Assembly: GCA_963811105.1 (NCBI GenBank)
Contig: CAWEPZ010000009.1
Span: forward strand, 32,001-96,000
From: Candidatus Bathyarchaeota archaeon
GTDB lineage: Archaea; Thermoproteota; Bathyarchaeia; Bathyarchaeales; Bathycorpusculaceae
DNA: 64,000 nucleotides
Direction: 5' to 3'
Shown: positions 1-64,000 of the stretch, in pieces
How the letters are laid out: each line of letters opens with the position of its first letter
Position numbering within the stretch: the stretch's first letter is position 1
Position numbers and translations under genes: made by a program
The notes under the pieces: model-generated
The model's input: only the letters and a program-made list of their open reading frames with translations
The model's database searches: none
What the model was told of the DNA's origin: nothing

Positions 1-220
1 CTAAAGCTTTTGTAGCGCTCTCAGGACTGTTGGACCCTGTTCTTGTTACTACCCAAGAATAGACTTCTCCATTGATCATTATGGCAGCCTTAGATCCAAC
101 AGATCCAACATCAACGCCTGCCGTAATTATATCCTTGTTAGTCCATTTCATCCCTGGAACAATTCTATGGTATTCCTGCCACCGCCAATATTCAATGCAA
201 AGGGTGCTTGGTTCCTTCAT
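1..220 (-). CDS. BzdQ-like CoA-substrate-specific ATPase activator (BadF/BadG/BcrA/BcrD family), partial; runs off window start
   Basis: Hand translation from ATG 220: MKEPSTLCIEYWRWQEYHRIVPGMKWTNKDIITAGVDVGSVGSKAAIM...RTGSNSPESA. Has the GxDxGS phosphate loop and an EYWRW N-terminal extension as recalled for BzdQ. ATGA overlap with the upstream gene's stop. Confidence 0.8.
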   Translation of the reverse strand, partial: MKEPSTLCIEYWRWQEYHRIVPGMKWTNKDIITAGVDVGSVGSKAAIMINGEVYSWVVTRTGSNSPESATKAL

Positions 221-1002
221 TTTTGAACCCCTTTTGCTCTGTTAGATCCAATGATTGCTGCACCTAAAGCACCCGCAAACTCGGGGTACTCAGGTATCAA
301 TACGGTGACATTCAACTTTCTGTTCAATGATGCAACAAAACCCACATCTTTAGCAACACCGCCCATTAGCACTACATCAGGGTTAACTCCTAACCTATGT
401 ACCATTGAAGAAATTCGGTCAGCCATAGCATCGAAAACTGCTCGTGCAATTTCAGCTTTAGACTCCTGCCTGTGAATTAATGAAACAACGTCGGATTCAC
501 CGAAAATCACGCATGAAGCGTTTATGGGACTTGCCCTTTCCGCCTCAAGAGACAGAGGCCCCATCTCTTCCAAGTTAACCTCTAAGGCCCTTGCCATAGC
601 TTCGATAAATGTTCCTGCTCCAGCAGCACATCGTTCGTTGACAACAAAGTCAACCATAATTCCTTTTTCGTCACATTTAACCGCGCGTGCTTCTTCAGCG
701 CCCACATCAATTATGGTTCTGGCGCTTCTAAAAAAGTAAATTGCTGCCTTAGCATCCGCCCCCATCATGCTTACTGTGCTGTTGGCGTACGGTGCCATTT
801 CCATAGCCGTACCCGTTGCGACAAAATAGTCGACATCACTTAGCTTTATGTTTGCTCCTTGTAGGACTGCGTCCACTGCTTGTTTAGCTGCTTCAGTCGG
901 GTCAAACCCTGAGAAAACCTGAGCTCTTGATAAAACATCGTTGTCTTTTAGAATTACAGCTTTTATTCTTTGAGTCCCCAAATCCATTCCAACAGTAATC
1001 AT
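217..1002 (-). CDS. BzdP-like ATP-dependent activator (ASKHA ATPase, [4Fe-4S])
   Basis: GMDLGT, IIDVGAEEARA, NERCAAGAGTF and SCVIFGESDVVSLIH motifs of the HgdC/BadFG activase family. Confidence 0.88.
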   Translation of the reverse strand: MITVGMDLGTQRIKAVILKDNDVLSRAQVFSGFDPTEAAKQAVDAVLQGANIKLSDVDYFVATGTAMEMAPYANSTVSMMGADAKAAIYFFRSARTIIDVGAEEARAVKCDEKGIMVDFVVNERCAAGAGTFIEAMARALEVNLEEMGPLSLEAERASPINASCVIFGESDVVSLIHRQESKAEIARAVFDAMADRISSMVHRLGVNPDVVLMGGVAKDVGFVASLNRKLNVTVLIPEYPEFAGALGAAIIGSNRAKGVQK

Positions 1003-1014
1003 GGACTCACCCTT

Positions 1015-2358
1015 TTAAATTTCGATTCTTGAAGTTAGCATTTCAAGGAACGCTTCAACGCGAGTTTTCATTTGACCAACATCTTCTCTAGTGTACTCGG
1101 TATCAAGATAGTAGACAGGGACATTGATTTTGTCAAGGGCTTTCTTGATGCTGGTGTATTCCATTGCGTAGAGCATGCAGCCACGGACAACATAGTAAAT
1201 GACGCCTTGAACATTCCATTCTTTAACCTTGTTTAATAGCCAGTTAATCCTGTCTTCATTGCCATCCTTGGAAGTAAAGCAAGGGCAGGTGGAAGCCATC
1301 AAATACCGGTCTCCAATAGCCCTAAGCATATCATCCATTGACCATTCATCAACTCCGACGGGATCATTTAGTATTCTTTCGCCTGAACACAATTCATCTG
1401 CAACAATAATGCCCTTTGGGTTAGCTTCTTCAACTAGATTGGGTAGCTTCCAGTTATCAGGCCAAAACATTGGTGTTCCTGTGATTAATACACGAGGCGT
1501 ATCTGGTGGACAAACCCATTCTTTGCGTTCTACTCGCTTATCGAGCTCACTGCATAAAGCTTCCGTTTTCTCAGTCCACCTCTTCTTATCATCCCACAAA
1601 TATGCTTGATTGACAAGCATAGCATCTCTACCCATAATCACCGGTGGCCCCTTACGCAAATCTTGCAGGCGGCGGAATGCTTTTGTTGCCCTTTGAGTTT
1701 GCTCAATAGCAGCTTTCAGATTATTACGAGTAATCTTGTGGCCAGTAAACTGTTCAATCTGTACTTTCATGTTCTTTATTTCATCGTTCCAGAAGCGAAG
1801 TGAATGCGTGGAATCTTTAACTCTTGGCGTATTCATGTTCCAAACAGTCTTGTAATCACTCAATATTTCGCTTAGTTTGGTCATCCCATCGCATGTTAGA
1901 ACGCTAATCAAAGCATCGCTTTGTTCAAGAAAAGGTGAGAGTTCAATCATTTTTGCACCAATGGTCGAACGAATAACTGGACAAACCTCCACTGGGACCA
2001 CTCTGTCTCCCAGTTTTGAAGTATCATACCAGCCAGAACTTACTCTTACCGGTATAGCATCAGCTGCTAAAATTAACTCTGTAGGTGCGAACAAGCACAT
2101 GTAACCAATAACTTTCTTTCCTTTTTCCTTCTCAGCCTGAATTTCTTGTTGGCGACTACCAAACAAGTTTGCCATCTTATCGAAATACTCCATTGCTTTG
2201 GGCCTGTTGGGGTCAGCTTTCTTCATGCGTTCGATGTTCTCAGCAATTACTTTCTGAGAGGCGGTTTTGATAGTGTTCCTAAGCTCTTCCATTTCTTTCT
2301 TGGGCATTTCGCTTGTATACTTTTTTTCTACTTTTTCGTTCTTCATTCTTACCTTCAC
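1015..2358 (-). CDS. 2-hydroxyacyl-CoA dehydratase D-fold protein, double-cubane cluster reductase (DCCP) type
   Basis: KKVIGYMCLFAPTELILAA, VCPVIRS, TCDG, ELCSG, TCPCF, RGC, and a C-terminal TEY...GQMKTRVEAFLEM. Confidence 0.8.
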   Translation of the reverse strand: MKVRMKNEKVEKKYTSEMPKKEMEELRNTIKTASQKVIAENIERMKKADPNRPKAMEYFDKMANLFGSRQQEIQAEKEKGKKVIGYMCLFAPTELILAADAIPVRVSSGWYDTSKLGDRVVPVEVCPVIRSTIGAKMIELSPFLEQSDALISVLTCDGMTKLSEILSDYKTVWNMNTPRVKDSTHSLRFWNDEIKNMKVQIEQFTGHKITRNNLKAAIEQTQRATKAFRRLQDLRKGPPVIMGRDAMLVNQAYLWDDKKRWTEKTEALCSELDKRVERKEWVCPPDTPRVLITGTPMFWPDNWKLPNLVEEANPKGIIVADELCSGERILNDPVGVDEWSMDDMLRAIGDRYLMASTCPCFTSKDGNEDRINWLLNKVKEWNVQGVIYYVVRGCMLYAMEYTSIKKALDKINVPVYYLDTEYTREDVGQMKTRVEAFLEMLTSRIEI

Positions 2359-3350
2359 TCACTTGATGACGGTTCTAACCAGTTTCTTGATTTGAACAAA
2401 GTTTTATTTGCAAACTTAACCTTCAAAGTGTCTTCATAAGGGCACATTTCAGCACAACGGGCGCAAACCACGCACATTGAAGTGTTTATTTTTCCTCCTT
2501 TTTGCTCGTAGACCTCTGTAACTTGTAATGGGCAAACTCTACTGCACACGCCGCATTTAGTGCATTTTTCTTCATCTTTTTCAATATAAAACAGCGGTGC
2601 CCACTTAAAACCATTAAATCTGTTCACGATCGCTAATGAGATGCCAGTGGGGCAGAAGCGGCACCAAAATCGCCTTGTAAAGAATGAGCCTGCCAATGTC
2701 AAACCGATAAACATAAGAGCTATTATTTGACCAAGGTTTTGACCAAAGTAAGCGATTATATCTTGGACGTATTGGTAGGTGAAATTAATTTGGAACAATG
2801 CTATAGCACCCCCCGTCCATGGTACAATATTTGGAATCAATGGGTCAATTAGAACGCTGTATGGTCGGAAAGGACCACCCAAAACTTTTGCCAAAATTAT
2901 GGCGGTGTTGAAATCTGTGGGTGGCTGAATTAACCATAAATAGATTGGAATAAGCAAGAAAAAAAGAGCAATTGCATACCTTGATTTGTGGAGACTCTTG
3001 TTGAGCTTTTCAGGTAGGCTTCTATGACGTATTTTGAATGCTTTCCTTAGAAGCGTAACCACATCCAAGAGAAAAGCGAATGGACAAACCCAACCGCAAT
3101 ACATTCGACCTAAAACAAGAGTTACTGCAAGAATAATTATCAATACATAGAGAAGTGGGACTGTAAAGGTAAAAAAATAAAATAGTGCTGCAAATGATAC
3201 CGCCTGAATTACTAGCCTTACGTAAGTAACTCTTGCAGTCAAGTTCTTCTTCCATATTAGAATGGCAGCTATCCCTGCTACCCCTAGGCCCACAAGCACT
3301 ATAGTTTTAAGTATGTTGCCGATTAGTTCCCAGTCCATTCTTTTCGCCAA
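2355..3350 (-). CDS. NapH/MauN-type membrane polyferredoxin (4Fe-4S binding protein)
   Basis: GRMYCGWVCP and RFWCRFCP motifs, two CxxCxxCxxxCP ferredoxin motifs, several TM helices. Confidence 0.88.
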   Translation of the reverse strand: MAKRMDWELIGNILKTIVLVGLGVAGIAAILIWKKNLTARVTYVRLVIQAVSFAALFYFFTFTVPLLYVLIIILAVTLVLGRMYCGWVCPFAFLLDVVTLLRKAFKIRHRSLPEKLNKSLHKSRYAIALFFLLIPIYLWLIQPPTDFNTAIILAKVLGGPFRPYSVLIDPLIPNIVPWTGGAIALFQINFTYQYVQDIIAYFGQNLGQIIALMFIGLTLAGSFFTRRFWCRFCPTGISLAIVNRFNGFKWAPLFYIEKDEEKCTKCGVCSRVCPLQVTEVYEQKGGKINTSMCVVCARCAEMCPYEDTLKVKFANKTLFKSRNWLEPSSSE

Positions 3351-3365
3351 TGTTCAACTTTTGAA

Positions 3366-5591
3366 TTACTGAATTATTCTCGTGTTGTAGTCTCTAAGGT
3401 ATGCTAAGTGTGCCGCATCGTACGGGTAAGTTTCTGTCGCAGGATATGGGAAGCCGCTCATATCCATGAAAGGCAAGGGATTCACTGTGAAAGTAAATCC
3501 GTAGCCCCATTGTCCTGGTGGATCCTTAAACCAGCATGCGACAATAAGGAAGTAGTCTCTCACCATGCCAGGTGCTGGTGCTGAGAGATTAGTTGTTGGG
3601 AATAGAAGTTCTACCTGGTCGCCTTGGCGTCCAATCGCAAACATGTCATCTGCATTTTGAATGAGCGGTGTTACGTCACCGTATCTTGTGAAGTTGCCTG
3701 TAGAGTTAGTTGCGAAATCCCACCATGGGCTAAGGGTTGCAGTGGGGCTAATTTTTTGAACTTTTATGGTTTGTTGAGTCGTTGTGTCAATTCCGATATA
3801 GTCGTATGTTACGTTCCAGGAGTTGGTGATTCTTATTTGAAAGTCTGTAATGCCCTTGGGAAATAGTCCTGTTAAGTCAACAACAAAAGTTCTAGGGTTA
3901 GAGTCTGAAGGTACTGGTATTTGTCTATCCGCGGGGGCTCGTACCCAACTACCGTCTAAAGTTTTGATTTCCATATAAGTTGGCGGAGTAACCTGAGTGC
4001 CATTTGGTAAAAGTCCTTGGGCAACTGCTGTTCGGAGCGTGTCTATCCAGTTGTAATACGCCTCATATGATCCCCAATCAACTATTCCAGTCATTACTAG
4101 CTTAATTTGCTGTGCAGAAGATAGATCTCCTAAATCAAGCGTCAATTGATTTATTGTTGGGTTGTTATAAGATGGACTGAGATTCACGTTATTTCCAGGA
4201 GTATAAACGCCGTCTGACTGTAAGATTTTGGAGAGAACATTTTGGCCTTTTTCGTTGGTCGCTGAAACTGGCGATAACGTATTGGTTTTGTTTACTGTAT
4301 AAATTTGTTCATTTAGGCCCTTGTAAAGATAATTGGTCATGGTTGTATAGGCATCGGTGCCTGCTGGGTGGTCTACTACAATCATGTACGCTGCATCTAA
4401 GTAGAAGAGTTCATCCCATTTTTGAGAAAGAGTCATGTCATAGTAGCTATCGCCATTAATTGTCTTAGTTGCTATTACATTGCTATCAAGCTTAACGTAA
4501 TCCCACGGGTTTCCTCCATTGAACACGACTTCGCCATTTGAATTTATATAGCCCGTATATCCTAGCCAGCCAGAGTTTGAAACATCAGTGACATACGAGT
4601 TCCCTGTTCCATTCCATACGTAAAGTGATGGGCAAGAGGCATAACCACTGATTGTTACATAGGATGCAACAAGTATTCTGTAATTGTCTAGGGTAAACGT
4701 CTTTGAAGGGCTCTCTGTACCATCATTCCAATGTGTAAACTGAACCACTCCAGTTCCAACATCATAAGGACTGGGCACGGTTACTGTATACTCTCCAACA
4801 GGTACCAACTCTCTATACGGAGTCCCATATGAATGTCCATTTAGGGTAAACGGTAAGGGTTTGCCGACACCACCATTCCTAGTAATAAATAACGTATGAT
4901 ACCCAGTTTTTACAACTTCAAATGATCCTGTAAGAGTGTTTATTTTGACGTTATGGTAACCTTCTGACGTTGCATTAACAGTAAATACAATTTCCTCACT
5001 TGCTTGAGCATCTAGCTGGATAAATTGCGTTTGCACTATCGTGTTATCAACGGTTAATTTAATCGTAATCTTATCGCTTTCCGGCGAGGAATTTTTTGCA
5101 GTGGCAGTTATGTTAACAGGTTGGTCGACCCAAACCTCAAATGGTTCAGATACTAAATTTGACAATATAATTTTGCTTGATTCAGGAGGGGCTGGTTTAA
5201 TTGTAAAGTTTCCAACCAAATTGTCAACTGAAACGTTATAGTTGCCTTCCGCAGTTTCGATGTCAGTGAACTGAACAGTCTGTGATGAGTTGCCGGCAAG
5301 TGTTATGTTTTCTGCATCTCTGATTATGTCATTAATTCTAAAGTTTACCGTTTTATTGCCTTCTAAATCGCCGGTATTAGTGACATTAACCGATATTAGC
5401 ACTGCCTCGCCTGGATACACCTCAAGAGGATCAATGATTAGGTCTTTTAGAGCAAATTTAGCTGGCCTTGAAGCACCCACTATCATACCTTGGCTCGTAA
5501 GAAAAATAAAAGCTCCTGCAGCAGCACCGACAATGATAACATCGATTAAGAGAATTGCCTTCAGTTTAACCATCGCTGAACGCGACAACAT
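3366..5591 (-). CDS. Membrane-anchored surface protein with two CARDB/Ig-like domains and a large SCPxLYxWNG-initiated C-terminal domain
   Basis: N-terminal TM helix, repeated V(N)VTNxG-type Ig motifs, many NxS/T sequons. Confidence 0.7.
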   Translation of the reverse strand: MLSRSAMVKLKAILLIDVIIVGAAAGAFIFLTSQGMIVGASRPAKFALKDLIIDPLEVYPGEAVLISVNVTNTGDLEGNKTVNFRINDIIRDAENITLAGNSSQTVQFTDIETAEGNYNVSVDNLVGNFTIKPAPPESSKIILSNLVSEPFEVWVDQPVNITATAKNSSPESDKITIKLTVDNTIVQTQFIQLDAQASEEIVFTVNATSEGYHNVKINTLTGSFEVVKTGYHTLFITRNGGVGKPLPFTLNGHSYGTPYRELVPVGEYTVTVPSPYDVGTGVVQFTHWNDGTESPSKTFTLDNYRILVASYVTISGYASCPSLYVWNGTGNSYVTDVSNSGWLGYTGYINSNGEVVFNGGNPWDYVKLDSNVIATKTINGDSYYDMTLSQKWDELFYLDAAYMIVVDHPAGTDAYTTMTNYLYKGLNEQIYTVNKTNTLSPVSATNEKGQNVLSKILQSDGVYTPGNNVNLSPSYNNPTINQLTLDLGDLSSAQQIKLVMTGIVDWGSYEAYYNWIDTLRTAVAQGLLPNGTQVTPPTYMEIKTLDGSWVRAPADRQIPVPSDSNPRTFVVDLTGLFPKGITDFQIRITNSWNVTYDYIGIDTTTQQTIKVQKISPTATLSPWWDFATNSTGNFTRYGDVTPLIQNADDMFAIGRQGDQVELLFPTTNLSAPAPGMVRDYFLIVACWFKDPPGQWGYGFTFTVNPLPFMDMSGFPYPATETYPYDAAHLAYLRDYNTRIIQ

Positions 5592-5733
5592 CCTAATTTA
5601 TGCTCTCCTCAACAGTTAACTGCATAGACTACTATATAATTTATGCGAACTAATTTTTTTTAGAGCGATTTTTTCAGCAAAGCAGAATTTTTTCTTTTGG
5701 TTAGAACAAGATAATCGTAGCAATAATTTTCCA

Positions 5734-7107
5734 TTATGAGCATTCTGGCTCTATATGGACGGTAACAACTGCATTTGCAAAGCGCTCCTTAGTTTCTTTC
5801 TCAACCTGTGAAGCAATACTGTGAGCTTTTTTGATTTGAATGTGCTTAGTAAAACAGCAGTCAATATTGATATAGCGTTTCCCATCGGCAGCATAAGTAA
5901 CTATTCGCTTAATCCGCAGATGCTCACCTATACCTTTGCTAACTTCATTAACAACTTTTCGAAGTTGAGCCTCATCAACCTCAGAAGATGGAACCCCCCC
6001 TACACTTGAAGGCTCAACATGAACAGTGATGTTCGCTAGCGGCTTAATCTCCACATTCATTCTTCCTTCAATAGTTTCTGCAATTTTATGTGCTTCTTCA
6101 ACTGATAATTCAGGGTCAACGTAGGCGTGCAAAGTAATGTAGAATTTACCACCTGTATAAACAGTAGAGATTTCATGGACCTCTTTAACGCCATCTACTG
6201 TCGCAAGTTTCTCTATCATCTGATCCATTTTTGCGTCTTTTTCAGAAGGCTCAATATGTGTTGTGGCGTCAACGTTACCCAGAGACTGTTTGAGGTCTGC
6301 TTCAATTTTGGATGCCAAGGAATGTGCTTCTTCCAAGCTCATGTGACTTGAAACTTGAATAGTTGTTTCTATGAAGATTTTGGAGCTTACTTTGCGAACT
6401 TTGAGATTTTCTGTTTTAACAACTCCTTCGTGTGAAAGGATGACTTTTTTGGTTTTTTGCACTAGTTCTCTTGACGCGGTGTCACTAAGTTCCAATATGC
6501 TGGTTCTAACAAGTTTGGAACTCAAATAACTAAGCATGATTCCAAGGAAAATTGATGCAAGAGCGTCGCCATAGAAAAAGCCCAAGGTTGCCAAGCCAAA
6601 GCCCAATAATGCAATCAAAGTTGAACTCAAATCTGCGATAGCGTCGTAGAGGCCAGCTTTCATTGAGGCACTTTGGATATGCTGGGTTTTTCTAAAAACA
6701 GTAACTCGTAATGAAGCAACGAACAGCGCATAACCGATTGCAATGAAACCTGCAACTTCTATCCCTTGAGCAATCTGCGAATGCTGCATCAATCTTGAAG
6801 CTGCTTCATAGAAAATCAAGAATGCCACAGCGATTAAAACTATTCCACCGATAAGTCCACCTATTGTTTCAAACTTTTCGTGTCCATATGTGTGTTCTTC
6901 GTCAGGAGGCTTAATTGAAGCACGAACCGCAAGAAACAACATGACCGTTGAGACTGCATCAAGCAAAGCGTGCAAGCCATCGCTGAGTATGGCTAAACTG
7001 TTAACAAATAAACCTACAGAAACCTCAACTATTACAACACTGAAGATCGCCACCGCTGAGATCTGTAATGCCTTTAGTTTGTATTTTCCTTCTGAAGCGG
7101 ATTGCAT
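5734..7107 (-). CDS. Cation diffusion facilitator (FieF-like) transporter with three C-terminal dimerisation domains
   Basis: SLAILSDGLHALLD, PPDEEHTYGHEKFE, and three H(I/V)EP-terminated repeats. Confidence 0.9.
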   Translation of the reverse strand: MQSASEGKYKLKALQISAVAIFSVVIVEVSVGLFVNSLAILSDGLHALLDAVSTVMLFLAVRASIKPPDEEHTYGHEKFETIGGLIGGIVLIAVAFLIFYEAASRLMQHSQIAQGIEVAGFIAIGYALFVASLRVTVFRKTQHIQSASMKAGLYDAIADLSSTLIALLGFGLATLGFFYGDALASIFLGIMLSYLSSKLVRTSILELSDTASRELVQKTKKVILSHEGVVKTENLKVRKVSSKIFIETTIQVSSHMSLEEAHSLASKIEADLKQSLGNVDATTHIEPSEKDAKMDQMIEKLATVDGVKEVHEISTVYTGGKFYITLHAYVDPELSVEEAHKIAETIEGRMNVEIKPLANITVHVEPSSVGGVPSSEVDEAQLRKVVNEVSKGIGEHLRIKRIVTYAADGKRYINIDCCFTKHIQIKKAHSIASQVEKETKERFANAVVTVHIEPECS

Positions 7108-7393
7108 TGGATTTAATCTAAATATGCTCGTTTTAAGGGCGATTTAAGAATTGTGGGTTAAACTTAATTCTTTGTCATACTTTTATAAGAAAGCATGGTT
7201 CCTGGCTTTCAATTGAAATAGCTATAAAATTTAGGGGTACGGTTACTTGCTGCGTGTTTTCAAATTTTAGTCGGTTTCCTTAAACATTTTTGGCTCCTTA
7301 ACTTCCATTTATATTATTAGCGGTTGCTCCGCTACCGTTTTCCATATTTGTTTTTCTAAAAGTGCATGAACCGAGCGTTGAGAAATATAGTAT

Positions 7394-8344
7394 TTAATCA
7401 ATCGGTTCTTCAAGGATTACCGATAAAGTCCTTGCCCTTTTAGGTGGATATATGGTGGCTGCTTTGGAGTTATTCCAGGATCTGTCAAAGCTCTTTTGGA
7501 AGAACATTACCATTTTTTTGTCGTTTGTCCATAAAATGCATGGAAGTTCTGTCTCAGTTTTCTTTTGCAAGGTTATCCAAAGTTCATTTTGGTCAATAAC
7601 ATAGTAAGATAAAAGTTCATTTGTGTTGGCTATTTTTACTTCGAAATTGCGGTTTTTTGGGATGATGGGTGTAATAACTTTCATAACTTCATTTTTACTA
7701 GAGTTTTCTACGATCATGCGAGTTTTTACTTTTTTCGTTAGTTGCTCTAAATGACTACGTAAATTCTTTGTGATGGCTGTAATTAATTCAAGATTGACAA
7801 TTAAATCATATGAAAGATTAGCGCCTTCAAAAGTCATAGCCGCTCTGTTCTTTACTTGTTCATCGGTTATCAGAGGAATGAATAAATCTTCACAACGCGT
7901 TTTCTCTTTTGGCTGATGGTTCTCGATTTCTTCCGTTAGCTCTCTCAAGTTGTTTTCCAAATGAGAAATTTTTTTACATGTCTTTTCTTTTTCAGTTGCA
8001 ACCAAACGGCCTAATGCTTTTTGTATAGGGATCGCTCCGACCAAAGCTGGTTTGTCTATTGTTCTTGTGATTAAGCCTTTTTTTTCGAGCGTTGGAATTA
8101 TTTTGTAGATGTCTTGGCGATGTAGTTGACTGATTTTAGAAATTTCGCCGACTGTAATTGACCCATTCTGGACTACGCTCAGATATACTTTTGCCTGATT
8201 AATTGTAAAGCCAAACTCTGCTAATTTGGAAACCAAGTCTTCCTGCATATGCCCTACCAGCGTCTGATCTTTCCTCTCATGTTGAAATGCTTTAACCCTG
8301 CTACAAGAATTGCGCTTTTGGTAATAATACTTTCGATAGTCCAC
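7394..8344 (-). CDS. TrmB-family transcriptional regulator (likely start ATG 8248)
   Basis: FGFTINQAKVYL...EISKISQLHRQDIYKIIPTLEKKGL HTH, coiled coil, and a PLD-like effector domain (VIDQNELWI...WTND...FDRSW). Confidence 0.85.
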   Translation of the reverse strand: MDYRKYYYQKRNSCSRVKAFQHERKDQTLVGHMQEDLVSKLAEFGFTINQAKVYLSVVQNGSITVGEISKISQLHRQDIYKIIPTLEKKGLITRTIDKPALVGAIPIQKALGRLVATEKEKTCKKISHLENNLRELTEEIENHQPKEKTRCEDLFIPLITDEQVKNRAAMTFEGANLSYDLIVNLELITAITKNLRSHLEQLTKKVKTRMIVENSSKNEVMKVITPIIPKNRNFEVKIANTNELLSYYVIDQNELWITLQKKTETELPCILWTNDKKMVMFFQKSFDRSWNNSKAATIYPPKRARTLSVILEEPID

Positions 8345-8379
8345 TTGATTTCAAGGTCAAAATGAACATTTATGGCACC

Positions 8380-8417
8380 TTGTCACAAGTGGCTACTTTC
8401 CACTCACAATTATAAGC
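8380..8417 (+). promoter_or_regulatory. Upstream motif plus TATA box of paralog 1
   Basis: AGTGGCTACTTTCCAC-N6-TTATAAGC, with the same spacing as at 11345-11375 and 14253-14282. Confidence 0.7.
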
Positions 8418-8445
8418 GCCAATAAGATATAATGTGCGCTTGGTA

Positions 8446-8482
8446 GGAGGGCTTAATGTTTCTTAAGAAGCTTTTGCCCTCC
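8446..8482 (+). ncRNA. 5'-leader stem-loop, copy 1
   Basis: GGAGGGC pairs with GCCCTCC; apical GTTTC-TTAA-GAAGC. Confidence 0.55.
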
Positions 8483-8514
8483 CACAAACAAAATTTCAGG
8501 AAAAGAAAAGAAAA

Positions 8515-11112
8515 ATGACAAACCTAAACAAAAATTTAATGAACACCTCATTTAATAGAACAAAGGCAATAACTGCAATCGTTTTGATACTACTGATGGC
8601 TTCTGCTGCTTTTATTGCACTAAAGCCAGTCAACGCTCAAGGCGTAACGGGGGACGTAGGTGGAACACCATCAACTTATGAATATTCTACTGCAAAACCA
8701 TCCAACGGCACTAGTATAACCTTTGGTGATCCCGACCTCAAAGCTTACCTCGCCATTTCACCTAACCCTGTAGGAGTTGGCCAAACCATTCTAGTTAACA
8801 TTTGGATGACGGTGGCTCCTGCGGCGGAACGACAACTTCAGCATTACACTGTCACATTTACGAGACCAGACGGAACAATAGACAAAATTGAGAATCTGAA
8901 GTCTTATGAAGCAGACGGAACATCCTGGTTCCAATACGTAGTTGACCAAGTTGGCACATGGCAAGCTGTATTTAGTTTCCCTGGGCAATTTTTCCCAGCA
9001 GGACGATACGCTAACGGTGTGCCAAACAGCACAGGTACGCAGAACTATGCTTATGATATGTACTATGAACCCGCTACTAGCCCAGTTACAAATCTTACTG
9101 TGCAGAGTGAACCTGTGATGTCTTGGTATTCTCCGTTGCCAACCGACTATTGGACTCGACCAATATCGATGAACAACAGAGAATGGAATGCGATTGCCGG
9201 AAACTTCCCATGGGATAAAATGGAGCTGTCTTCCTCAATGAACGGGAAGCAATCCTATTTGGGTCCATACATTACTGCGTCAAAGACGGCGCACGTAGTG
9301 TGGAAGAGACTGGACGCTTTTCCAACAGGCATTATCGGCGGTGAAGCAGGAAATTACGGCAACAAAGGCTCTGGCGACACTCCAAATGTAATCTTTGAGG
9401 GAAGATGCTACGACACTAGGACGGTAAGATGGTACAACGGGACGATGCTTAGCTGCGCTGTTTGCTACGACTTACGCACCGGAGAAATGTATTACATGAA
9501 TCCCACAGCTGCACCGTTCAATGGTTTGACGCCTACATGGATCGAATACACCAAAGGAACCAGCGCTGAAGTAGAGGGCGGTGGCGATGTCAACACTGTC
9601 ACGGCAAGTCTCAAATTGATTTCAGGCAACTTTATGTACGTTATCAACCCATCCACTGGAGCCATAACAAGCAACATAACGCTCGGTGGCTTGACAGCAA
9701 CAATCCGCCACGGCGACTGGGCATTAATGTTCCAGACAAACAACACAGCGCTATTCTCCGCAACCGCTCCCCTCAACACCACAGGCAGCGCCATAATCAA
9801 CTGGACCACACGCGGAACCAGCAACAACCCCCTGACTAGAATAACCAGCAACGTAACCAACGCTGAATTCAGATCCCTAGCGACTGGAGGAGTCGACCCA
9901 GAAGCAGGAACAAACATTGTTCAGACTAGATTCACAATTGGAAGCGTAGGCGGAGGACGCCTAGTAGGCTACAGTTTGGTAACAGGCAAATTGCTTTGGA
10001 ACAATTCGTATTCAGACAGCCCATTCAACCCAGGAACAAACTGTGCTGACGACGGAAAATACTTCTGTGTCTTTGAAAACGGGGTTGTTAGAGGCTTCGA
10101 CGCGTTTACTGGAAAAACACTATGGGAGACTCATACGGACTATCCTTGGGGTGAATTCTGGACATACTATGTTGCCTCAGGTCCTGTAGATCCTCGTTAT
10201 CCTAAAGCGGGCATATTCGTCGCAGACAGCTACGCTGGCACCTACGCTTTTAACTGGTCGACAGGCGCAATAGTCTGGCGCAGTTCTCACTTGGCACCCC
10301 CATTCGAAACTGGCTACAGCATCAACGGTACAGCGGGCACAAGCACCTATCCAGGCACCGGCACTCCAATCATTGCTGACGGGGTGGTATACATACAATC
10401 TAGCGAGCACACACAGACGGCACCATACGCCAGAGGCTACGGAACTTACTGCATCAACGCTACTACAGGAGAACTCATGTGGAAGTTAGACGAGCCCTGT
10501 GTCCTAGGAGCTGCAGCTGACGGCTACTCTATGGTAGGCGATCAATACAGCGGTTACATGTACGTCTTAGGCAAAAGCAAAAGCATGACAACAGTCGAAG
10601 CACCGCTGACCGCCATAAGCCAAGGACAAAGCATGATAATAAAAGGCACAGTTACTGACTTGTCTCCAGCTTCGCCGGGCGCAGCATGCGTTTCGGAAAA
10701 GTCGATGGGCGCATACATGAGCTATCTACATATGCAGTCCCAAATGCAAAACCTGCTACATCCTGACACAGTTACTGGGGTTCCAGTATCGATTGATGCT
10801 ATTGATCCAAACGGCAACTACATGCACATCGCAGACGTTACAAGTGACGTAAGCGGATCTTACAGCTACATGTGGAAACCTGACGCGGTAGGCAAATATG
10901 ATATTACTGCCGCATTCGTGGGAAGCCCATCTTACGGCAGCTCATTCGCAGAAACCGCAGTCGGCGTAACAGAAGCACCAGCAACATCAACACCAGTGCC
11001 AACACAGCAAGCAACAGTTCTACCACCATATGACATATACATCTTCGCAGCAGCCATAGCGATAATCATTGCAGTAGCCATCGCAACAGTGCTTATACTC
11101 CGAAAGAAATAA
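8515..11112 (+). CDS. PQQ-binding-like beta-propeller surface protein, paralog 1
   Basis: Signal peptide, SPNPVGVGQ Ig domain, LPTDYWTRPI, repeated AxxxxTGxxxW propeller motifs, Pro/Thr linker, C-terminal TM followed by RKK. Confidence 0.85.
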   Translation: MTNLNKNLMNTSFNRTKAITAIVLILLMASAAFIALKPVNAQGVTGDVGGTPSTYEYSTAKPSNGTSITFGDPDLKAYLAISPNPVGVGQTILVNIWMTVAPAAERQLQHYTVTFTRPDGTIDKIENLKSYEADGTSWFQYVVDQVGTWQAVFSFPGQFFPAGRYANGVPNSTGTQNYAYDMYYEPATSPVTNLTVQSEPVMSWYSPLPTDYWTRPISMNNREWNAIAGNFPWDKMELSSSMNGKQSYLGPYITASKTAHVVWKRLDAFPTGIIGGEAGNYGNKGSGDTPNVIFEGRCYDTRTVRWYNGTMLSCAVCYDLRTGEMYYMNPTAAPFNGLTPTWIEYTKGTSAEVEGGGDVNTVTASLKLISGNFMYVINPSTGAITSNITLGGLTATIRHGDWALMFQTNNTALFSATAPLNTTGSAIINWTTRGTSNNPLTRITSNVTNAEFRSLATGGVDPEAGTNIVQTRFTIGSVGGGRLVGYSLVTGKLLWNNSYSDSPFNPGTNCADDGKYFCVFENGVVRGFDAFTGKTLWETHTDYPWGEFWTYYVASGPVDPRYPKAGIFVADSYAGTYAFNWSTGAIVWRSSHLAPPFETGYSINGTAGTSTYPGTGTPIIADGVVYIQSSEHTQTAPYARGYGTYCINATTGELMWKLDEPCVLGAAADGYSMVGDQYSGYMYVLGKSKSMTTVEAPLTAISQGQSMIIKGTVTDLSPASPGAACVSEKSMGAYMSYLHMQSQMQNLLHPDTVTGVPVSIDAIDPNGNYMHIADVTSDVSGSYSYMWKPDAVGKYDITAAFVGSPSYGSSFAETAVGVTEAPATSTPVPTQQATVLPPYDIYIFAAAIAIIIAVAIATVLILRKK

Positions 11113-11131
11113 GCCGCAAAACCAAAACATC

Positions 11132-11148
11132 AAACCCTTTCTTTTTTT
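11132..11148 (+). terminator. Oligo-T terminator
   Basis: AAACCCTTTCTTTTTTT after the stop; near-identical runs follow the other two paralogs (about 14068 and 16981). Confidence 0.6.
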
Positions 11149-11251
11149 AGAACAATTAGAACTATATGGGCTCTTACTGGGAAGCTTTTTTCATTGGTTC
11201 TTTTCTCTTTTTGGGGTCACGTCTCAAATTATAATAAAATTTAACTTTCTG

Positions 11252-11360
11252 CAGTTGTGTTGTCAGTGCTCCCTTTCCACAGTTGTGTTGTCAGTGCTCC
11301 CTTTCCACAGTTGTGTTGTCAGTGCCTTTCCACAGTTGTGTTGTCAGTGCCCACTTTCCA
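11252..11360 (+). repeat. Tandem repeat, 4 units of 28/28/25/28 bp, immediately upstream of a TATA box
   Basis: Unit CAGTTGTGTTGTCAGTGC(TCC/-/CCA)CTTTCCA at 11252, 11280, 11308 and 11333; no spacers; TTTATAAG at 11367. Confidence 0.95.
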
Positions 11361-11400
11361 CTAAGCTTTATAAGCACACCAAACGCACTGTGTGGACCAT

Positions 11401-11442
11401 CGGGGGAGGCAATTCTCTTAATAGAAGACTTGTTATTCCTCG
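11401..11442 (+). ncRNA. 5'-leader stem-loop, copy 2
   Basis: CGGGGGA/TTCCTCG, GGCAA/TTGTT and TTCT/AGAA stems; CTTAAT loop. Confidence 0.55.
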
Positions 11443-11469
11443 AAGAAATTAAACGGGAGAGAAAAAAAA

Positions 11470-14055
11470 TTGAAAAACACAATAAGTAAAACAAAAATCA
11501 CAACCGCGATCATATTAGTTCTATTAATGGCTTCTTCAGCTTTGGTAGTAATGCATGAACCACTCATTGCACCAGCACGCGCTTATACACCGCTTCCAGG
11601 CGAATTCGGTGGATCATACTTCAACATTACAGGCGTAATGACCGCTCCACCCGCGGGAACAACACCCGCATGGTCATGGACACCCATAGCTTACCTCAGC
11701 GTTTCACCAGGCACCATAGGACAAGGTCAACAATTGCTAGTTAACATGTGGACTACACCTCCGTCAGGCGCAAACCGTTGCCGAGTCGGATACAAAGTGA
11801 CATTCACAAAGCCCGATGGCACTACTGATGTAGTTGGCCCGTTGAATTCTTATGTTGCAGACGGAACCTCTTGGTTTGATTATTATCCAGATCAAGTAGG
11901 CAATTGGACTGCAATCTTTGAAACACCAGCACAATATTACCCAGCAGGATCGTATCTGAACGGAAACCTAAACGGCTCAGCAGTTCCAGGAGTTAGTGGA
12001 TTTGGCGGCGGACCAACAACCTATCCTTCAGAATACTATGGCGATGCAATATCTGAAGTAACTACGTTCACAGTACAACAAAACCCAGTTTCCGGATGGT
12101 ACTCAACACTACCTACAAGTCAATACTGGACGCGCCCAATATCTATGAACAACAGAGAATGGCAAACAATCAGCGGAAACTATCCATGGACACAATGGAA
12201 TGCAGGCGGAATGATGAGTGCCGGTCCACGATACATGGGTCCATTCATCACCGGTTCTAACACTGCACACATACTATGGTCTCAACAGCAAGTCACAACA
12301 TTCCCAGCAGGCCTCATCGGCGGCGAAACCGGGAACTATGGAAACAAAGCAACTCCTGCTATGCCGAGTGTAATCTTTGAAGGAAGAGCATATGCAACTC
12401 AAACAGTCCAATGGTATAACGGGTCATTCCTTAGCTGCGCTGTCAGCTATGATTTACAAACTGGCCAATTCTACTACAAGATTCCTACAGCGGCGCCTTA
12501 CTATGGTATGACACCTACATTCATAGACTACTCACAGGCAACCAGCGGTGAAGTCCTTGACTCAGGCGATACAAATACTTACAACTCATATCTTTGCTTG
12601 CTCTCAGGAAACTTCCTGTACACGATTAATCCTGCAACTGGCGCCATAGCATCCAACGTAACAGTACCAACGAGCACTACTGCAGGAACATATCTATCAG
12701 GTGGCACACAACATAACGGATACGTACTGAACTTCCAGAACTTAGGTAGCGGAAACTACCGAATCATCAACTGGACAACATACCCGCCAACATCAACCAA
12801 CAGCAGTGCAAGGATAGTAAGCAACATAACATCCACATTCGGCAGCGCAAGTCAAATAGACTGGAGCACAGGCATTTCAATTACCCAAGTCCGATTCACC
12901 GAAGGCAATCTTAACGGCGGAGGAATCGTCGGCTACAACCTGGAAACAGGAAAAATGCAATTCAATGTATCAACCGGAGACGTTTCACCATTCAATGCAG
13001 GCACAGCAGTAGCTGACAGTGGACATTACTATTGCGTTATGGAAAATATGCAAGTTTGGGCATTCGATGTTTTCACTGGAGCCGTTGTGTGGAAGACACA
13101 AACAGAGTATCCGTGGGGAGACTTCTGGGGCTATACACAGGCTTCAGACGGTCAAACGTTCATTGCAATAGGTTATGGTGGAGTATACGCATTTAACGAG
13201 ACAAACGGCGCTATAGAATGGATCTTCAAGGGAGCATCTGTCCCATTCGAAACTCCATATGTTCAGAATGGCACAGGTCTTAATCCTGGCACAGGCTCAC
13301 CCGAAATTGCTAATGGAATCTGCTATATTGACAGCAACGAACATACGCCAAGCGCACCTTACACCCGTGGATGGAGTACATATGCAATCAACATGACTGA
13401 CGGTTCACTCGTTTACAAACTTGATGAACCAATGGTGGCGGGAGCAATGTCTGACGGATACACAATGTATCAGGATGGATATGACGGATTCATGTACGTT
13501 GTGGGCAAAGGTCCAAGCACAACAACCGTTTCAGCACCACAGCTCGCAGTCACCGCAGGAACAAGCGCAGTCATAACGGGATCAGTTCTTGATCAATCAG
13601 TAGCATCGCCAGATACGCCATGCGTTTCAGAAGCATCTATGGGCGACTACATGAGCTACATACACCTACAGACTACATGGCCAGGCTGGAGTATGGCAAA
13701 TGTTACTGGAGTTCCAGTATCTATTGATACTGTAGATCCAAATGGCAACTTTGTCCATATTGCAACCGTAACAAGTGACGCAACAGGACACTTTGGAGCC
13801 ACATGGACACCAGCAATCGCAGGCGACTACCATATATCCGCAACTTTCCCAGGCAGCAATTCATACGGAGCTTCATGGTCAGAAACATACGCAACAGTAG
13901 CATCAGCAACATCACCAACAACAACTCCAACACAAGCACCAGCTCAACCAGCAGTCGCAACTCAATCTGACGTAATGACATATGTCGCAATCGCTGCAGT
14001 AGCCATAATCATCGCAATAGCTATCGCAACAGTCTTAATGCTCAGAAAGAAATAA
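11470..14055 (+). CDS. PQQ-binding-like beta-propeller surface protein, paralog 2
   Basis: Same architecture and motifs as 8515-11112 (SYVADGTSWF, YWTRPISMNNREW, EHT, GVPVSID). Confidence 0.85.
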   Translation: MKNTISKTKITTAIILVLLMASSALVVMHEPLIAPARAYTPLPGEFGGSYFNITGVMTAPPAGTTPAWSWTPIAYLSVSPGTIGQGQQLLVNMWTTPPSGANRCRVGYKVTFTKPDGTTDVVGPLNSYVADGTSWFDYYPDQVGNWTAIFETPAQYYPAGSYLNGNLNGSAVPGVSGFGGGPTTYPSEYYGDAISEVTTFTVQQNPVSGWYSTLPTSQYWTRPISMNNREWQTISGNYPWTQWNAGGMMSAGPRYMGPFITGSNTAHILWSQQQVTTFPAGLIGGETGNYGNKATPAMPSVIFEGRAYATQTVQWYNGSFLSCAVSYDLQTGQFYYKIPTAAPYYGMTPTFIDYSQATSGEVLDSGDTNTYNSYLCLLSGNFLYTINPATGAIASNVTVPTSTTAGTYLSGGTQHNGYVLNFQNLGSGNYRIINWTTYPPTSTNSSARIVSNITSTFGSASQIDWSTGISITQVRFTEGNLNGGGIVGYNLETGKMQFNVSTGDVSPFNAGTAVADSGHYYCVMENMQVWAFDVFTGAVVWKTQTEYPWGDFWGYTQASDGQTFIAIGYGGVYAFNETNGAIEWIFKGASVPFETPYVQNGTGLNPGTGSPEIANGICYIDSNEHTPSAPYTRGWSTYAINMTDGSLVYKLDEPMVAGAMSDGYTMYQDGYDGFMYVVGKGPSTTTVSAPQLAVTAGTSAVITGSVLDQSVASPDTPCVSEASMGDYMSYIHLQTTWPGWSMANVTGVPVSIDTVDPNGNFVHIATVTSDATGHFGATWTPAIAGDYHISATFPGSNSYGASWSETYATVASATSPTTTPTQAPAQPAVATQSDVMTYVAIAAVAIIIAIAIATVLMLRKK

Positions 14056-14242
14056 ACAAAAAAAATCAAACCCTTTTCTTTTTTTAGTTTTTATTACAGT
14101 AAGAGTTTTTAAGGCTCTCTGACGGGGGCATTTTACAGTTTCCAATAGGTTTTTTCTGCTTAAAATCTGAAAAATTTCAAACAGACTCACTATTCGGCTC
14201 AAAAATTGAAGTTTTGATAACCAAACACGTGTGTCTCTGTAC

Positions 14243-14282
14243 TTGTGTCGTCAGTGGTCACTTTCCACACAAAGTTATAAGC
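14243..14282 (+). promoter_or_regulatory. Upstream motif plus TATA box of paralog 3
   Basis: TTGTGTCGTCAGTGGTCACTTTCCAC-N6-TTATAAGC; a single copy of the unit repeated at 11252-11360. Confidence 0.75.
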
Positions 14283-14305
14283 AATTATCCTTCAATGTAT
14301 TTCCA

Positions 14306-14345
14306 TGAGGAAGGCATAATTTTACTAAGAAAATTGTTTTCCTCA
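14306..14345 (+). ncRNA. 5'-leader stem-loop, copy 3
   Basis: TGAGGAAGGCA/TGTTTTCCTCA lower stem and AATTTT/AAAATT upper stem; ACTAAG loop. Confidence 0.55.
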
Positions 14346-14367
14346 ATAAACTATAGGAAGAGAAAAA

Positions 14368-16956
14368 ATGAAAAACCAAAAAATAATTGCGATAACCACA
14401 ATAATGCTTATGATTGCATCTATGATGCTAATGACTAATGGATTCGTGAAAGCGGCTGCACCGACAGTACCGACTTCAGGACCACTAGCTAGCGATGTTA
14501 GCGTTAACCAAACCGTAGTTTCTGCACACTTAAGCTTCAGACCTAACCCAGTCGGCGTTGGACAACCAGTACTAGTGAACATTTGGACCAGCCCCGCACC
14601 AGGCACAAATCGAAACCACCCACACTACTTAGTAACAATCACTCATCCTGACGGAACAAAAGACGTAATAGACAAGCCCTCATACGTAGCGGACGGAACA
14701 CAATGGTTCGAGTTCACACCAGACGTAGCTGGAGCATGGACTATTCAATTCGCATTTCCAGGCACATACTTCCCCGCAGGAACATACCTTTCTGGCACGT
14801 GGCTAAACAGTAGTACTAACCTAGGTAGCTTAGGATTAGGCGCAGTAGGGCCATCATCATATGCCCAAGCAGCTTACTACATGCCCGATACCACCCCAGT
14901 ACAAAACTTAACAGTGCAACAAGACATGGTTGGTTCTTGGCCGGTAGCTCCGTTACCAACAGACTATTGGACAAGACCAGTAAGCTTTAACATGAGAGAA
15001 TGGTGGCCAATCCTAGGCGCTTTTCCATGGTATGGACCAAGCGGGGTAACAGACCAGTTATGGCAACAATACTATCCTAATACCAGCTCAGTTTACAATC
15101 CAAGATCACAGTTCACTCCGTGGGTTCAAGGACCAAACAGCTGCCATGTAGTTTGGAAACAGATGCGAAACATTGATGGAATAGTCGGCGGAGACCAGAC
15201 AATCGCAGCATTAGGCTTCGAACTCAACGGGTACGGCGGAAAACCAAGCATAATATACGATGGCAGAGCCTATCAAACTATTAGCAAAGTGAATACAACT
15301 GGATCCAATAGTCTAACTTATTGGCAATGCTATGATATACGCACGGGACAACTTTACTGGGAACGCCCAATGTACCCAGGAGAAACAGCTCCAACAATCC
15401 TTGAATACACAACCGTTTCATATTCAGGTTCAGGAGTAATCGGCGCTGACATCACACCAAACACACCAGTTCTATTGTCCATAGGCAGTTCTGCTTTACG
15501 AACGTACAATCCTTTGACAGGTGCTATGACGGGAAACTATTCGATTGCTCCATTGACAACAGGCACATACTACATGAACGGATACTGCTTAAGTGTACAA
15601 AACATTGGTACAACTCAAGTCCCTAGCTATCGTTTGATCAACTGGACAACACAAGGAACAAGTGCAACAATTAATTCTAGAGTTGCAAGCAACACAACCT
15701 ACGCTTTGAGTGCACTTCCAAGCATTGTTGATTATGGCTCAGGCTATGGCGCAGCGGTCTCTGATGTCTCAGATGCTGGTACAGGCTCTTACACTAGAAT
15801 GAGGATAATTGGCTACAACCTCTGGACTGGCGAAATAACATTTAATACAACAATCAACGAACCACAATACAGCGGTTCTGCTAACCTTGCTGACCATGGC
15901 AAAGTCGCCGTATTATCCGCAAACGGATACTACGTAGCGTATGACCTAGCTACTGGCCACCTAGCATGGACAGGTCAAAAGATGGATTATCCATGGGATA
16001 GTTCAGGCTTTGGCACTTACGGTGTGCAATCAGCCTATGGTATGCTGTACAGAGAAGCTTATTCTGGCATTTACGCTTTTGACTGGAACACTGGCAAAAT
16101 AGTGTGGAAGTTCGAAGATCAAGCAGCATTCCCATATGAAGGTTCATACACCCTGCCTAACGGAACAACAACCTATCCATTTGACGACACTGCAATAATC
16201 GTCGACGGCAAAATGTACGTGTATAACGGCGAACATACCCCTAACGTTCCATTTACAAGAGGCTGGAGAACTTACGCAATCAACGCCACCAATGGCCAAC
16301 AAATCTGGGCTGTTTCAATTCCTGGATCTTCATATTTTAGCAGTACAGACTTAGTAGCAGCTGAAGGTTACTTATCTCTTGGTGGTGCTGACGGTTACCA
16401 ATACTGGTTCGGAAGAGGCTTAAGCGCTACTACTGTAACCGCTTCGCCAAAAGTCGTTGCAGATGGCTCACAAGTCCTCATCGAAGGCACTGTACTAGAT
16501 CAATCACCTGCTCAAATAGGAACACCCTGCGTATCTGATGCTTCGATGGCGACAGCTATGAATCACATCCATCAACAATTTCCAATCAACGGCATCACTG
16601 GCACTGAAACAATAACAGGTGTCCCATTAACGCTAACAGCTATTGGCACAGATGGTTCAGTTATCCCAATTGGCACAGTCACAACAAACGGCTACTACGG
16701 CACATACAGTTACGCATGGCAACCAACAAAACAAGATACTTACACTATTACAGCTTCATTTGCAGCAACAGACTCATACGGTAGCTCTTCTGCAGCAACC
16801 AGCGTCGTGGTAGGCGCAGCGGCATTAACTCCAACAGCAACACCAACACAAATAGCAACAGCGATAACAGACTACACCATAACAATTGTTGGCATGGGGA
16901 TCGCAGTAATTATTGCAGTTGCAATAGTCGGTCTCTTAATCCTTAGGAAAAGATAA
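14368..16956 (+). CDS. PQQ-binding-like beta-propeller surface protein, paralog 3
   Basis: Same architecture (RPNPVGVGQ, PLPTDYWTRPV, GEHTP, C-terminal TM followed by RKR); more diverged than paralogs 1 and 2. Confidence 0.85.
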   Translation: MKNQKIIAITTIMLMIASMMLMTNGFVKAAAPTVPTSGPLASDVSVNQTVVSAHLSFRPNPVGVGQPVLVNIWTSPAPGTNRNHPHYLVTITHPDGTKDVIDKPSYVADGTQWFEFTPDVAGAWTIQFAFPGTYFPAGTYLSGTWLNSSTNLGSLGLGAVGPSSYAQAAYYMPDTTPVQNLTVQQDMVGSWPVAPLPTDYWTRPVSFNMREWWPILGAFPWYGPSGVTDQLWQQYYPNTSSVYNPRSQFTPWVQGPNSCHVVWKQMRNIDGIVGGDQTIAALGFELNGYGGKPSIIYDGRAYQTISKVNTTGSNSLTYWQCYDIRTGQLYWERPMYPGETAPTILEYTTVSYSGSGVIGADITPNTPVLLSIGSSALRTYNPLTGAMTGNYSIAPLTTGTYYMNGYCLSVQNIGTTQVPSYRLINWTTQGTSATINSRVASNTTYALSALPSIVDYGSGYGAAVSDVSDAGTGSYTRMRIIGYNLWTGEITFNTTINEPQYSGSANLADHGKVAVLSANGYYVAYDLATGHLAWTGQKMDYPWDSSGFGTYGVQSAYGMLYREAYSGIYAFDWNTGKIVWKFEDQAAFPYEGSYTLPNGTTTYPFDDTAIIVDGKMYVYNGEHTPNVPFTRGWRTYAINATNGQQIWAVSIPGSSYFSSTDLVAAEGYLSLGGADGYQYWFGRGLSATTVTASPKVVADGSQVLIEGTVLDQSPAQIGTPCVSDASMATAMNHIHQQFPINGITGTETITGVPLTLTAIGTDGSVIPIGTVTTNGYYGTYSYAWQPTKQDTYTITASFAATDSYGSSSAATSVVVGAAALTPTATPTQIATAITDYTITIVGMGIAVIIAVAIVGLLILRKR

Positions 16957-17096
16957 TAAAACAGCAACCAAAAAATCAGCACCCCTTTTCTTTTTTTATG
17001 TTTTGCAAATGCTTTTTTTAGCTGACCAGCATATCTGAAATTCAAAGCGTAATCGATAGGCATTTAGGCTTGAGAATAAGTATTAGATGAAAACAG

Positions 17097-18389
17097 TTGA
17101 TTCACATGGCTTTGAAGAAAATTACCGATGTATTGGAAGGACGCTGCACAGAGCAAAACGTGACAGTGCGAGGTTGGGTTTACCGTAAACGTGAAGGGAA
17201 AGAGCTAATTTTTCTGGTAGTTCGCGATTCAACAGGCTTTATCCAATGTACAGTAAAAAAAACCAGCTCTGGCTGGAGCGAAGCACAGCGTTTAACAATT
17301 GAATCATCTTTAACACTAGAAGGCACAGCAAAAGAAGATAAGCGAGCACCTGGCGGATACGAAATAAGCGCAGAAAGCATAACAATTATTGGTTTAGCGG
17401 AAACTTTTCCAATAGCAAAGGACAAAAGCGAGGAATTCATTCGCGACATGCGTCACCTTTGGCTCCGCAGCCGAAAAATGAATTTGGTCATGAGAGTTCG
17501 CGGAGATGTGTTAGAAGCAGCACGCCAATACTTCAAAAGCCAAAATTATACTGAAGTTTCACCGCCAATGTTTATTTCCGCAGCTGTTGAAGGCGGCTCA
17601 ACATTGTTCGGCTTGAAATATTTTGATCAAGACCTATACCTAACACAGAGCAGCCAGCTCTACCTTGAAATTCTAATCTACTCTTTAGAAAACGTCTATT
17701 GTATTGCACCCTCGTTCAGAGCTGAAAAAAGTAGAACAATCCGACATTTAACTGAGTATTGGCACATTGAAGGCGAATGGCCTTTTGCCGATATGAATGA
17801 TTTGATGAAATTTGAAGAAGGATTAATGTTGCATATTTGCAAAACCGTCGGCGATAAATGCGAAAAAGAATTCAAAGAATTGGGTGCTGATATAAACAAG
17901 CTAAGAGAAGTTAAAACTCCGTTTCCACGCATAACTTACGCCGAGGCAATTAACAGGTTGAAAGTCAAAAATCCCGCGTTGAGTTGGGGTGTTGACTTAG
18001 GTTATGAGGATGAGAAAGTCTTGGCTGAAGAATTTGGCATGCCATTCTTCGTTTACGATTATCCGACTGCGATTAAAGCGTTTTACTGCAAAACCTACAA
18101 AGATCACCCTGAGGTTGCCATGTCAGTTGATATGATGGTGCCTCGCATCGGCGAAATCAGCACAGGTGGGGCGAGAGAAGAAAATAAAGACACACTTATT
18201 GCTCGAATGAAAGAGCAAGACCTCAAGCCTGAAGAGTACGAATGGTATCTTGACCTGAGGCGTTATGGTACGGTGCCGCACGTTGGTTTTGGCATGGGAC
18301 TTGAACGGCTGATTACGTGGATGCTTGACTTAGACAACATAATGGACTCTATTCCTTTTCCAAGAACAACTCGTAGATTCTACCCTTAA
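17097..18389 (+). CDS. asnS: Asparagine--tRNA ligase
   Basis: OB-fold VRGWV, EGGSTLF, YLTQSSQLYLE, FRAEKSRTIRHLTEYW, WYLDLRRYGTVPHVGFGMGLER. Confidence 0.93.
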   Translation: MIHMALKKITDVLEGRCTEQNVTVRGWVYRKREGKELIFLVVRDSTGFIQCTVKKTSSGWSEAQRLTIESSLTLEGTAKEDKRAPGGYEISAESITIIGLAETFPIAKDKSEEFIRDMRHLWLRSRKMNLVMRVRGDVLEAARQYFKSQNYTEVSPPMFISAAVEGGSTLFGLKYFDQDLYLTQSSQLYLEILIYSLENVYCIAPSFRAEKSRTIRHLTEYWHIEGEWPFADMNDLMKFEEGLMLHICKTVGDKCEKEFKELGADINKLREVKTPFPRITYAEAINRLKVKNPALSWGVDLGYEDEKVLAEEFGMPFFVYDYPTAIKAFYCKTYKDHPEVAMSVDMMVPRIGEISTGGAREENKDTLIARMKEQDLKPEEYEWYLDLRRYGTVPHVGFGMGLERLITWMLDLDNIMDSIPFPRTTRRFYP

Positions 18390-18518
18390 CCCACCTTCTT
18401 TTTGGGTTAAGCAAAGGCTCAATTTATATTTGTTAGCCGCTTTTGCTCTAAGAAATGGATTTTTCGTCTCTCCTACGTCGATCTGCCATTAAGAATTGCT
18501 TAATAGCTAATTGACAAC

Positions 18519-19220
18519 TCATGGATATCCTGTAAAGTATTCCTGTTTCATCTGTGTTTTCGGTAATCCAATGCCTTCGATTAACATTTCCATGGCTTTA
18601 ACCATCGGCGGCGGTCCACATGTATAAAATACGTTTTCTTTGTAATCAGGCAACTCCTGTTTAATCAAGTCAGCAGTAACAACGCCGGTTGCACCTTTCC
18701 ATTGACTGCTAGCTTGATCAAGTATGAAAACCAATTTTAAATTCTTGTTCACTTTCTGCATATTTTCAAGTTCTTGTCGGAACACAATGTCATTTTCTGT
18801 GCGGCAGCCATAAAACAATGTAATCGTTGAATTCAAGCTCATATCTGTAGCATATTTGCAGATGCTAACGAAAGGAGTTATGCCTATGCCTCCAGCAAGC
18901 AATGCTATTTTTGGGTATTCCCCTTTAAAAGTGAACTGCCCATATGGAGCATCTATTCTTGCCCAATCGCCCTCTTTGGCGGCTCTTAGAGCTATTGAAT
19001 ATTCGTGGTCGGTAAATTTTTTTGTAAATTCAAAGTATTCTTTTTCTGTTGGGCTGCTGCTGAAACTAAAATGGTGAGTTAACTCTTTGTCGTCCTGTCT
19101 TATGGTTACAACGAAGAATTGCCCTGGCATGTAAGATAGATCCAACGGTTTTGGAAATCTGTAGCTGCTTATGTCTGCTGTTCTGGGGATTACTTGTTTA
19201 ATTTGTGTTTCGAACTTCAT
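18519..19220 (-). CDS. Ferredoxin-NADP reductase-like FAD/NAD(P)-binding oxidoreductase
   Basis: PGQF, FSFSSSP, PYGQF, AGGIGITPF, YTCGPPPMV. Confidence 0.9.
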   Translation of the reverse strand: MKFETQIKQVIPRTADISSYRFPKPLDLSYMPGQFFVVTIRQDDKELTHHFSFSSSPTEKEYFEFTKKFTDHEYSIALRAAKEGDWARIDAPYGQFTFKGEYPKIALLAGGIGITPFVSICKYATDMSLNSTITLFYGCRTENDIVFRQELENMQKVNKNLKLVFILDQASSQWKGATGVVTADLIKQELPDYKENVFYTCGPPPMVKAMEMLIEGIGLPKTQMKQEYFTGYP

Positions 19221-19374
19221 GGAAATCAGTTACCTTTTTAGAAACTGCAGAATTTTAGTATGTTTACCGTTACAATAAACTTTGCGGCTAAGTCTTTCTA
19301 TATTCTTTATATGTAAGTTCATAAATTTAAGCAAGTTTGTAAGCCATAACTTTAGGAAGAAAGGGTAGAAAAGA

Positions 19375-22155
19375 ATGCTGACACCAAAAAAATGGCATTC
19401 ACTTAGTACGCAAGAAGTCTTGACTAAACTTGATTCTGGCCCTAATGGATTAACCCTTCAAGAAGCTGAGAGGCGTCTCGAAGTTTATGGACCCAACGAG
19501 CTGAAGAAGCAGAAAGGAAGATCGTCCTTCAAACTTCTGTTTGAACAATTTACCGATGTGCTTATGGTTATCTTGTTAATAGCCATCGGGCTTTCGTTTG
19601 CTGTGGGTGAAGCAACCGACGCCGCAATCATCTTAGCTATCGTGATTGCAAGCGCAGCTTTGGGGTTCACTCAAGAATATCGTAGTGAAAAAGCCGTTGA
19701 AGCGCTCAAAAAGATGACTGCCCCCACTGCTAATGTTCTCCGTGATGGAAAAGAAATGAAGGTTCCCGCCTCCCAGCTGATTCCTGGAGATATAATCCTG
19801 CTTTATACTGGCGACAAAGTTCCCGCTGATGCAAGACTAATTGAAGTCTTCACTTTAAAGGCGGATGAAGCATCGTTAACTGGAGAATCAGCTCCGGTTA
19901 ACAAGTTTACAGCAGAAGTGGCTGAACAAACCCAACTGAATGATAGACGTAACATGGTTTTTATGGGTACAATCATCGCTTACGGAAGAGGTAAAGCCGT
20001 CGTCACTGAGAGCGGCATGAATACTGAATTTGGTAAAATCGCTGAGATGGTTCAAGCTACGCCTCAGGAGCACACCCCATTGGAAAAGCGGTTGGCAGGT
20101 GTTGGTAAGTGGATAGGCATCTTAGTCATAGTCATTGCGCTCAGCGTAGGAGTTGTTGGAACAGTGGTTGAGCATCGTCCCATTGTCGATATGATACTAT
20201 GGGCTGTCAGTCTCGCTGTTGCTGCCGTTCCGGAAGCATTGCCCGCCATTGTGACCGGAGCCCTGGCTATAGGCATGTATCGCATGGCTAAAGTTAACAC
20301 TATAGTTAAACGGTTGCCTGCTGTGGAAACGCTTGGAAGCACCAGCGTCATTTGCAGCGACAAAACAGGAACTATGACTAAAGGCGAAATGACAGTTCAA
20401 CAAATCTACGTTAACAATCAATCGATAAAAGTAACAGGAATAGGATACGCTCCAACAGGCGAGTTCCAACTTGAAAATAAACCAGTCTCGCCTGAGGACC
20501 GCGTTAAAATTCTCCTAAAAGCCGCTGTTTTATGCAACGACTCAAACATTGAAAGCGACGTGAAAACAGGCGCCTGGGCCGTTAAAGGTGACCCTACCGA
20601 GGGCGCATTAATAGTTGTCGCAAGAAAAGCAGGCATCAGCAAAGAAGAGCTTGAAGCGCAAGAGCCAAGAATAGCTGAAATCCCCTTCTCTTCTGAAAGA
20701 AAACGCATGACCACCATCCACGATTCAAACGGCAAAAAAATCGCCTACATGAAAGGCGCCCCCGAAATAATCTTAGAACGTTGCAACAAAATCTTCTTAG
20801 ACGGAAAAGTGCAGCCGCTAAACAATGAAATTGTCGCTAAGCATCATAAAGTTACAGAAGCAATGGCTCTTCAAGCGTTAAGAAACTTGGGTTTTGCCTA
20901 CAAAGAATTTCCAAACGAAACGAGCAAATTCGATGAGACGCTTGAACATGACTTTGTTTTCGTTGGCATCATGGGCATGATTGATCCGCCTCGCCCTGAA
21001 GTCAGAGATGCCATCGGTATATGTAGGAACGCTGGAATTCGCGTTGTAATGATTACAGGCGACCACAAACTTACCGCGATAGCCGTAGCGAAGGAATTGC
21101 GCTTGCTCGGCGAAAAAGAAGATAACCGTGTACTAACAGGCAAAGAACTTGAAGAAATGACCGATGACCAATTGGCCTCGGTTGTTGAGAAAGTGGTTGT
21201 TTACGCGAGGGTGTCGCCTGAACATAAAATGCGAATTATCAAAGCTTGGAAGAAAAAAGATGAAGTAGTAGCGATGACAGGTGACGGCGTAAACGATGCT
21301 CCAGCCTTGAAGATGAGCGACATAGGTATAGCCATGGGCATAACAGGCACCGAAGTTACAAAGGAAGCCGCAGACATGATATTGGCAGATGACAACTTTG
21401 CAAGCATTGTAAAGGCTGTTAAAGAAGGCAGAGAAATCTACGAAAACATCAAAAAATACCTTACTTACCTTCTGCAATGTAACATAATGGAAATTCTTGT
21501 AATATTCTTCGCCGTAGTTAGTGTTCCCTATTTGGCTCGATTATTTACGTCAAATCCTGACGCTAGCTTAGTGAGCAGCGCTGGAATTGCATTGACAGCT
21601 GTGCAGCTTCTTTGGGTAAACTTGGTTACCGATGGCTTACCCGCTATTGCTTTAGGCGTTGACCCCGGTGACCCAGATTTGATGCAACGAAAACCACGCA
21701 AACCTAAGGAAAGCCTGTTTAGCAGAGACGTGAAAATTTACCTTACAGCAATGCCCATCTTCATGGCTGTTCTATTACTGCTCGCATTTTTTTCAAACAC
21801 ACCTTGGGTAAACTCATTCCAGCTGGCAGAGGCTCGAACACAACTGTTTACCGCCATGGTCATGATGGAATTAGCAGTAGCATTATCCTCTCGTTCATTA
21901 AAGTACCCCGTATTAAAGGTAGGACTATTCAAGAACAAGTTCCTCTGGATTGCCGTAATTTCTTCATTTGCTCTGCAATTATTCGTGCTCTACACGCCAG
22001 GAATACAAACTCTTTTCAACGTTCACATGCCTGAGTTGAATGACTGGATCATCGCTATATTATTTGCATCTGCTGTATTTGCCGTTCTGGAAATCGGAAA
22101 ATATTTAGCTTCCAAAACGCAACGCATCATCAGCGTTCCGCAAGCTTTAAAATAG
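19375..22155 (+). CDS. P-type ATPase, type IIA (Ca2+-transporting)
   Basis: LTGES, AVPEAL, CSDKTGT, KGAPE, MTGDGVNDAPAL, QLLWVNLVTDGLPA. Confidence 0.93.
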   Translation: MLTPKKWHSLSTQEVLTKLDSGPNGLTLQEAERRLEVYGPNELKKQKGRSSFKLLFEQFTDVLMVILLIAIGLSFAVGEATDAAIILAIVIASAALGFTQEYRSEKAVEALKKMTAPTANVLRDGKEMKVPASQLIPGDIILLYTGDKVPADARLIEVFTLKADEASLTGESAPVNKFTAEVAEQTQLNDRRNMVFMGTIIAYGRGKAVVTESGMNTEFGKIAEMVQATPQEHTPLEKRLAGVGKWIGILVIVIALSVGVVGTVVEHRPIVDMILWAVSLAVAAVPEALPAIVTGALAIGMYRMAKVNTIVKRLPAVETLGSTSVICSDKTGTMTKGEMTVQQIYVNNQSIKVTGIGYAPTGEFQLENKPVSPEDRVKILLKAAVLCNDSNIESDVKTGAWAVKGDPTEGALIVVARKAGISKEELEAQEPRIAEIPFSSERKRMTTIHDSNGKKIAYMKGAPEIILERCNKIFLDGKVQPLNNEIVAKHHKVTEAMALQALRNLGFAYKEFPNETSKFDETLEHDFVFVGIMGMIDPPRPEVRDAIGICRNAGIRVVMITGDHKLTAIAVAKELRLLGEKEDNRVLTGKELEEMTDDQLASVVEKVVVYARVSPEHKMRIIKAWKKKDEVVAMTGDGVNDAPALKMSDIGIAMGITGTEVTKEAADMILADDNFASIVKAVKEGREIYENIKKYLTYLLQCNIMEILVIFFAVVSVPYLARLFTSNPDASLVSSAGIALTAVQLLWVNLVTDGLPAIALGVDPGDPDLMQRKPRKPKESLFSRDVKIYLTAMPIFMAVLLLLAFFSNTPWVNSFQLAEARTQLFTAMVMMELAVALSSRSLKYPVLKVGLFKNKFLWIAVISSFALQLFVLYTPGIQTLFNVHMPELNDWIIAILFASAVFAVLEIGKYLASKTQRIISVPQALK

Positions 22156-22201
22156 AAAACATCGCATTGAAGTGTTAAAAAAACCTTCGGAGAAACACTA
22201 A

Positions 22202-22804
22202 ATGAGCAATGAACTTATAACAAAACTAGCAAACCCTGCACCGCTAGGATTACTCGGCTTTGGCATAACAACTGTTCTGTTGAACTTGGTTAACGCTGGC
22301 GCTTTTCCGGCAGACACTATGATTCTTGCCATGGGTTTGGCTTACGGTGGATTAGCACAGGTTATCGTTGGAATCATGGAGTTTAGAAAAGGCAATACGT
22401 TTGGGTTAGTAGCTTTCATGTCTTATGGTTTGTTCTGGTGGAGTCTAGTGCTACTTTTGGTTTTACCGCAGCTTTCCTTCTTCAGCGGATTCAGCGCTCC
22501 AACTAATGCTGCAATGGCGGCCTACTTTACGATGTGGGGAATCTTTACTTTCGGCATGTTCTTCGGTACATTAAAAGCTAATCGGGCACTCCAGTTTGTC
22601 TTCATAAGTTTAACAATACTATTCTTCATGCTAACTATAAGAGAGCTAACTGGCAACCCAGTCCTTACTGGAACAATAACATTCAACACAATTACCGGCA
22701 TTGAAGGCGTCATTTGCGGCTTAAGCGCAGTATATCTTGGAATAGCTGAAGTCATAAACGAAACGAACCAAAAAACGGTGCTTCCCATTTGCCCAGTAAA
22801 GTAA
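22202..22804 (+). CDS. satP: Acetate uptake transporter (SatP/GPR1/FUN34/YaaH)
   Basis: [12 protein letters not shown] signature, YGGLAQ, GNTFG, six TM helices. Confidence 0.92.
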
Positions 22805-22860
22805 AATAGCTAAATTCTTTTTCTATTTCTTGCAATTTTTCCGCAAAAACTTATATTCTA

Positions 22861-24858
22861 ATGTATGATAGCTCTTCAAGCAAATTTAAGGTTGAGACAA
22901 TGTCGGAATCTAGTTTACCATTTAACGAAAAATTTAGCCCAAGTGGCGCAAAAATTTCTTCTGGAGATAAGCGCAAAAAAGATTGGGAAAATTCAATAAA
23001 AAACCCAGAGGAGTACTGGGCAGAAAAAGCCAAAGCCATTGACTGGTATAAACCATTCAATACAGTGCTTGATGACTCAGACGCGCCTTTTTACAAGTGG
23101 TTCCCTGATGGCGAACTAAATATTTCGTATAATGCCCTAGATAGACACGTAAATGGTGGCCGCAAAAACAAACTTGCCTATATTTGGGAAGGCGAAATGG
23201 GCGAAGTAAAAACTTACACTTACTATCAACTTTATCGTGAAGTAAACAAACTTGCGAAAGCCCTGAAGGACTTAGGCATCCAAAAAGGCGACCGCGTCGC
23301 AGTTTTCCTGCCCGTTATCCCTGAGCTGCCAATAACTCTGCTAGCTACGGCAAGAATAGGCGGAGTTCACGCAGTAGTGTTCTCAGGATTTAGTGCTGAA
23401 GCATTGGCTGACAGAGTAAACGACTGTGGAGCAAAAATCCTAGTCACCTCAGACGGGTCTTTCCGAAGGGGAAAACCAGTTGCCATCAAAGATACTGCTG
23501 ACCGAGCATTACCAAACTTACCCACAGTTGAAAAAGTTATTGTCGTCAAGCGAACTGGTCAAGCTGTTCAGATGAAGGAAGGCAGAGACATATGGTACCA
23601 GGACGCCCTTGCCAATGCGGGTCCAAATGCATATGTTAAACCAGAAAGTTTGAAATCCACAGACCCCTTATTTATACTTTATACTTCTGGAACAACAGGA
23701 AAACCAAAAGGTGTTCAACATGGAACTGGCGGCTACCTTGTTTGGGCTTACTGGACACTAAAATGGGCTTTTAACCCAACTGACGAGGATATCTATTGGT
23801 GCGTTGCGGACATAGGCTGGATTACAGGACACACATACAATGTCTACGCTCCATTGAGTATGGGCATAACAGCGTTTCTCTTTGAAGGCACGCCTGATTA
23901 CCCAGCACAAGACCGATGGTGGGATATTATTGAAAGACACGGCATAACCATCCTTTATGGGACACCAACTGCAGTCCGGATGTTCATGAAATTCGGCGAG
24001 TCATTAGTACTAAAACATGACCTTAGCAGCTTACGCATCTTAGGCACTGTCGGTGAACCGATAAACCCTGAAGCGTGGAAATGGTATTATCGCGTAGTAG
24101 GTAAAGAGAAACTTGCAATAATTGACACTTGGTGGCAGACAGAAACGGGCGGATTCATGATTTCACCAGCTTCAGGTATAGAACTCACTCCACTCAAACC
24201 AGGTTCAGCAACATTCCCATTACCTTCCATCGACGCTGTCATCTACGATGAAAAAGGACAGCCCGTCCCAGCCGGCACCAAAGGTGTTCTAGTTATAAAA
24301 TCACCTTGGCCAGGAATGCTGCAAACTCTTTGGAAAGACCCAGAACGGTTCAAGCAAACTTACTTTGGCAGATGGCCAGGAATCTATTACTCTGGCGATT
24401 ACGCAGTTAAAGACACTGAAGGCTACTTCTGGTTACTCGGCAGATCAGATGAAGTTCTGAAAGTTGCAGGACATCGCATAGGCACAGTGGAACTTGAAAG
24501 CGCATTAGTGGCACACCCATCCGTCTCTGAAGCGGCAGTAATGGGCAAAGAAGACCCCATCAAAGGCGAAGTTCCAGTTGCATTCGTAGTATTGCGAAGC
24601 GGCTTCACACCATCGGATGAACTGAGAACTGAACTCATAAAGCACGTAAGAAACACAATTGGACCTATAGCAACTCCGGAAGCTGTTGTATTTGTTAACA
24701 AAATGCCAAAAACACGAAGCGGCAAAATCATGCGCAGGCTCCTCAAAGCCGTGCTATCAGGAGCGCCACTGGGCGACACATCAACAATTGAAGACGAAGG
24801 TTCAATTGAAGACATAAAAGCAACCTACAACGACCTGCGAAAGCAGCTAACCAAATAG
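22861..24858 (+). CDS. acs: AMP-forming acetyl-CoA synthetase (likely start ATG 22900)
   Basis: YTSGTTGKPKG, ADIGWITGHTY, DTWWQTETGG, PKTRSGKIMRRLL. Confidence 0.95.
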   Translation: MYDSSSSKFKVETMSESSLPFNEKFSPSGAKISSGDKRKKDWENSIKNPEEYWAEKAKAIDWYKPFNTVLDDSDAPFYKWFPDGELNISYNALDRHVNGGRKNKLAYIWEGEMGEVKTYTYYQLYREVNKLAKALKDLGIQKGDRVAVFLPVIPELPITLLATARIGGVHAVVFSGFSAEALADRVNDCGAKILVTSDGSFRRGKPVAIKDTADRALPNLPTVEKVIVVKRTGQAVQMKEGRDIWYQDALANAGPNAYVKPESLKSTDPLFILYTSGTTGKPKGVQHGTGGYLVWAYWTLKWAFNPTDEDIYWCVADIGWITGHTYNVYAPLSMGITAFLFEGTPDYPAQDRWWDIIERHGITILYGTPTAVRMFMKFGESLVLKHDLSSLRILGTVGEPINPEAWKWYYRVVGKEKLAIIDTWWQTETGGFMISPASGIELTPLKPGSATFPLPSIDAVIYDEKGQPVPAGTKGVLVIKSPWPGMLQTLWKDPERFKQTYFGRWPGIYYSGDYAVKDTEGYFWLLGRSDEVLKVAGHRIGTVELESALVAHPSVSEAAVMGKEDPIKGEVPVAFVVLRSGFTPSDELRTELIKHVRNTIGPIATPEAVVFVNKMPKTRSGKIMRRLLKAVLSGAPLGDTSTIEDEGSIEDIKATYNDLRKQLTK

Positions 24859-24977
24859 TTCCCTTTTTTGTTTCTATTTTTTTGATTTCCTCAATTTTGA
24901 TGGAGAAAATCAACAAGTTTTTTTGCTTTAAGTGTCTTTAGCCAACTAAAGCAAACTACGTGCTTCATCAAACCATC

Positions 24978-25009
24978 TAGACAGCAAAAATAATAGACAG
25001 CAAAAATAA
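24978..25009 (+). repeat. 16-bp tandem duplication between convergent acs and dnaJ
   Basis: TAGACAGCAAAAATAA twice. Confidence 0.85.
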
Positions 25010-25024
25010 TGGAAAAAGAGCTTT

Positions 25025-26140
25025 CTACAAGTGGAATTTTCGGTTTTTTGATTGTACGTCAGAACCAAATTCTTTGGCTAACTGTTCCAGAAGCCCTCGC
25101 TGCTGGTCCGTTAGTTTTTCTGGGACCGAAATTCCTATACGTACCATTAAGTCGCCTCTCCCATAAGACCTGAACCGTGGCATGCCTTTCCCCCTTAGAG
25201 TTATAACTTCGCCAATTTGAGTTCCTGGATGAATTCTAACAGTTGTTTGTCCTTCAAGCGTCGGAACAGAAATTTCTGCGCCTAAGGCTGCTTGTGGATA
25301 AGTAATAATAGAAACATGCCAAAGGTCATCTCCTTCCCGCATGAACTGCTGATTAGGCTTAACATGAACGACCACATAAAGGTCACCTGCTTCCCCACCG
25401 TTAGGGGCCATTTCCCCTTCACCTCTTAGCCTAAGCTGGTTGCCTTCATCTATGCCCGCTGGGATGTGTACGCTGATTTTTCTTCGTTTCCTAACCAATC
25501 CTGAGCCACGACAGTTATTGCATGGTGTCTCAATCAATCTGCCTTTACCTCTGCATGTCGGACAAGCTACAACCTGCACATACATGGCAAAGCTGCTTCT
25601 GTGTTGTACCTGGACTTGACCTGAACCTCCGCATCTCGGACAAACCTTGGCTGACGTTCCTGGAGCTGCTCCGGAACCACCGCACACATCACATCTTTCT
25701 GTGCGAGGAATTTCTATTTCTTTTTCTGCTCCTTTAGCGGATTCTTCCAAAGTTATTTCCAGGTCATAAGCCAAATCTTGGCCTACGTTGTTTCTCTCAG
25801 CGCCCCCAAATCCTCCACCGCCAAAAAATGTTCGGAAAATGTCGCCAAAACCCATATCTCTAAAAACACTATCGAAGTCGGCACCTCTGAAAATGTCTTC
25901 TTGCCTATATCTTTGGTCAAATCCTGAATGGCCTAAGGTATCGTATTGTTGTCTTTTTTGGTCATCAGAGAGAACTGCGTAGGCTTCGCTGATTTCTTTG
26001 AATTTTTCTTCTGCTCCGGTCTCTTTGTTGCGGTCTGGATGAAATTGCATTGCGAGTTTTCGGTAAGTGTCTTTGATTTCGTCTTTTGATGCGTTACGCT
26101 GAACGCCGAGAATTTCGTAGTAGTCTCTTTTTTCAGCCAT
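25025..26140 (-). CDS. dnaJ: Chaperone DnaJ
   Basis: J domain with HPD, G/F region, four CxxCxGxG repeats. Confidence 0.97.
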
Positions 26141-26275
26141 CAGTTATTTACCTAAATTAACATTTTTTTATTGACTTAAAGTATGCTGTATAGACTGGGA
26201 TTTATACCATTTCCTGTTTTTCGCACAGTTTTCTGGTTCAAAGAAGTTTAAAAAATGAAAGAAAAGGAGATGTGA

Positions 26276-28192
26276 CTATTTTACTTTATAGTCTTCTGAA
26301 TCAACCACTTTTTCTTCGCCAGAAGTCTCGGGGCCTGGCGCGCCGCTTGGAGGCATCTCTGGACCAGCTTGTGGTCCTTGGCCTGGTTGTTGTTGCCCCT
26401 GCTGTTTGGCATATTCTGAGGCTGCTTGCTGGTAAACCTTAGTTCCAACGTCCTGCAACACTTTTTGAAGTACGTCTGATTTTGCCTTAACCTGTGCCAT
26501 ATCATTGCTAGCTAAAGCGTTTTTGAGTTCTGTTACGGCTGCATCGATTTTGCCAGTTTCTTCAGGTGTGATTTTTCCTGTAAGGTCTGTCTTTGTTCTT
26601 TCAGCCGTGTAAACTAAGCTGTCAGCAGTGTTTCGTATTTCAGCTTCCTCTCTTTTCTTTTTGTCTTGTTCCGCGAACTGCTCGGCGTCTTTGATTAATC
26701 GGTCCTTTTCCTCTTTTGAAAGCTTTGTGGATGCGGTGATGCGAATTTTTGATTCTTTTCCTGTGCCCAGATCTTTGGCGGTTACATTCATTATTCCGTT
26801 TGAGTCTATATCAAAAGTTACCTCTATTTGTGGAACGCCTCGGGGTGCTGGAGGCAAATCTACTAGATTAAACATGCCGAGGGAAACGTTGTCGCCTGCC
26901 ATTGCACGTTCGCCTTGAAGTACATGGATGGTGACGGCTGTTTGGAAGTCTGCTGCTGTGGTGAAGATTTGGCTGCGCTTCGTTGGAATAGTCGTATTCT
27001 TATCCATTACTTTGGTGAATACGCTGCCCATGGTTTCAACACCGAGTGATAATGGTGTAACGTCCAATAAGAGTAGGTCTGTGACTTCGCCAGTGATAAC
27101 TGCTGCTTGAATAGCTGCGCCTATGGCGACGCATTCCATGGGGTCGAGTCCGCGTTCAGGTGATTTGCCTAGGATTTGTTCAACGAATCTTTGAACGAGT
27201 GGCATTCGGGTCATTCCTCCGATGAGGATGATTTTGTCGATTCCTTGTGGTGTTAGTTTTGCGTCTTCAAGAGCTTTCAGAAGTGTTGGTTGTGTCCGCT
27301 GAACTATTGGCTGTGCTAACGACTCTAGTTTTGTACGTGTCAATGCAAGGTGTAGGTGTTTGGGTCCTGAAGCATCGGCTGTTAAGAATGGTAGATCAAT
27401 GTCGGTGCTCATCAGAGTCGAGAGTTCAATTTTGGCTTTTTCCGCAGCATCTTTAAGCCTTGGCATTGCCATTCTGTCACTTGAAATATCTATTCCTGTT
27501 TGACGTTTAAATTCGCCAAGAATGTAGTCCATGACTGCTTTATCAACGTCCGTTCCGCCAAGTTGAGTGTCACCGCTAGTGCTGAGCACTTGGAAAACTC
27601 CTTTGCCAAAATCCATAACTGTAACATCGTGAGTGCCGCCGCCGAAGCTGAAAACGAGGATTTTCATTTCTTGTTGCACCTTGTCTATGCCATATGCAAG
27701 GCACGCAGCTGTGGGTTCGTTGACTATTCTCATAACTTGGAATCCTGCGATTTCTCCGGCGTCTTTGGTTGCTTGGCGTTGGTTGTCGTTGAAGTGGGCT
27801 GGAACGGTGATGACTGCCTTACGCATGGTTCCGCCAAGATACGTTTCGGCGTCTTTCTTTATTTTCTGCAAAATAAAGGCTGAGATTTGCTGAGGAGTGT
27901 ACTCTTTTCCGTAAATGTTTGCTTTGTAATCGCTTCCCATTTTACGTTTTATCTCAAAAACTGTTCCTTCTGGGTTTGTGGCTGCTTGGCGCTTTGCTGG
28001 TTCACCTACTAAGAGTTGTCCGTCTTTGGTGAAGGCAACGACCGAGGGAAACATTTTTCCCGCCATCGTTGGGCCTTCAGCACTTGGAATAACCGTTGCG
28101 TGTCCGCCTTCATAAATGGCGGCCGCTGAATTGGTTGTTCCTAAGTCTATTCCTAATACTTTCTCGTTTGTTTTTTGATTTTGATTACTCAT
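26276..28192 (-). CDS. dnaK: Chaperone DnaK (Hsp70)
   Basis: [38 protein letters not shown]. Confidence 0.97.
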
Positions 28193-28725
28193 TTATTTTT
28201 TTCCTCCATTTGGTTACTTTCATTCTTTTTTGGTTTTATTGATACTTTGACGATGCTGGGTCGGATTACTTTGCCCCTCATCATGTACCCTTTTCTTATT
28301 TCTTCAATCACGGTGCCATCCGCAACATCGTCTTGTTCTACAGCGGCAATAGCGTTATGCCGTGAGGGGTCAAAAACTCTTCCTTCAGAGTTATCTATTG
28401 CAGTGACACCTTCTTGCTCAAGAACTTTTCTGAGTTTCTTTAGGGTCATCTCGACTCCTTCTAACATGGATTCAGTTGAGGTTGAGATTTCACCATTCTT
28501 AACGGCTAACTCTAACTCATCAACAACTTCCAATAGCCCAGTTACCAACCGTTCCGTACAGTAATTCTTTATCTGTTCTGCTTCCCTGTCGGAGCGTTTT
28601 TTGAAGTTTTCAAGGTCAGCTTGCATGTACTTGAGTCTAGTCAAATAATCTTCTGAACGCTTTCGCTCGCCTTCCAAAAGCTGCTCCAAGTGGTCTACAG
28701 ACTGTTCTTCTTGCTCTTCAACCAT
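28189..28725 (-). CDS. grpE: Nucleotide exchange factor GrpE
   Basis: [20 protein letters not shown]...IRPSIVKV; overlaps the dnaK start. Confidence 0.95.
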
Positions 28726-28751
28726 TTTGACTGATTCCTCATTGTTCTATT

Positions 28752-29168
28752 CTATGCGATGTATTTTTCCTTTTTTGATTCTCTAGACCTTGTTTGCTCA
28801 GAAGATAATGCATGAGTTTGACATTTCTGGATTTGGTTGCCTGATGCTAAATTAGATTGTTCAACGAGTTTTCTGAATATGATTTCTGCGACTTGGTCTC
28901 CTACTGCCTCTTCTTTAAGTTCAGCATTAAAGAAGTGTTTTTTGAAAGAATCCACAATCTCATTTTTGTCAACGACCACATTGGAATTTGCGCTGTCGTT
29001 CCATGCTGAAGTCATTAGTTTGTGGCCGAGTTCTATTAAGATGTTTACTAGTGTTGTGTAGTCCATGTCAAAGGGTGCGTCTCCAGTCAAGAATCTTCCT
29101 TTCGTTAATAATATTTTTTTATCGTTTTCGGGGGTTACAGTTAAACTTCTGCGCATACACTTCACCAA
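28752..29168 (-). CDS. Hypothetical protein leading the grpE-dnaK-dnaJ operon; possible ribbon-helix-helix regulator
   Basis: N-terminal RRSLTV strand followed by helices; ends 26 bp before grpE. Confidence 0.6.
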   Translation of the reverse strand: MVKCMRRSLTVTPENDKKILLTKGRFLTGDAPFDMDYTTLVNILIELGHKLMTSAWNDSANSNVVVDKNEIVDSFKKHFFNAELKEEAVGDQVAEIIFRKLVEQSNLASGNQIQKCQTHALSSEQTRSRESKKEKYIA

Positions 29169-29200
29169 TACTCAAGCGATTTTGCACCGCTTCACCTATC

Positions 29201-29226
29201 GCACACTTGTGCTTTCGCTCTTATAA
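29201..29226 (-). promoter_or_regulatory. TATA box and palindrome of the chaperone operon
   Basis: Minus strand GGAAAAC-TTATAA (29221-29226) followed by the palindrome GCACA-AG-TGTGC (29201-29212). Confidence 0.5.
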
Positions 29227-29411
29227 GTTTTCCGCACAAAGAACTCTGAAATAAGGCAAATATTGCTTGTAGTAGCTGAGTCTCAAATCATTTTGAAGAA
29301 ACCTTTTCAGTTCTCAGAAAAATTAGCCCCTGAATCTGCCATTTGGATGCCTTTTTCCAGTTTTAGACTTTAAGGTTAAAGCTTAGAAAATATCTTTTAT
29401 TGCTAAATACT

Positions 29412-29834
29412 CTATTTTTCTGGTTTTTTCTTTCCAGTTTTCTTCCATGGTCGTTTAACGGCTTCATTATCCCAGTAGGCACAACACATTCGAACAGTAA
29501 CATCCATTTTTATTTTGTCATTGTAACAAAACTTTTTGTTTGATGCATCAGCTTTAGAACCGCCTGGAAGCGTAATTAAATCCGCTTTTTTTGCTCGGTC
29601 CATCTCTTCTTCGTTTCTTGGGTCAATGCCGCCTTCCTCGTTTAGCTCTTTTAGATTTACAGGTTCCTCGTTGTTAGCAACAAATAGGCAGTTATAACAA
29701 TTAGTCCCAATAACCTTGCTTTTGTTTGGTTCTGTTTTGCTCAAAAAAATCCTCGTTAATAAGGAAATGCATTTTCGGTTATAAGTTTTTTGGACGGCGA
29801 AATCGGATGTTCTTTTTGTATATTGATTCGGCAC
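29412..29834 (-). CDS. Small Cys-rich protein with HiPIP-like motif (true start probably near 29743)
   Basis: NCYNCLF ... FC-x11-CCAYW. Confidence 0.6.
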   Translation of the reverse strand: MPNQYTKRTSDFAVQKTYNRKCISLLTRIFLSKTEPNKSKVIGTNCYNCLFVANNEEPVNLKELNEEGGIDPRNEEEMDRAKKADLITLPGGSKADASNKKFCYNDKIKMDVTVRMCCAYWDNEAVKRPWKKTGKKKPEK

Positions 29835-29891
29835 TCTTGATCCCCTTGTCTATAAAGATTTGGGCGGACCAGAAAGTGGAAATCGGCTTAA

Positions 29892-32750
29892 TCATTTAGT
29901 ATTTCGTTTTAGCTGTTTTTCTATCGCTTGCTCCGCTATATCAGCCGCTTCTTGAAGCTTCTCAGGTTTTGTTCCACCGCCTTGCGCAAAATTAGGTCTT
30001 CCACCGCCTCCGCCGCCAAAAAGTGGAGCAACTTCCCGCATTATTTCAGCGGCGTTGAACCCTCGGTTTACAGCCATCGATCCAGACATGATTAATAAGT
30101 TAGCGGTTTTATCGGTTTTGTCAGTGAAAACAGATATTGTCGAATCATCTTTTTTTATCATTAGGCTTCCGGTTTGAATCAATCGAGCCATATTTCCTTC
30201 AGAAAAATCTCTTCTTACGACTTTTATTTCACGTATTATCTTAACGCCTTCTGTCTCCTTTATCACAAGGTCAGGTCTGGCATGTCCATTTTGCTTTGTT
30301 ATAACTACGCTCTCTTTTTGAGCTAACTCTTTGATTAGGCGTCGTTTCTCTATTTGTGCTTCTTTGAGTTCTTTGACAACTTTCTCAGCGGTCTTATCGA
30401 GTTTGTCACTTGGGGCATTGAGAACTTCAGACACCTTCGAGAGTATGTTTTCCTGTTTCTGCACTGCCTTCAGCGCCTCCAACCCAACTGCGTAGCCTAA
30501 ACGTTCCACTCCGTCCTGCACACGTTCAGTATAAACGATTTTTACGAAGCAAACTTCCAATGTGCTTGCAAGGTGTGTTCCAGCGCATGCTTCCACATCC
30601 CAATCGCCCGTTTTCACAACGCGGATATCTTTGCCTGGAACTGCACCGCCTTGATAGAGCCTGAAACCGTAGCGTGCTTCTGCCTCGTTGCGTGGATACC
30701 AATTGATGTCAATTTTCATGTTAGCTGCAATCGCTCCATTTGCTAACTGCTCAATTTTATGGACTTCCTCTTGGCTTAATCTTTTGTAATGTGTAATGTC
30801 AAGTCGAGACATTTCTAAGCCTTTTTGGGTGCCTGATTGCCAAACATGTTCACCTAAAACTCGTCTTGCAGCACCATTGATTAGATGAGTAACTGTATGA
30901 GCTTTCATGAGGGAGTAGCGTCTGTTCCAATCCAAAATTCCATGAATTGTGCTGCCTTCCTTGAATCTTGTGGTTTCGCTGAGCTTGTGAATTATGACTT
31001 TGCCGATCTTCTGAGTGTCGACCAATTCGAACTTTTGGTTGTCTGCCGTTAGCCACCCGTGGTCTGCAGGTTGCCCGCCACCTTCAGGATAAAAGCATGT
31101 CCGATCCAAAACAACATATTTGTCGTTTACAACTTTGAGGACTTTTGCATCAAACTCCTTCATATAAGTATCGGCATAGTAAAGTTGCTCTGTTGCAGGC
31201 AACTGCTCAGCCACTTTCTCAAGTGTTTTTTCTGCTTGCGTTTCTTCCTCTTCCGCAGGTTTACTTGATTGCATATGCCGTTGGGCGATTAATGCATAGA
31301 AGTTCTCAGGCAACACAACTTCAACGCCTTCTTTCTCCGCCGCTTGCTTAACGATTTCTGGCGGAAGCCCATGCGAATCGTAGAGTTCTGTCAACGTATC
31401 CATCGGCAGCTTGCCTGTGCCTTTAGTTTTTAGATCATTGGCGATTCGTTTAACCATGCCCTCACCCCGTTTGAGGGTATCTTCAAATTTTTCCTCTTCT
31501 ACTTTGAGCATTTCCACGATTTCATTTTGCATTTCTTTGAGGCGCGGAAAATCTTTACCCCAATAACCGACTTGCATGTCTACGATATCATAGAGTTTTG
31601 CTGGCTCAATGTTTAGGGTTCGCATTAGACGGTAAACTCTGCGGAACAACAACCTTGCCAAGTAGCCTTCTTGAATGTTGGAAGGCACTACACCTTCGCT
31701 AAGAATGAAGCTTAACGTTTTGGTGTGGTCGGTTACTGCCCAAGCGTTCTCAATAGGAACCAACACTTTTTCAAGTGTTTGAATGTCTATGCCTGAAAGC
31801 TCAGCTACACGCCTACGGGTAACCATACGGTTTGCGTTTTTGTCAACGCTTACCAAACCTGAATACTTGGCGACTTGAGCCAAGAAATAGTTATCAACGT
31901 TAGTTATTCCTGCCATGCCGAGAACTTTATCTACTAAATCGCCGTAGATTGCTTGAAACGCACTTGGTACTCCCTGGCTTATCCAGGCAAAGCGGTCTAT
32001 GCCGTATCCCGTGTCTACGGTTCGGATGGGTAACTCGATGAATTCGTCGCCGACAACCTTGTATTGCATAAAAACCAATGTGCCAACCTCTAAGCCCCGC
32101 ACGATGCATTCTACGTCTGGTCCAGCGTTGCCGCCGCCAACCCACACGCCTTCCTTATAGATGACTTCTTCAGATTTTATGCCCAGCGCTTCAGTTGCAA
32201 AACGATGGTGGAAGCGTACAGTGGCGTCTTTCCAGTAAATTTCTTTGTCTGGGTAATTGAATGCGTGAGCTCCTCCCATCTCAAAAATGGTTAAGTGCCT
32301 GCCGAAGGTTGGGCCGGTATTGGATATGTCTGTTAGCCTAATGGATGGCTGAGAAATCACCAGTGGATTCGCAGGTGGCGGCGAAATGCCTTCGGTTACG
32401 TAGGGTTGGAAGTCAATGATGCTTGCATGTGTTAGGTAGATGTCTTTGCGCCAACGGGCAACCACTGGATAGGGTTTTATTCGTGTGTGTCCGTTTTTTT
32501 CGAAAAAGCTGAGGAATGCCTCTCTCATCTCCGAAAGGCTGAAACTTTTCTTTGTGGCGGGGTTGTTTATGAAGGTATAGAATCCGCATTCGTCAGAGCT
32601 GGATTCGCCGCAGGTTTCCTGGTTCGTATTTTGGGTCCAGAACCACTCGCCGCATTTTGGGCAATGTTTTCTAACGAAGCCTTCCTGTTTGAAGAATGGA
32701 AGAGCATAATCTTTCTCTGCGAATTGTGTAGTCAATTTTTGGCGCTCCAT
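29892..32750 (-). CDS. alaS: Alanine--tRNA ligase (archaeal type)
   Basis: YPVVARWR, VDTGYGIDR, FYPEGGGQ, HTVTH editing motif, ACAGTH, GGGGGRPNFAQGGG. Confidence 0.97.
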   Translation of the reverse strand: MERQKLTTQFAEKDYALPFFKQEGFVRKHCPKCGEWFWTQNTNQETCGESSSDECGFYTFINNPATKKSFSLSEMREAFLSFFEKNGHTRIKPYPVVARWRKDIYLTHASIIDFQPYVTEGISPPPANPLVISQPSIRLTDISNTGPTFGRHLTIFEMGGAHAFNYPDKEIYWKDATVRFHHRFATEALGIKSEEVIYKEGVWVGGGNAGPDVECIVRGLEVGTLVFMQYKVVGDEFIELPIRTVDTGYGIDRFAWISQGVPSAFQAIYGDLVDKVLGMAGITNVDNYFLAQVAKYSGLVSVDKNANRMVTRRRVAELSGIDIQTLEKVLVPIENAWAVTDHTKTLSFILSEGVVPSNIQEGYLARLLFRRVYRLMRTLNIEPAKLYDIVDMQVGYWGKDFPRLKEMQNEIVEMLKVEEEKFEDTLKRGEGMVKRIANDLKTKGTGKLPMDTLTELYDSHGLPPEIVKQAAEKEGVEVVLPENFYALIAQRHMQSSKPAEEEETQAEKTLEKVAEQLPATEQLYYADTYMKEFDAKVLKVVNDKYVVLDRTCFYPEGGGQPADHGWLTADNQKFELVDTQKIGKVIIHKLSETTRFKEGSTIHGILDWNRRYSLMKAHTVTHLINGAARRVLGEHVWQSGTQKGLEMSRLDITHYKRLSQEEVHKIEQLANGAIAANMKIDINWYPRNEAEARYGFRLYQGGAVPGKDIRVVKTGDWDVEACAGTHLASTLEVCFVKIVYTERVQDGVERLGYAVGLEALKAVQKQENILSKVSEVLNAPSDKLDKTAEKVVKELKEAQIEKRRLIKELAQKESVVITKQNGHARPDLVIKETEGVKIIREIKVVRRDFSEGNMARLIQTGSLMIKKDDSTISVFTDKTDKTANLLIMSGSMAVNRGFNAAEIMREVAPLFGGGGGGRPNFAQGGGTKPEKLQEAADIAEQAIEKQLKRNTK

Positions 32751-32800
32751 ATAGTCATTGACTTTGCTGTTAGCTTTTAATGGGTACGAGAATCATGCAT

Positions 32801-34213
32801 TTAAATAGTTTCGCTCATGTCTTTAACAAAAAAAGAATGCCAGCCCTTAATCATCGGCTTTGGCTCAAAACTGCTTTTCTCTAAACCGTAGCGCCGAAGC
32901 GGTTTAGTGAGGTGCCTCTGTGAACGTGTCGAAGTCACATACAAGCCGACCTTAACATTTCTTGGCACAATCATCTCGTTCTTTTTTAATTCAGTAAATT
33001 TGCCGCCGCATTTTTCACAGCGAAACCCTTGATTTTTGCCCATGGACTTCAAATGTTTTCCGCAGTTGGGGCAAACAGGGTTCTCTATTTGTATTTTCGG
33101 TTGGGTGTTTAGGATGTTGATTTTTTCTAAATTAATCGTAAGCGGCTTGCGCTTTGTTGTTTTATGGGCAGCTCCATAGACTTCAACACTGTCGCCAACT
33201 ATGAGTTCCCTTGCGATTTTTCGAAGATTCCCCGTTGGCTCGTAAGCGGCGCAATCCACTTCCGCTGAATCATCCTTAATCGAAAAAATAACATGGCGCA
33301 GAGGCACAATCCTCGGGCTTTGAGAAACAACTCCCCGTACGATGACTGAATTGTAAGGTTCAATCTTGCTTAAGGCTGTCACTTGTTTTAAGTGTCCGTC
33401 TGTGCCTTGGTTTGAACGGAAAATGACCCAGCGCCCAACAGGCTCAAGATAGTTAATAAGCCCAAAAGCTTTTTTCACTACTTCCGGTGACTCGCCCCTT
33501 ATGCCAAAGAGAATTGGATCTGGACCCCTAGGAGTAATAATTACTCTGCGTTTTTCTGAATCCACATTGTTATAGGTGTAGGGTTGTAGTTGTTTATCCA
33601 TTTCAAAAATAGAGGCTTCATCGACTTTTCTTTTTGTACCCCAATTCTGTGGTGTCCGGTAAGCAATCAGCTCGAAGGTATGGTCGATGTTGAGGGTTTC
33701 GCCGATGGCTGCCAAGGCGCCGATGATACCTCTGCAAGAGTTAAAGCCTACTGCTTCAGCCCCAAACCGTTTGATAAGACCTATAGCTTCCTTGATTGTA
33801 GAAATATTTGTTTCTGTTTTTTTCGCAAAATCTCCAAGTTCTTTTGGAATTTCTTGTCTGTTTAGAAAGACTATTCCGGGGTCAGTGCCCTTCTCATTGA
33901 AAGCGGAGGTCTCTTCCCACAGGGAAGTGATTTTGTCTTTGATGGCTTCCTCAAAATCTGGATTAAAGATGAATCTTAAACACAGCGCGCCGTTGCCTCT
34001 TGTTTTCCAAGGTACATTGGGATTAAGTCTAATCAAGCCTGGATAATCAGTAAATTTAACGTGAAATTTTTCGAGTTCTTCGATAAGTAATGCCGCGAGG
34101 TAGGTTGTGCAGCCGCCTTTAGTTGAGTCTGTATCATCTAACCCTATGTGCATTGTCTGTTGTTCTGTCAAAGCATCTTTTCTCCAATTCTTATTTAGAG
34201 AATTGGCTGACAA
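32801..34213 (-). CDS. tiaS: tRNA(Ile2) agmatinylcytidine synthetase
   Basis: IGLDDTDS..GGCTTY, LIRLNPNVPWKTRGN, GPDPILFGIRG, AAYEPTG, zinc ribbon, RHLTKP. Confidence 0.95.
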   Translation of the reverse strand: MSANSLNKNWRKDALTEQQTMHIGLDDTDSTKGGCTTYLAALLIEELEKFHVKFTDYPGLIRLNPNVPWKTRGNGALCLRFIFNPDFEEAIKDKITSLWEETSAFNEKGTDPGIVFLNRQEIPKELGDFAKKTETNISTIKEAIGLIKRFGAEAVGFNSCRGIIGALAAIGETLNIDHTFELIAYRTPQNWGTKRKVDEASIFEMDKQLQPYTYNNVDSEKRRVIITPRGPDPILFGIRGESPEVVKKAFGLINYLEPVGRWVIFRSNQGTDGHLKQVTALSKIEPYNSVIVRGVVSQSPRIVPLRHVIFSIKDDSAEVDCAAYEPTGNLRKIARELIVGDSVEVYGAAHKTTKRKPLTINLEKINILNTQPKIQIENPVCPNCGKHLKSMGKNQGFRCEKCGGKFTELKKNEMIVPRNVKVGLYVTSTRSQRHLTKPLRRYGLEKSSFEPKPMIKGWHSFFVKDMSETI

Positions 34214-34255
34214 GTTAAAAAATATTGGTTGGCCTTAAGAAAAACTAAGGTTAAC

Positions 34256-34543
34256 TTATATTGTGAGCGGAGGCTGTTCAAAAATCACTTGTTCTTGAAC
34301 TGTTGGCTGCGGTTTATCTGTTATTATTATCGTTAACTTCGAGTTTATTCTGCCGATTTTTTCAATTCTCGTGGTTATTATAGATTTGAGTTTTTCTAAA
34401 CTGTCGGCCTTTACGTTTGCTATTATATCGTAGACGCCCCAAAGGTTATGTGCTTCTTCGACGCCTTCAATTCTTCGCAGCGCCTTCAATATTTCGTATT
34501 CAGCTCCAATTTCAGTATTCAAGAGTACATATGCTACTGGCAT
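34256..34543 (-). CDS. Stand-alone Lrp/AsnC ligand-binding (RAM) domain protein
   Basis: MPVAYVLLNTEIG...WGVYDIIA; start placed at ATG 34543 by paralogy. Confidence 0.8.
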   Translation of the reverse strand: MPVAYVLLNTEIGAEYEILKALRRIEGVEEAHNLWGVYDIIANVKADSLEKLKSIITTRIEKIGRINSKLTIIITDKPQPTVQEQVIFEQPPLTI

Positions 34544-34938
34544 TTTTCTTGCAATCCCTTTTGATTTTGATGGCGGTTGGCGTGAGAGGTTTGGGCGCTC
34601 TTTTTTTTTCAAGGGGAACAAAAAAGGTTCAATTTGTAACCAAACCTCTTCATCCAACCCAAAAAGTTTGTGTATTCTTTGACAGTGACTGCATTTTCTA
34701 TGGTTAGACGGCTACTTTCTGGGTAATTATCGTGGATTTGCATGTTTGCTTTCGCTCTCTCACTATCAGATACACAGTGGTGATTATTGCTCGAAAAAAA
34801 ATTTAAGACTATGTGACTGTATATGCTCAATCACAACTTCGCATTAATTTCCAAAAAGTATTTTAAGAGTTAAGGTAATAAGAAAAATACTGCTTTATTT
34901 TTCTTCACAGATTATGAAAGAAAAAGAGTTGTTTGTAT

Positions 34939-35175
34939 TTATCGTTCTTCAACAACGATCATTGTCAGTGTTGACCGCACTTTGTCCAGTCGACGAATTC
35001 GCCAAGTGACTATTTCTTTGAGCTTATCCATTGTGTCTGCTTTTACTCTTGCCACTATGTCGTAGACTCCGTAAACAGCTGAAGCTTCTTCTACGCCCTC
35101 GACTTTTTTAAGTTCCTTTAGGACGTCCGATTCTGAACCTATCTCTGTGTTTATTAAAACAAAAGCTGTTGGCAA
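34939..35175 (-). CDS. Stand-alone Lrp/AsnC ligand-binding domain protein
   Basis: PTAFVLINTEIG...YGVYDIVA...IRRLDKVRSTLTMIV; TTG start at 35175. Confidence 0.85.
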   Translation of the reverse strand: MPTAFVLINTEIGSESDVLKELKKVEGVEEASAVYGVYDIVARVKADTMDKLKEIVTWRIRRLDKVRSTLTMIVVEER

Positions 35176-35284
35176 TTCAATCCAATCCTCTAAGTAACAG
35201 ATTAGTTTAGTGTGCATTAAAAAGTTTCCTAGAAACCACCCGAGTAAGCGCTTACTTTTTCCTTCGGGGCACAGGGTTTTATGT

Positions 35285-36334
35285 TTACGCGAGTGATTGA
35301 CTTGGTTTTTTAGTAATAATCTGAATACCTGCCCATTGCAGAGCTATATAGGATACTATAAGGCGGAACCACAAAGTCACTATCCTGGTCAGTAAGGTTA
35401 CTGAAAAACTAATAAAAACTGGAACACCTAGAAAACTGAATATTGAGGTCATCACTATTTCTGTAAATCCAAACGTAATCACGCCCACTGTTTGAAGAGT
35501 GCCAGTTAAGGTGAAAACTATAAGGACTGTACTAACTGGAACAGATTGGCCTAAAGCGATAAAAGATAGAAACATGACTCCGATTTCAAAAATAAAGCCT
35601 AAGAATGCGTAAACTATAGGCTTGGCGAGTGCTTTGGGATTAGTTCCCAGCTCCTTAATACCTAAATGAAACCTGCACAAGAATCCTTCTGCTTTGATCT
35701 TGAAATTTTGAGGGTTCCATTTCTTTCTGAAAAATGAAGCCAACCGAATCGCCCAGTTTAGTAGAGTTTTGGTTGCTGATGGCTTATTGCTTACAAAATA
35801 AATGACGAATAAGGACAAAGTTGAAAGTGCTAGGATTAAGGAGATGAAGAAAGTATCTATGAAAGGCAACGAGTAACTGCTCAATAACAATCCTAAACCA
35901 ACACTTAAAGCGGCAACAGTTAATGTTAGCGTAAATATTTTTTGCCCAACAACGGAAGCTCCGATTATGCCAGTGTCTTGGTTTGAGTCTTTAGATAGTA
36001 GGTACGTTTTTGATATTTCTGCTGACCAGCCTAATTGGGGCACAACGGCCTCAAAGAATAGTCCAACTAAAGTGAACAAGAAAGCCTTTCTAAATCTAAG
36101 TTTAACTGATAAGTTGAGTAGAAGTTGGCGCCAAACTAAAGCAGAAAAGATAGTAAAGAGAAAGTAGGATACGAAGGCGCCTGCATATACAGTTATGTTT
36201 GTCTTTAATAGTGTGTCTTCTAGTTTTGTTGGGTTGATAAAGAAATAGAAGTAAAAGGCGAAGGCTACTAGTCCTGCGATTAAAATCAGAAGAATAATAT
36301 TACGACTTACCTGTGTCTGTTTTATTGTTGCCAT
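35285..36334 (-). CDS. Lysylphosphatidylglycerol synthase TM-domain (flippase-like, UPF0104) membrane protein
   Basis: About 8 TM helices; WRQLL, P..G..E and LLTRIVTLW motifs. Confidence 0.75.
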   Translation of the reverse strand: MATIKQTQVSRNIILLILIAGLVAFAFYFYFFINPTKLEDTLLKTNITVYAGAFVSYFLFTIFSALVWRQLLLNLSVKLRFRKAFLFTLVGLFFEAVVPQLGWSAEISKTYLLSKDSNQDTGIIGASVVGQKIFTLTLTVAALSVGLGLLLSSYSLPFIDTFFISLILALSTLSLFVIYFVSNKPSATKTLLNWAIRLASFFRKKWNPQNFKIKAEGFLCRFHLGIKELGTNPKALAKPIVYAFLGFIFEIGVMFLSFIALGQSVPVSTVLIVFTLTGTLQTVGVITFGFTEIVMTSIFSFLGVPVFISFSVTLLTRIVTLWFRLIVSYIALQWAGIQIITKKPSQSLA

Positions 36335-36597
36335 TTAGCGGTTCAAGTCTTGCTTAACAGTCTTAGTTGCTAAACTATTAAGGCTATACAAAAATCGAGG
36401 CAGCTATTTTATGATTTTCTTATAGTTGTGTTTTACGATTTCGCATGCGTGATTTAATTATGGTTTTTCATTTATCTGTGGAATTTAACTATTAATTTCT
36501 TAATAGTCAAAGAAGTGTAAGTTTGATTAGGTATGGAAAACGCAAGTTAATGAAACAAAATGAGGAGAGCGAAAGTTAACGCTCTTTTAGACTAAAG

Positions 36598-36843
36598 CTA
36601 TTCTTCCGTCATTATCAATGTTAAGGTTGAGCGGACCTTGCTTATGGTTCTTACCTTATGTGTTACCATTTCTTTGAGCCTTTCCATTGAGTCAGCTTTT
36701 ATCTTTGTAATTATGTCATAAACACCATATGAAAAGTAGGCTTCTTCAATGCCTTGAATTTTTCTCAGTTCCGCAACTACCTCTTCTTCGGATCCTGTTT
36801 CAACGTTTATTAATACAAAGGCTTTAGGCATTTGATTCTCCAC
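36598..36843 (-). CDS. Stand-alone Lrp/AsnC ligand-binding domain protein
   Basis: MPKAFVLINVETG...YGVYDII...VRSTLTLI. Confidence 0.85.
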   Translation of the reverse strand: MENQMPKAFVLINVETGSEEEVVAELRKIQGIEEAYFSYGVYDIITKIKADSMERLKEMVTHKVRTISKVRSTLTLIMTEE

Positions 36844-36957
36844 TTTATTATTTGGCAGACTCTTAATTAAGATTTTTCTGAAAAAAGAAAAATTAGTTGG
36901 TTTACCAAAAATTTTATGAGTAGTTACGTCTAGACGGATAATTAGGTGAGATAAAAA

Positions 36958-37296
36958 ATGGTTTATTGTACAAAATGTGGAACCTTAAATCCTGATACTG
37001 CAATCACTTGTTCTAATTGCGGTACTCCTCTCTACGGTGCTAATGCAGAAAGTAGACATTATGATTGGCGTGAGCAACGTCATAGGTATTACGAGGAACG
37101 TTACAGTCATTATCGAGGCGGCAGCGGTTTTGGACTTTTAATTGGTGGTTTATTCATTATTCTAATCGCCCTCGGCTTGATTTACGGTGTAGTTTGGCAA
37201 TACTTTTGGCCGTTTGTGCTTGTAATAATTGGTGTGTGGCTTATTCTTACGTTCTTGATGCGCAACCGCAAGTACAGGCAATCGACGCATACTTAG
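36958..37296 (+). CDS. Zinc-ribbon membrane protein
   Basis: YCTKCG...CSNCG, two C-terminal TM helices with FWP. Confidence 0.8.
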   Translation: MVYCTKCGTLNPDTAITCSNCGTPLYGANAESRHYDWREQRHRYYEERYSHYRGGSGFGLLIGGLFIILIALGLIYGVVWQYFWPFVLVIIGVWLILTFLMRNRKYRQSTHT

Positions 37297-37408
37297 GTTA
37301 GCTAACTACCTGTTTAGATTTCTCCATTCTTGGTTGCACATTTTTTCAGTGAGGTACACAAAAGAGTTATATTAATCAGCTTGAAAGGTGTAAGATATTG
37401 CGGGGAAA

Positions 37409-39040
37409 GTGATGGTTAAGTATATTTTCGTGACAGGCGGCGTCCTAAGTTCAGTTGGAAAGGGCATTTTAACATCTTCCATCGGCAAAATGCTTCAAGC
37501 ACGAGGAATAAAACCTACTGTTGTAAAAATTGACCCTTACGTTAACGTTGATGCAGGAACTATGAATCCCTATATGCATGGGGAAGTTTTTGTGACAGAT
37601 GATGGCGGCGAAACTGACCTTGACTTAGGCTGGTACGAGCGATTTTTGGATTTAAGTCTCAAACAAGAAAATAACTTGACAACTGGCATGGTTTACAAGG
37701 CAGTAATTGAAAAGGAGAGACGAGGCGACTTTTTAGGTCGATGTGTTCAAATTGTCCCGCATATAACTAACGAAATTAAGAATCGCATTAAGATAGTCGG
37801 CAAAGCTTCATGTGCTGATGTTGTTTTAACTGAAGTTGGGGGAACCGTAGGGGACATTGAAGGCTTGCCTTTTCTTGAAGCTATACGGCAGATGCGTTTG
37901 GAAGAGGGTTATGAAAATACGCTTTATGTGCATGTGGCTTTGGTTCCGATTTTGGATGTTACCATGGAAATGAAAACTAAACCTTTGCAGCATAGTGTTA
38001 ATGAATTGCGGCGCATCGGTATCCAACCAGACACTATTGTCGCTAGAAGCCCCAAAATGATTGATGAGGAAGCTCTCAGAAAGATAGCTTTGTTCGGAAC
38101 TATTCCTGAAAGCGCTGTCTTTTGCTCTTACAACGCCGATTCCGTCTATCAAGTGCCACTTATTCTGGATAAGCAGGGCATGGGTGACTTCATCTGCCAA
38201 AGACTAGTTTTCAAATGTGAAGGTAAAGACTTCGGACCCTGGCAGCAATACGTTGATGCAGCGGTTAATCCTGAGCATGAGGTTAAAATAGCGTTAGTAG
38301 GCAAATATGCTGGACTAACTGACAGTTACGTAAGCATGACCGAGGCATTGCGGCACGGTGGGGCTGCGAACAAAGCTAAAGTTTGCATATCTTATTTGGA
38401 AGCAGAGAAGCTGGAACATGAACCAGACTGCATAAAAGACCTCGCTAATTTTGACGGCGTTTTTGTTCCTTACGGTTTTGGTCCACGTGGTACTGAAGGC
38501 AAAATTGCAGCTACTAAGTTTGCACGAGAGAACGATATTCCTTTTCTAGGAATTTGCTATGGTTTCCAGTTAGCAGTTATTGAATTTGCTAGGAATGTCT
38601 GTGGCTTAAGTGAGGCGAACAGCACCGAAATTAATCCTGAAAGCCCCTATCCCGTTATTGATCTTATGCCTGAGCAACGTGGAGTAGAACTTAAGGGTGC
38701 AACCATGCGTTTAGGATCTCACAAAATAGTTTTGCAGAAGGGAACATTGGCTTATTCCTTATATGGGCAGGAAGAGATTCACGAGCGGCATCGACACCGA
38801 TTCGAAGTTAACTTAGATTATCTGGAAGCGCTGAAAAATAATGGTTTGTGCTTTACTGGCAAAAGTGCAGACGGAAGAAGAATGGAAACTTTAGAGTTGC
38901 CAAACAAATACTTCTTCTTTGCTTCCCAATTCCACGGTGAATTTAAAAGCCGACCAGGAAGACCCGAACCTGAATACTTTGGTTTTATCCGGGCTTGCGT
39001 TAATAGGAAACTTGGAAAACCAAAAAACCCTATTTCCTAA
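37409..39040 (+). CDS. pyrG: CTP synthase
   Basis: KYIFVTGGVLSSVGKG, GEVFVTDDGGETDLDLG, GICYG, ERHRHRFEVN. Confidence 0.97.
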   Translation: MMVKYIFVTGGVLSSVGKGILTSSIGKMLQARGIKPTVVKIDPYVNVDAGTMNPYMHGEVFVTDDGGETDLDLGWYERFLDLSLKQENNLTTGMVYKAVIEKERRGDFLGRCVQIVPHITNEIKNRIKIVGKASCADVVLTEVGGTVGDIEGLPFLEAIRQMRLEEGYENTLYVHVALVPILDVTMEMKTKPLQHSVNELRRIGIQPDTIVARSPKMIDEEALRKIALFGTIPESAVFCSYNADSVYQVPLILDKQGMGDFICQRLVFKCEGKDFGPWQQYVDAAVNPEHEVKIALVGKYAGLTDSYVSMTEALRHGGAANKAKVCISYLEAEKLEHEPDCIKDLANFDGVFVPYGFGPRGTEGKIAATKFARENDIPFLGICYGFQLAVIEFARNVCGLSEANSTEINPESPYPVIDLMPEQRGVELKGATMRLGSHKIVLQKGTLAYSLYGQEEIHERHRHRFEVNLDYLEALKNNGLCFTGKSADGRRMETLELPNKYFFFASQFHGEFKSRPGRPEPEYFGFIRACVNRKLGKPKNPIS

Positions 39041-39117
39041 AATAACAATTCTATTTTAAGGTATGCAAGACTTAAAGCCTTGTCTTTCTTTAATTCATTT
39101 TAGAGGCGACTTGTTTC

Positions 39118-39624
39118 TTGAACAGTGATTCTAAAGATATGGAGCGGTTTGACGCCAGATTAGATAAAGCTAAAGACTACGCCGAAGTCTGGCAAATAGT
39201 GAAAGACACGGTGCAGTTTGCTTTGGGCAAAAAAAGGGAAAGCATGATGTTGTTTCTGGATGATTTGCCTCTGCAGTTGGGCGCTTATTACCCAGTGGGA
39301 ACCAACAATATTGTTTTAAACAGGGCGCTGGTAGAGATTGTTGAAGCATCCATAAGCTCTAAGCCAACTGTTTGCGCATTGGTGTACAATCTCCTTCTAC
39401 ATGAGTACTTGCATGCATTGGGCGAATTATCCGAAGTTGGCGTAAGACGACAGGTTGTCGAGGTCGCAAAGAAAAGTTTTGGCGAACAGCATATTTCAAC
39501 CGAGCTTGCATGCAAAAGTCCTTGGGTGTTGATAAAAGACCTCCCGCTTGGATCCTTCAACATGAAAAAGCGTGTGATGAAAATTGTGAAAGATTTTGAA
39601 AAACCCGGAAAATACATTGTCTGA
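39118..39624 (+). CDS. Conserved archaeal protein with HExxH zincin motif
   Basis: LGAYYPVGTNNIVLNR and LLHEYLHALG. Confidence 0.7.
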   Translation: MNSDSKDMERFDARLDKAKDYAEVWQIVKDTVQFALGKKRESMMLFLDDLPLQLGAYYPVGTNNIVLNRALVEIVEASISSKPTVCALVYNLLLHEYLHALGELSEVGVRRQVVEVAKKSFGEQHISTELACKSPWVLIKDLPLGSFNMKKRVMKIVKDFEKPGKYIV

Positions 39625-39949
39625 GGCTTGAAGTAAATTATTTTGCTTTTGGTTCTGATTATTATTTTGTGAAATCTCAGTTGTTGACGTGTTTTTGGCA
39701 TAGGCTTGAACTGGTGTTTTAAGTTGGTTTTTTCAAATTGATGCCCGAATTCTTTGCAGGTTGAAGTTTGAAAATGTTTGAATTTGCTTAAAAATGTTTG
39801 ATTGTTTTTAGGATCTTTTGTTTTATCATGATTCTGTGGCTTTGTGCGCTTGGATTTATATTTATTGTTATTTTGTTCTTTGTGTTTTCTGTTGCTGTTT
39901 TTGGTTTGAGCTTTGTTTTGCTTGTAGTTAATGGCAAGCTGCCCTGTTT

Positions 39950-40360
39950 TTATCGTTTGTCTTTTTTGTTTATTGCCATTATTGAAAATTTGATTTGTTT
40001 AACGGGCTTGTTGGCTTTAAGTGCGTCAATTAAGCTTCGCAATCGCTCAGCTGAACCTTTAACAACCATAACTTCTAGGCAGCTTGTTTCCGATAGGTGC
40101 GCGTGTAAGTAAGCAGTTATCATATCTTCAAATTCATGTTGCAGTCTGAACAATTCTCTGTTCTCCTCAGTCTTTTCGTAGAGTACCGTGATGGTTGCAA
40201 TTACGTTTCCTTTAATTTTTTCCAGCACATTGTATTGAGTAAGATACATGCGCACAGCTTGCCTGACTACTTCTGATCGTGTTGCGTTATGTTCTTGGCC
40301 AATCACTGTGTCAAGTTCTTCGAGTAATTCGTTAGATAATGAAAGGCTAATTATGCTCAC
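39950..40360 (-). CDS. nikR: NikR-family (CopG RHH) metal-responsive regulator
   Basis: IISLSL...LD...RSEVVRQAVR; QH...YLHAHL...CLEV metal site. Confidence 0.8.
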   Translation of the reverse strand: MSIISLSLSNELLEELDTVIGQEHNATRSEVVRQAVRMYLTQYNVLEKIKGNVIATITVLYEKTEENRELFRLQHEFEDMITAYLHAHLSETSCLEVMVVKGSAERLRSLIDALKANKPVKQIKFSIMAINKKDKR

Positions 40361-40406
40361 TAAAGTTCACCCAATCTTAATCTAATGTTGTCTATTAGTT
40401 GATTGA

Positions 40407-40484
40407 TTATTAAAAAAGAGACAAAATTTAATAAGCCTTGCTAGATAATCTGAAATGAGGAATAAACAATTTAGTAAATTCCTC
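40407..40484. promoter_or_regulatory. Divergent promoter region with two spaced inverted repeats
   Basis: TTATTAAA-N12-TTTAATAA (40407-40434) and GAGGAAT-N14-ATTCCTC (40457-40484). Confidence 0.5.
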
Positions 40485-40488
40485 CTGA

Positions 40489-41178
40489 GTGCTAACAATT
40501 ATGGCAGATTCAAACGGTTATTTCCTGAAAGTTTCAAACCTGAAAGTCCAGATTCAAAATGAAATAATCCTTGAAAATGTCCATTTTGAAATCAAAAAAG
40601 GAACCATTTTGGCTATAGTAGGACCCAACGGTGCAGGAAAAACCATGTTGTTTAGGACCTTGCTAAATTTGATGCCCTATACAGGAAAGATTGAATGGAG
40701 CGAAAAAGCCAAAATCGGCTACGTGCCACAAAACGTGAGCGTTAAAGATATTCCAATTTCAGTAAGAGAATTTCTTGCCTACAAAAAAGGATTGGACGTT
40801 GAAAACGTGTTAACCGCTGTAAGGCTTGAACCAGAAATAATGAACAAGACATTAAGCATTTTGTCTGGCGGGCAACTTCGCCGAGTTTTGGTGGCTTGGG
40901 CATTAATGGATGACCCGAACGTATTGCTGTTTGATGAACCCACAGTTGGTGTCGACATAGGCGGGGAAGAATCCATTTTTTCAACGTTGAAGGATTTGAA
41001 GGAAAAAAAGAATATGACTATACTGCTCATTACCCACGATGTCCACCTAGTTAGAGAGTACACTGACCAACTGCTTGGATTAAACAAATGTACAACTTTT
41101 TTTGGTGACTCACAGCAGATAGCTGAACCCTCATTACAGGAAAAAATTTATGGTGAAAGAGTGTGCTTAGCACCTTAA
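40489..41178 (+). CDS. Zn/Mn-type metal ABC transporter ATP-binding protein
   Basis: GPNGAGKT, IGYVPQ, LSGGQ, LLFDEPT, ITHD. Confidence 0.9.
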   Translation: MLTIMADSNGYFLKVSNLKVQIQNEIILENVHFEIKKGTILAIVGPNGAGKTMLFRTLLNLMPYTGKIEWSEKAKIGYVPQNVSVKDIPISVREFLAYKKGLDVENVLTAVRLEPEIMNKTLSILSGGQLRRVLVAWALMDDPNVLLFDEPTVGVDIGGEESIFSTLKDLKEKKNMTILLITHDVHLVREYTDQLLGLNKCTTFFGDSQQIAEPSLQEKIYGERVCLAP

Positions 41179-41197
41179 AAGGAGCAAGGTCGAAGCG

Positions 41198-41986
41198 ATG
41201 ATTGATACTGTAATCTACAGTCTAATAGTGGGTATAGCGGTCGGGTTTTCTGCAGGTTATTTAGGGTCAGTTATGGTTCTTGAAAAAATGGCCCTAGTCG
41301 GTGACGCCATGTCACATGTTGCTTTGCCCGGTCTCGCATTAGGGGTTTTGCTGGGTTTTAATCCGATCCTCGGAGGTTTCGTGTTTCTATTTGTATCCGC
41401 TGTACTAGTTTGGTATTTAAGTAGAGTTACAAAGCTATCTTTTGAAACCTTAGTTGGCGCCGCTTTCACATTGGCGTTGGCAATAGGCATTCTGCTTTAC
41501 GGCGACAGGTTGGATGCTCTTGAATCAGCCCTTTTTGGTGATATAACTAAGGTAGGTTTGATTTACGCCGTTTTTTCGGTGATAGTAGCTGCGGTTATTG
41601 TTTTTCTGACGCATTTAATTTACAAGAAAATAGTGTTAAGTTTAATTTCTGACGAATTAGCCAAATCAAAGGGGATAAACACAGCCCTCACAAACCTACT
41701 GTACCTGCTGCTTGTATCTGTTACAGTAGCAATAGGCATACAGGTGACCGGCACATTGCTAGTCGGTTTTCTTGTGGTAACGCCTGCTGCAGCCTCCCGC
41801 ATCATAAGTGGTAATCTGTCAAAGTACTTTACTCTTAGCGCAATCTTTGGAGCAGTCTCCGCAGTGTCCGGAATAATCCTATCAACAGAACTGAATATTC
41901 TTCCTGGGCCTCTAATAGTCATTTCAGGAGTAGCAATCTTTGTTATAGTTTTAACATATAGATGGCGCAAAAAAATAATGGTGTAA
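41198..41986 (+). CDS. Zn/Mn-type metal ABC transporter permease (ABC-3)
   Basis: GDAMSHVALPG, LFGDI, VTPAAAS. Confidence 0.9.
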   Translation: MIDTVIYSLIVGIAVGFSAGYLGSVMVLEKMALVGDAMSHVALPGLALGVLLGFNPILGGFVFLFVSAVLVWYLSRVTKLSFETLVGAAFTLALAIGILLYGDRLDALESALFGDITKVGLIYAVFSVIVAAVIVFLTHLIYKKIVLSLISDELAKSKGINTALTNLLYLLLVSVTVAIGIQVTGTLLVGFLVVTPAAASRIISGNLSKYFTLSAIFGAVSAVSGIILSTELNILPGPLIVISGVAIFVIVLTYRWRKKIMV

Positions 41987-42010
41987 TAAATTAAGGAAAA
42001 GTTGAGTTGC

Positions 42011-42583
42011 CTAGTAGTTTTCAACCCAAACTTCAAAGAACGCTTTCGGATGAGCACATACTGGACATTTGTCTGGTACTTGCGTTCCTTCGAAGACGTA
42101 ACCGCAGTTTCTGCATTTCCACTTAATCGGCTGGTCTTTCTTGAATACTTTGTCTTGCGTTACGCTTTCAACCAGTTTATTGTATCTGCGTTCATGATAA
42201 GCTTCGACTTTTCCAACCATTCGAAATGTTGCAGCAACATCTGCAAAACCTTCCTGTTCAGCAACCTCTGCAAAGTTAGGATAAAGTGTGCCCCACTCAA
42301 GCTTTTCACCTGCAGCTGCCGCTTTTAAGTTGTCAACTGTTGAACCGATTACGCCTGCCGGATAAGAAGCTCGGATTTCAACTATTCCACCTTTAAGGTG
42401 GTTAAAGAAAAGCTGTGCATGTTCTTTCTCATTGCCTGCTGTTTCCTCGAAAATGGCGCCGATTTGTTCATATCCTTCTTTTCGTGCAACGCTGGCAAAA
42501 AATGTATATTTATTTCTTGCTTGTGATTCTCCCGCGAATGCTGCTAGGAGGTTCTTTTCTGATTGGCTACCTACAAAATTCAT
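42011..42583 (-). CDS. rbr: Rubrerythrin
   Basis: AFAGESQARNKY, NEKEHA, EAYHE, WKCRNCG...CPVCAHP. Confidence 0.95.
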   Translation of the reverse strand: MNFVGSQSEKNLLAAFAGESQARNKYTFFASVARKEGYEQIGAIFEETAGNEKEHAQLFFNHLKGGIVEIRASYPAGVIGSTVDNLKAAAAGEKLEWGTLYPNFAEVAEQEGFADVAATFRMVGKVEAYHERRYNKLVESVTQDKVFKKDQPIKWKCRNCGYVFEGTQVPDKCPVCAHPKAFFEVWVENY

Positions 42584-42695
42584 TTTCTTTGCTCCTAAGT
42601 AATAAACTTAGAAACGCAAAATAAAAGTGTTCCCAGTAAACTATTCAGGTCGATGTATACGCTTTTATCTTGCTTGAACTTTAGTACCTTTTGCC

Positions 42696-42771
42696 GGATG
42701 ATGAAAAGGCATTAGCTAGACTAATCTGGATGATAGCTCAGAGTTACTCGGACGGCAACGAAGTGCTGACC
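42696..42771 (+). ncRNA. Candidate box C/D sRNA
   Basis: GG-ATGATGA (box C, 42698) ... CTGA-CC (box D, 42766); internal CTGG/ATGATA as degenerate D'/C'; TTTTAT about 30 nt upstream and a T-run downstream. Confidence 0.45.
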
Positions 42772-42994
42772 AAAAATAGTTTTTCTTCTCTTTACCCCTT
42801 TAAATCTTTTTTAAGTCTATTGGGTCATATTTACCCTTAGACTCCTCTACCCGAAGATTGTAAGACAAAATCATCCGTAGAAAAATTTTGAACGGACAAA
42901 AAGTTCAACTACCGGATAATTTAGCTATCATCCTGACTCGTTCGAGGCTTTTTTCTCAAAAATCTTGTAGAAGCATTTATTAATTCTATTTTTT

Positions 42995-43266
42995 ATGACT
43001 GAAACTATTGAAACCAGGGACAGACACTTAGTAATGTCACATGAAAAGAAACAAAGGCATGAAAATAAATTGCCAATTGTTTTTTGCGAATGCGGGGCAG
43101 AAATACTTGTTATTTCAGATCTAAATGAAATGGTAGGCTGTATTTTGAAACATATGCCACAGAACACAAAACAAATATAAAGAATCCTGAGGAAGCTGAA
43201 GCAGAATACTCTATAATCGAAGAGCTGTTAACCTAAAAAGTTTTGATTTTTATCGGAAATCGTTAA
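42995..43266 (+). pseudogene. Degenerate small CxCG zinc-finger protein gene
   Basis: LPIVFCECGAEILVISDL; after a frameshift near 43145 it continues ETYATEHK...EEAEAEYSIIEELLT*KVL. Confidence 0.5.
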
Positions 43267-43514
43267 TTCATGTATACCCGAAAATACCAGCGGATTCTCA
43301 ATGGAAATGGTACTTTAGTTGCAGCAGCTCGCTTCACAATAGATATTGCCTAACATTGCTAAGCGACCCACTGAAAGAGCAATTGGTGAACAGTCAATTT
43401 TTCATTTGAAAGTAGCCGCAGTTCCGACGCCTTAATCCTTTTTCCTTCTTTATGGCTTGATTGCGTATGCAACAGCATTCAACCGATAGTAATTCTTAAA
43501 AAGACATTGAAACA

Positions 43515-45170
43515 TTGTTTTACTCCATTCGCAAGGAAGAGAAAAATTTGGAATCGGGTTTGGGTACAAAAATAGTTCTAACAGCATCAGCTACGGAAAT
43601 GAGCGATTTCTGGAATAATCCTTTCATTGCTTTCGCGGGAGGCTTCGGAAAAGGCCCAATTCCACTTTCGTATGTCAGAAAAGCACTGTATCCACATTGT
43701 GGACGCAAAGCCGACGGGCAAGCAAAATTCGCACCCTACGGGCTAAGAAAAGTTGAGGCAATACTGCTTCAAAGTGGCTTTTCAGAAAAAGACATAGCAG
43801 TTGTACACCCTGACGATTTACAGGATTTCATAGGTCCAGAGACTAAAGTCGTAGGAATATCTTCAATGGATCCAACGGGCATGGGATATGTGAGCAAAAC
43901 CTACTCCTCAATCGTTGGAGGCGGAGAACCCATGAACGCCGTGGAATTCAAAAAACTCATCACGCATCCAAGCATAAAGAAATTCAAACCAAAAATTATT
44001 GTTGGCGGCTTCGGCTCATGGCAACTGGAACGGAATCATTCTTCAGACATTTATGGCGTGGATTGCGTGCTTCTCGGCGGAAGGCCAGAGCCAATTGTTG
44101 AAGTTTTCAGAAAAGCACTAAATGGTGAAGTTTTGCCCCGTATCGTCCACGCAGATGAGTCAATCAGCAACTGGGATTACAATTCTAAAATGCCTCTAAC
44201 AAGACATGCAGGCATTCATGGGGCTGTAGAAATTTCAAAGGGTTGCGGAAGGAATTGCCAGTTCTGTACCCCGACAATGCAGCACAAGGTGGATGTGCCC
44301 CTAGATAAAATAATGCAAGAAGTCGCTTTAACTATAGCGGAAGGCAGCGATCACATAAGCCTCATAACGGAGGATCTGTTCCTTTATGGCACGCAAGACA
44401 AAAGTTTTAGGCCAAACAGAGAAGCCGTCGTAAAACTTGTTAAGAGTGTGGCTGATTATCCGGGCGTTAAGAGCATTCAGGCTTCACACATGTCTTTAGC
44501 TCCTGTTTGTAATAATCCCCAGATGGTAAAGGAACTTGCTGAGGTCCTAATAGAACGCAGTTGGTACTCGTTGGGGAAGGAAGCAATAATTACTGCTGAA
44601 ACAGGTGTAGAAACAGGCAGTCCTCGCTTGATGAAGAAGTACATGGGTGGCAAAATGTTGCCTTTTAAGCCTGAGCAATGGCAAGATGTAGTTACTAACG
44701 CCTTTGGAATCCTCAACGATAACAACTGGTATCCACTTGCCACATTGATTATTGGGCTGCCAGATGAAAAAGAGGAAGACATGTTACAAACCCTTGAGTT
44801 AATGGACAGACTCAAAGATTACAATGCATTTTATGTGCCTCTTTTTTTCGTCCCTCTTGAAAACTGCGTTTTAATGAATAAGAAAGGCGCTGAAATGGAC
44901 TCCCTATCTAAAGCCCGTTGGGACTTTTTCATTAAATGCTGGGAATACAACATTAAGATTTGGAAGCCAACTTTCCTCGAAAATCGGTTAACCAACCCGT
45001 TTATCTACAAAACTTTCGACCAAGTTATAATTCCATACTTCGGCAAAATTCTAGGTGCATATTATGGCTTAACACGCGGAGAAAAGAGTGAACAGCTAAA
45101 AAAGGCTGTCTGGACGCTAAGCATGCCTATATCTGAATCAAATCAGCGTAAAATGAAAAATAAGGTTTAG
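43515..45170 (+). CDS. Radical SAM protein with B12-binding-like N-terminal domain
   Basis: APYGLRKVEA, VVGISSMDP, CGRNCQFC, GVETGS, IIGLPDE. Confidence 0.88.
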   Translation: MFYSIRKEEKNLESGLGTKIVLTASATEMSDFWNNPFIAFAGGFGKGPIPLSYVRKALYPHCGRKADGQAKFAPYGLRKVEAILLQSGFSEKDIAVVHPDDLQDFIGPETKVVGISSMDPTGMGYVSKTYSSIVGGGEPMNAVEFKKLITHPSIKKFKPKIIVGGFGSWQLERNHSSDIYGVDCVLLGGRPEPIVEVFRKALNGEVLPRIVHADESISNWDYNSKMPLTRHAGIHGAVEISKGCGRNCQFCTPTMQHKVDVPLDKIMQEVALTIAEGSDHISLITEDLFLYGTQDKSFRPNREAVVKLVKSVADYPGVKSIQASHMSLAPVCNNPQMVKELAEVLIERSWYSLGKEAIITAETGVETGSPRLMKKYMGGKMLPFKPEQWQDVVTNAFGILNDNNWYPLATLIIGLPDEKEEDMLQTLELMDRLKDYNAFYVPLFFVPLENCVLMNKKGAEMDSLSKARWDFFIKCWEYNIKIWKPTFLENRLTNPFIYKTFDQVIIPYFGKILGAYYGLTRGEKSEQLKKAVWTLSMPISESNQRKMKNKV

Positions 45171-46067
45171 ACAGTTTCTTCCGTCATTTCTTTATTTTCG
45201 TCTTGTTTCTCAATTTCTAGCGGTTGCTCTTCTTCTTGAGCTAAATTAGTCTGTTCTTTTTCATCTGGATGCGGCGTTGATGGCTGGGGAATTTTTAGGA
45301 TTTTTCTTGCATGAGTGATATATCCTGTGTGTCCAGTCATCAATGTTTGGGGACGGGTTTTTCCGCGTTCCACTTGCATTGCGCGCATCATGCATTCGAT
45401 TGTTTCTATGAATACGAAGTTGTTTTCTTTGAGTGCTTCGGTCGTTTTCACAACCTGGTCTATGGTTGGGCTAAATGAAACTATTATGCCTGAAGGTCTC
45501 AAGGCTTCGTAAGCATGTGGAACAACAAGCCATGGAACCGCCAAATCCAAAATCACGGCGTCAACCTCTCTCTCTTCAATGCCCAAAGTCACGTCGCCAC
45601 TTTTCATTTCCACATTGCCGATAAGTTTTGAGCGTTCAAGGTTTTTGGCGGCGTTTTTCTGAAACTCACATCGCAATTCATAGGTGTAAACTTTGCCCGT
45701 TGAACCCACATAATGGGCTAATGCTGTAGTTAATGAGCCCGTTCCTGTGCCAGATTCTACAACGCGGCTGCCTGGTCCGATGCCGCTGAACATAACGATT
45801 AAGGCGGCATCTTTAGGGTAGATAATTTGCGTATTCCTGGAAGATTTCATAATATAATCGGTTAAAGCTGGCTTGAGGGTGGTGAAATAGATGCCTAGGC
45901 TGCTTTTGATGGGTTCACCGTATTCTTTGCCGATTAACTCATCAAGCTTCAAGTAGCCTTTGTGAGTGTGGAAGGTTTGTCCTGCCTGCATTTTTATCAT
46001 GTAGGTTCTTCGTGCGATCTAAGTAAATTAGTACGAAGTCGCCTTCGCTTATTTTTTGGTAAGCCAA
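45167..46067 (-). CDS. trmI: tRNA (adenine-N1)-methyltransferase; apparent 1-nt frameshift near 46016
   Basis: TQIIYPKD, ESGTGTGSL, DAVILDLAVPW, GHTGY. The N-terminus KISEGDFVLIYLD lies one frame off from ARRTYMIK. Confidence 0.88.
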
Positions 46068-46197
46068 CTGCTTTGCCTCTTGGAAGTGAAAATGCAGCTT
46101 GTATCATTTAAGCTTTGAAATTTAAGTGTTAAAGAGAATACGTCTCGTATAAAGAAAAATTCTAAATAAATAGCCACTTGATGGTTGCTTGGTTAAC

Positions 46198-46281
46198 ATG
46201 CCTTACAGTGAAAACTGTGGACTGCTGGTAAATCCGACTTCTAATTTCTGCAGAAGCTGTGGAGCCAACTCAAAAACTTGA
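46198..46281 (+). pseudogene. Truncated zinc-ribbon gene remnant
   Basis: MPYSENCG...NFCRSCGANSKT*; first Cys lost and early stop. Confidence 0.5.
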
Positions 46282-46517
46282 AATACACGGAAATGCAGCT
46301 CTCCAGGTGCCCAAACAACAACCCCTTCTCTCTCGATTGCGCCAACAGCAGTCGTTGAGCCATCAAAACCTCAAACGCTCACCCAATAGGCATTAACTGA
46401 AAGAATCTTCAACTTTATCATTGTCTACAAACAGAAAGCTATGTTAAACTCTCCAACTACCAGCAAAATAAATGTTTAACAAGGCCACTGATCAAGCTCT
46501 AGCTTTTGCTATGCTCT

Positions 46518-46796
46518 TTACTTTTCTTTTTCGTACTCTCCTACCATTCGCTTAAGCTTCTTCTCCATGTTCAGTTCATATTCGTGTTCTTTAACCATGG
46601 GAGGTAAAGTTTTCTGCTTAAACAACGTGTCTGGGGGAACGATGCGTTGTTCGCCTTTTTTAACGTTAGTTGCTTCGCCTTCAGTGCAATCCTCAAAATC
46701 TTCTTGAGCTTCCACAATCCAGTAACCTTCACTTTGCGTTACAACCTTAACCTTGTAAAGTCCTTTGTAATACTGAAATTCGCTCATGAAAATCAC
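46518..46796 (-). CDS. Hypothetical protein
   Basis: 92-aa ORF with protein-like composition and an upstream TATA-like sequence. Confidence 0.7.
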   Translation of the reverse strand: MIFMSEFQYYKGLYKVKVVTQSEGYWIVEAQEDFEDCTEGEATNVKKGEQRIVPPDTLFKQKTLPPMVKEHEYELNMEKKLKRMVGEYEKEK

Positions 46797-47129
46797 TAAG
46801 TAATAATTATCGTAAAACTAAATAAAGGCTATTGTTGAAGAGCAAAAACCGGTGCTTTGTAATGCCGCTTCGAAACCTCGAACATGTTCAAAATCTTTCC
46901 AACACCATCTAATTATTCAATCACTATAGTTTCCGATTTGGCGAAAGCTTCTTCGACTTTCGAAAAATCAATTCCTTATCATTACCTTCAAGAGCTGTAA
47001 CCTTCAAGTGCCCGTCGATGTGTAGTGCATCAAGCAAATCGTCATGTTTAATGAAACAATAGTCTGTGACTTTTTTTCTTGGCTGTTTTTCAGAACGTGT
47101 TGAGACGGTTAGATATCTGAGTTCCTAAA

Positions 47130-47447
47130 CTATGCAGGATAGGCCGTCACATTGTAAGATACTCTATCTATTTTCGCCTCAACTTCTGCTTCTTGAAATT
47201 GTTGCCCAGTTATGTTGGTTTTAAGCATCATTAGCAACTGGTTCAAAATTATCCACAAATTCATGTGGCTTCTTGGTTCAGCGTCATGATTTCTAAAGTT
47301 ACCCTGGAAACGGTGGTTGCAATTGGAGTTTGAATCAGAAAATCGTGAGTACGTCCAGAACCGATAGTCTAATGACATACCAGAAAATACATCATCAATC
47401 TCTAGCGTCGCTCGATTGAAATTCTCAAAATCGATTTCTTCTAACAT
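47130..47447 (-). CDS. Hypothetical protein or gene remnant
   Basis: ORF only; no motif recognised. Confidence 0.3.
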   Translation of the reverse strand: MLEEIDFENFNRATLEIDDVFSGMSLDYRFWTYSRFSDSNSNCNHRFQGNFRNHDAEPRSHMNLWIILNQLLMMLKTNITGQQFQEAEVEAKIDRVSYNVTAYPA

Positions 47448-47494
47448 TTTTCTCTAAATTATGATAATAGTTGTCTTGTTTTCATCACTCGCTG

Positions 47495-49198
47495 TCAATT
47501 CGGAGTTTCGACATTTCTGCAGACTTTTGAAATAACCGAAATGATTGACCACATTGTGAAGATGCTAAACACTCTAGTGTACTTACGGGTACCTGCTTTT
47601 TTGACGGCCTCAACTTCTCCGCCAGCCCTCAGATAGCCCTCTATGAATGCTTTGGCAACTGCTTCTGCTTTGATGTTACCGTTTCCTAATGGTTGAATAT
47701 AATGTCCCGCATAGTACATGAAGACGGCAACGTCCCAAGCTCTATCGCCCTTTTCATCTTGCGATGCTTGTTCAAAATCAATCATGTACATAGAACCATC
47801 TTGTTTGACCAGCATGTTATCTGGCTTTGAATCCCCTAAAAGTATGTTATTGGAATGAACTTTAGCCATTATTTCTCCAGCCTGAGCAATTTTTGCTAAT
47901 TCAACTTCAAATTTCTCCCCGGGTGGCGCGGCGGAAACTCGCTTTATTATTTGACTGAGATTCTCTCCCTCTACAAACTCCATGAAAACCAAACGTTCAG
48001 TATTGCTAACGTGCAAAATTTTAGGAACATGAAATCCCTCACTACGTAATAACTCGTTTATTGCACATTCCTTAGCAAGCCTTGATTGAGCGCTAATGGC
48101 AAAGGGTCTTGCCCCAAGAGACCACACTGTCAAAGGAAACCATTTGAACCCAGACCAATCCTTAAACCGCTTAACCAACACTCGGTTCTCTTTACCGCCT
48201 TCTCTTACTTTAATCAAGTATACATCGTTTAGCATTCCGCCGAGAGGCTCAACTTCAATATCTCCGCTTTCATTCAAAAGCATTTTTTTCGCAAACCCTT
48301 TAATGTCTGTTTTATCGGATAGCGATGCTAAACCTGTTGAAGTTTGAAAGAACACGTATTGTTGTGGGTCCACAAACAAATATGGGTCTGGTTGTCTTCT
48401 CCAATTAATCTTTTGAGTTTTTAGAAAAGCTTCGGTGTTATGTGAAACAACGTTTATTAGCTGAGGAAAAGTGCCAAACAATGAGGAGAAAATGGTTCTT
48501 GGAACGGTTTTTGAAAGGTTGACTAATTTGATTATAGGGTTTTGACATTGAGCTAAGAATTCTTTTGAGATTTTAACGTCGCCTTCTGAAAAAATAATTT
48601 GCCCTTCTGCTTCAAGTTGACTCAACGCCTCTATATAGCCGCGAAGGAATTCAGTTTCATTTAATTTTAGTCCATTGATTAGGTTTGATGCTCCATAGGC
48701 GAGAAGAGGTGATAATCGGATTCGACTCAAAAGTACTTCATAAAGGAAATATGGGGGTCTGATTTGTAACCGATTAGTTAACTCAGGAAAACTTGAAGCT
48801 AAATTCTCAATTAGCTCTATAATTAATCGCTTCTTCAAGGCTACTTCTTTCTTATATAAGTAGTCTTCACCAAAAAGAGGTAAATAAGGAAAAATTAGTT
48901 TACTTGCAATTGCTTCTCCCAGAAGGCCATTTTCAATGTCTCGCTCGAAAATCCACTGATCAACTGCAGTAACATAAATGGTTTTTTCGTTTACTGCCTT
49001 TATATAACTCATGAGTCTTGGCTGAAAATTTTGCATTATCACCATTATTTCAATTATTGTTTTTTCGTTAACTGGAGTCATTGAGTAATTGTCGACATGT
49101 GCTATCGCTGCGACTTTAGCGGAGCCGGCAATGTGTCTGCAGAAATCAAGGATTTGAATGTTCAATGCATTGTTTGCAGCGTTGATAGCTTGTTTCAA
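47495..49198 (-). CDS. Protein with C-terminal atypical kinase domain (Kdo/Bud32/RIO-like)
   Basis: LGGMLNDVY, VLVKRF, VPKIL, MEFVEG, LGDSKPDN, IDFEQA. Confidence 0.8.
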   Translation of the reverse strand: MKQAINAANNALNIQILDFCRHIAGSAKVAAIAHVDNYSMTPVNEKTIIEIMVIMQNFQPRLMSYIKAVNEKTIYVTAVDQWIFERDIENGLLGEAIASKLIFPYLPLFGEDYLYKKEVALKKRLIIELIENLASSFPELTNRLQIRPPYFLYEVLLSRIRLSPLLAYGASNLINGLKLNETEFLRGYIEALSQLEAEGQIIFSEGDVKISKEFLAQCQNPIIKLVNLSKTVPRTIFSSLFGTFPQLINVVSHNTEAFLKTQKINWRRQPDPYLFVDPQQYVFFQTSTGLASLSDKTDIKGFAKKMLLNESGDIEVEPLGGMLNDVYLIKVREGGKENRVLVKRFKDWSGFKWFPLTVWSLGARPFAISAQSRLAKECAINELLRSEGFHVPKILHVSNTERLVFMEFVEGENLSQIIKRVSAAPPGEKFEVELAKIAQAGEIMAKVHSNNILLGDSKPDNMLVKQDGSMYMIDFEQASQDEKGDRAWDVAVFMYYAGHYIQPLGNGNIKAEAVAKAFIEGYLRAGGEVEAVKKAGTRKYTRVFSIFTMWSIISVISKVCRNVETPN

Positions 49199-49560
49199 TT
49201 AGTCACCAGTAGTTTAGACATCATAGAATTAGCATTTAGGGGTATTTAAAAACAAGTTCGATGAGGCAGAAAAAGCGATTTTCAGAGAACTTACTGGAAT
49301 CTGAATAAATGGAGCCTTTCGCGCTTGAGATAGCAGTTCTCTAAATGTGTTTGTAGTGCTAATCTTCTGGTTGGTGAACTTTAACGGTCCTCTTCCGGAC
49401 ATATATTGAGTATTGAAATACAATAAACACTGACATAAAGTTGACACATAATGAAAGCATACGAAAACATAATGCATAACAAATAACGTGTAAAATTAAC
49501 ATAAGGTAAATAAATTGAAGCATTATCCAATTAATAGAGAACGCCTGCAGGAACAACTCC

Positions 49561-49893
49561 TTGTCTGAAACCTACAAAAAAGAAATTGTACAACACATAA
49601 TCAGAAACTTATTAGACATACAATTGCTACGCATCATCCAATCCCAACCAACATGGGGATACCACATAAAAAAGCAGGTAGAAGCCGATTTCAGCATAAA
49701 ACTGCGGCATGGCGCATTATACCCAGCGTTAAATGCTCTTGAACGAAAAGGCTTCCTTGAAAGCACAACACAACAAAAAGGGAGACGAGTACGGAAGGTT
49801 TACGCAATTACAGAAAACGGCAAAGCATATTTGCAGGTGTACTACAGCATACTAAGGGCCCAACTTGGCAATGGGAACCTAAAAGCTAGTTGA
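49561..49893 (+). CDS. PadR-family transcriptional regulator
   Basis: WGYHIKK, GALYPALNALERKG, RKVYAITENG. Confidence 0.9.
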   Translation: MSETYKKEIVQHIIRNLLDIQLLRIIQSQPTWGYHIKKQVEADFSIKLRHGALYPALNALERKGFLESTTQQKGRRVRKVYAITENGKAYLQVYYSILRAQLGNGNLKAS

Positions 49894-50001
49894 ACGTGAG
49901 TTTTCTAAGATTCTTCAAGACTTTGTTTTGTTCTCTGTCAAGAATGAATTGGCATAACAAAGCTTTTATTCTAAATTGAATGACAAAGACCAGAGGATAA
50001 A

Positions 50002-50667
50002 ATGATGACTCTTGAGACAAGCAAAGCCATAGGTGGAATCGGCGCAATACTTCTTATCGTTTCAGCTATAGCATTCTTTGCTCAACCATTTCTGGCATTT
50101 ATCGGCGTTGTAGGAATTATACTTATCTTGTTTGCTCTCCATGGTTTAGCCGGCTACTACAACGAAAGCGGCATATTCAGCAACGCACTCTACAGTTTCA
50201 TCGCTACAATTGTTGGAGCAGTTCTAACAGTTGCGGGCTTCGTTTACCTGTTCTTATACACTACAGTTTTTACCGGCATCACAACTGTTATCTACCCTGA
50301 CTTTCACGGTGACTGGTCAACGATTCCAAACTTAACAGCCAACACAAACCTTAACCCAAATGACCTAGTACCTTTTGTTGGTACGATCCTTTCTGTTCTG
50401 GCTATCACGTGGATATTTCTCATAATCGCATCTTTCTTCTTGTGGCGTTCACTAAAACGTTTATCATCAAAGTCAAATGTTGGGTTATTCTCCACCGCAG
50501 CTATCATAATGCTCATAGGCTCAATAATCCCCGGAATAGGCTTAGTAATAATGTGGTTTGCTTTCCTGTTGATTGCAATTGCATTCTTCCAACTAAAACC
50601 CCAACCGGAACCACCTCAACAGACAGCAGCACCTATCCTTCCACCATCAATGCCTACACCAGTCTAA
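50002..50667 (+). CDS. DUF996-like membrane protein
   Basis: GGIGAILL, LAGYYNESGIF..AL, IAIAFF; Pro-rich tail. Confidence 0.75.
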   Translation: MMTLETSKAIGGIGAILLIVSAIAFFAQPFLAFIGVVGIILILFALHGLAGYYNESGIFSNALYSFIATIVGAVLTVAGFVYLFLYTTVFTGITTVIYPDFHGDWSTIPNLTANTNLNPNDLVPFVGTILSVLAITWIFLIIASFFLWRSLKRLSSKSNVGLFSTAAIIMLIGSIIPGIGLVIMWFAFLLIAIAFFQLKPQPEPPQQTAAPILPPSMPTPV

Positions 50668-51082
50668 ATAAACAAAACTCTTTTTCTATTTTTCATTTTC
50701 ATTTTAAATGATAGATCCTGATTTTCTCAACTCTTCTATTTCGTTTAAGAGATTTTATATTGGTCAATTTTAGGTTATACTCAAACTAACAGTACCACGA
50801 TTAAGATACCCAACAATTATCAAAAACAAAATTCCTAATAGAGCAAACGAAACCTGTGCTTTTTAAAATAGATGAGAATGTAACAGGCTTTGAATTATGC
50901 CATCTGTTGAACTTGAAAACTGTAGCCTTACAGCTGTTATCGTTTGGATATCAGATGTTATAGGCGTTTGGAATGCGACCGAAAACACTTGCTCCTTAAG
51001 GTGCACATCAATCGCAACTTACTACCGAGCCTGTCAGTTTGTTATAACCTGACATTGGTCCGGCGTCTTGAATAGCTTAATT

Positions 51083-51345
51083 TTATCGCGAAGCAGGCTC
51101 CTCAAAGCAAATTATTCCTTCGACTTGGCATGCTAAGATACTATCGTCCTTGATAGATTCTTCTATTTCCGCCTGCGTTCTTGCCATTGCGGGGTACTCG
51201 GGTGCAGTTATCTTCCAGAGTGATGCCTTGTTCTATTTCTTGTTTGTTCATTTTTTCATCACCTTTTTCACCAAAACCCATTAAAAGACTGGGACGATGC
51301 ATTATCAGCGGGGATGATGTCGCCGTCCCAGCCTTAGGGCAAAGT
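51083..51345 (-). mobile_element. Miniature, internally deleted derivative of the integrase locus at 55303-56335
   Basis: Same leader hairpin; start MNKQEIEQ vs MKKHALEQ; then QAEIEESIKDDSILACQVEGIICFEEPA vs QAEIEQAIKDDCILVCQSEGITYFKKPA. Confidence 0.8.
51286..51334. repeat. Hairpin repeat copy A (22-bp core 51310-51331)
   Basis: CTGGGACG...CGTCCCAG stem; core GGGGATGATGTCGCCGTCCCAG is identical to 56299-56320. Confidence 0.9.
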
Positions 51346-51419
51346 AATTTTTAGCTGGGGTTTTCCCTGATTTCTATTTGTAGTTGTCTAGTTATAAGCT
51401 TTTCGAAAAGGAAGTTCAG

Positions 51420-52763
51420 CTAGGTTAATTTTTGTCGTTCAAAATAATTGTATAAATCATCTTCAGAATGCAAATTCAATCTTTCCTTCTTCAAATTCAA
51501 ACGAATTATTGAATTCCTTACTAACGTACTTAATTGTCGCAATTCGGACAAAGAGACATAAGTAAATCCTCGATGGACAATATCAGACCTGTAAGTATAC
51601 ATATCTTTTATGAATTTCTTGATACGTTTTCTGTTATCATAATCTTTTGTTAAAAAAAGGGCACATCGCTCAGCAATATTATTTTGAATTGCTTCTCTGT
51701 TTCCATGCGTATAAAGAGCTTCGAACGCTACAAATATCTTGACGAGTTGTTCATTTGTTGAACCGTATTCATTAATCTCTTCTTTTTTAGTAATCGCCCT
51801 TTCTATAATTATTTTTTCATTATCAATTCTTCTAATGGATGTATCAAATATCCTTGCATACCAGTAAGTCGCAAGCAAGATCTTGCGTTCTATACCGCTC
51901 CTTTTTTTGGTCAACAAACTAGACATTTTCTTGAAACCAAATTTCTCCATTTCGTGCAGCTGTACTTTTGTTAAGGTAATCGGTCTGTAGTTTCCCACCA
52001 ACTCAATTCTTGGTGTTAATGATATGTTGCCATAAATTGATTCTTGCAAAATACCCCTTTTAGTGACTCCAAGAACTTCCCCTTCTATACCAAAATTACT
52101 ATTCTCCGTTGTTGCTTCCAAGCAGTAGAGTTTTAAAATATCCAATGCTGCGTTTACTTTGGTTAACGCAATTTCTTCTGCACGGTTCTCTTTACCAACA
52201 CATGTTGTTTCTGCGCATGTATTACCTATAAGACCTTTCAAATGGTCTTCCTTAAGTGTTTTTACGAAATCCCTTTTCTGAGCGGTTGTATAATAGGTAT
52301 TATTTCGTAATATCCGATAGAATGTCGCTATGGCTTTTTTTTCATGACTATGCTTGTATTTAAAAAATCGGATGCCGCCTACGGAAAAATCCTTTTCTAG
52401 CTGAAGATTTTTGACTGGAATGACAAATTTATAGGGTTTTATCTCACTTCTTATTGATATAATAAATTTCTTTAAGGATGCTTTAATATATGGCTCCTTT
52501 AATGCTAACGGATAAGCACTTGCCCGAGAAACAATATCTTGATACTTGCTTTCAATTTCTTTTATTGTGTAATTCCTTCGTATATCATTTGTTTTCAATG
52601 TTTCTCTAATCGCATCGTTAAACCGCTTATCAAGAATCTCATCTAGACTAATCGCTGGCATGTTTTCTTTAAACCAAATTCTAACCTCTTTCCCAGTGGA
52701 TTTGTTAGAACTTATAAAAAGTAAGTCTTCAACTACTTTTTGGTTATTAGTCTGGGTCTTCAT
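51420..52763 (-). CDS. HEPN-domain protein (ApeA/MAE_28990-like), putative defence RNase
   Basis: C-terminal AFEALY...IAER...YTYRSDIVH (Rx4H); AT-rich relative to the core genes. Confidence 0.75.
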   Translation of the reverse strand: MKTQTNNQKVVEDLLFISSNKSTGKEVRIWFKENMPAISLDEILDKRFNDAIRETLKTNDIRRNYTIKEIESKYQDIVSRASAYPLALKEPYIKASLKKFIISIRSEIKPYKFVIPVKNLQLEKDFSVGGIRFFKYKHSHEKKAIATFYRILRNNTYYTTAQKRDFVKTLKEDHLKGLIGNTCAETTCVGKENRAEEIALTKVNAALDILKLYCLEATTENSNFGIEGEVLGVTKRGILQESIYGNISLTPRIELVGNYRPITLTKVQLHEMEKFGFKKMSSLLTKKRSGIERKILLATYWYARIFDTSIRRIDNEKIIIERAITKKEEINEYGSTNEQLVKIFVAFEALYTHGNREAIQNNIAERCALFLTKDYDNRKRIKKFIKDMYTYRSDIVHRGFTYVSLSELRQLSTLVRNSIIRLNLKKERLNLHSEDDLYNYFERQKLT

Positions 52764-53076
52764 TAAACGATAACTCCATTTGTTATTTGTCGTGTATCGT
52801 GTTAACGATATCTTGGGTTAAACGTGTTTTAAGTTTTGCCTTCTTTTAGGTTAGTCAAATTCTCATAGATTCTTAAAATATTGATTGCAGTGCAAAAACA
52901 GAGTCCTTGCTTGTGAGGGGGGTGCCCTTTAGGGTGGTGTTCCTCACTAAGCGAGGTGTTTTTGCTTAGCAGTTGTGTTGTTGTCGTCAGATTTTAGATT
53001 CTTGGAGTATTCAAAAAATGGCTTTCTGATTACTCTTGTGCAGACATAGAGTAATTCCTTTTGCTTCTTTTTCAAA

Positions 53077-54618
53077 ACCCTAACTGCAACGTAATTAGGT
53101 AACAGGGTCTCTAGAAAGCAGTTTATTTTGTTCAAAATGGCAAATGGGCTTAGAATCTACCGCTAATTTATTATATCACCTGTTCCCTAATAGGGAACTC
53201 ATGGATGCTGCATTAAAAGAAATTGTCGAAAAAGCAAAAACGCAATACGGCCAGATAGAACTCAAAAACATCAAAGGCCGCTTCTACCTCTACAAAGTAA
53301 CCAGCAAATACGACCCTCAAAAGAAAGAAACGCGAAAAATCTCAGGCCAATACATCGGCAGAGTAACTCCACAAGGCATCATCCAAGCCAAAACCCATGA
53401 AAGAACCATCCACGAGTACGCAAACGCCAAACTCCTAAAAACGCTCCTAGACGACGTTATAGAAAACCTCCGCATCCACTTCCCAGATGAATGGCGCGAA
53501 ATAGCAGCTTTCTCAATTGTTCGAACAATCAGAAACGTACCTATAAAATACGTCAAAGAAGCATGGGAAAAACTCTACCTCTCCCGGGAAATAGATACAT
53601 CACTCTCACGAAATACCTTATCCGAAAAACTCAGAAACATAGGCGCTGACTGGGACGCACAGCACTCCTTCTTTCTCTCACTAATGCAAGGTCAAAACGT
53701 ATTCTTCTACGATCTCTCATCCATTTTCAGCCGATCCGTCAACCTAAACCTCGCCGAAAAAGGCTACAACAAAGAACACCAGTTTCTTGACCAAATCAAT
53801 TTTGCCCTGCTCTTCTCACAAGAACGCAAAACGCCTGTTATGCTCAAATCCATGCCCGGCTCAATAAGAGACATTAAGTCTCTTCAAGCGTTTATGATCG
53901 AGTTTCCTCTGAAAGAATGCATACTTGTCCTAGATAGAGGCTTCCAATCTGCGGTAACAGAGGATGATCTGGTTTCCATGGGTGCTTCATTTATTCAGCC
54001 TCTTAGGCGTAACTCAAAACTAATTGATTATTCTCTTGAGCCTCAAACGCTTTTTGCGTACAGAGACAGAGGCATAAAGTGCGCTTCAAAGGAGCTTTTG
54101 ATAGGCGGGAAGAAGGCGACGCTTTTTCTGTACGAGGATGTTTTGCTGCGGGGCGAGGAACATTCGAATCTTATCAAGTTGAAGTTGGCGCATGGTAATC
54201 AAATTACGATTGATGAGCGGTGTTTGGGGAAGATTGCGATTTTGTCGAATCTTGATTGGGGTGGGGCGAAGGTCTATTTTATGTATAAAGAGAGGGAAGA
54301 TGTTGAAACGGCGTTTGATGCTATGAAGAATGAGTTGGAGAATGATAAGGCGTATTTGGGCAATGATGATGCGGTGAGGGGGTATTTTTTTGTTTCTTTT
54401 CTTTCGCTTTACTTGTATTTTCGGGTGCTCGAGAGGATAAGGGCGGCGGATATGATTGGTGAGATTTCTGTGGAAGAATTGTTGTTTAAGCTTTCAACGG
54501 TGTATTTGGTTAAGTATCGGAGTGGTAAAGAGAGGTTGAGTGAGGTTCCATCAAAGGTTCAAAAATTGATGACAAAACTAGGTTTGGACCTGTTACCTAA
54601 AAATTGAGCAGTTAGGGT
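53077..54618 (+). mobile_element. Insertion sequence, IS1634-like (IS4 superfamily)
   Basis: About 30-bp imperfect terminal inverted repeats ACCCTAACTGC-N7-TTAGGTAACAGG at both ends; 7-bp target duplication TTTCAAA (53070-76 and 54619-25). Confidence 0.92.
53144..54607 (+). CDS. DDE transposase
   Basis: FYDLSS, GYNKE, LDRGF, YKEREDVETAFDAMK (YREK-like). Confidence 0.92.
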   Translation: MGLESTANLLYHLFPNRELMDAALKEIVEKAKTQYGQIELKNIKGRFYLYKVTSKYDPQKKETRKISGQYIGRVTPQGIIQAKTHERTIHEYANAKLLKTLLDDVIENLRIHFPDEWREIAAFSIVRTIRNVPIKYVKEAWEKLYLSREIDTSLSRNTLSEKLRNIGADWDAQHSFFLSLMQGQNVFFYDLSSIFSRSVNLNLAEKGYNKEHQFLDQINFALLFSQERKTPVMLKSMPGSIRDIKSLQAFMIEFPLKECILVLDRGFQSAVTEDDLVSMGASFIQPLRRNSKLIDYSLEPQTLFAYRDRGIKCASKELLIGGKKATLFLYEDVLLRGEEHSNLIKLKLAHGNQITIDERCLGKIAILSNLDWGGAKVYFMYKEREDVETAFDAMKNELENDKAYLGNDDAVRGYFFVSFLSLYLYFRVLERIRAADMIGEISVEELLFKLSTVYLVKYRSGKERLSEVPSKVQKLMTKLGLDLLPKN

Positions 54619-55302
54619 TTTCAAATCTTCTTTTGAAAAAACTTTTAAGCCTTTTACCGTTTTTCCTCCATTGTCTATTGAGTTATCGAAATAGAATTCG
54701 AAGACCTCAGTTTTATTAATAAGTTCAATGCTTGCAGTTTCTAAATTTTTTATGTAAATTATGTCTTTCTCAATAGTATTCTCAAAAAAACCAGTTTTCA
54801 CAAATTCACGAATCTTCTTTTCATATAAGTTTAGTGTTTGAAAGTAAAAGAAAAGTTCTCTTCTAAACTCTGGCGGTTTGATAAAAGCTATTTTGTCTGA
54901 AAGCAATTCTCTAACGCTATTACATCCAAAACGGTTGGTCTCTTCTTTGAGGATAGAAATGAGATTTTCTTGCTGTTCTTTATTTGAAAAATCAACTTCA
55001 GCAAATCCTCTTAGGTTTCCCGCTATCACCGCTAAGTAGTCCATGACCTTGAACAGATGAAATAATAACGGTGAATAAACATTGGCTTTTGTGTATTCAA
55101 TTTGTTCAATTGTTCTCTCTTTCTCTTTTGTTTTGTTATTAACATAGGTCTGTACCAGGATTGTTCCTAAAGAAGAAAGTACGGCAACTATTATTGAGCT
55201 AACAATAAAGGTAAGCGTTAATGATGACTCTGGGATTGCGGACATAGGTCTTAATTGATCGCTTTATCACTTAAGATTTGCCATTATTGGGTTTAGTGTT
55301 CC

Positions 55303-56239
55303 TTACGCTGGCTTTTTGAAATATGTTATTCCCTCTGATTGGCATACTAAGATGCAATCGTCTTTGATCGCTTGCTCTATCTCGGCTTGATTAAGGCAAA
55401 CTATAGGTATCCAAGTTATGTTTTGATCAAAGTTGCTGATGTATTTCTCTGTACTGCGACTATCTCGATGACCTAAAAGTTGTTTAACATGTAAAAAGTT
55501 GTGACTTGACAATTTGTATTCTTTACTTGCCTTAAATCGTCTGAAGTCATAAAGGCATACTTGCTTAAGCTCTGGCATGTTGTATTTTTTGGCTAATCTG
55601 TTTCTAGCATTGGCGGTATCCAGTTGAAAGATAATCTGATGTAGTGTTGAAATATTATGCTGGTCGGGTTTAGATTCTTTCTTTTAATGAATTCTTTTAG
55701 AAGGCTTACCGTTGACGGTTTGAGTTTTCCTTCTCTTCCGATTGTATGTTTTGCGCCTGTTATACTTACTATTCCCGAGGTTAAATCTACATCTTGAACT
55801 TTTAACCATGTTTTTTCTATAGGGCGTTTCCCAAATCTTTGGCTATTGACAGTTTAAGTTTCATTTCAAACCTAACGTGATTCAATTATGAAGTTTAGTA
55901 GTTCTTCTTTTGGGGCTTTACGTTTCTTATCATAGCGTTGATAGAAAGGCTTGTTCCACGTTTGACCTAATGATTTTACAAAAATGTTATAGGATTCTAT
56001 CAAGTTCTCTTTTCGGGCATTTGAGCAATTCTTTCTTGCTACAAAAAGCTTAACCTCTTCTGGATTGCTTATGTTGCAGTATTTTTCTAAGTGCCTCAGT
56101 TCCTTTCTTACTCTCTTAATGGTTGTTTGTTCATAGGCATTCTTTTAGCATCCAAATCATTAGGTTTGGAATGTTTAGTTTTCCTATATCTTGGGGCTCT
56201 TGGGCTGTTTGTTTTTTGTTCTAATGCATGTTTTTTCAT
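55303..56239 (-). pseudogene. Tyrosine recombinase/integrase, multiply frameshifted
   Basis: Fragments across frames: NPEEVKLFVARK, WNKPFY, RPIE, GAKH, LYDFRR, VKQLLGH..STEKY. Confidence 0.85.
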
Positions 56240-56276
56240 CTTTTCATCTCTCCTTTACCCCTAAAGCTTTATAGTG

Positions 56277-56334
56277 CTGGGACGGTGTTTTTTCGTTGGG
56301 GGATGATGTCGCCGTCCCAGTCTGATAGGGAAAG
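56277..56334. repeat. Hairpin repeat copy B (22-bp core 56299-56320), upstream of the integrase
   Basis: CTGGGACGG/CCGTCCCAG perfect 9-bp stem; shared TAGGG(C)AAAG flank with copy A. Confidence 0.9.
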
Positions 56335-56464
56335 ATGAAGAATAAAAGTTATGACAGACCCCAAACGATTGTACTCTTTAGCTGTGAATTGATGTAACCC
56401 GAGTCAAGTGCCATTTTATATAGCGTCGATAAGTAGTAGGATTAGTTATTGGTGCATCACTGGC

Positions 56465-56722
56465 ATGGGGAAGAGTCGAAAAAGCACGGTTCAGATTCGA
56501 TTCGAAATCCTAGAGTATATGTTTTTTAACTCAAAGCCTCAACTGCGCACAATTATCTGGCGGAAATCAACCAATCTTTCCTACGATGATTTTCTCAAAC
56601 ACTTGCAGTTTCTTGAAAGCAAAAACCTCATCAGAGAAACAGCTGAAGGCACCTGCATGCTAACGCCTGAAGGCAGAAACCTCTACATTGAATTGCGTAA
56701 GTCGCTTCCATCGATACTGTAA
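56465..56722 (+). CDS. Small winged-helix DNA-binding protein
   Basis: RKSTVQIRFEILE...TNLSYDDFLKHLQFLESKNLI...LTPEG; start at ATG 56465. Confidence 0.8.
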   Translation: MGKSRKSTVQIRFEILEYMFFNSKPQLRTIIWRKSTNLSYDDFLKHLQFLESKNLIRETAEGTCMLTPEGRNLYIELRKSLPSIL

Positions 56723-56730
56723 ACCGTAGA

Positions 56731-56758
56731 GTTCACTTGTGGTGCATCAGGTATAAAA
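56731..56758 (+). promoter_or_regulatory. Repeated motif plus TATA box
   Basis: GTTCACTTGTGGTGCATCA then TATAAAA; related copies at 57144 and 56450. Confidence 0.55.
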
Positions 56759-56791
56759 ACAAAAAACGCCTAAATAAAGCAGGAAACAGAA

Positions 56792-57142
56792 ATGGCTAAA
56801 GAAACCAGCGAAGACAAGCAGTATCCAGTCAAATCCTTACATGACTTCCTATCTGAGTTAGATAAGGAATACACAAAATTCCGCAATGGCACCCTGATTG
56901 GACTTGCATCTTCAGGAATCCTATTCATACTTGTTGTTGTTTTGCTGCTTAGAACAAGGCATTTTGAGTTGGGCCTGTTTGATTTTATTTTACTGTTAAT
57001 TGCGGGTGTACTTTTAGCTTACAGCATTTACGCCATGTACTCACAATATCGCTTTCTAAGTAGATGGGAGCGCAGAATTGGCTTGCTTCGCCATACGGAA
57101 GACGAGTTGCTTCAAGAAAAACTTGAAGACTCAAAAGTTTAG
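56792..57142 (+). CDS. Small two-TM membrane protein
   Basis: Two hydrophobic helices flanked by charged helices. Confidence 0.75.
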   Translation: MAKETSEDKQYPVKSLHDFLSELDKEYTKFRNGTLIGLASSGILFILVVVLLLRTRHFELGLFDFILLLIAGVLLAYSIYAMYSQYRFLSRWERRIGLLRHTEDELLQEKLEDSKV

Positions 57143-57233
57143 TGTTCATTTGTGGTGCACATCACGGGTGAGGCTTTCTTTTTAAACACCCCACCAAGAA
57201 GCATATATAGAAGTAATTTGGAGGTGGAAAAGA

Positions 57234-57737
57234 ATGATCAACTTAAGTAGAAAAAACAAAATTGCCATTGCTGCACTAGCCGCCTTGGCAATCGTGTTGG
57301 CTATTAGTGTGCCGTATGTGAGCGCTCAAACCGTTGCAAACAACGCTGCTTCAAACATAAGAACTCTAAGCGCCCACGGCAACATTTACCAAACAATCGA
57401 TAGCAACACCATAAAGTATTACAAAGCAGACCTAACCCTAACGCTTCAGCCGACCTCAACCAGCGGGGCAGTCAAGAAATTTGATGTAACAGGCGGGACA
57501 TTGGTGGCAAACGGCGTCACATACATCTTTACAAGCGGCAACGGAGGCGTCTTCACTGGTAGGCATGCGGTGCTTTTACAAGCTCAGGGCACAGACCCAG
57601 CAGGTCAGGCCGTTACATTTAAGCTTGCGGGGCAATATGGATACTCGTGGCTAAATGGGCATGTTGCTTTAAAAATCGGCGCTAAACTGCAGACAGCCGA
57701 CACTAACTACACCCTTATCATGCAAGCGCCTATCTAA
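57234..57737 (+). CDS. Secreted hypothetical beta-rich protein
   Basis: GGAGGTGG RBS, signal peptide ending VSA, T-rich terminator downstream. Confidence 0.8.
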   Translation: MINLSRKNKIAIAALAALAIVLAISVPYVSAQTVANNAASNIRTLSAHGNIYQTIDSNTIKYYKADLTLTLQPTSTSGAVKKFDVTGGTLVANGVTYIFTSGNGGVFTGRHAVLLQAQGTDPAGQAVTFKLAGQYGYSWLNGHVALKIGAKLQTADTNYTLIMQAPI

Positions 57738-58057
57738 ACAAATCTGAAATCTTTTTCTATCCTTTTTTCTTTAAAACAACCCTTTTCAATTCTAAAAATC
57801 TAAAGCCCTAAAACCTCGACTTCTTGGTAGATTTAGGGACCAAAACTAAACGCAACCAGCATAATATTCAACCACATAACTAAAAACCAACTTCAACCTT
57901 GCCCAAACATCCCAACATTCGCAATTATCGATTACGAAAGTCGCACAGGAAATGTTTTTTGCAGTAATCAAGTGTTCTTTTCGGAGAACAGACTGTTCCG
58001 CTGGGTGAATAATGTGAGACTTCTTAGATTGTATTCATAGAAGAAAAAGTGACTGTT

Positions 58058-58764
58058 ATGAAAAAAAGACAGATCATGGTAAGGCCTTTAATGCTAATCA
58101 TGATATCCCTCACAATCTTAACGACAGCTAACATCCAGATCAGCAAAGCCTCCAAAAATTAATTGCCCCAAACGATTTACCGACCAAAGGTACAACCGTC
58201 TACGCTGCCTCTCAAGGCGACACAATACTAGTAAAAAACGGCATTTAGCATGAAAACATCCAAGTTAACAAATCATTAACAATTCAAGGTGAAGACCCCA
58301 AAAACACGATTATAATTGGAAGAGGCGGGGTTGACCGAGGCGCAAAAGCTGTTATCACGTTGGCATCCAATAACTTGAAAGTATCAGGTTTTACAATTGA
58401 AAGCCTCAACTACTCAGCTTCTAATTATTATGCCACCGGCTTTATTATTGAAGGAGATCAGTGCACTATAGCCGGCAACAATGTTCAGAATAACACTTAC
58501 ATAGGCATCTTCTGTTCAATCCAATCTTCAACATTCATAACTGAAAACAATATTTCGGCAAGCATCAAAGATGGGATTAGATTTTTCGGGGGCTCATTAA
58601 ACAAAATCTCTGCGAACAACATAGATGGAAACCATCAGTCAGGCATTTCAAAAGATACAAAATTCCATTTCGAGACGTATAAGGAATTTATTCACTTCTT
58701 GCTAACAGATACTACACGAATTGATTCTTTTTCTTATTATTACAAAAAATTCGTTCTTTCCTGA
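58058..58764 (+). pseudogene. Degenerate NosD/CASH parallel beta-helix surface protein gene
   Basis: Signal peptide, a frameshift, then ASQGDTILVKNGI*HENIQVNKSLTIQGED with in-frame TAG at 58246; NN-I repeats; truncated. Confidence 0.75.
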
Positions 58765-58829
58765 TTTAGCAACTCTTCCTAAAAGCTATTATACTAAGTC
58801 ACAGATAATAGAGAATATCGGGTTTTACA

Positions 58830-61757
58830 ATGTCGATTTTTCGCGGAACAAAACCTGACATAGACTCGTTAAAAAATACACAAAATATAGTTGGCTTAGC
58901 TAATATTCTAAATAATGATAATGATTTTAAAAAAAGAATAAAAGCAGTTCAGGCTCTTGGCGAAATTGCCAAATCGAGAATTGACAAGAATAAGGCTCAA
59001 GGGATAATAGTCATCTTATCTGGTGCTTTAAGAGCCAACCAAGACAACAATTTGCGATTGGCAATTACCAATATTCTGCAAGAAATTCAATCGGATGATT
59101 CCATTAGAACAGATAATATTACAACTACATCAAAAAATGCGCTTGATCAAGTTGATAGCGGCGTACTTTGGAATTATCTGGCTGCAATGCAGGAAACTAA
59201 CAAAAGCAGCGTTCCTAATTTATCGTCAGAAAATGCTCTCATTACAAGCAATGCAAAAGAAGTCGAAGACATCCTCGCTATATCCCAAAGTTCACCTATT
59301 GTTAACATGACAGATCAAGCTAAGAAGGAGTGGGCGAGACGCAATCACGTAGCCAGTCTTGTTAGAGGTATCTTCATTGCCTCCAAAATAAACTGGGCCG
59401 AGGTTGCTGACAGATTAGGGCAAAAGGGTTATCATCTTACGATGAGAGAACCAATATCTAAAGTTGTTAAAAACCTTAGTCTTCAACAAACTTTTCCTCA
59501 AAAAAAATTCACAAAGAAAATATTTGAAATTCCTGAAAAAAAGAATAGAGGCGCAAATTGTCAGGTTATAATCAATCTCAAGCCCTACTCAATGTGTAGG
59601 GACGAAATTGATCCCTACTTAAAAGAGACATCAAATAATAGAAAAGTGGCAATCACTAAATTCATTCCGTTGCTTGAATGGATGAAAGATCCAAGCAACA
59701 AAGCGAATACTTTCTATGACCTTGTAGAATTTACAATTATCTGCGCCTTTAATGCTGAAGAAGTTTACGAATCCACGAATGTACAAGAAACTGGAAAAAA
59801 TGCAGGAAAAAAAGGTCTAACTCTGGATGATTCCCGCTTATTTGCTGTGGACCTGTCTGAGGTTATTTCTGAAAAAAGTATCTACCCAGAATTGATTAGT
59901 GCTTTTGAGGGAATGGGTGTCAGCCCGATTATACAATTTATCTCAAGAAAATGGCAGATGAAACTTTCTCCTCGAATTAATATGGGAAAACGGGAAATTA
60001 GAATTGGGGACGAAATTCAAGTAGAATTAAAAGTAACGAACTTGAATTTAGATGCCACTTTGAAACTAAACAGGGATTTCGATATTGAAGTGAGTTCAGA
60101 TTACTTCACTGCAGAGGTACAAAAGACTGACGAGCTTTTTTCGTATGATCAATCCGTACCTCTTTCAGTTAAGCTTCTTCCAAAAATTTCAGAAATGGTT
60201 AAGAAGGAAACCAAATCTTATCCGGTGATCTTTCGTTTGGTTGATCACATAAACAAAGTCTTCATATCAGAAGAGACATCCTATTTGGCTTTGAGCCCTC
60301 CGGATATTCAAATTGAAGGCGAAAGATCATTTTTGCCTCATAAGGGTTCACATATTAATGTCTCTCTCACCGTCCGTCTTCTTTCAAAACTTCCTCAATC
60401 TGATAGAATCCCAGTCAAAATCCGATGTAATGCTGCCCCAGATTTCAAACTTTTGAATTCAACAAAAGAGGAATTTGATGAAAAGATAGTTGGAATTGTT
60501 CAAGGTACTAATCATGCAGAATTTATTCTAGTTGCAAACCGAGCAGGTTTTCCAGGATATAAAGACACCGCTAGCTTCCAATTCTTTATTGGCGAGTGGG
60601 CAACACCATTCGCAAGTTATGATATGGAAATGACAGTACTTCCGAACATGTTAGATACCTCCATTGCAGGCCTTACCGCTTCTTTTGTCATATTCTCTCA
60701 ATTCTTTCCTGGACTTATTCCCTCATTAACCTCTGAACCTAACCTCGCTACCCTCAGCTCCACTGGGGCTGTTATATACTTAGGTTTTCGAGCCATTTCT
60801 TGGAGCTTAACTACTTATAAAACAAAACCTAAGGAGTCGTCGCTCAATAAAGAAAACCGAATGCCTAAATATTGGCTACCACTCGAAATTAATTTATTTT
60901 TTTCCTTCTTCTATACAGCTTTGGCGACAGACAATTTGGCGAACTATTACGTTGATTGGCAATCAAAAAATCCCGGGGCGGGTGGACACCTTAGCATTAA
61001 TTGCCCGAAAGTGCTAGAGCAAGACCAAACATATCAGGTTAAGCTAACTCTAAGCATGGAATGGATGGATTGGGGCGACAGTGCTGAGTTTGGAACGATT
61101 CAATGGCTCATCAACAATGGAAGTGATGGATACCAGCTTCTTGGATATTCTGTTTTAAATTCAAGCCTCAAATTACATGAAAGTATGAATGTGATTTCTC
61201 ATTGGTCGTTGACCAAGCAACAGGTCAATGCAACTGGAAAGCTTTTGATGAATACAACAATTGTGATTTATAATTCCTTACAGCCTTCAGATAACCGCTC
61301 TTCGGCTATAATGCAAGCTTTTCCGACTGTTGAGATTTCATTGAAAGAAAAGAGCAATTTAACTATATCATCAAGGTCTGAGAGTCTTTTGGTGGGAGAT
61401 CCCATAACCATTGATGGTTATCTTTTTCCTGCAGAACCCGGAGCTTTGATTAATATTACCTATACTAAACCCAATGGAAACACGTTTGCAAGATCGACGG
61501 CAACAACCGCCGAAGGTAATTTTAGCGATAAGTTAATAGCTGATACTGAAGGCACTTGGCTAATTCAAGCAAGTTGGAAAGGGACTGAATATGTTTCTGC
61601 CGATCCAAGCAATGTGCTAATACTAATGGCCAAAAATCAGATTCCATTGCTGCCATTTGCAGCAGTAGGCATCGTTTTGGCAGTGGTATTCTTACCATTT
61701 TTGATTCAGAGAAAGCGGAAATTCGAGAAGTTCAAAGTTGCTAAATTAGAGAAGTAG
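58830..61757 (+). CDS. Large multidomain membrane protein (HEAT-like N-terminus, Ig-like domains, internal and C-terminal TM helices)
   Basis: RIKAVQALGEI HEAT motif; TM pair near aa 605-660; C-terminal YTKPNG...GTWLIQASWKG Ig domain plus TM and basic tail. Confidence 0.7.
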   Translation: MSIFRGTKPDIDSLKNTQNIVGLANILNNDNDFKKRIKAVQALGEIAKSRIDKNKAQGIIVILSGALRANQDNNLRLAITNILQEIQSDDSIRTDNITTTSKNALDQVDSGVLWNYLAAMQETNKSSVPNLSSENALITSNAKEVEDILAISQSSPIVNMTDQAKKEWARRNHVASLVRGIFIASKINWAEVADRLGQKGYHLTMREPISKVVKNLSLQQTFPQKKFTKKIFEIPEKKNRGANCQVIINLKPYSMCRDEIDPYLKETSNNRKVAITKFIPLLEWMKDPSNKANTFYDLVEFTIICAFNAEEVYESTNVQETGKNAGKKGLTLDDSRLFAVDLSEVISEKSIYPELISAFEGMGVSPIIQFISRKWQMKLSPRINMGKREIRIGDEIQVELKVTNLNLDATLKLNRDFDIEVSSDYFTAEVQKTDELFSYDQSVPLSVKLLPKISEMVKKETKSYPVIFRLVDHINKVFISEETSYLALSPPDIQIEGERSFLPHKGSHINVSLTVRLLSKLPQSDRIPVKIRCNAAPDFKLLNSTKEEFDEKIVGIVQGTNHAEFILVANRAGFPGYKDTASFQFFIGEWATPFASYDMEMTVLPNMLDTSIAGLTASFVIFSQFFPGLIPSLTSEPNLATLSSTGAVIYLGFRAISWSLTTYKTKPKESSLNKENRMPKYWLPLEINLFFSFFYTALATDNLANYYVDWQSKNPGAGGHLSINCPKVLEQDQTYQVKLTLSMEWMDWGDSAEFGTIQWLINNGSDGYQLLGYSVLNSSLKLHESMNVISHWSLTKQQVNATGKLLMNTTIVIYNSLQPSDNRSSAIMQAFPTVEISLKEKSNLTISSRSESLLVGDPITIDGYLFPAEPGALINITYTKPNGNTFARSTATTAEGNFSDKLIADTEGTWLIQASWKGTEYVSADPSNVLILMAKNQIPLLPFAAVGIVLAVVFLPFLIQRKRKFEKFKVAKLEK

Positions 61758-62188
61758 CCTGTGTATTTTGCAATTATTACAACTCCTCCTTGATTGAAAA
61801 TTAGATTTTTTAAATTTCTTTCACAAAAAACATTATCAAGGCAGATAGTTCCGAGGTTAGTGCTTCGTCATTTGCTTCTTTAACAAACTTATCTGGACTA
61901 ACACGGTTGAAATGGAAAGCCACCTGCGCTCTAATTGTAGGCTGATAAAGCTTACCTTGAGACCCTGATAGGGTACCTCTGTTGCCTACGGTTTCTTAGT
62001 TTTCAGTTCAGAATAAACTTAAGAAAAATATTTCTTCAATAAGGAAAAATTCCAACCTAAATAAACACAGCAGTTAAATAAGATGCCACTCAAAATAATA
62101 AGTTAAAGGAATTATATTATAATTTACTAAATATTTTCAATTGAATTCACCTAAAAGCAGCTAAACAAACCAAAGGATAATTACGCAC

Positions 62189-64000
62189 ATGGAATCAGCA
62201 AATAATCAGGAAAATGGATCTCCGAAACTTCCGCCAAGAATTGGCAGATTATTAGAACTTGCCAACAACTTGTGGTGGAGCTGGCATGAAGAAGGACGAC
62301 AGGTTTTCCGTTCTTTAGATTATGGTCTATGGCGAATCAGCGGACATAACCCAGTCAAGCAGCTACGTAGCATTAGTACAGAAAAGCTAGAGGCAGCAGC
62401 AAGAGACCCCGTTTTCCTAGAATTTTATGACATTGTAATGTCAAAATTTGATGCAGAAATGTCAAGAGGCACCGATTGGTGTGGCCAAACAAGCCCCGGC
62501 AAACCAAATGGGCAAATAGCCTATTTCTCAGCAGAATATGCAATCCACAATTCATTACCAATATATGCAGGGGGCTTAGGCGTATTGGCAGGAGACATAT
62601 GCAAAGAATGTTCGGATCGTGGGCTACCATTTGTTGCAGTCGGATTTATGTATCCTCAAGGCTATTTCCGCCAGCGCATTTCTCCCGAAGGCGACCAACA
62701 AGAAGATTACATACAACTAAACTTCGACGACGCACCTATTTCACCTTGCGCTTGGCCTTACGGATGTGGGCCTCTAATTCCGATTCAACTTGCAGACCGC
62801 CAAATCTACGTCAAAGTATGGCAGGTACATGTTGGTCGCGTTAACCTGTATCTAATGGATACTAATGTCGATGAAAATCGTCCTGAAGATAGAACATTGT
62901 CAGCACGCCTATATACAGCTGATCAAGAAGAACGACTGCGACAATTAATAGTTCTTGGCGTCGGTGGAGTACGAGCGTTACGCGAGCTTCACATTGAACC
63001 AGTTGTATGGCATGCAAACGAAGACCACACAGCTTTTATGATACTTGAACGTCTCCGATTGGAACGAGCTAAGGGAGCATCATTTGAAGATGCAATTGAA
63101 AATGTGCGCCGATGCACCGTTTTCACTACCCATACCCCGGTCGCAGCTGGTCATCATGTTTTCAGTTTTCAATTAATGGACCACTACTCTCGCAACCTTT
63201 GGGAACCTCTAGGAATAGACCGCGAAACCTTCTTGAAACTAGGGCAATATCAAGGCTCCAGTCCCGAAAAATTCAACCTCACAGCTTTCGCCTTTCGTTT
63301 AGGGGGTCAATACAACGCAGTATCTAAACTCCACGGCAAAATAACTAGAAAAATGTGGCAAGTCCTTTGGCCAGATAAGCCGGAAGAACAAATACCGATT
63401 TTATCTATTACAAATGGCGTTCACCTGCCCAGTTGGCAAGCACCGGAGATTAGTGCGCTCTGCGAAAAAAATCTTGGTTCAGAGCGGCTGCAAAGGCAAG
63501 ATGAAGAAGTATTCTGGAAATGCTTCGATGGAATATCTGATGAAGAATTGTGGCAAATGCGTCAAACATTAAAAACACGATTAATAAACACTATTCAAGA
63601 CCGAGCACAACAACGCTGGACACAAAGCGGCGCCACCACTCAACAAGTGATTGCCATGGGTTCATTGTTGGATCCATATGCATTAACAATTGCTTTTGCT
63701 CGTCGATTCACCGAGTACAAACGACCCTACCTCCTTTTATCGGACATTGATCGATTAAAACGTATAATCACGGATCCAGTTAAGCCAATGCAAATAATCT
63801 TTGCAGGCAAATCCCATCCAGCTGATTACCAATCAAAGCAACTTCTTAAACGGGTATACCAAGCAGCTCTGGATAGAGGATTTCAAGGACGCATTGCCTT
63901 TGTCGAAGACTACGACCTCAATTTGTCACGAGATCTTGTCCGGGGGGTAGATGTATGGCTTAATACTCCCAAACGTCTACAAGAAGCATGTGGAACAAGC
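62189..64000 (+). CDS. glgP: Alpha-glucan (glycogen/starch) phosphorylase, partial; runs off window end
   Basis: Hand translation: LANNLWWSW, HNPV, AYFSAEY, YAGGLGVLAGD, FTTHTPVAAGH, ITNGVH, ARRFTEYKR, FAGKSHPAD, EACGTS. Confidence 0.95.
   Translation, partial: MESANNQENGSPKLPPRIGRLLELANNLWWSWHEEGRQVFRSLDYGLWRISGHNPVKQLRSISTEKLEAAARDPVFLEFYDIVMSKFDAEMSRGTDWCGQTSPGKPNGQIAYFSAEYAIHNSLPIYAGGLGVLAGDICKECSDRGLPFVAVGFMYPQGYFRQRISPEGDQQEDYIQLNFDDAPISPCAWPYGCGPLIPIQLADRQIYVKVWQVHVGRVNLYLMDTNVDENRPEDRTLSARLYTADQEERLRQLIVLGVGGVRALRELHIEPVVWHANEDHTAFMILERLRLERAKGASFEDAIENVRRCTVFTTHTPVAAGHHVFSFQLMDHYSRNLWEPLGIDRETFLKLGQYQGSSPEKFNLTAFAFRLGGQYNAVSKLHGKITRKMWQVLWPDKPEEQIPILSITNGVHLPSWQAPEISALCEKNLGSERLQRQDEEVFWKCFDGISDEELWQMRQTLKTRLINTIQDRAQQRWTQSGATTQQVIAMGSLLDPYALTIAFARRFTEYKRPYLLLSDIDRLKRIITDPVKPMQIIFAGKSHPADYQSKQLLKRVYQAALDRGFQGRIAFVEDYDLNLSRDLVRGVDVWLNTPKRLQEACGTS

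Follow-up and report, generated by a model that had tools for sequence, protein, structure and literature searches.

Small integrative elements of Bathyarchaeia probably use a 22-bp recombination core to integrate at the 5' end of a gene for a box C/D-type sRNA

Why should 22 base pairs be kept letter for letter at two places in an archaeal genome while their surroundings drift apart? This question is raised by GGGGATGATGTCGCCGTCCCAG, found exactly at 51310–51331 and 56299–56320, both times on the + strand and with a spacing of 4989 bp, in the window, that is, the whole 64,000-nucleotide stretch of Candidatus Bathyarchaeota archaeon DNA analysed here (GenBank assembly GCA_963811105.1, contig CAWEPZ010000009.1). 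A sequence-only reading of this locus had proposed a tRNA-independent tyrosine-recombinase system with a structured site in the leader of its own integrase gene, around which cargo would accrete in an integron-like way, or else a leader RNA controlling the integrase.

The repeat withstands shuffling: with up to three mismatches allowed, 100 dinucleotide shuffles yielded no match, and no further copy was found in the organism's own genome at the same tolerance. The divergence of the flanks is equally well borne out, the integrase-proximal sides of the two copies being alike at 89 of 119 positions (75%, 5 gaps, blastn). ARAGORN detected no tRNA in the window, in agreement with the claim that the repeat is not a tRNA end. 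Upstream of both copies, at 51289–51296 and 56277–56285, the sequence CTGGGACG(G) can pair with the 22-mer, and at both places this arm lies 38 nt from a minus-strand ATG (51251 and 56239), within the 35–40 nt originally suggested. As DNA, the resulting hairpin reaches −11.1 kcal/mol at copy A (z −1.9; 7 of 200 shuffles equally stable) and −10.3 kcal/mol at copy B (z −3.05; 0 of 200), and its strength is uneven, z ranging from −0.09 to −3.05 across seven natural sites.

The island around the two copies consists of two decayed element generations, an older 600-bp remnant (E1) and a younger 5-kb element (Table 1). E1, which holds integrase scrap A and an X arm with a TATA-like stretch and CTGGGACG, stands, by comparison with related genomes, in place of the native sRNA promoter. 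Judged by their reading frames, both integrases of the window are dead: pseudogene B is covered by tblastn pieces spanning query residues 14–313 in differing frames, with frameshifts and stops, and scrap A gave a weak HMM match to integrase positions 281–313 (E 0.04). That the repeat serves a tyrosine-recombinase element, as the sequence-only reading had it, is borne out by the comparisons below. Between the copies, the further hairpin noted earlier near 52913–52947 is real, whereas the statement that all features there are co-oriented does not hold, because an IS1634-family insertion, single-copy in the assembly and previously overlooked, lies on the + strand. What had been called a HEPN gene is an ORF of 447 aa whose sole lead, from Atlas, points to HEPN_Apea at 0.87–0.89; Pfam, PADLOC, PHROG and NCBIfam returned nothing for it. 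The same four collections gave no match for the 228-aa ORF or for the ~335-aa protein conserved in the element. A PDB profile search returned no useful match, and the AlphaFold2 model of the ~335-aa protein (pLDDT 34) was set aside.

Table 1. Coordinates of the features at the repeat locus in the window
Feature	Position	Strand	Basis or remark
Older element remnant E1	50709–51309	−	DUF996 end to 22-mer: 37–84 bp in G089/G026, 600 bp in the window
Integrase scrap A	51083–51251	−	~18 N-terminal and ~33 C-terminal codons; ORF translation, blastn to copy B
Core copy A	51310–51331	+	Partial sRNA copy, nt 1–22 only; X-22-Y tandem junction
Y arm of younger element, CCTTAGGGCAAAGTAATTTTT	51332–51352	+	Outer palindrome block and T-run
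Cargo ORF, 447 aa	51420–52763	−	Weak HEPN_Apea-like lead
Strong hairpin, then T-run	52905–52960		−14.2 kcal/mol, z −4.0
IS1634-family insertion sequence	53070–54625	+	Transposase 53144–54607; 37-nt terminal inverted repeats
Cargo ORF, 228 aa	54559–55245	−	N-terminal hydrophobic segment; 3' end enters the IS
Tyrosine-integrase pseudogene B (younger element)	55303–56239	−	Four tblastn pieces, HMM pieces
X arm, element side of attR	56240–56298		Inverted-repeat arm CTGGGACGG at 56277–56285; now precedes the sRNA gene
Full box C/D-type sRNA gene (predicted), 64 nt	56299–56362	+	Alignment of 52 distinct sequences
sRNA 5' stem	56299–56302	+	
sRNA C box AUGAUGU	56303–56309	+	
sRNA D' guide	56310–56321	+	
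sRNA D' box CUGA	56322–56325	+	
sRNA C' box AAGAUGA	56332–56338	+	
sRNA D guide	56339–56354	+	
sRNA D box CAGA	56355–56358	+	
sRNA 3' stem CCCC	56359–56362	+	

Public sequencing runs were also placed on the locus. Among the runs listed as sharing words with it there is no RNA run, and the DNA runs all do so at no more than 0.12 of the words; the contigs placed on the window, from four runs, are all from related organisms. One contig that joins 50602 to 51310 and another that joins 55356 to 56297 come from such relatives and carry unknown letters in between, and were given no weight. Contigs of several runs, X3 and X4 among the rows shown, end at 52890–52891.

Core copy B forms the first 22 nt of a conserved chromosomal 64-nt gene which, from its architecture, probably encodes a box C/D-type sRNA and would be expressed as such. 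Specifically, a C box near the 5' end and a D box near the 3' end are joined by a terminal stem, GGG(G)/CCCC, for which one compensatory change (UGGG/CCCA) occurs among 52 distinct sequences; internally, the D' box reads CUGA (CCGA in other families) and the C' box AAGAUGA. The spacer between C and D' is exactly 12 nt long, and that between C' and D varies from 12 to 17 nt. The archaeal consensus is RUGAUGA for the C box and CUGA for the D box, from which AUGAUGU and CAGA depart by one base each; by inspection, pairing with the partner base is possible for both deviating bases, U7 and A2, and the D box is CUGA in L003. In full copies, variation of the 22-mer is confined to positions 1, 4, 9 and 12: position 4 would sit in the kink-turn bulge, and position 9, altered in 2 of 64 distinct full copies, is the one place where the C box is not invariant. 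The 22 bases are invariant because they make up the 5' stem, the C box and the D' guide of the sRNA. A leader RNA of the integrase is not needed to explain their conservation.

We then searched the organism's own rRNAs with the guides. The D' guide core GCCGUCCCAG, the 10-nt invariant stretch, has one full match, at LSU 2359 (CUGGGGCGGC), which is the 23S P-loop; 77 of 2000 shuffled guides find any full rRNA match. This match, which includes a G-U pair, was detected by a pairing scan; an exact 12-mer search of the genome gave loci that are not rRNA, and a wobble-weighted 12-mer score is unexceptional, 119 of 300 shuffles being as good. By the N+5 rule (target five bases upstream of D or D'), the predicted 2'-O-methyl group falls on the second G of GGGG. 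We take this G to be the position of E. coli G2251, by two landmark offsets, since the 'E. coli' record that we tried is not a typical E. coli 23S. Base 12 of the 22-mer, one of the four variable positions, is a guide base that is unpaired with the target. Judging from this complementarity, the sRNA probably guides methylation of the ribosomal P-loop in Bathyarchaeia. The genome encodes fibrillarin.

That the 64-nt gene is real and serves as an integration target, yet encodes another kind of small RNA or is protein-binding DNA, seems to us improbable. Such a view would account for the one-base departures in the C and D boxes, for the D guide, which found no target in rRNA or tRNA, and for the missing Rfam assignment, no family having been reached at gathering score and nothing at E ≤ 1 over 49000–58000. 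The last point weighs little, because Rfam has few archaeal families. Moreover, a relaxed scan of 91 nt returned 16 weak matches, all on the + strand, 15 of which are full-length matches to C/D-box snoRNA families (the best sub-threshold one being SNORD63, 20 versus 43 bits). The view is also at odds with the presence of all four boxes at canonical spacing within a terminal stem, and with the finding that invariance within the guide is seen at precisely the bases pairing with the P-loop.

The 22-mer is widespread. It is present in 49 of 61 relatives (including 33 of 36 from the genus, and found in 7 of the 11 other families sampled), among which the reversed 22-mer has no match. In a set of 120 genomes from the genus, 105 have it (71 of the 73 of high quality), with at least two copies in 45 of the 120; being from kin, the genus counts do not represent independent events. 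In addition, the junction of the core with the Y arm was found in 91 metagenome stretches. As the sequence-only reading had supposed, the 22-mer is linked to one integrase family: counting homologues of at least 41% identity, a single clade of tyrosine integrases lies 23–95 bp from the site, in divergent orientation, in 27 of 28 genus loci (24 by coordinates and three confirmed after fetching, the 28th being cut by a contig end). Public genome records show the same layout at 22 of 26 loci, the four misses being contig-edge cuts or a fragment. Intact integrase ORFs adjoin attR, and one intact homologue (L024:1582–2529) matches PF00589 at 29.8 bits (cut-off 27.1; E 6.4e-7) and the phrog_216 integrase at 7e-11; in the PDB, nothing related to the integrase by sequence was found at E ≤ 1. 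An apparent integrase frame reading across the sRNA in 'short-type' genes was rejected as a spurious HMM extension lacking a start codon.

Occupied loci share one order: native promoter, 22-mer and Y arm, then the element, and finally integrase, X arm, 22-mer and the rest of the sRNA gene. All tabulated loci that contain both kinds of copy (about 40) have a partial Y-type copy upstream of the full sRNA gene and the integrase beside the full copy, the element being flanked on its two sides by directly repeated parts of its target gene, one of which adjoins the integrase. At window copy A, the Y arm stands where the D' box would be. The layout recurs with differing cargo in 45 of the 120 genomes, the elements measuring from 1 to ~7.5 kb and one pair of sites lying 22 kb apart. 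Empty alleles were found in two relatives. G089 is colinear with window positions 49500–50708 and 56296–56373 and has 37 bp in place of 50709–56295, and in occupied genomes its native promoter is seen again, flanking attL on the left; in G066, DUF996 is followed by 286 bp and then by the sRNA gene, wHTH, mem116 and orf167. The proposal that new elements insert at old ones finds support in tandem stacking, seen in the window itself and in G003, G120 and G138, each with three consecutive sites. No circular junction joining the cores came to light: viral contigs contain neither an exact core-Y match nor an integrase relative, and terminal overlap was seen in 0 of the 80 loci checked among the 91 metagenome loci, while the natural X-22-Y sites either join tandem elements or belong to contigs that are partial. 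Excision and integration are thus deduced from genome comparisons alone.

The arms also show regularities. The X arm repeats the core end plus Y in inverted form, as two blocks, in 7 of 11 elements; in six of these, 0–4 of 200 shuffles were as good, and 12 of 200 in the partial case G091. Thirty partial copies carry 22 mismatches in total, every one of them at positions 1–13 and none at 14–22. The arms are 27–29 bp apart, beyond the canonical core width of tyrosine recombinases.

These data leave the two original interpretations of the structured site very unlikely. If the site belonged to the integrase's own leader, independently of any host gene, and gathered cargo as integrons do, then the hairpin at both window copies, the existence of tandem arrays and an upstream arm that tracks integrase presence (26 of 28 full sites with integrase evidence; missing in 12 of 25 without it) would follow; yet the core belongs to a conserved host gene on the other strand, which stands without an integrase in G089 and lacks both integrase and arm at 12 of 53 full-length sites. 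Each unit moreover has its own integrase, attC-type cassette boundaries are lacking, and the integron-integrase model TIGR02249 gave 15.8 bits against a cut-off of 265. No more credit can be given to a cis-regulatory leader RNA that controls translation or stability of the integrase, the repeat then being two genes with the same leader. The proximity of the arm to the ATG would suit it, as would the extended hairpin calculated as + strand RNA (−28.5 kcal/mol, z −2.2), but between this arm and the ATG of the integrase there is a TATA-like stretch, and a leader started from that promoter would leave the hairpin out. Furthermore, the arm variants CTGGAACG, CGGGGACG and CTGGGACT often break the pairing, the partner arm is fixed by its sRNA role, and neither the attL/attR layout nor the existence of empty sites would be accounted for. 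Finally, a local duplication of one integrase and leader segment, without mobility, would give two direct copies in one genome and deserves almost no credence, given flanks 75% alike around an exact core, 100% identity of the core plus 18 nt of Y (40 nt) at copy A with the attL of another species (G026), recurrence of the layout with differing cargo and sizes, and the existence of empty sites.

In conclusion, we propose, with a probability of about 85%, that the 22-mer is the recombination core of small integrative elements that insert into the 5' end of the box C/D-type sRNA gene. In this family of Bathyarchaeial elements, the 22-mer would serve as attB and as the core of attP. The element would carry X-22-Y, Y being CCTTAGGGCAAAGTAATTTTT (consensus and T-run counts from 90 distinct Y flanks) and X the integrase-proximal arm, with a TATA-like stretch (CTTTATAG at 56267–56274 in the window) and CCCTAAG..CTGGGACGG. 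Recombination at a crossover point that probably falls within the 22-mer would yield attL (native promoter, 22-mer and Y), a dead stub, and attR (integrase, X, 22-mer and the rest of the sRNA), which would leave the sRNA gene intact with element DNA now in front of it. The rebuilt site would be open to a further element, giving rise to tandem arrays. The hairpin would then represent the inner block of the attP inverted repeat, X arm against core positions 14–22, and the inverted-repeat blocks are most likely binding sites of the integrase. The X arm may supply the promoter of the sRNA, and the T-run in Y may act as a transcription stop. The mechanism of integration is classical; the class of target looks new.

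The arm CTGGGACGG, carried by the element, mimics the rRNA target of the sRNA guide perfectly. One could imagine that the resident C/D sRNA or its RNP pairs with this arm, met in opened DNA or in a read-through transcript, and thereby aids site choice or the timing of recombination or integrase expression. We consider this a long shot; if true, it would mean an RNA-guided input into a tyrosine-recombinase system, whose element also takes over the promoter of a ribosome-modification guide.

Targets described for archaeal integrases comprise tRNA genes, a small number of protein genes and intergenic sites. We found no report of one inserting in an sRNA gene: the words sRNA, snoRNA and non-coding RNA are absent from a 2021 review of archaeal tyrosine recombinases, and a literature search for 'D box sRNA' with 'integrase' gave no title on integration. 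A box C/D sRNA gene as attB would thus be a new target class for these enzymes. The 22-bp marker would allow small mobile elements to be found in Bathyarchaeia, which are abundant and uncultured and for which few elements are known, and the sRNA itself would indicate a conserved archaeal guide for methylation of the P-loop G. Because the element replaces the upstream region, many lineages appear to run the sRNA from element-derived DNA, which makes an evolutionary consequence testable. In addition, the intact integrases, whose attP measures ~90 bp and attB ~25 bp, are candidate archaeal genetic tools.

As for known systems, eukaryotic snoRNA U31 and yeast snR67 guide modification of the P-loop G, and guides of this type, like the archaeal C/D sRNAs of Rfam, have the same box architecture as the present sRNA. 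The guide of Rfam snoU31b is near-identical to ours at a score far under gathering (17.3 versus 37 bits), which may reflect homology or convergence on the same target. Integrons resemble the present elements in having a tyrosine recombinase and in the sites that recur between units carrying genes; here, in contrast, there is no IntI-type integrase, no attI or attC and no promoterless single-gene cassette, and units of 1–7.5 kb each bring an integrase. In SSV-type (type I) archaeal integration, att lies inside the integrase gene, which is split, whereas here the integrase ORF stays intact. Classical lambda-type prophages and islands in tRNA, tmRNA or small-RNA genes have in common with our elements direct repeats of the target end, an integrase beside one att, regeneration of the target and arrays by repeated integration. 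Some bacterial phages use small non-tRNA RNA genes, such as ffs (4.5S RNA) (PMC12540744). The present elements differ from these prophages and islands in target class and archaeal host, and in that the 5' rather than the 3' end is duplicated, and therefore the promoter side is exchanged. The pTN3-like integrases of Thermococcales insert into the 5' half of a tRNA gene; they resemble the present system by a tyrosine integrase whose gene remains whole, an att core formed by the 5' part of a small stable-RNA gene, and an uninterrupted target copy restored beside the integrase gene, the target here being a box C/D-type sRNA gene and the hosts Bathyarchaeia.

The 22-mer GGGGATGATGTCGCCGTCCCAG is present, exact and on the + strand, at 51310-51331 (copy A) and at 56299-56320 (copy B), and a genome-wide search of the 3.49-Mb assembly, in which the window corresponds to G000:C9:32001-96000 (source genome, contig 9), showed just these two copies. 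In a shuffle control, 0/100 gave a match at up to 3 mismatches. The sequence-only reading had described this repeat as having diverged flanks, and the identity of the integrase-proximal flanks is indeed 75% (89/119); it had also stated that the repeat is not a tRNA end, in agreement with a tRNA search of the whole window that returned none. Likewise, the hairpin placed about 35-40 nt from an integrase start was recovered: upstream of each copy, CTGGGACG(G) is able to pair with the 22-mer, and in both copies this arm lies 38 nt from the minus-strand ATG opening an integrase-like sequence. DNA folding gave -11.1 kcal/mol (z -1.9) for copy A and -10.3 kcal/mol (z -3.05) for copy B. Hairpin strength varies among seven sites from z -0.09 to -3.05, and the pairing is frequently broken by arm variants.

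A search of relatives and of linkage to the integrase family, as had been proposed, revealed a widespread sequence to which one integrase clade is linked. At up to 3 mismatches, the 22-mer was found in 49/61 related genomes, including 33/36 of the genus, and it is present in 7 of the 11 other families of the order that were sampled, mostly as a single copy per genome; a reversed control pattern gave 0 matches in the 61 genomes. Of 120 genomes of the genus, 105 contain it (71/73 among those of high quality) and 45 have two or more copies, as counted from the table of matches. Such near-universal, single-copy occurrence is unlike an integrase leader, and the alternative that the hairpin is a leader RNA controlling the integrase is unlikely.

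By its sequence, the 22-mer is the predicted start of a ~64-nt gene with box C/D-type sRNA architecture, the blocks of which (see the table) are conserved across 52 distinct aligned sequences; in one of these (locus L003) both stem ends are changed together, to UGGG...CCCA. When 91 nt were compared with Rfam at relaxed settings, 16 weak matches appeared, every one on the + strand and none reaching the gathering score, of which 15 are C/D-box snoRNA families, mostly matched at full length; one weak match, snoU31b, has a consensus guide nearly identical to that of the sRNA. In addition, fibrillarin is encoded in the source genome. The second guide, which precedes the D box (window 56339-56354), is hypervariable: both its sequence and its length (12-17 nt) differ from species to species, even where the locus is shared. 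Two genomes hold a second full sRNA copy at another locus (L047 in G003, 8615; L052 in G026, 8045), with a different second guide and with neither integrase nor upstream arm; these are apparently an unoccupied second target. The native upstream region carries GGGATGATAGG ~14-24 nt before the gene (L092 in G089, ~4259-4300; also L097 and L095), which is similar to the bases with which the gene itself begins, GGGGATGATG, and could be an old recombination scar or a promoter feature.

Regarding the target, the invariant 10-nt core of the first guide has a single full match, with one G-U pair, in the organism's own rRNAs, at LSU 2359 (CUGGGGCGGC), while 77/2000 shuffled guides find any such rRNA match; a cruder score on the 12-nt guide was not significant (equalled by 119/300 shuffles). 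Variation of the 22-mer in full copies is confined to positions 1, 4, 9 and 12, and position 12 is the sole guide base unpaired with the target. By the fifth-base rule, the predicted methyl group would fall on the second G in the GGGG of the P-loop, and two landmark motifs, through their offsets in a bacterial 23S record, would place it at E. coli position 2251. In E. coli, Gm2251 is a conserved P-loop methylation, and in eukaryotes the corresponding position is served by snoRNAs of the U31/snR67 type. For the window version of the second guide, a search of rRNA and tRNA found no target.

Features of the sRNA gene, of the window island and of the related elements
Feature	Position or place	Remarks
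5' stem of sRNA gene		GGGG (window version)
C box		AUGAUGU (window version)
First guide, 12 nt		CGCCGUCCCAGU (window version)
D' box		CUGA (window version); then loop
C' box		AAGAUGA (window version); variable guide follows
D box		CAGA (window version)
3' stem		CCCC (window version)
Integrase A	51083-51251	just the first ~18 and last ~33 codons left
447-aa ORF	younger element	HEPN_Apea lead only, Atlas 0.87-0.89
Strong hairpin, then T-run	52905-52960, between 447-aa ORF and IS	-14.2 kcal/mol, z -4.0
IS1634-family insertion	53070-54625	37-nt terminal inverted repeats, 81% complementary
228-aa ORF	younger element	
Integrase pseudogene (B)	55303-56239, younger element	at least 4 frame pieces, with stops
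~335-aa protein	shared in addition to the integrase	8/15 elements
~110-aa protein	shared in addition to the integrase	7/15 elements
~210-aa protein	shared in addition to the integrase	5/15 elements

Judging from the remains of their reading frames, both window integrases are dead, and the window copies are relics. An intact 315-aa neighbour of the site in another genome (L024:1582-2529) matches PF00589 at 29.8 bits (cut-off 27.1) as well as a phage integrase PHROG. Intact integrases of 315 aa also adjoin the site in G008, G010 and G105. When the genus was scanned, integrase matches of at least 41% identity fell in 28 loci: by coordinates, 24 lie 23-95 bp from the 22-mer on the opposite strand, three more (in G134, G136 and G138) were confirmed from the locus sequences, and the last is truncated where its contig begins. 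Apart from second rows of counted loci and from G099:C9 (35-37%, 91 bp from a site), the matches at or below 37% identity are located elsewhere and belong to other integrase clades. Similarly, public genome records titled Candidatus Bathyarchaeia/Bathyarchaeota have the site just upstream in 22/26 integrase relatives, the 4 misses being three contig-edge truncations and one 33-residue fragment. Relatives at 45-53% identity adjoin a form of the sRNA that is characteristic of other families (L080, L083, L087), and therefore the integrase-site link reaches beyond the genus. At the G003 locus (L046), where three sites lie in a row, a C-terminal integrase half (14979-15404, residues ~196-314) directly abuts the sRNA site at 15324, as if a deletion with one end at the att site had taken away the N-terminal half.

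In all loci with both kinds of copy, namely the window and ~40 others, the parts follow one another in a constant order when read along the sRNA strand: left flank, 22-mer and conserved Y arm CCTTAGGGCaaAgTAATTTttt, followed by the element body, the divergent integrase, the X arm and a 22-mer running into a complete sRNA. The distance separating the copies ranges from 0.9 kb to ~7.5 kb and reaches 22 kb in a single pair. The empty sites that the earlier reading had suggested looking for exist in G089 and G066, and the conserved gene order at the locus is kinase, PadR, PadR, DUF996, [site], wHTH, membrane protein, orf167, orf134. In G089, a complete sRNA begins 83 bp after DUF996, there is no integrase, and the sequence is colinear with window 49500-50708 and then, after 37 bp, with 56296-56373; in G066, 286 bp separate the flanks, followed by wHTH, mem116 and orf167 as in the window. 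What lies upstream in G089, a TATA-like TTTATTT stretch with the sequence after it, recurs left of the partial copy in G088, G138, G019, G105 and G026, as would be expected of attL, the junction keeping the native promoter. From the empty sites and these left flanks, the window island is therefore 50709-56298. In the leftmost 600 bp of the island, integrase scrap A and an X arm occupy the place that ~40 bp of native promoter take in other genomes. Copy A is thus an X-22-Y junction at which an older element, mostly deleted, meets a younger one of 5 kb; over its 22-mer and the next 18 nt of Y, it matches the attL of another species at 100% identity. A search for a circular junction had also been suggested; no free or excising form was found among viral contigs or, by terminal overlap, among metagenome loci. 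The wHTH-membrane-orf167 module lies upstream of the sRNA in G001 (L060), versus downstream in the window, and has no match in the fetched loci of G012 (L059) and G089 (L092); this module, too, is thus subject to movement or loss.

Among 53 distinct full-length sites, the upstream arm is present in 26/28 with integrase evidence and absent in 12/25 without it, and the 13 sites having the arm and lacking the integrase retain recognisable X-arm or integrase-start sequence. By this distribution, the arm goes with the element and not with the sRNA. The X arm is an inverted repeat of the core 3' end plus Y (AAACCCTAAG..CTGGGACGG versus the reverse complement AAGCCCTAAGGCTGGGACGG), with CTGGGACGG (X arm) and CCGTCCCAG (core end) as the inner block pair and CCCTAAG/CTTAGGG as the outer one. 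Both blocks occur in 7/11 elements compared; shuffled controls were as good in 0-4/200 cases for six elements and in 12/200 for the seventh, a partial case (G091). Across 30 partial copies, none of them an sRNA gene any more, the 22 mismatches are all at positions 1-13 and 0 at 14-22, suggesting that CCGTCCCAG plus Y is retained in its own right. The two arms, 27-29 bp apart and thus wide compared to a canonical core, are putative integrase-binding sites of attP. A T-run of at least 4 within 9-32 nt after the core marks 70/90 distinct Y flanks (the first nine bases of many being fixed by the search pattern and the remainder free) versus 0/74 full-sRNA flanks, and it could provide a transcription stop for the orphaned native promoter. 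At a locus without a full sRNA (L049, G029:C3), partial copies of the core lie at 8563 and 9416, and one of the two has a Y arm; they may represent an element end that was translocated, or else a secondary site of insertion.

Gene content was compared across 15 elements. The ~335-aa Zn-finger/HFH protein (L045 11184-12176 and homologues, alignment A1) is conserved and shows invariant cysteine pairs, an HFH motif and a WYQ motif, and the gene for the ~110-aa partner lies directly downstream. The ~335-aa protein had no match in Pfam, NCBIfam or PDB, and its AlphaFold model is poor (pLDDT 34); in Atlas, a protein-neighbour resource, its neighbours at 0.95-0.96 have Rep_1 in 41-64% of members, which makes a rolling-circle initiator a lead, not a finding. 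The younger window element has lost these shared core genes. Regarding its cargo, the HEPN gene of the sequence-only reading has the HEPN_Apea lead from Atlas and nothing firmer, and the further hairpin reported at 52913-52947 was confirmed as a strong structure. Public-run contigs from several runs break near this hairpin, at 52890-52891, and it has one weak partial match elsewhere in the genome (C2:224246-224286). The IS1634-family insertion is single-copy in the assembly, and its transposase (53144-54607) scores 140.8 bits (cut-off 100). The 228-aa ORF may be truncated, because the right end of the IS overlaps its 3' end.

As for known systems, an integron, as the accretion of cargo had been pictured, is ruled out by the integrase profile search, and an SSV-type element is ruled out by an integrase gene that is not split. 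Mechanistically, the system follows the classical pattern of site-specific integrative elements. A search of open-access main texts, in which the spelling 'C/D box' may have been missed, found no description of integration into a box C/D sRNA gene. In the portions available, a review of archaeal tyrosine recombinases (PMC8371274) never mentions sRNA, snoRNA or non-coding RNA, and a Bathyarchaeia virus paper (PMC10541130) mentions integrases and no such sRNA site; as far as titles tell, 'D box sRNA' and 'integrase' co-occur only in works on other matters. The nearest described case is provided by pTN3-like integrases: they use the 5' half of a tRNA gene as att site, and the integrase promoter drives expression of the recombinant tRNA (PMC8371274).
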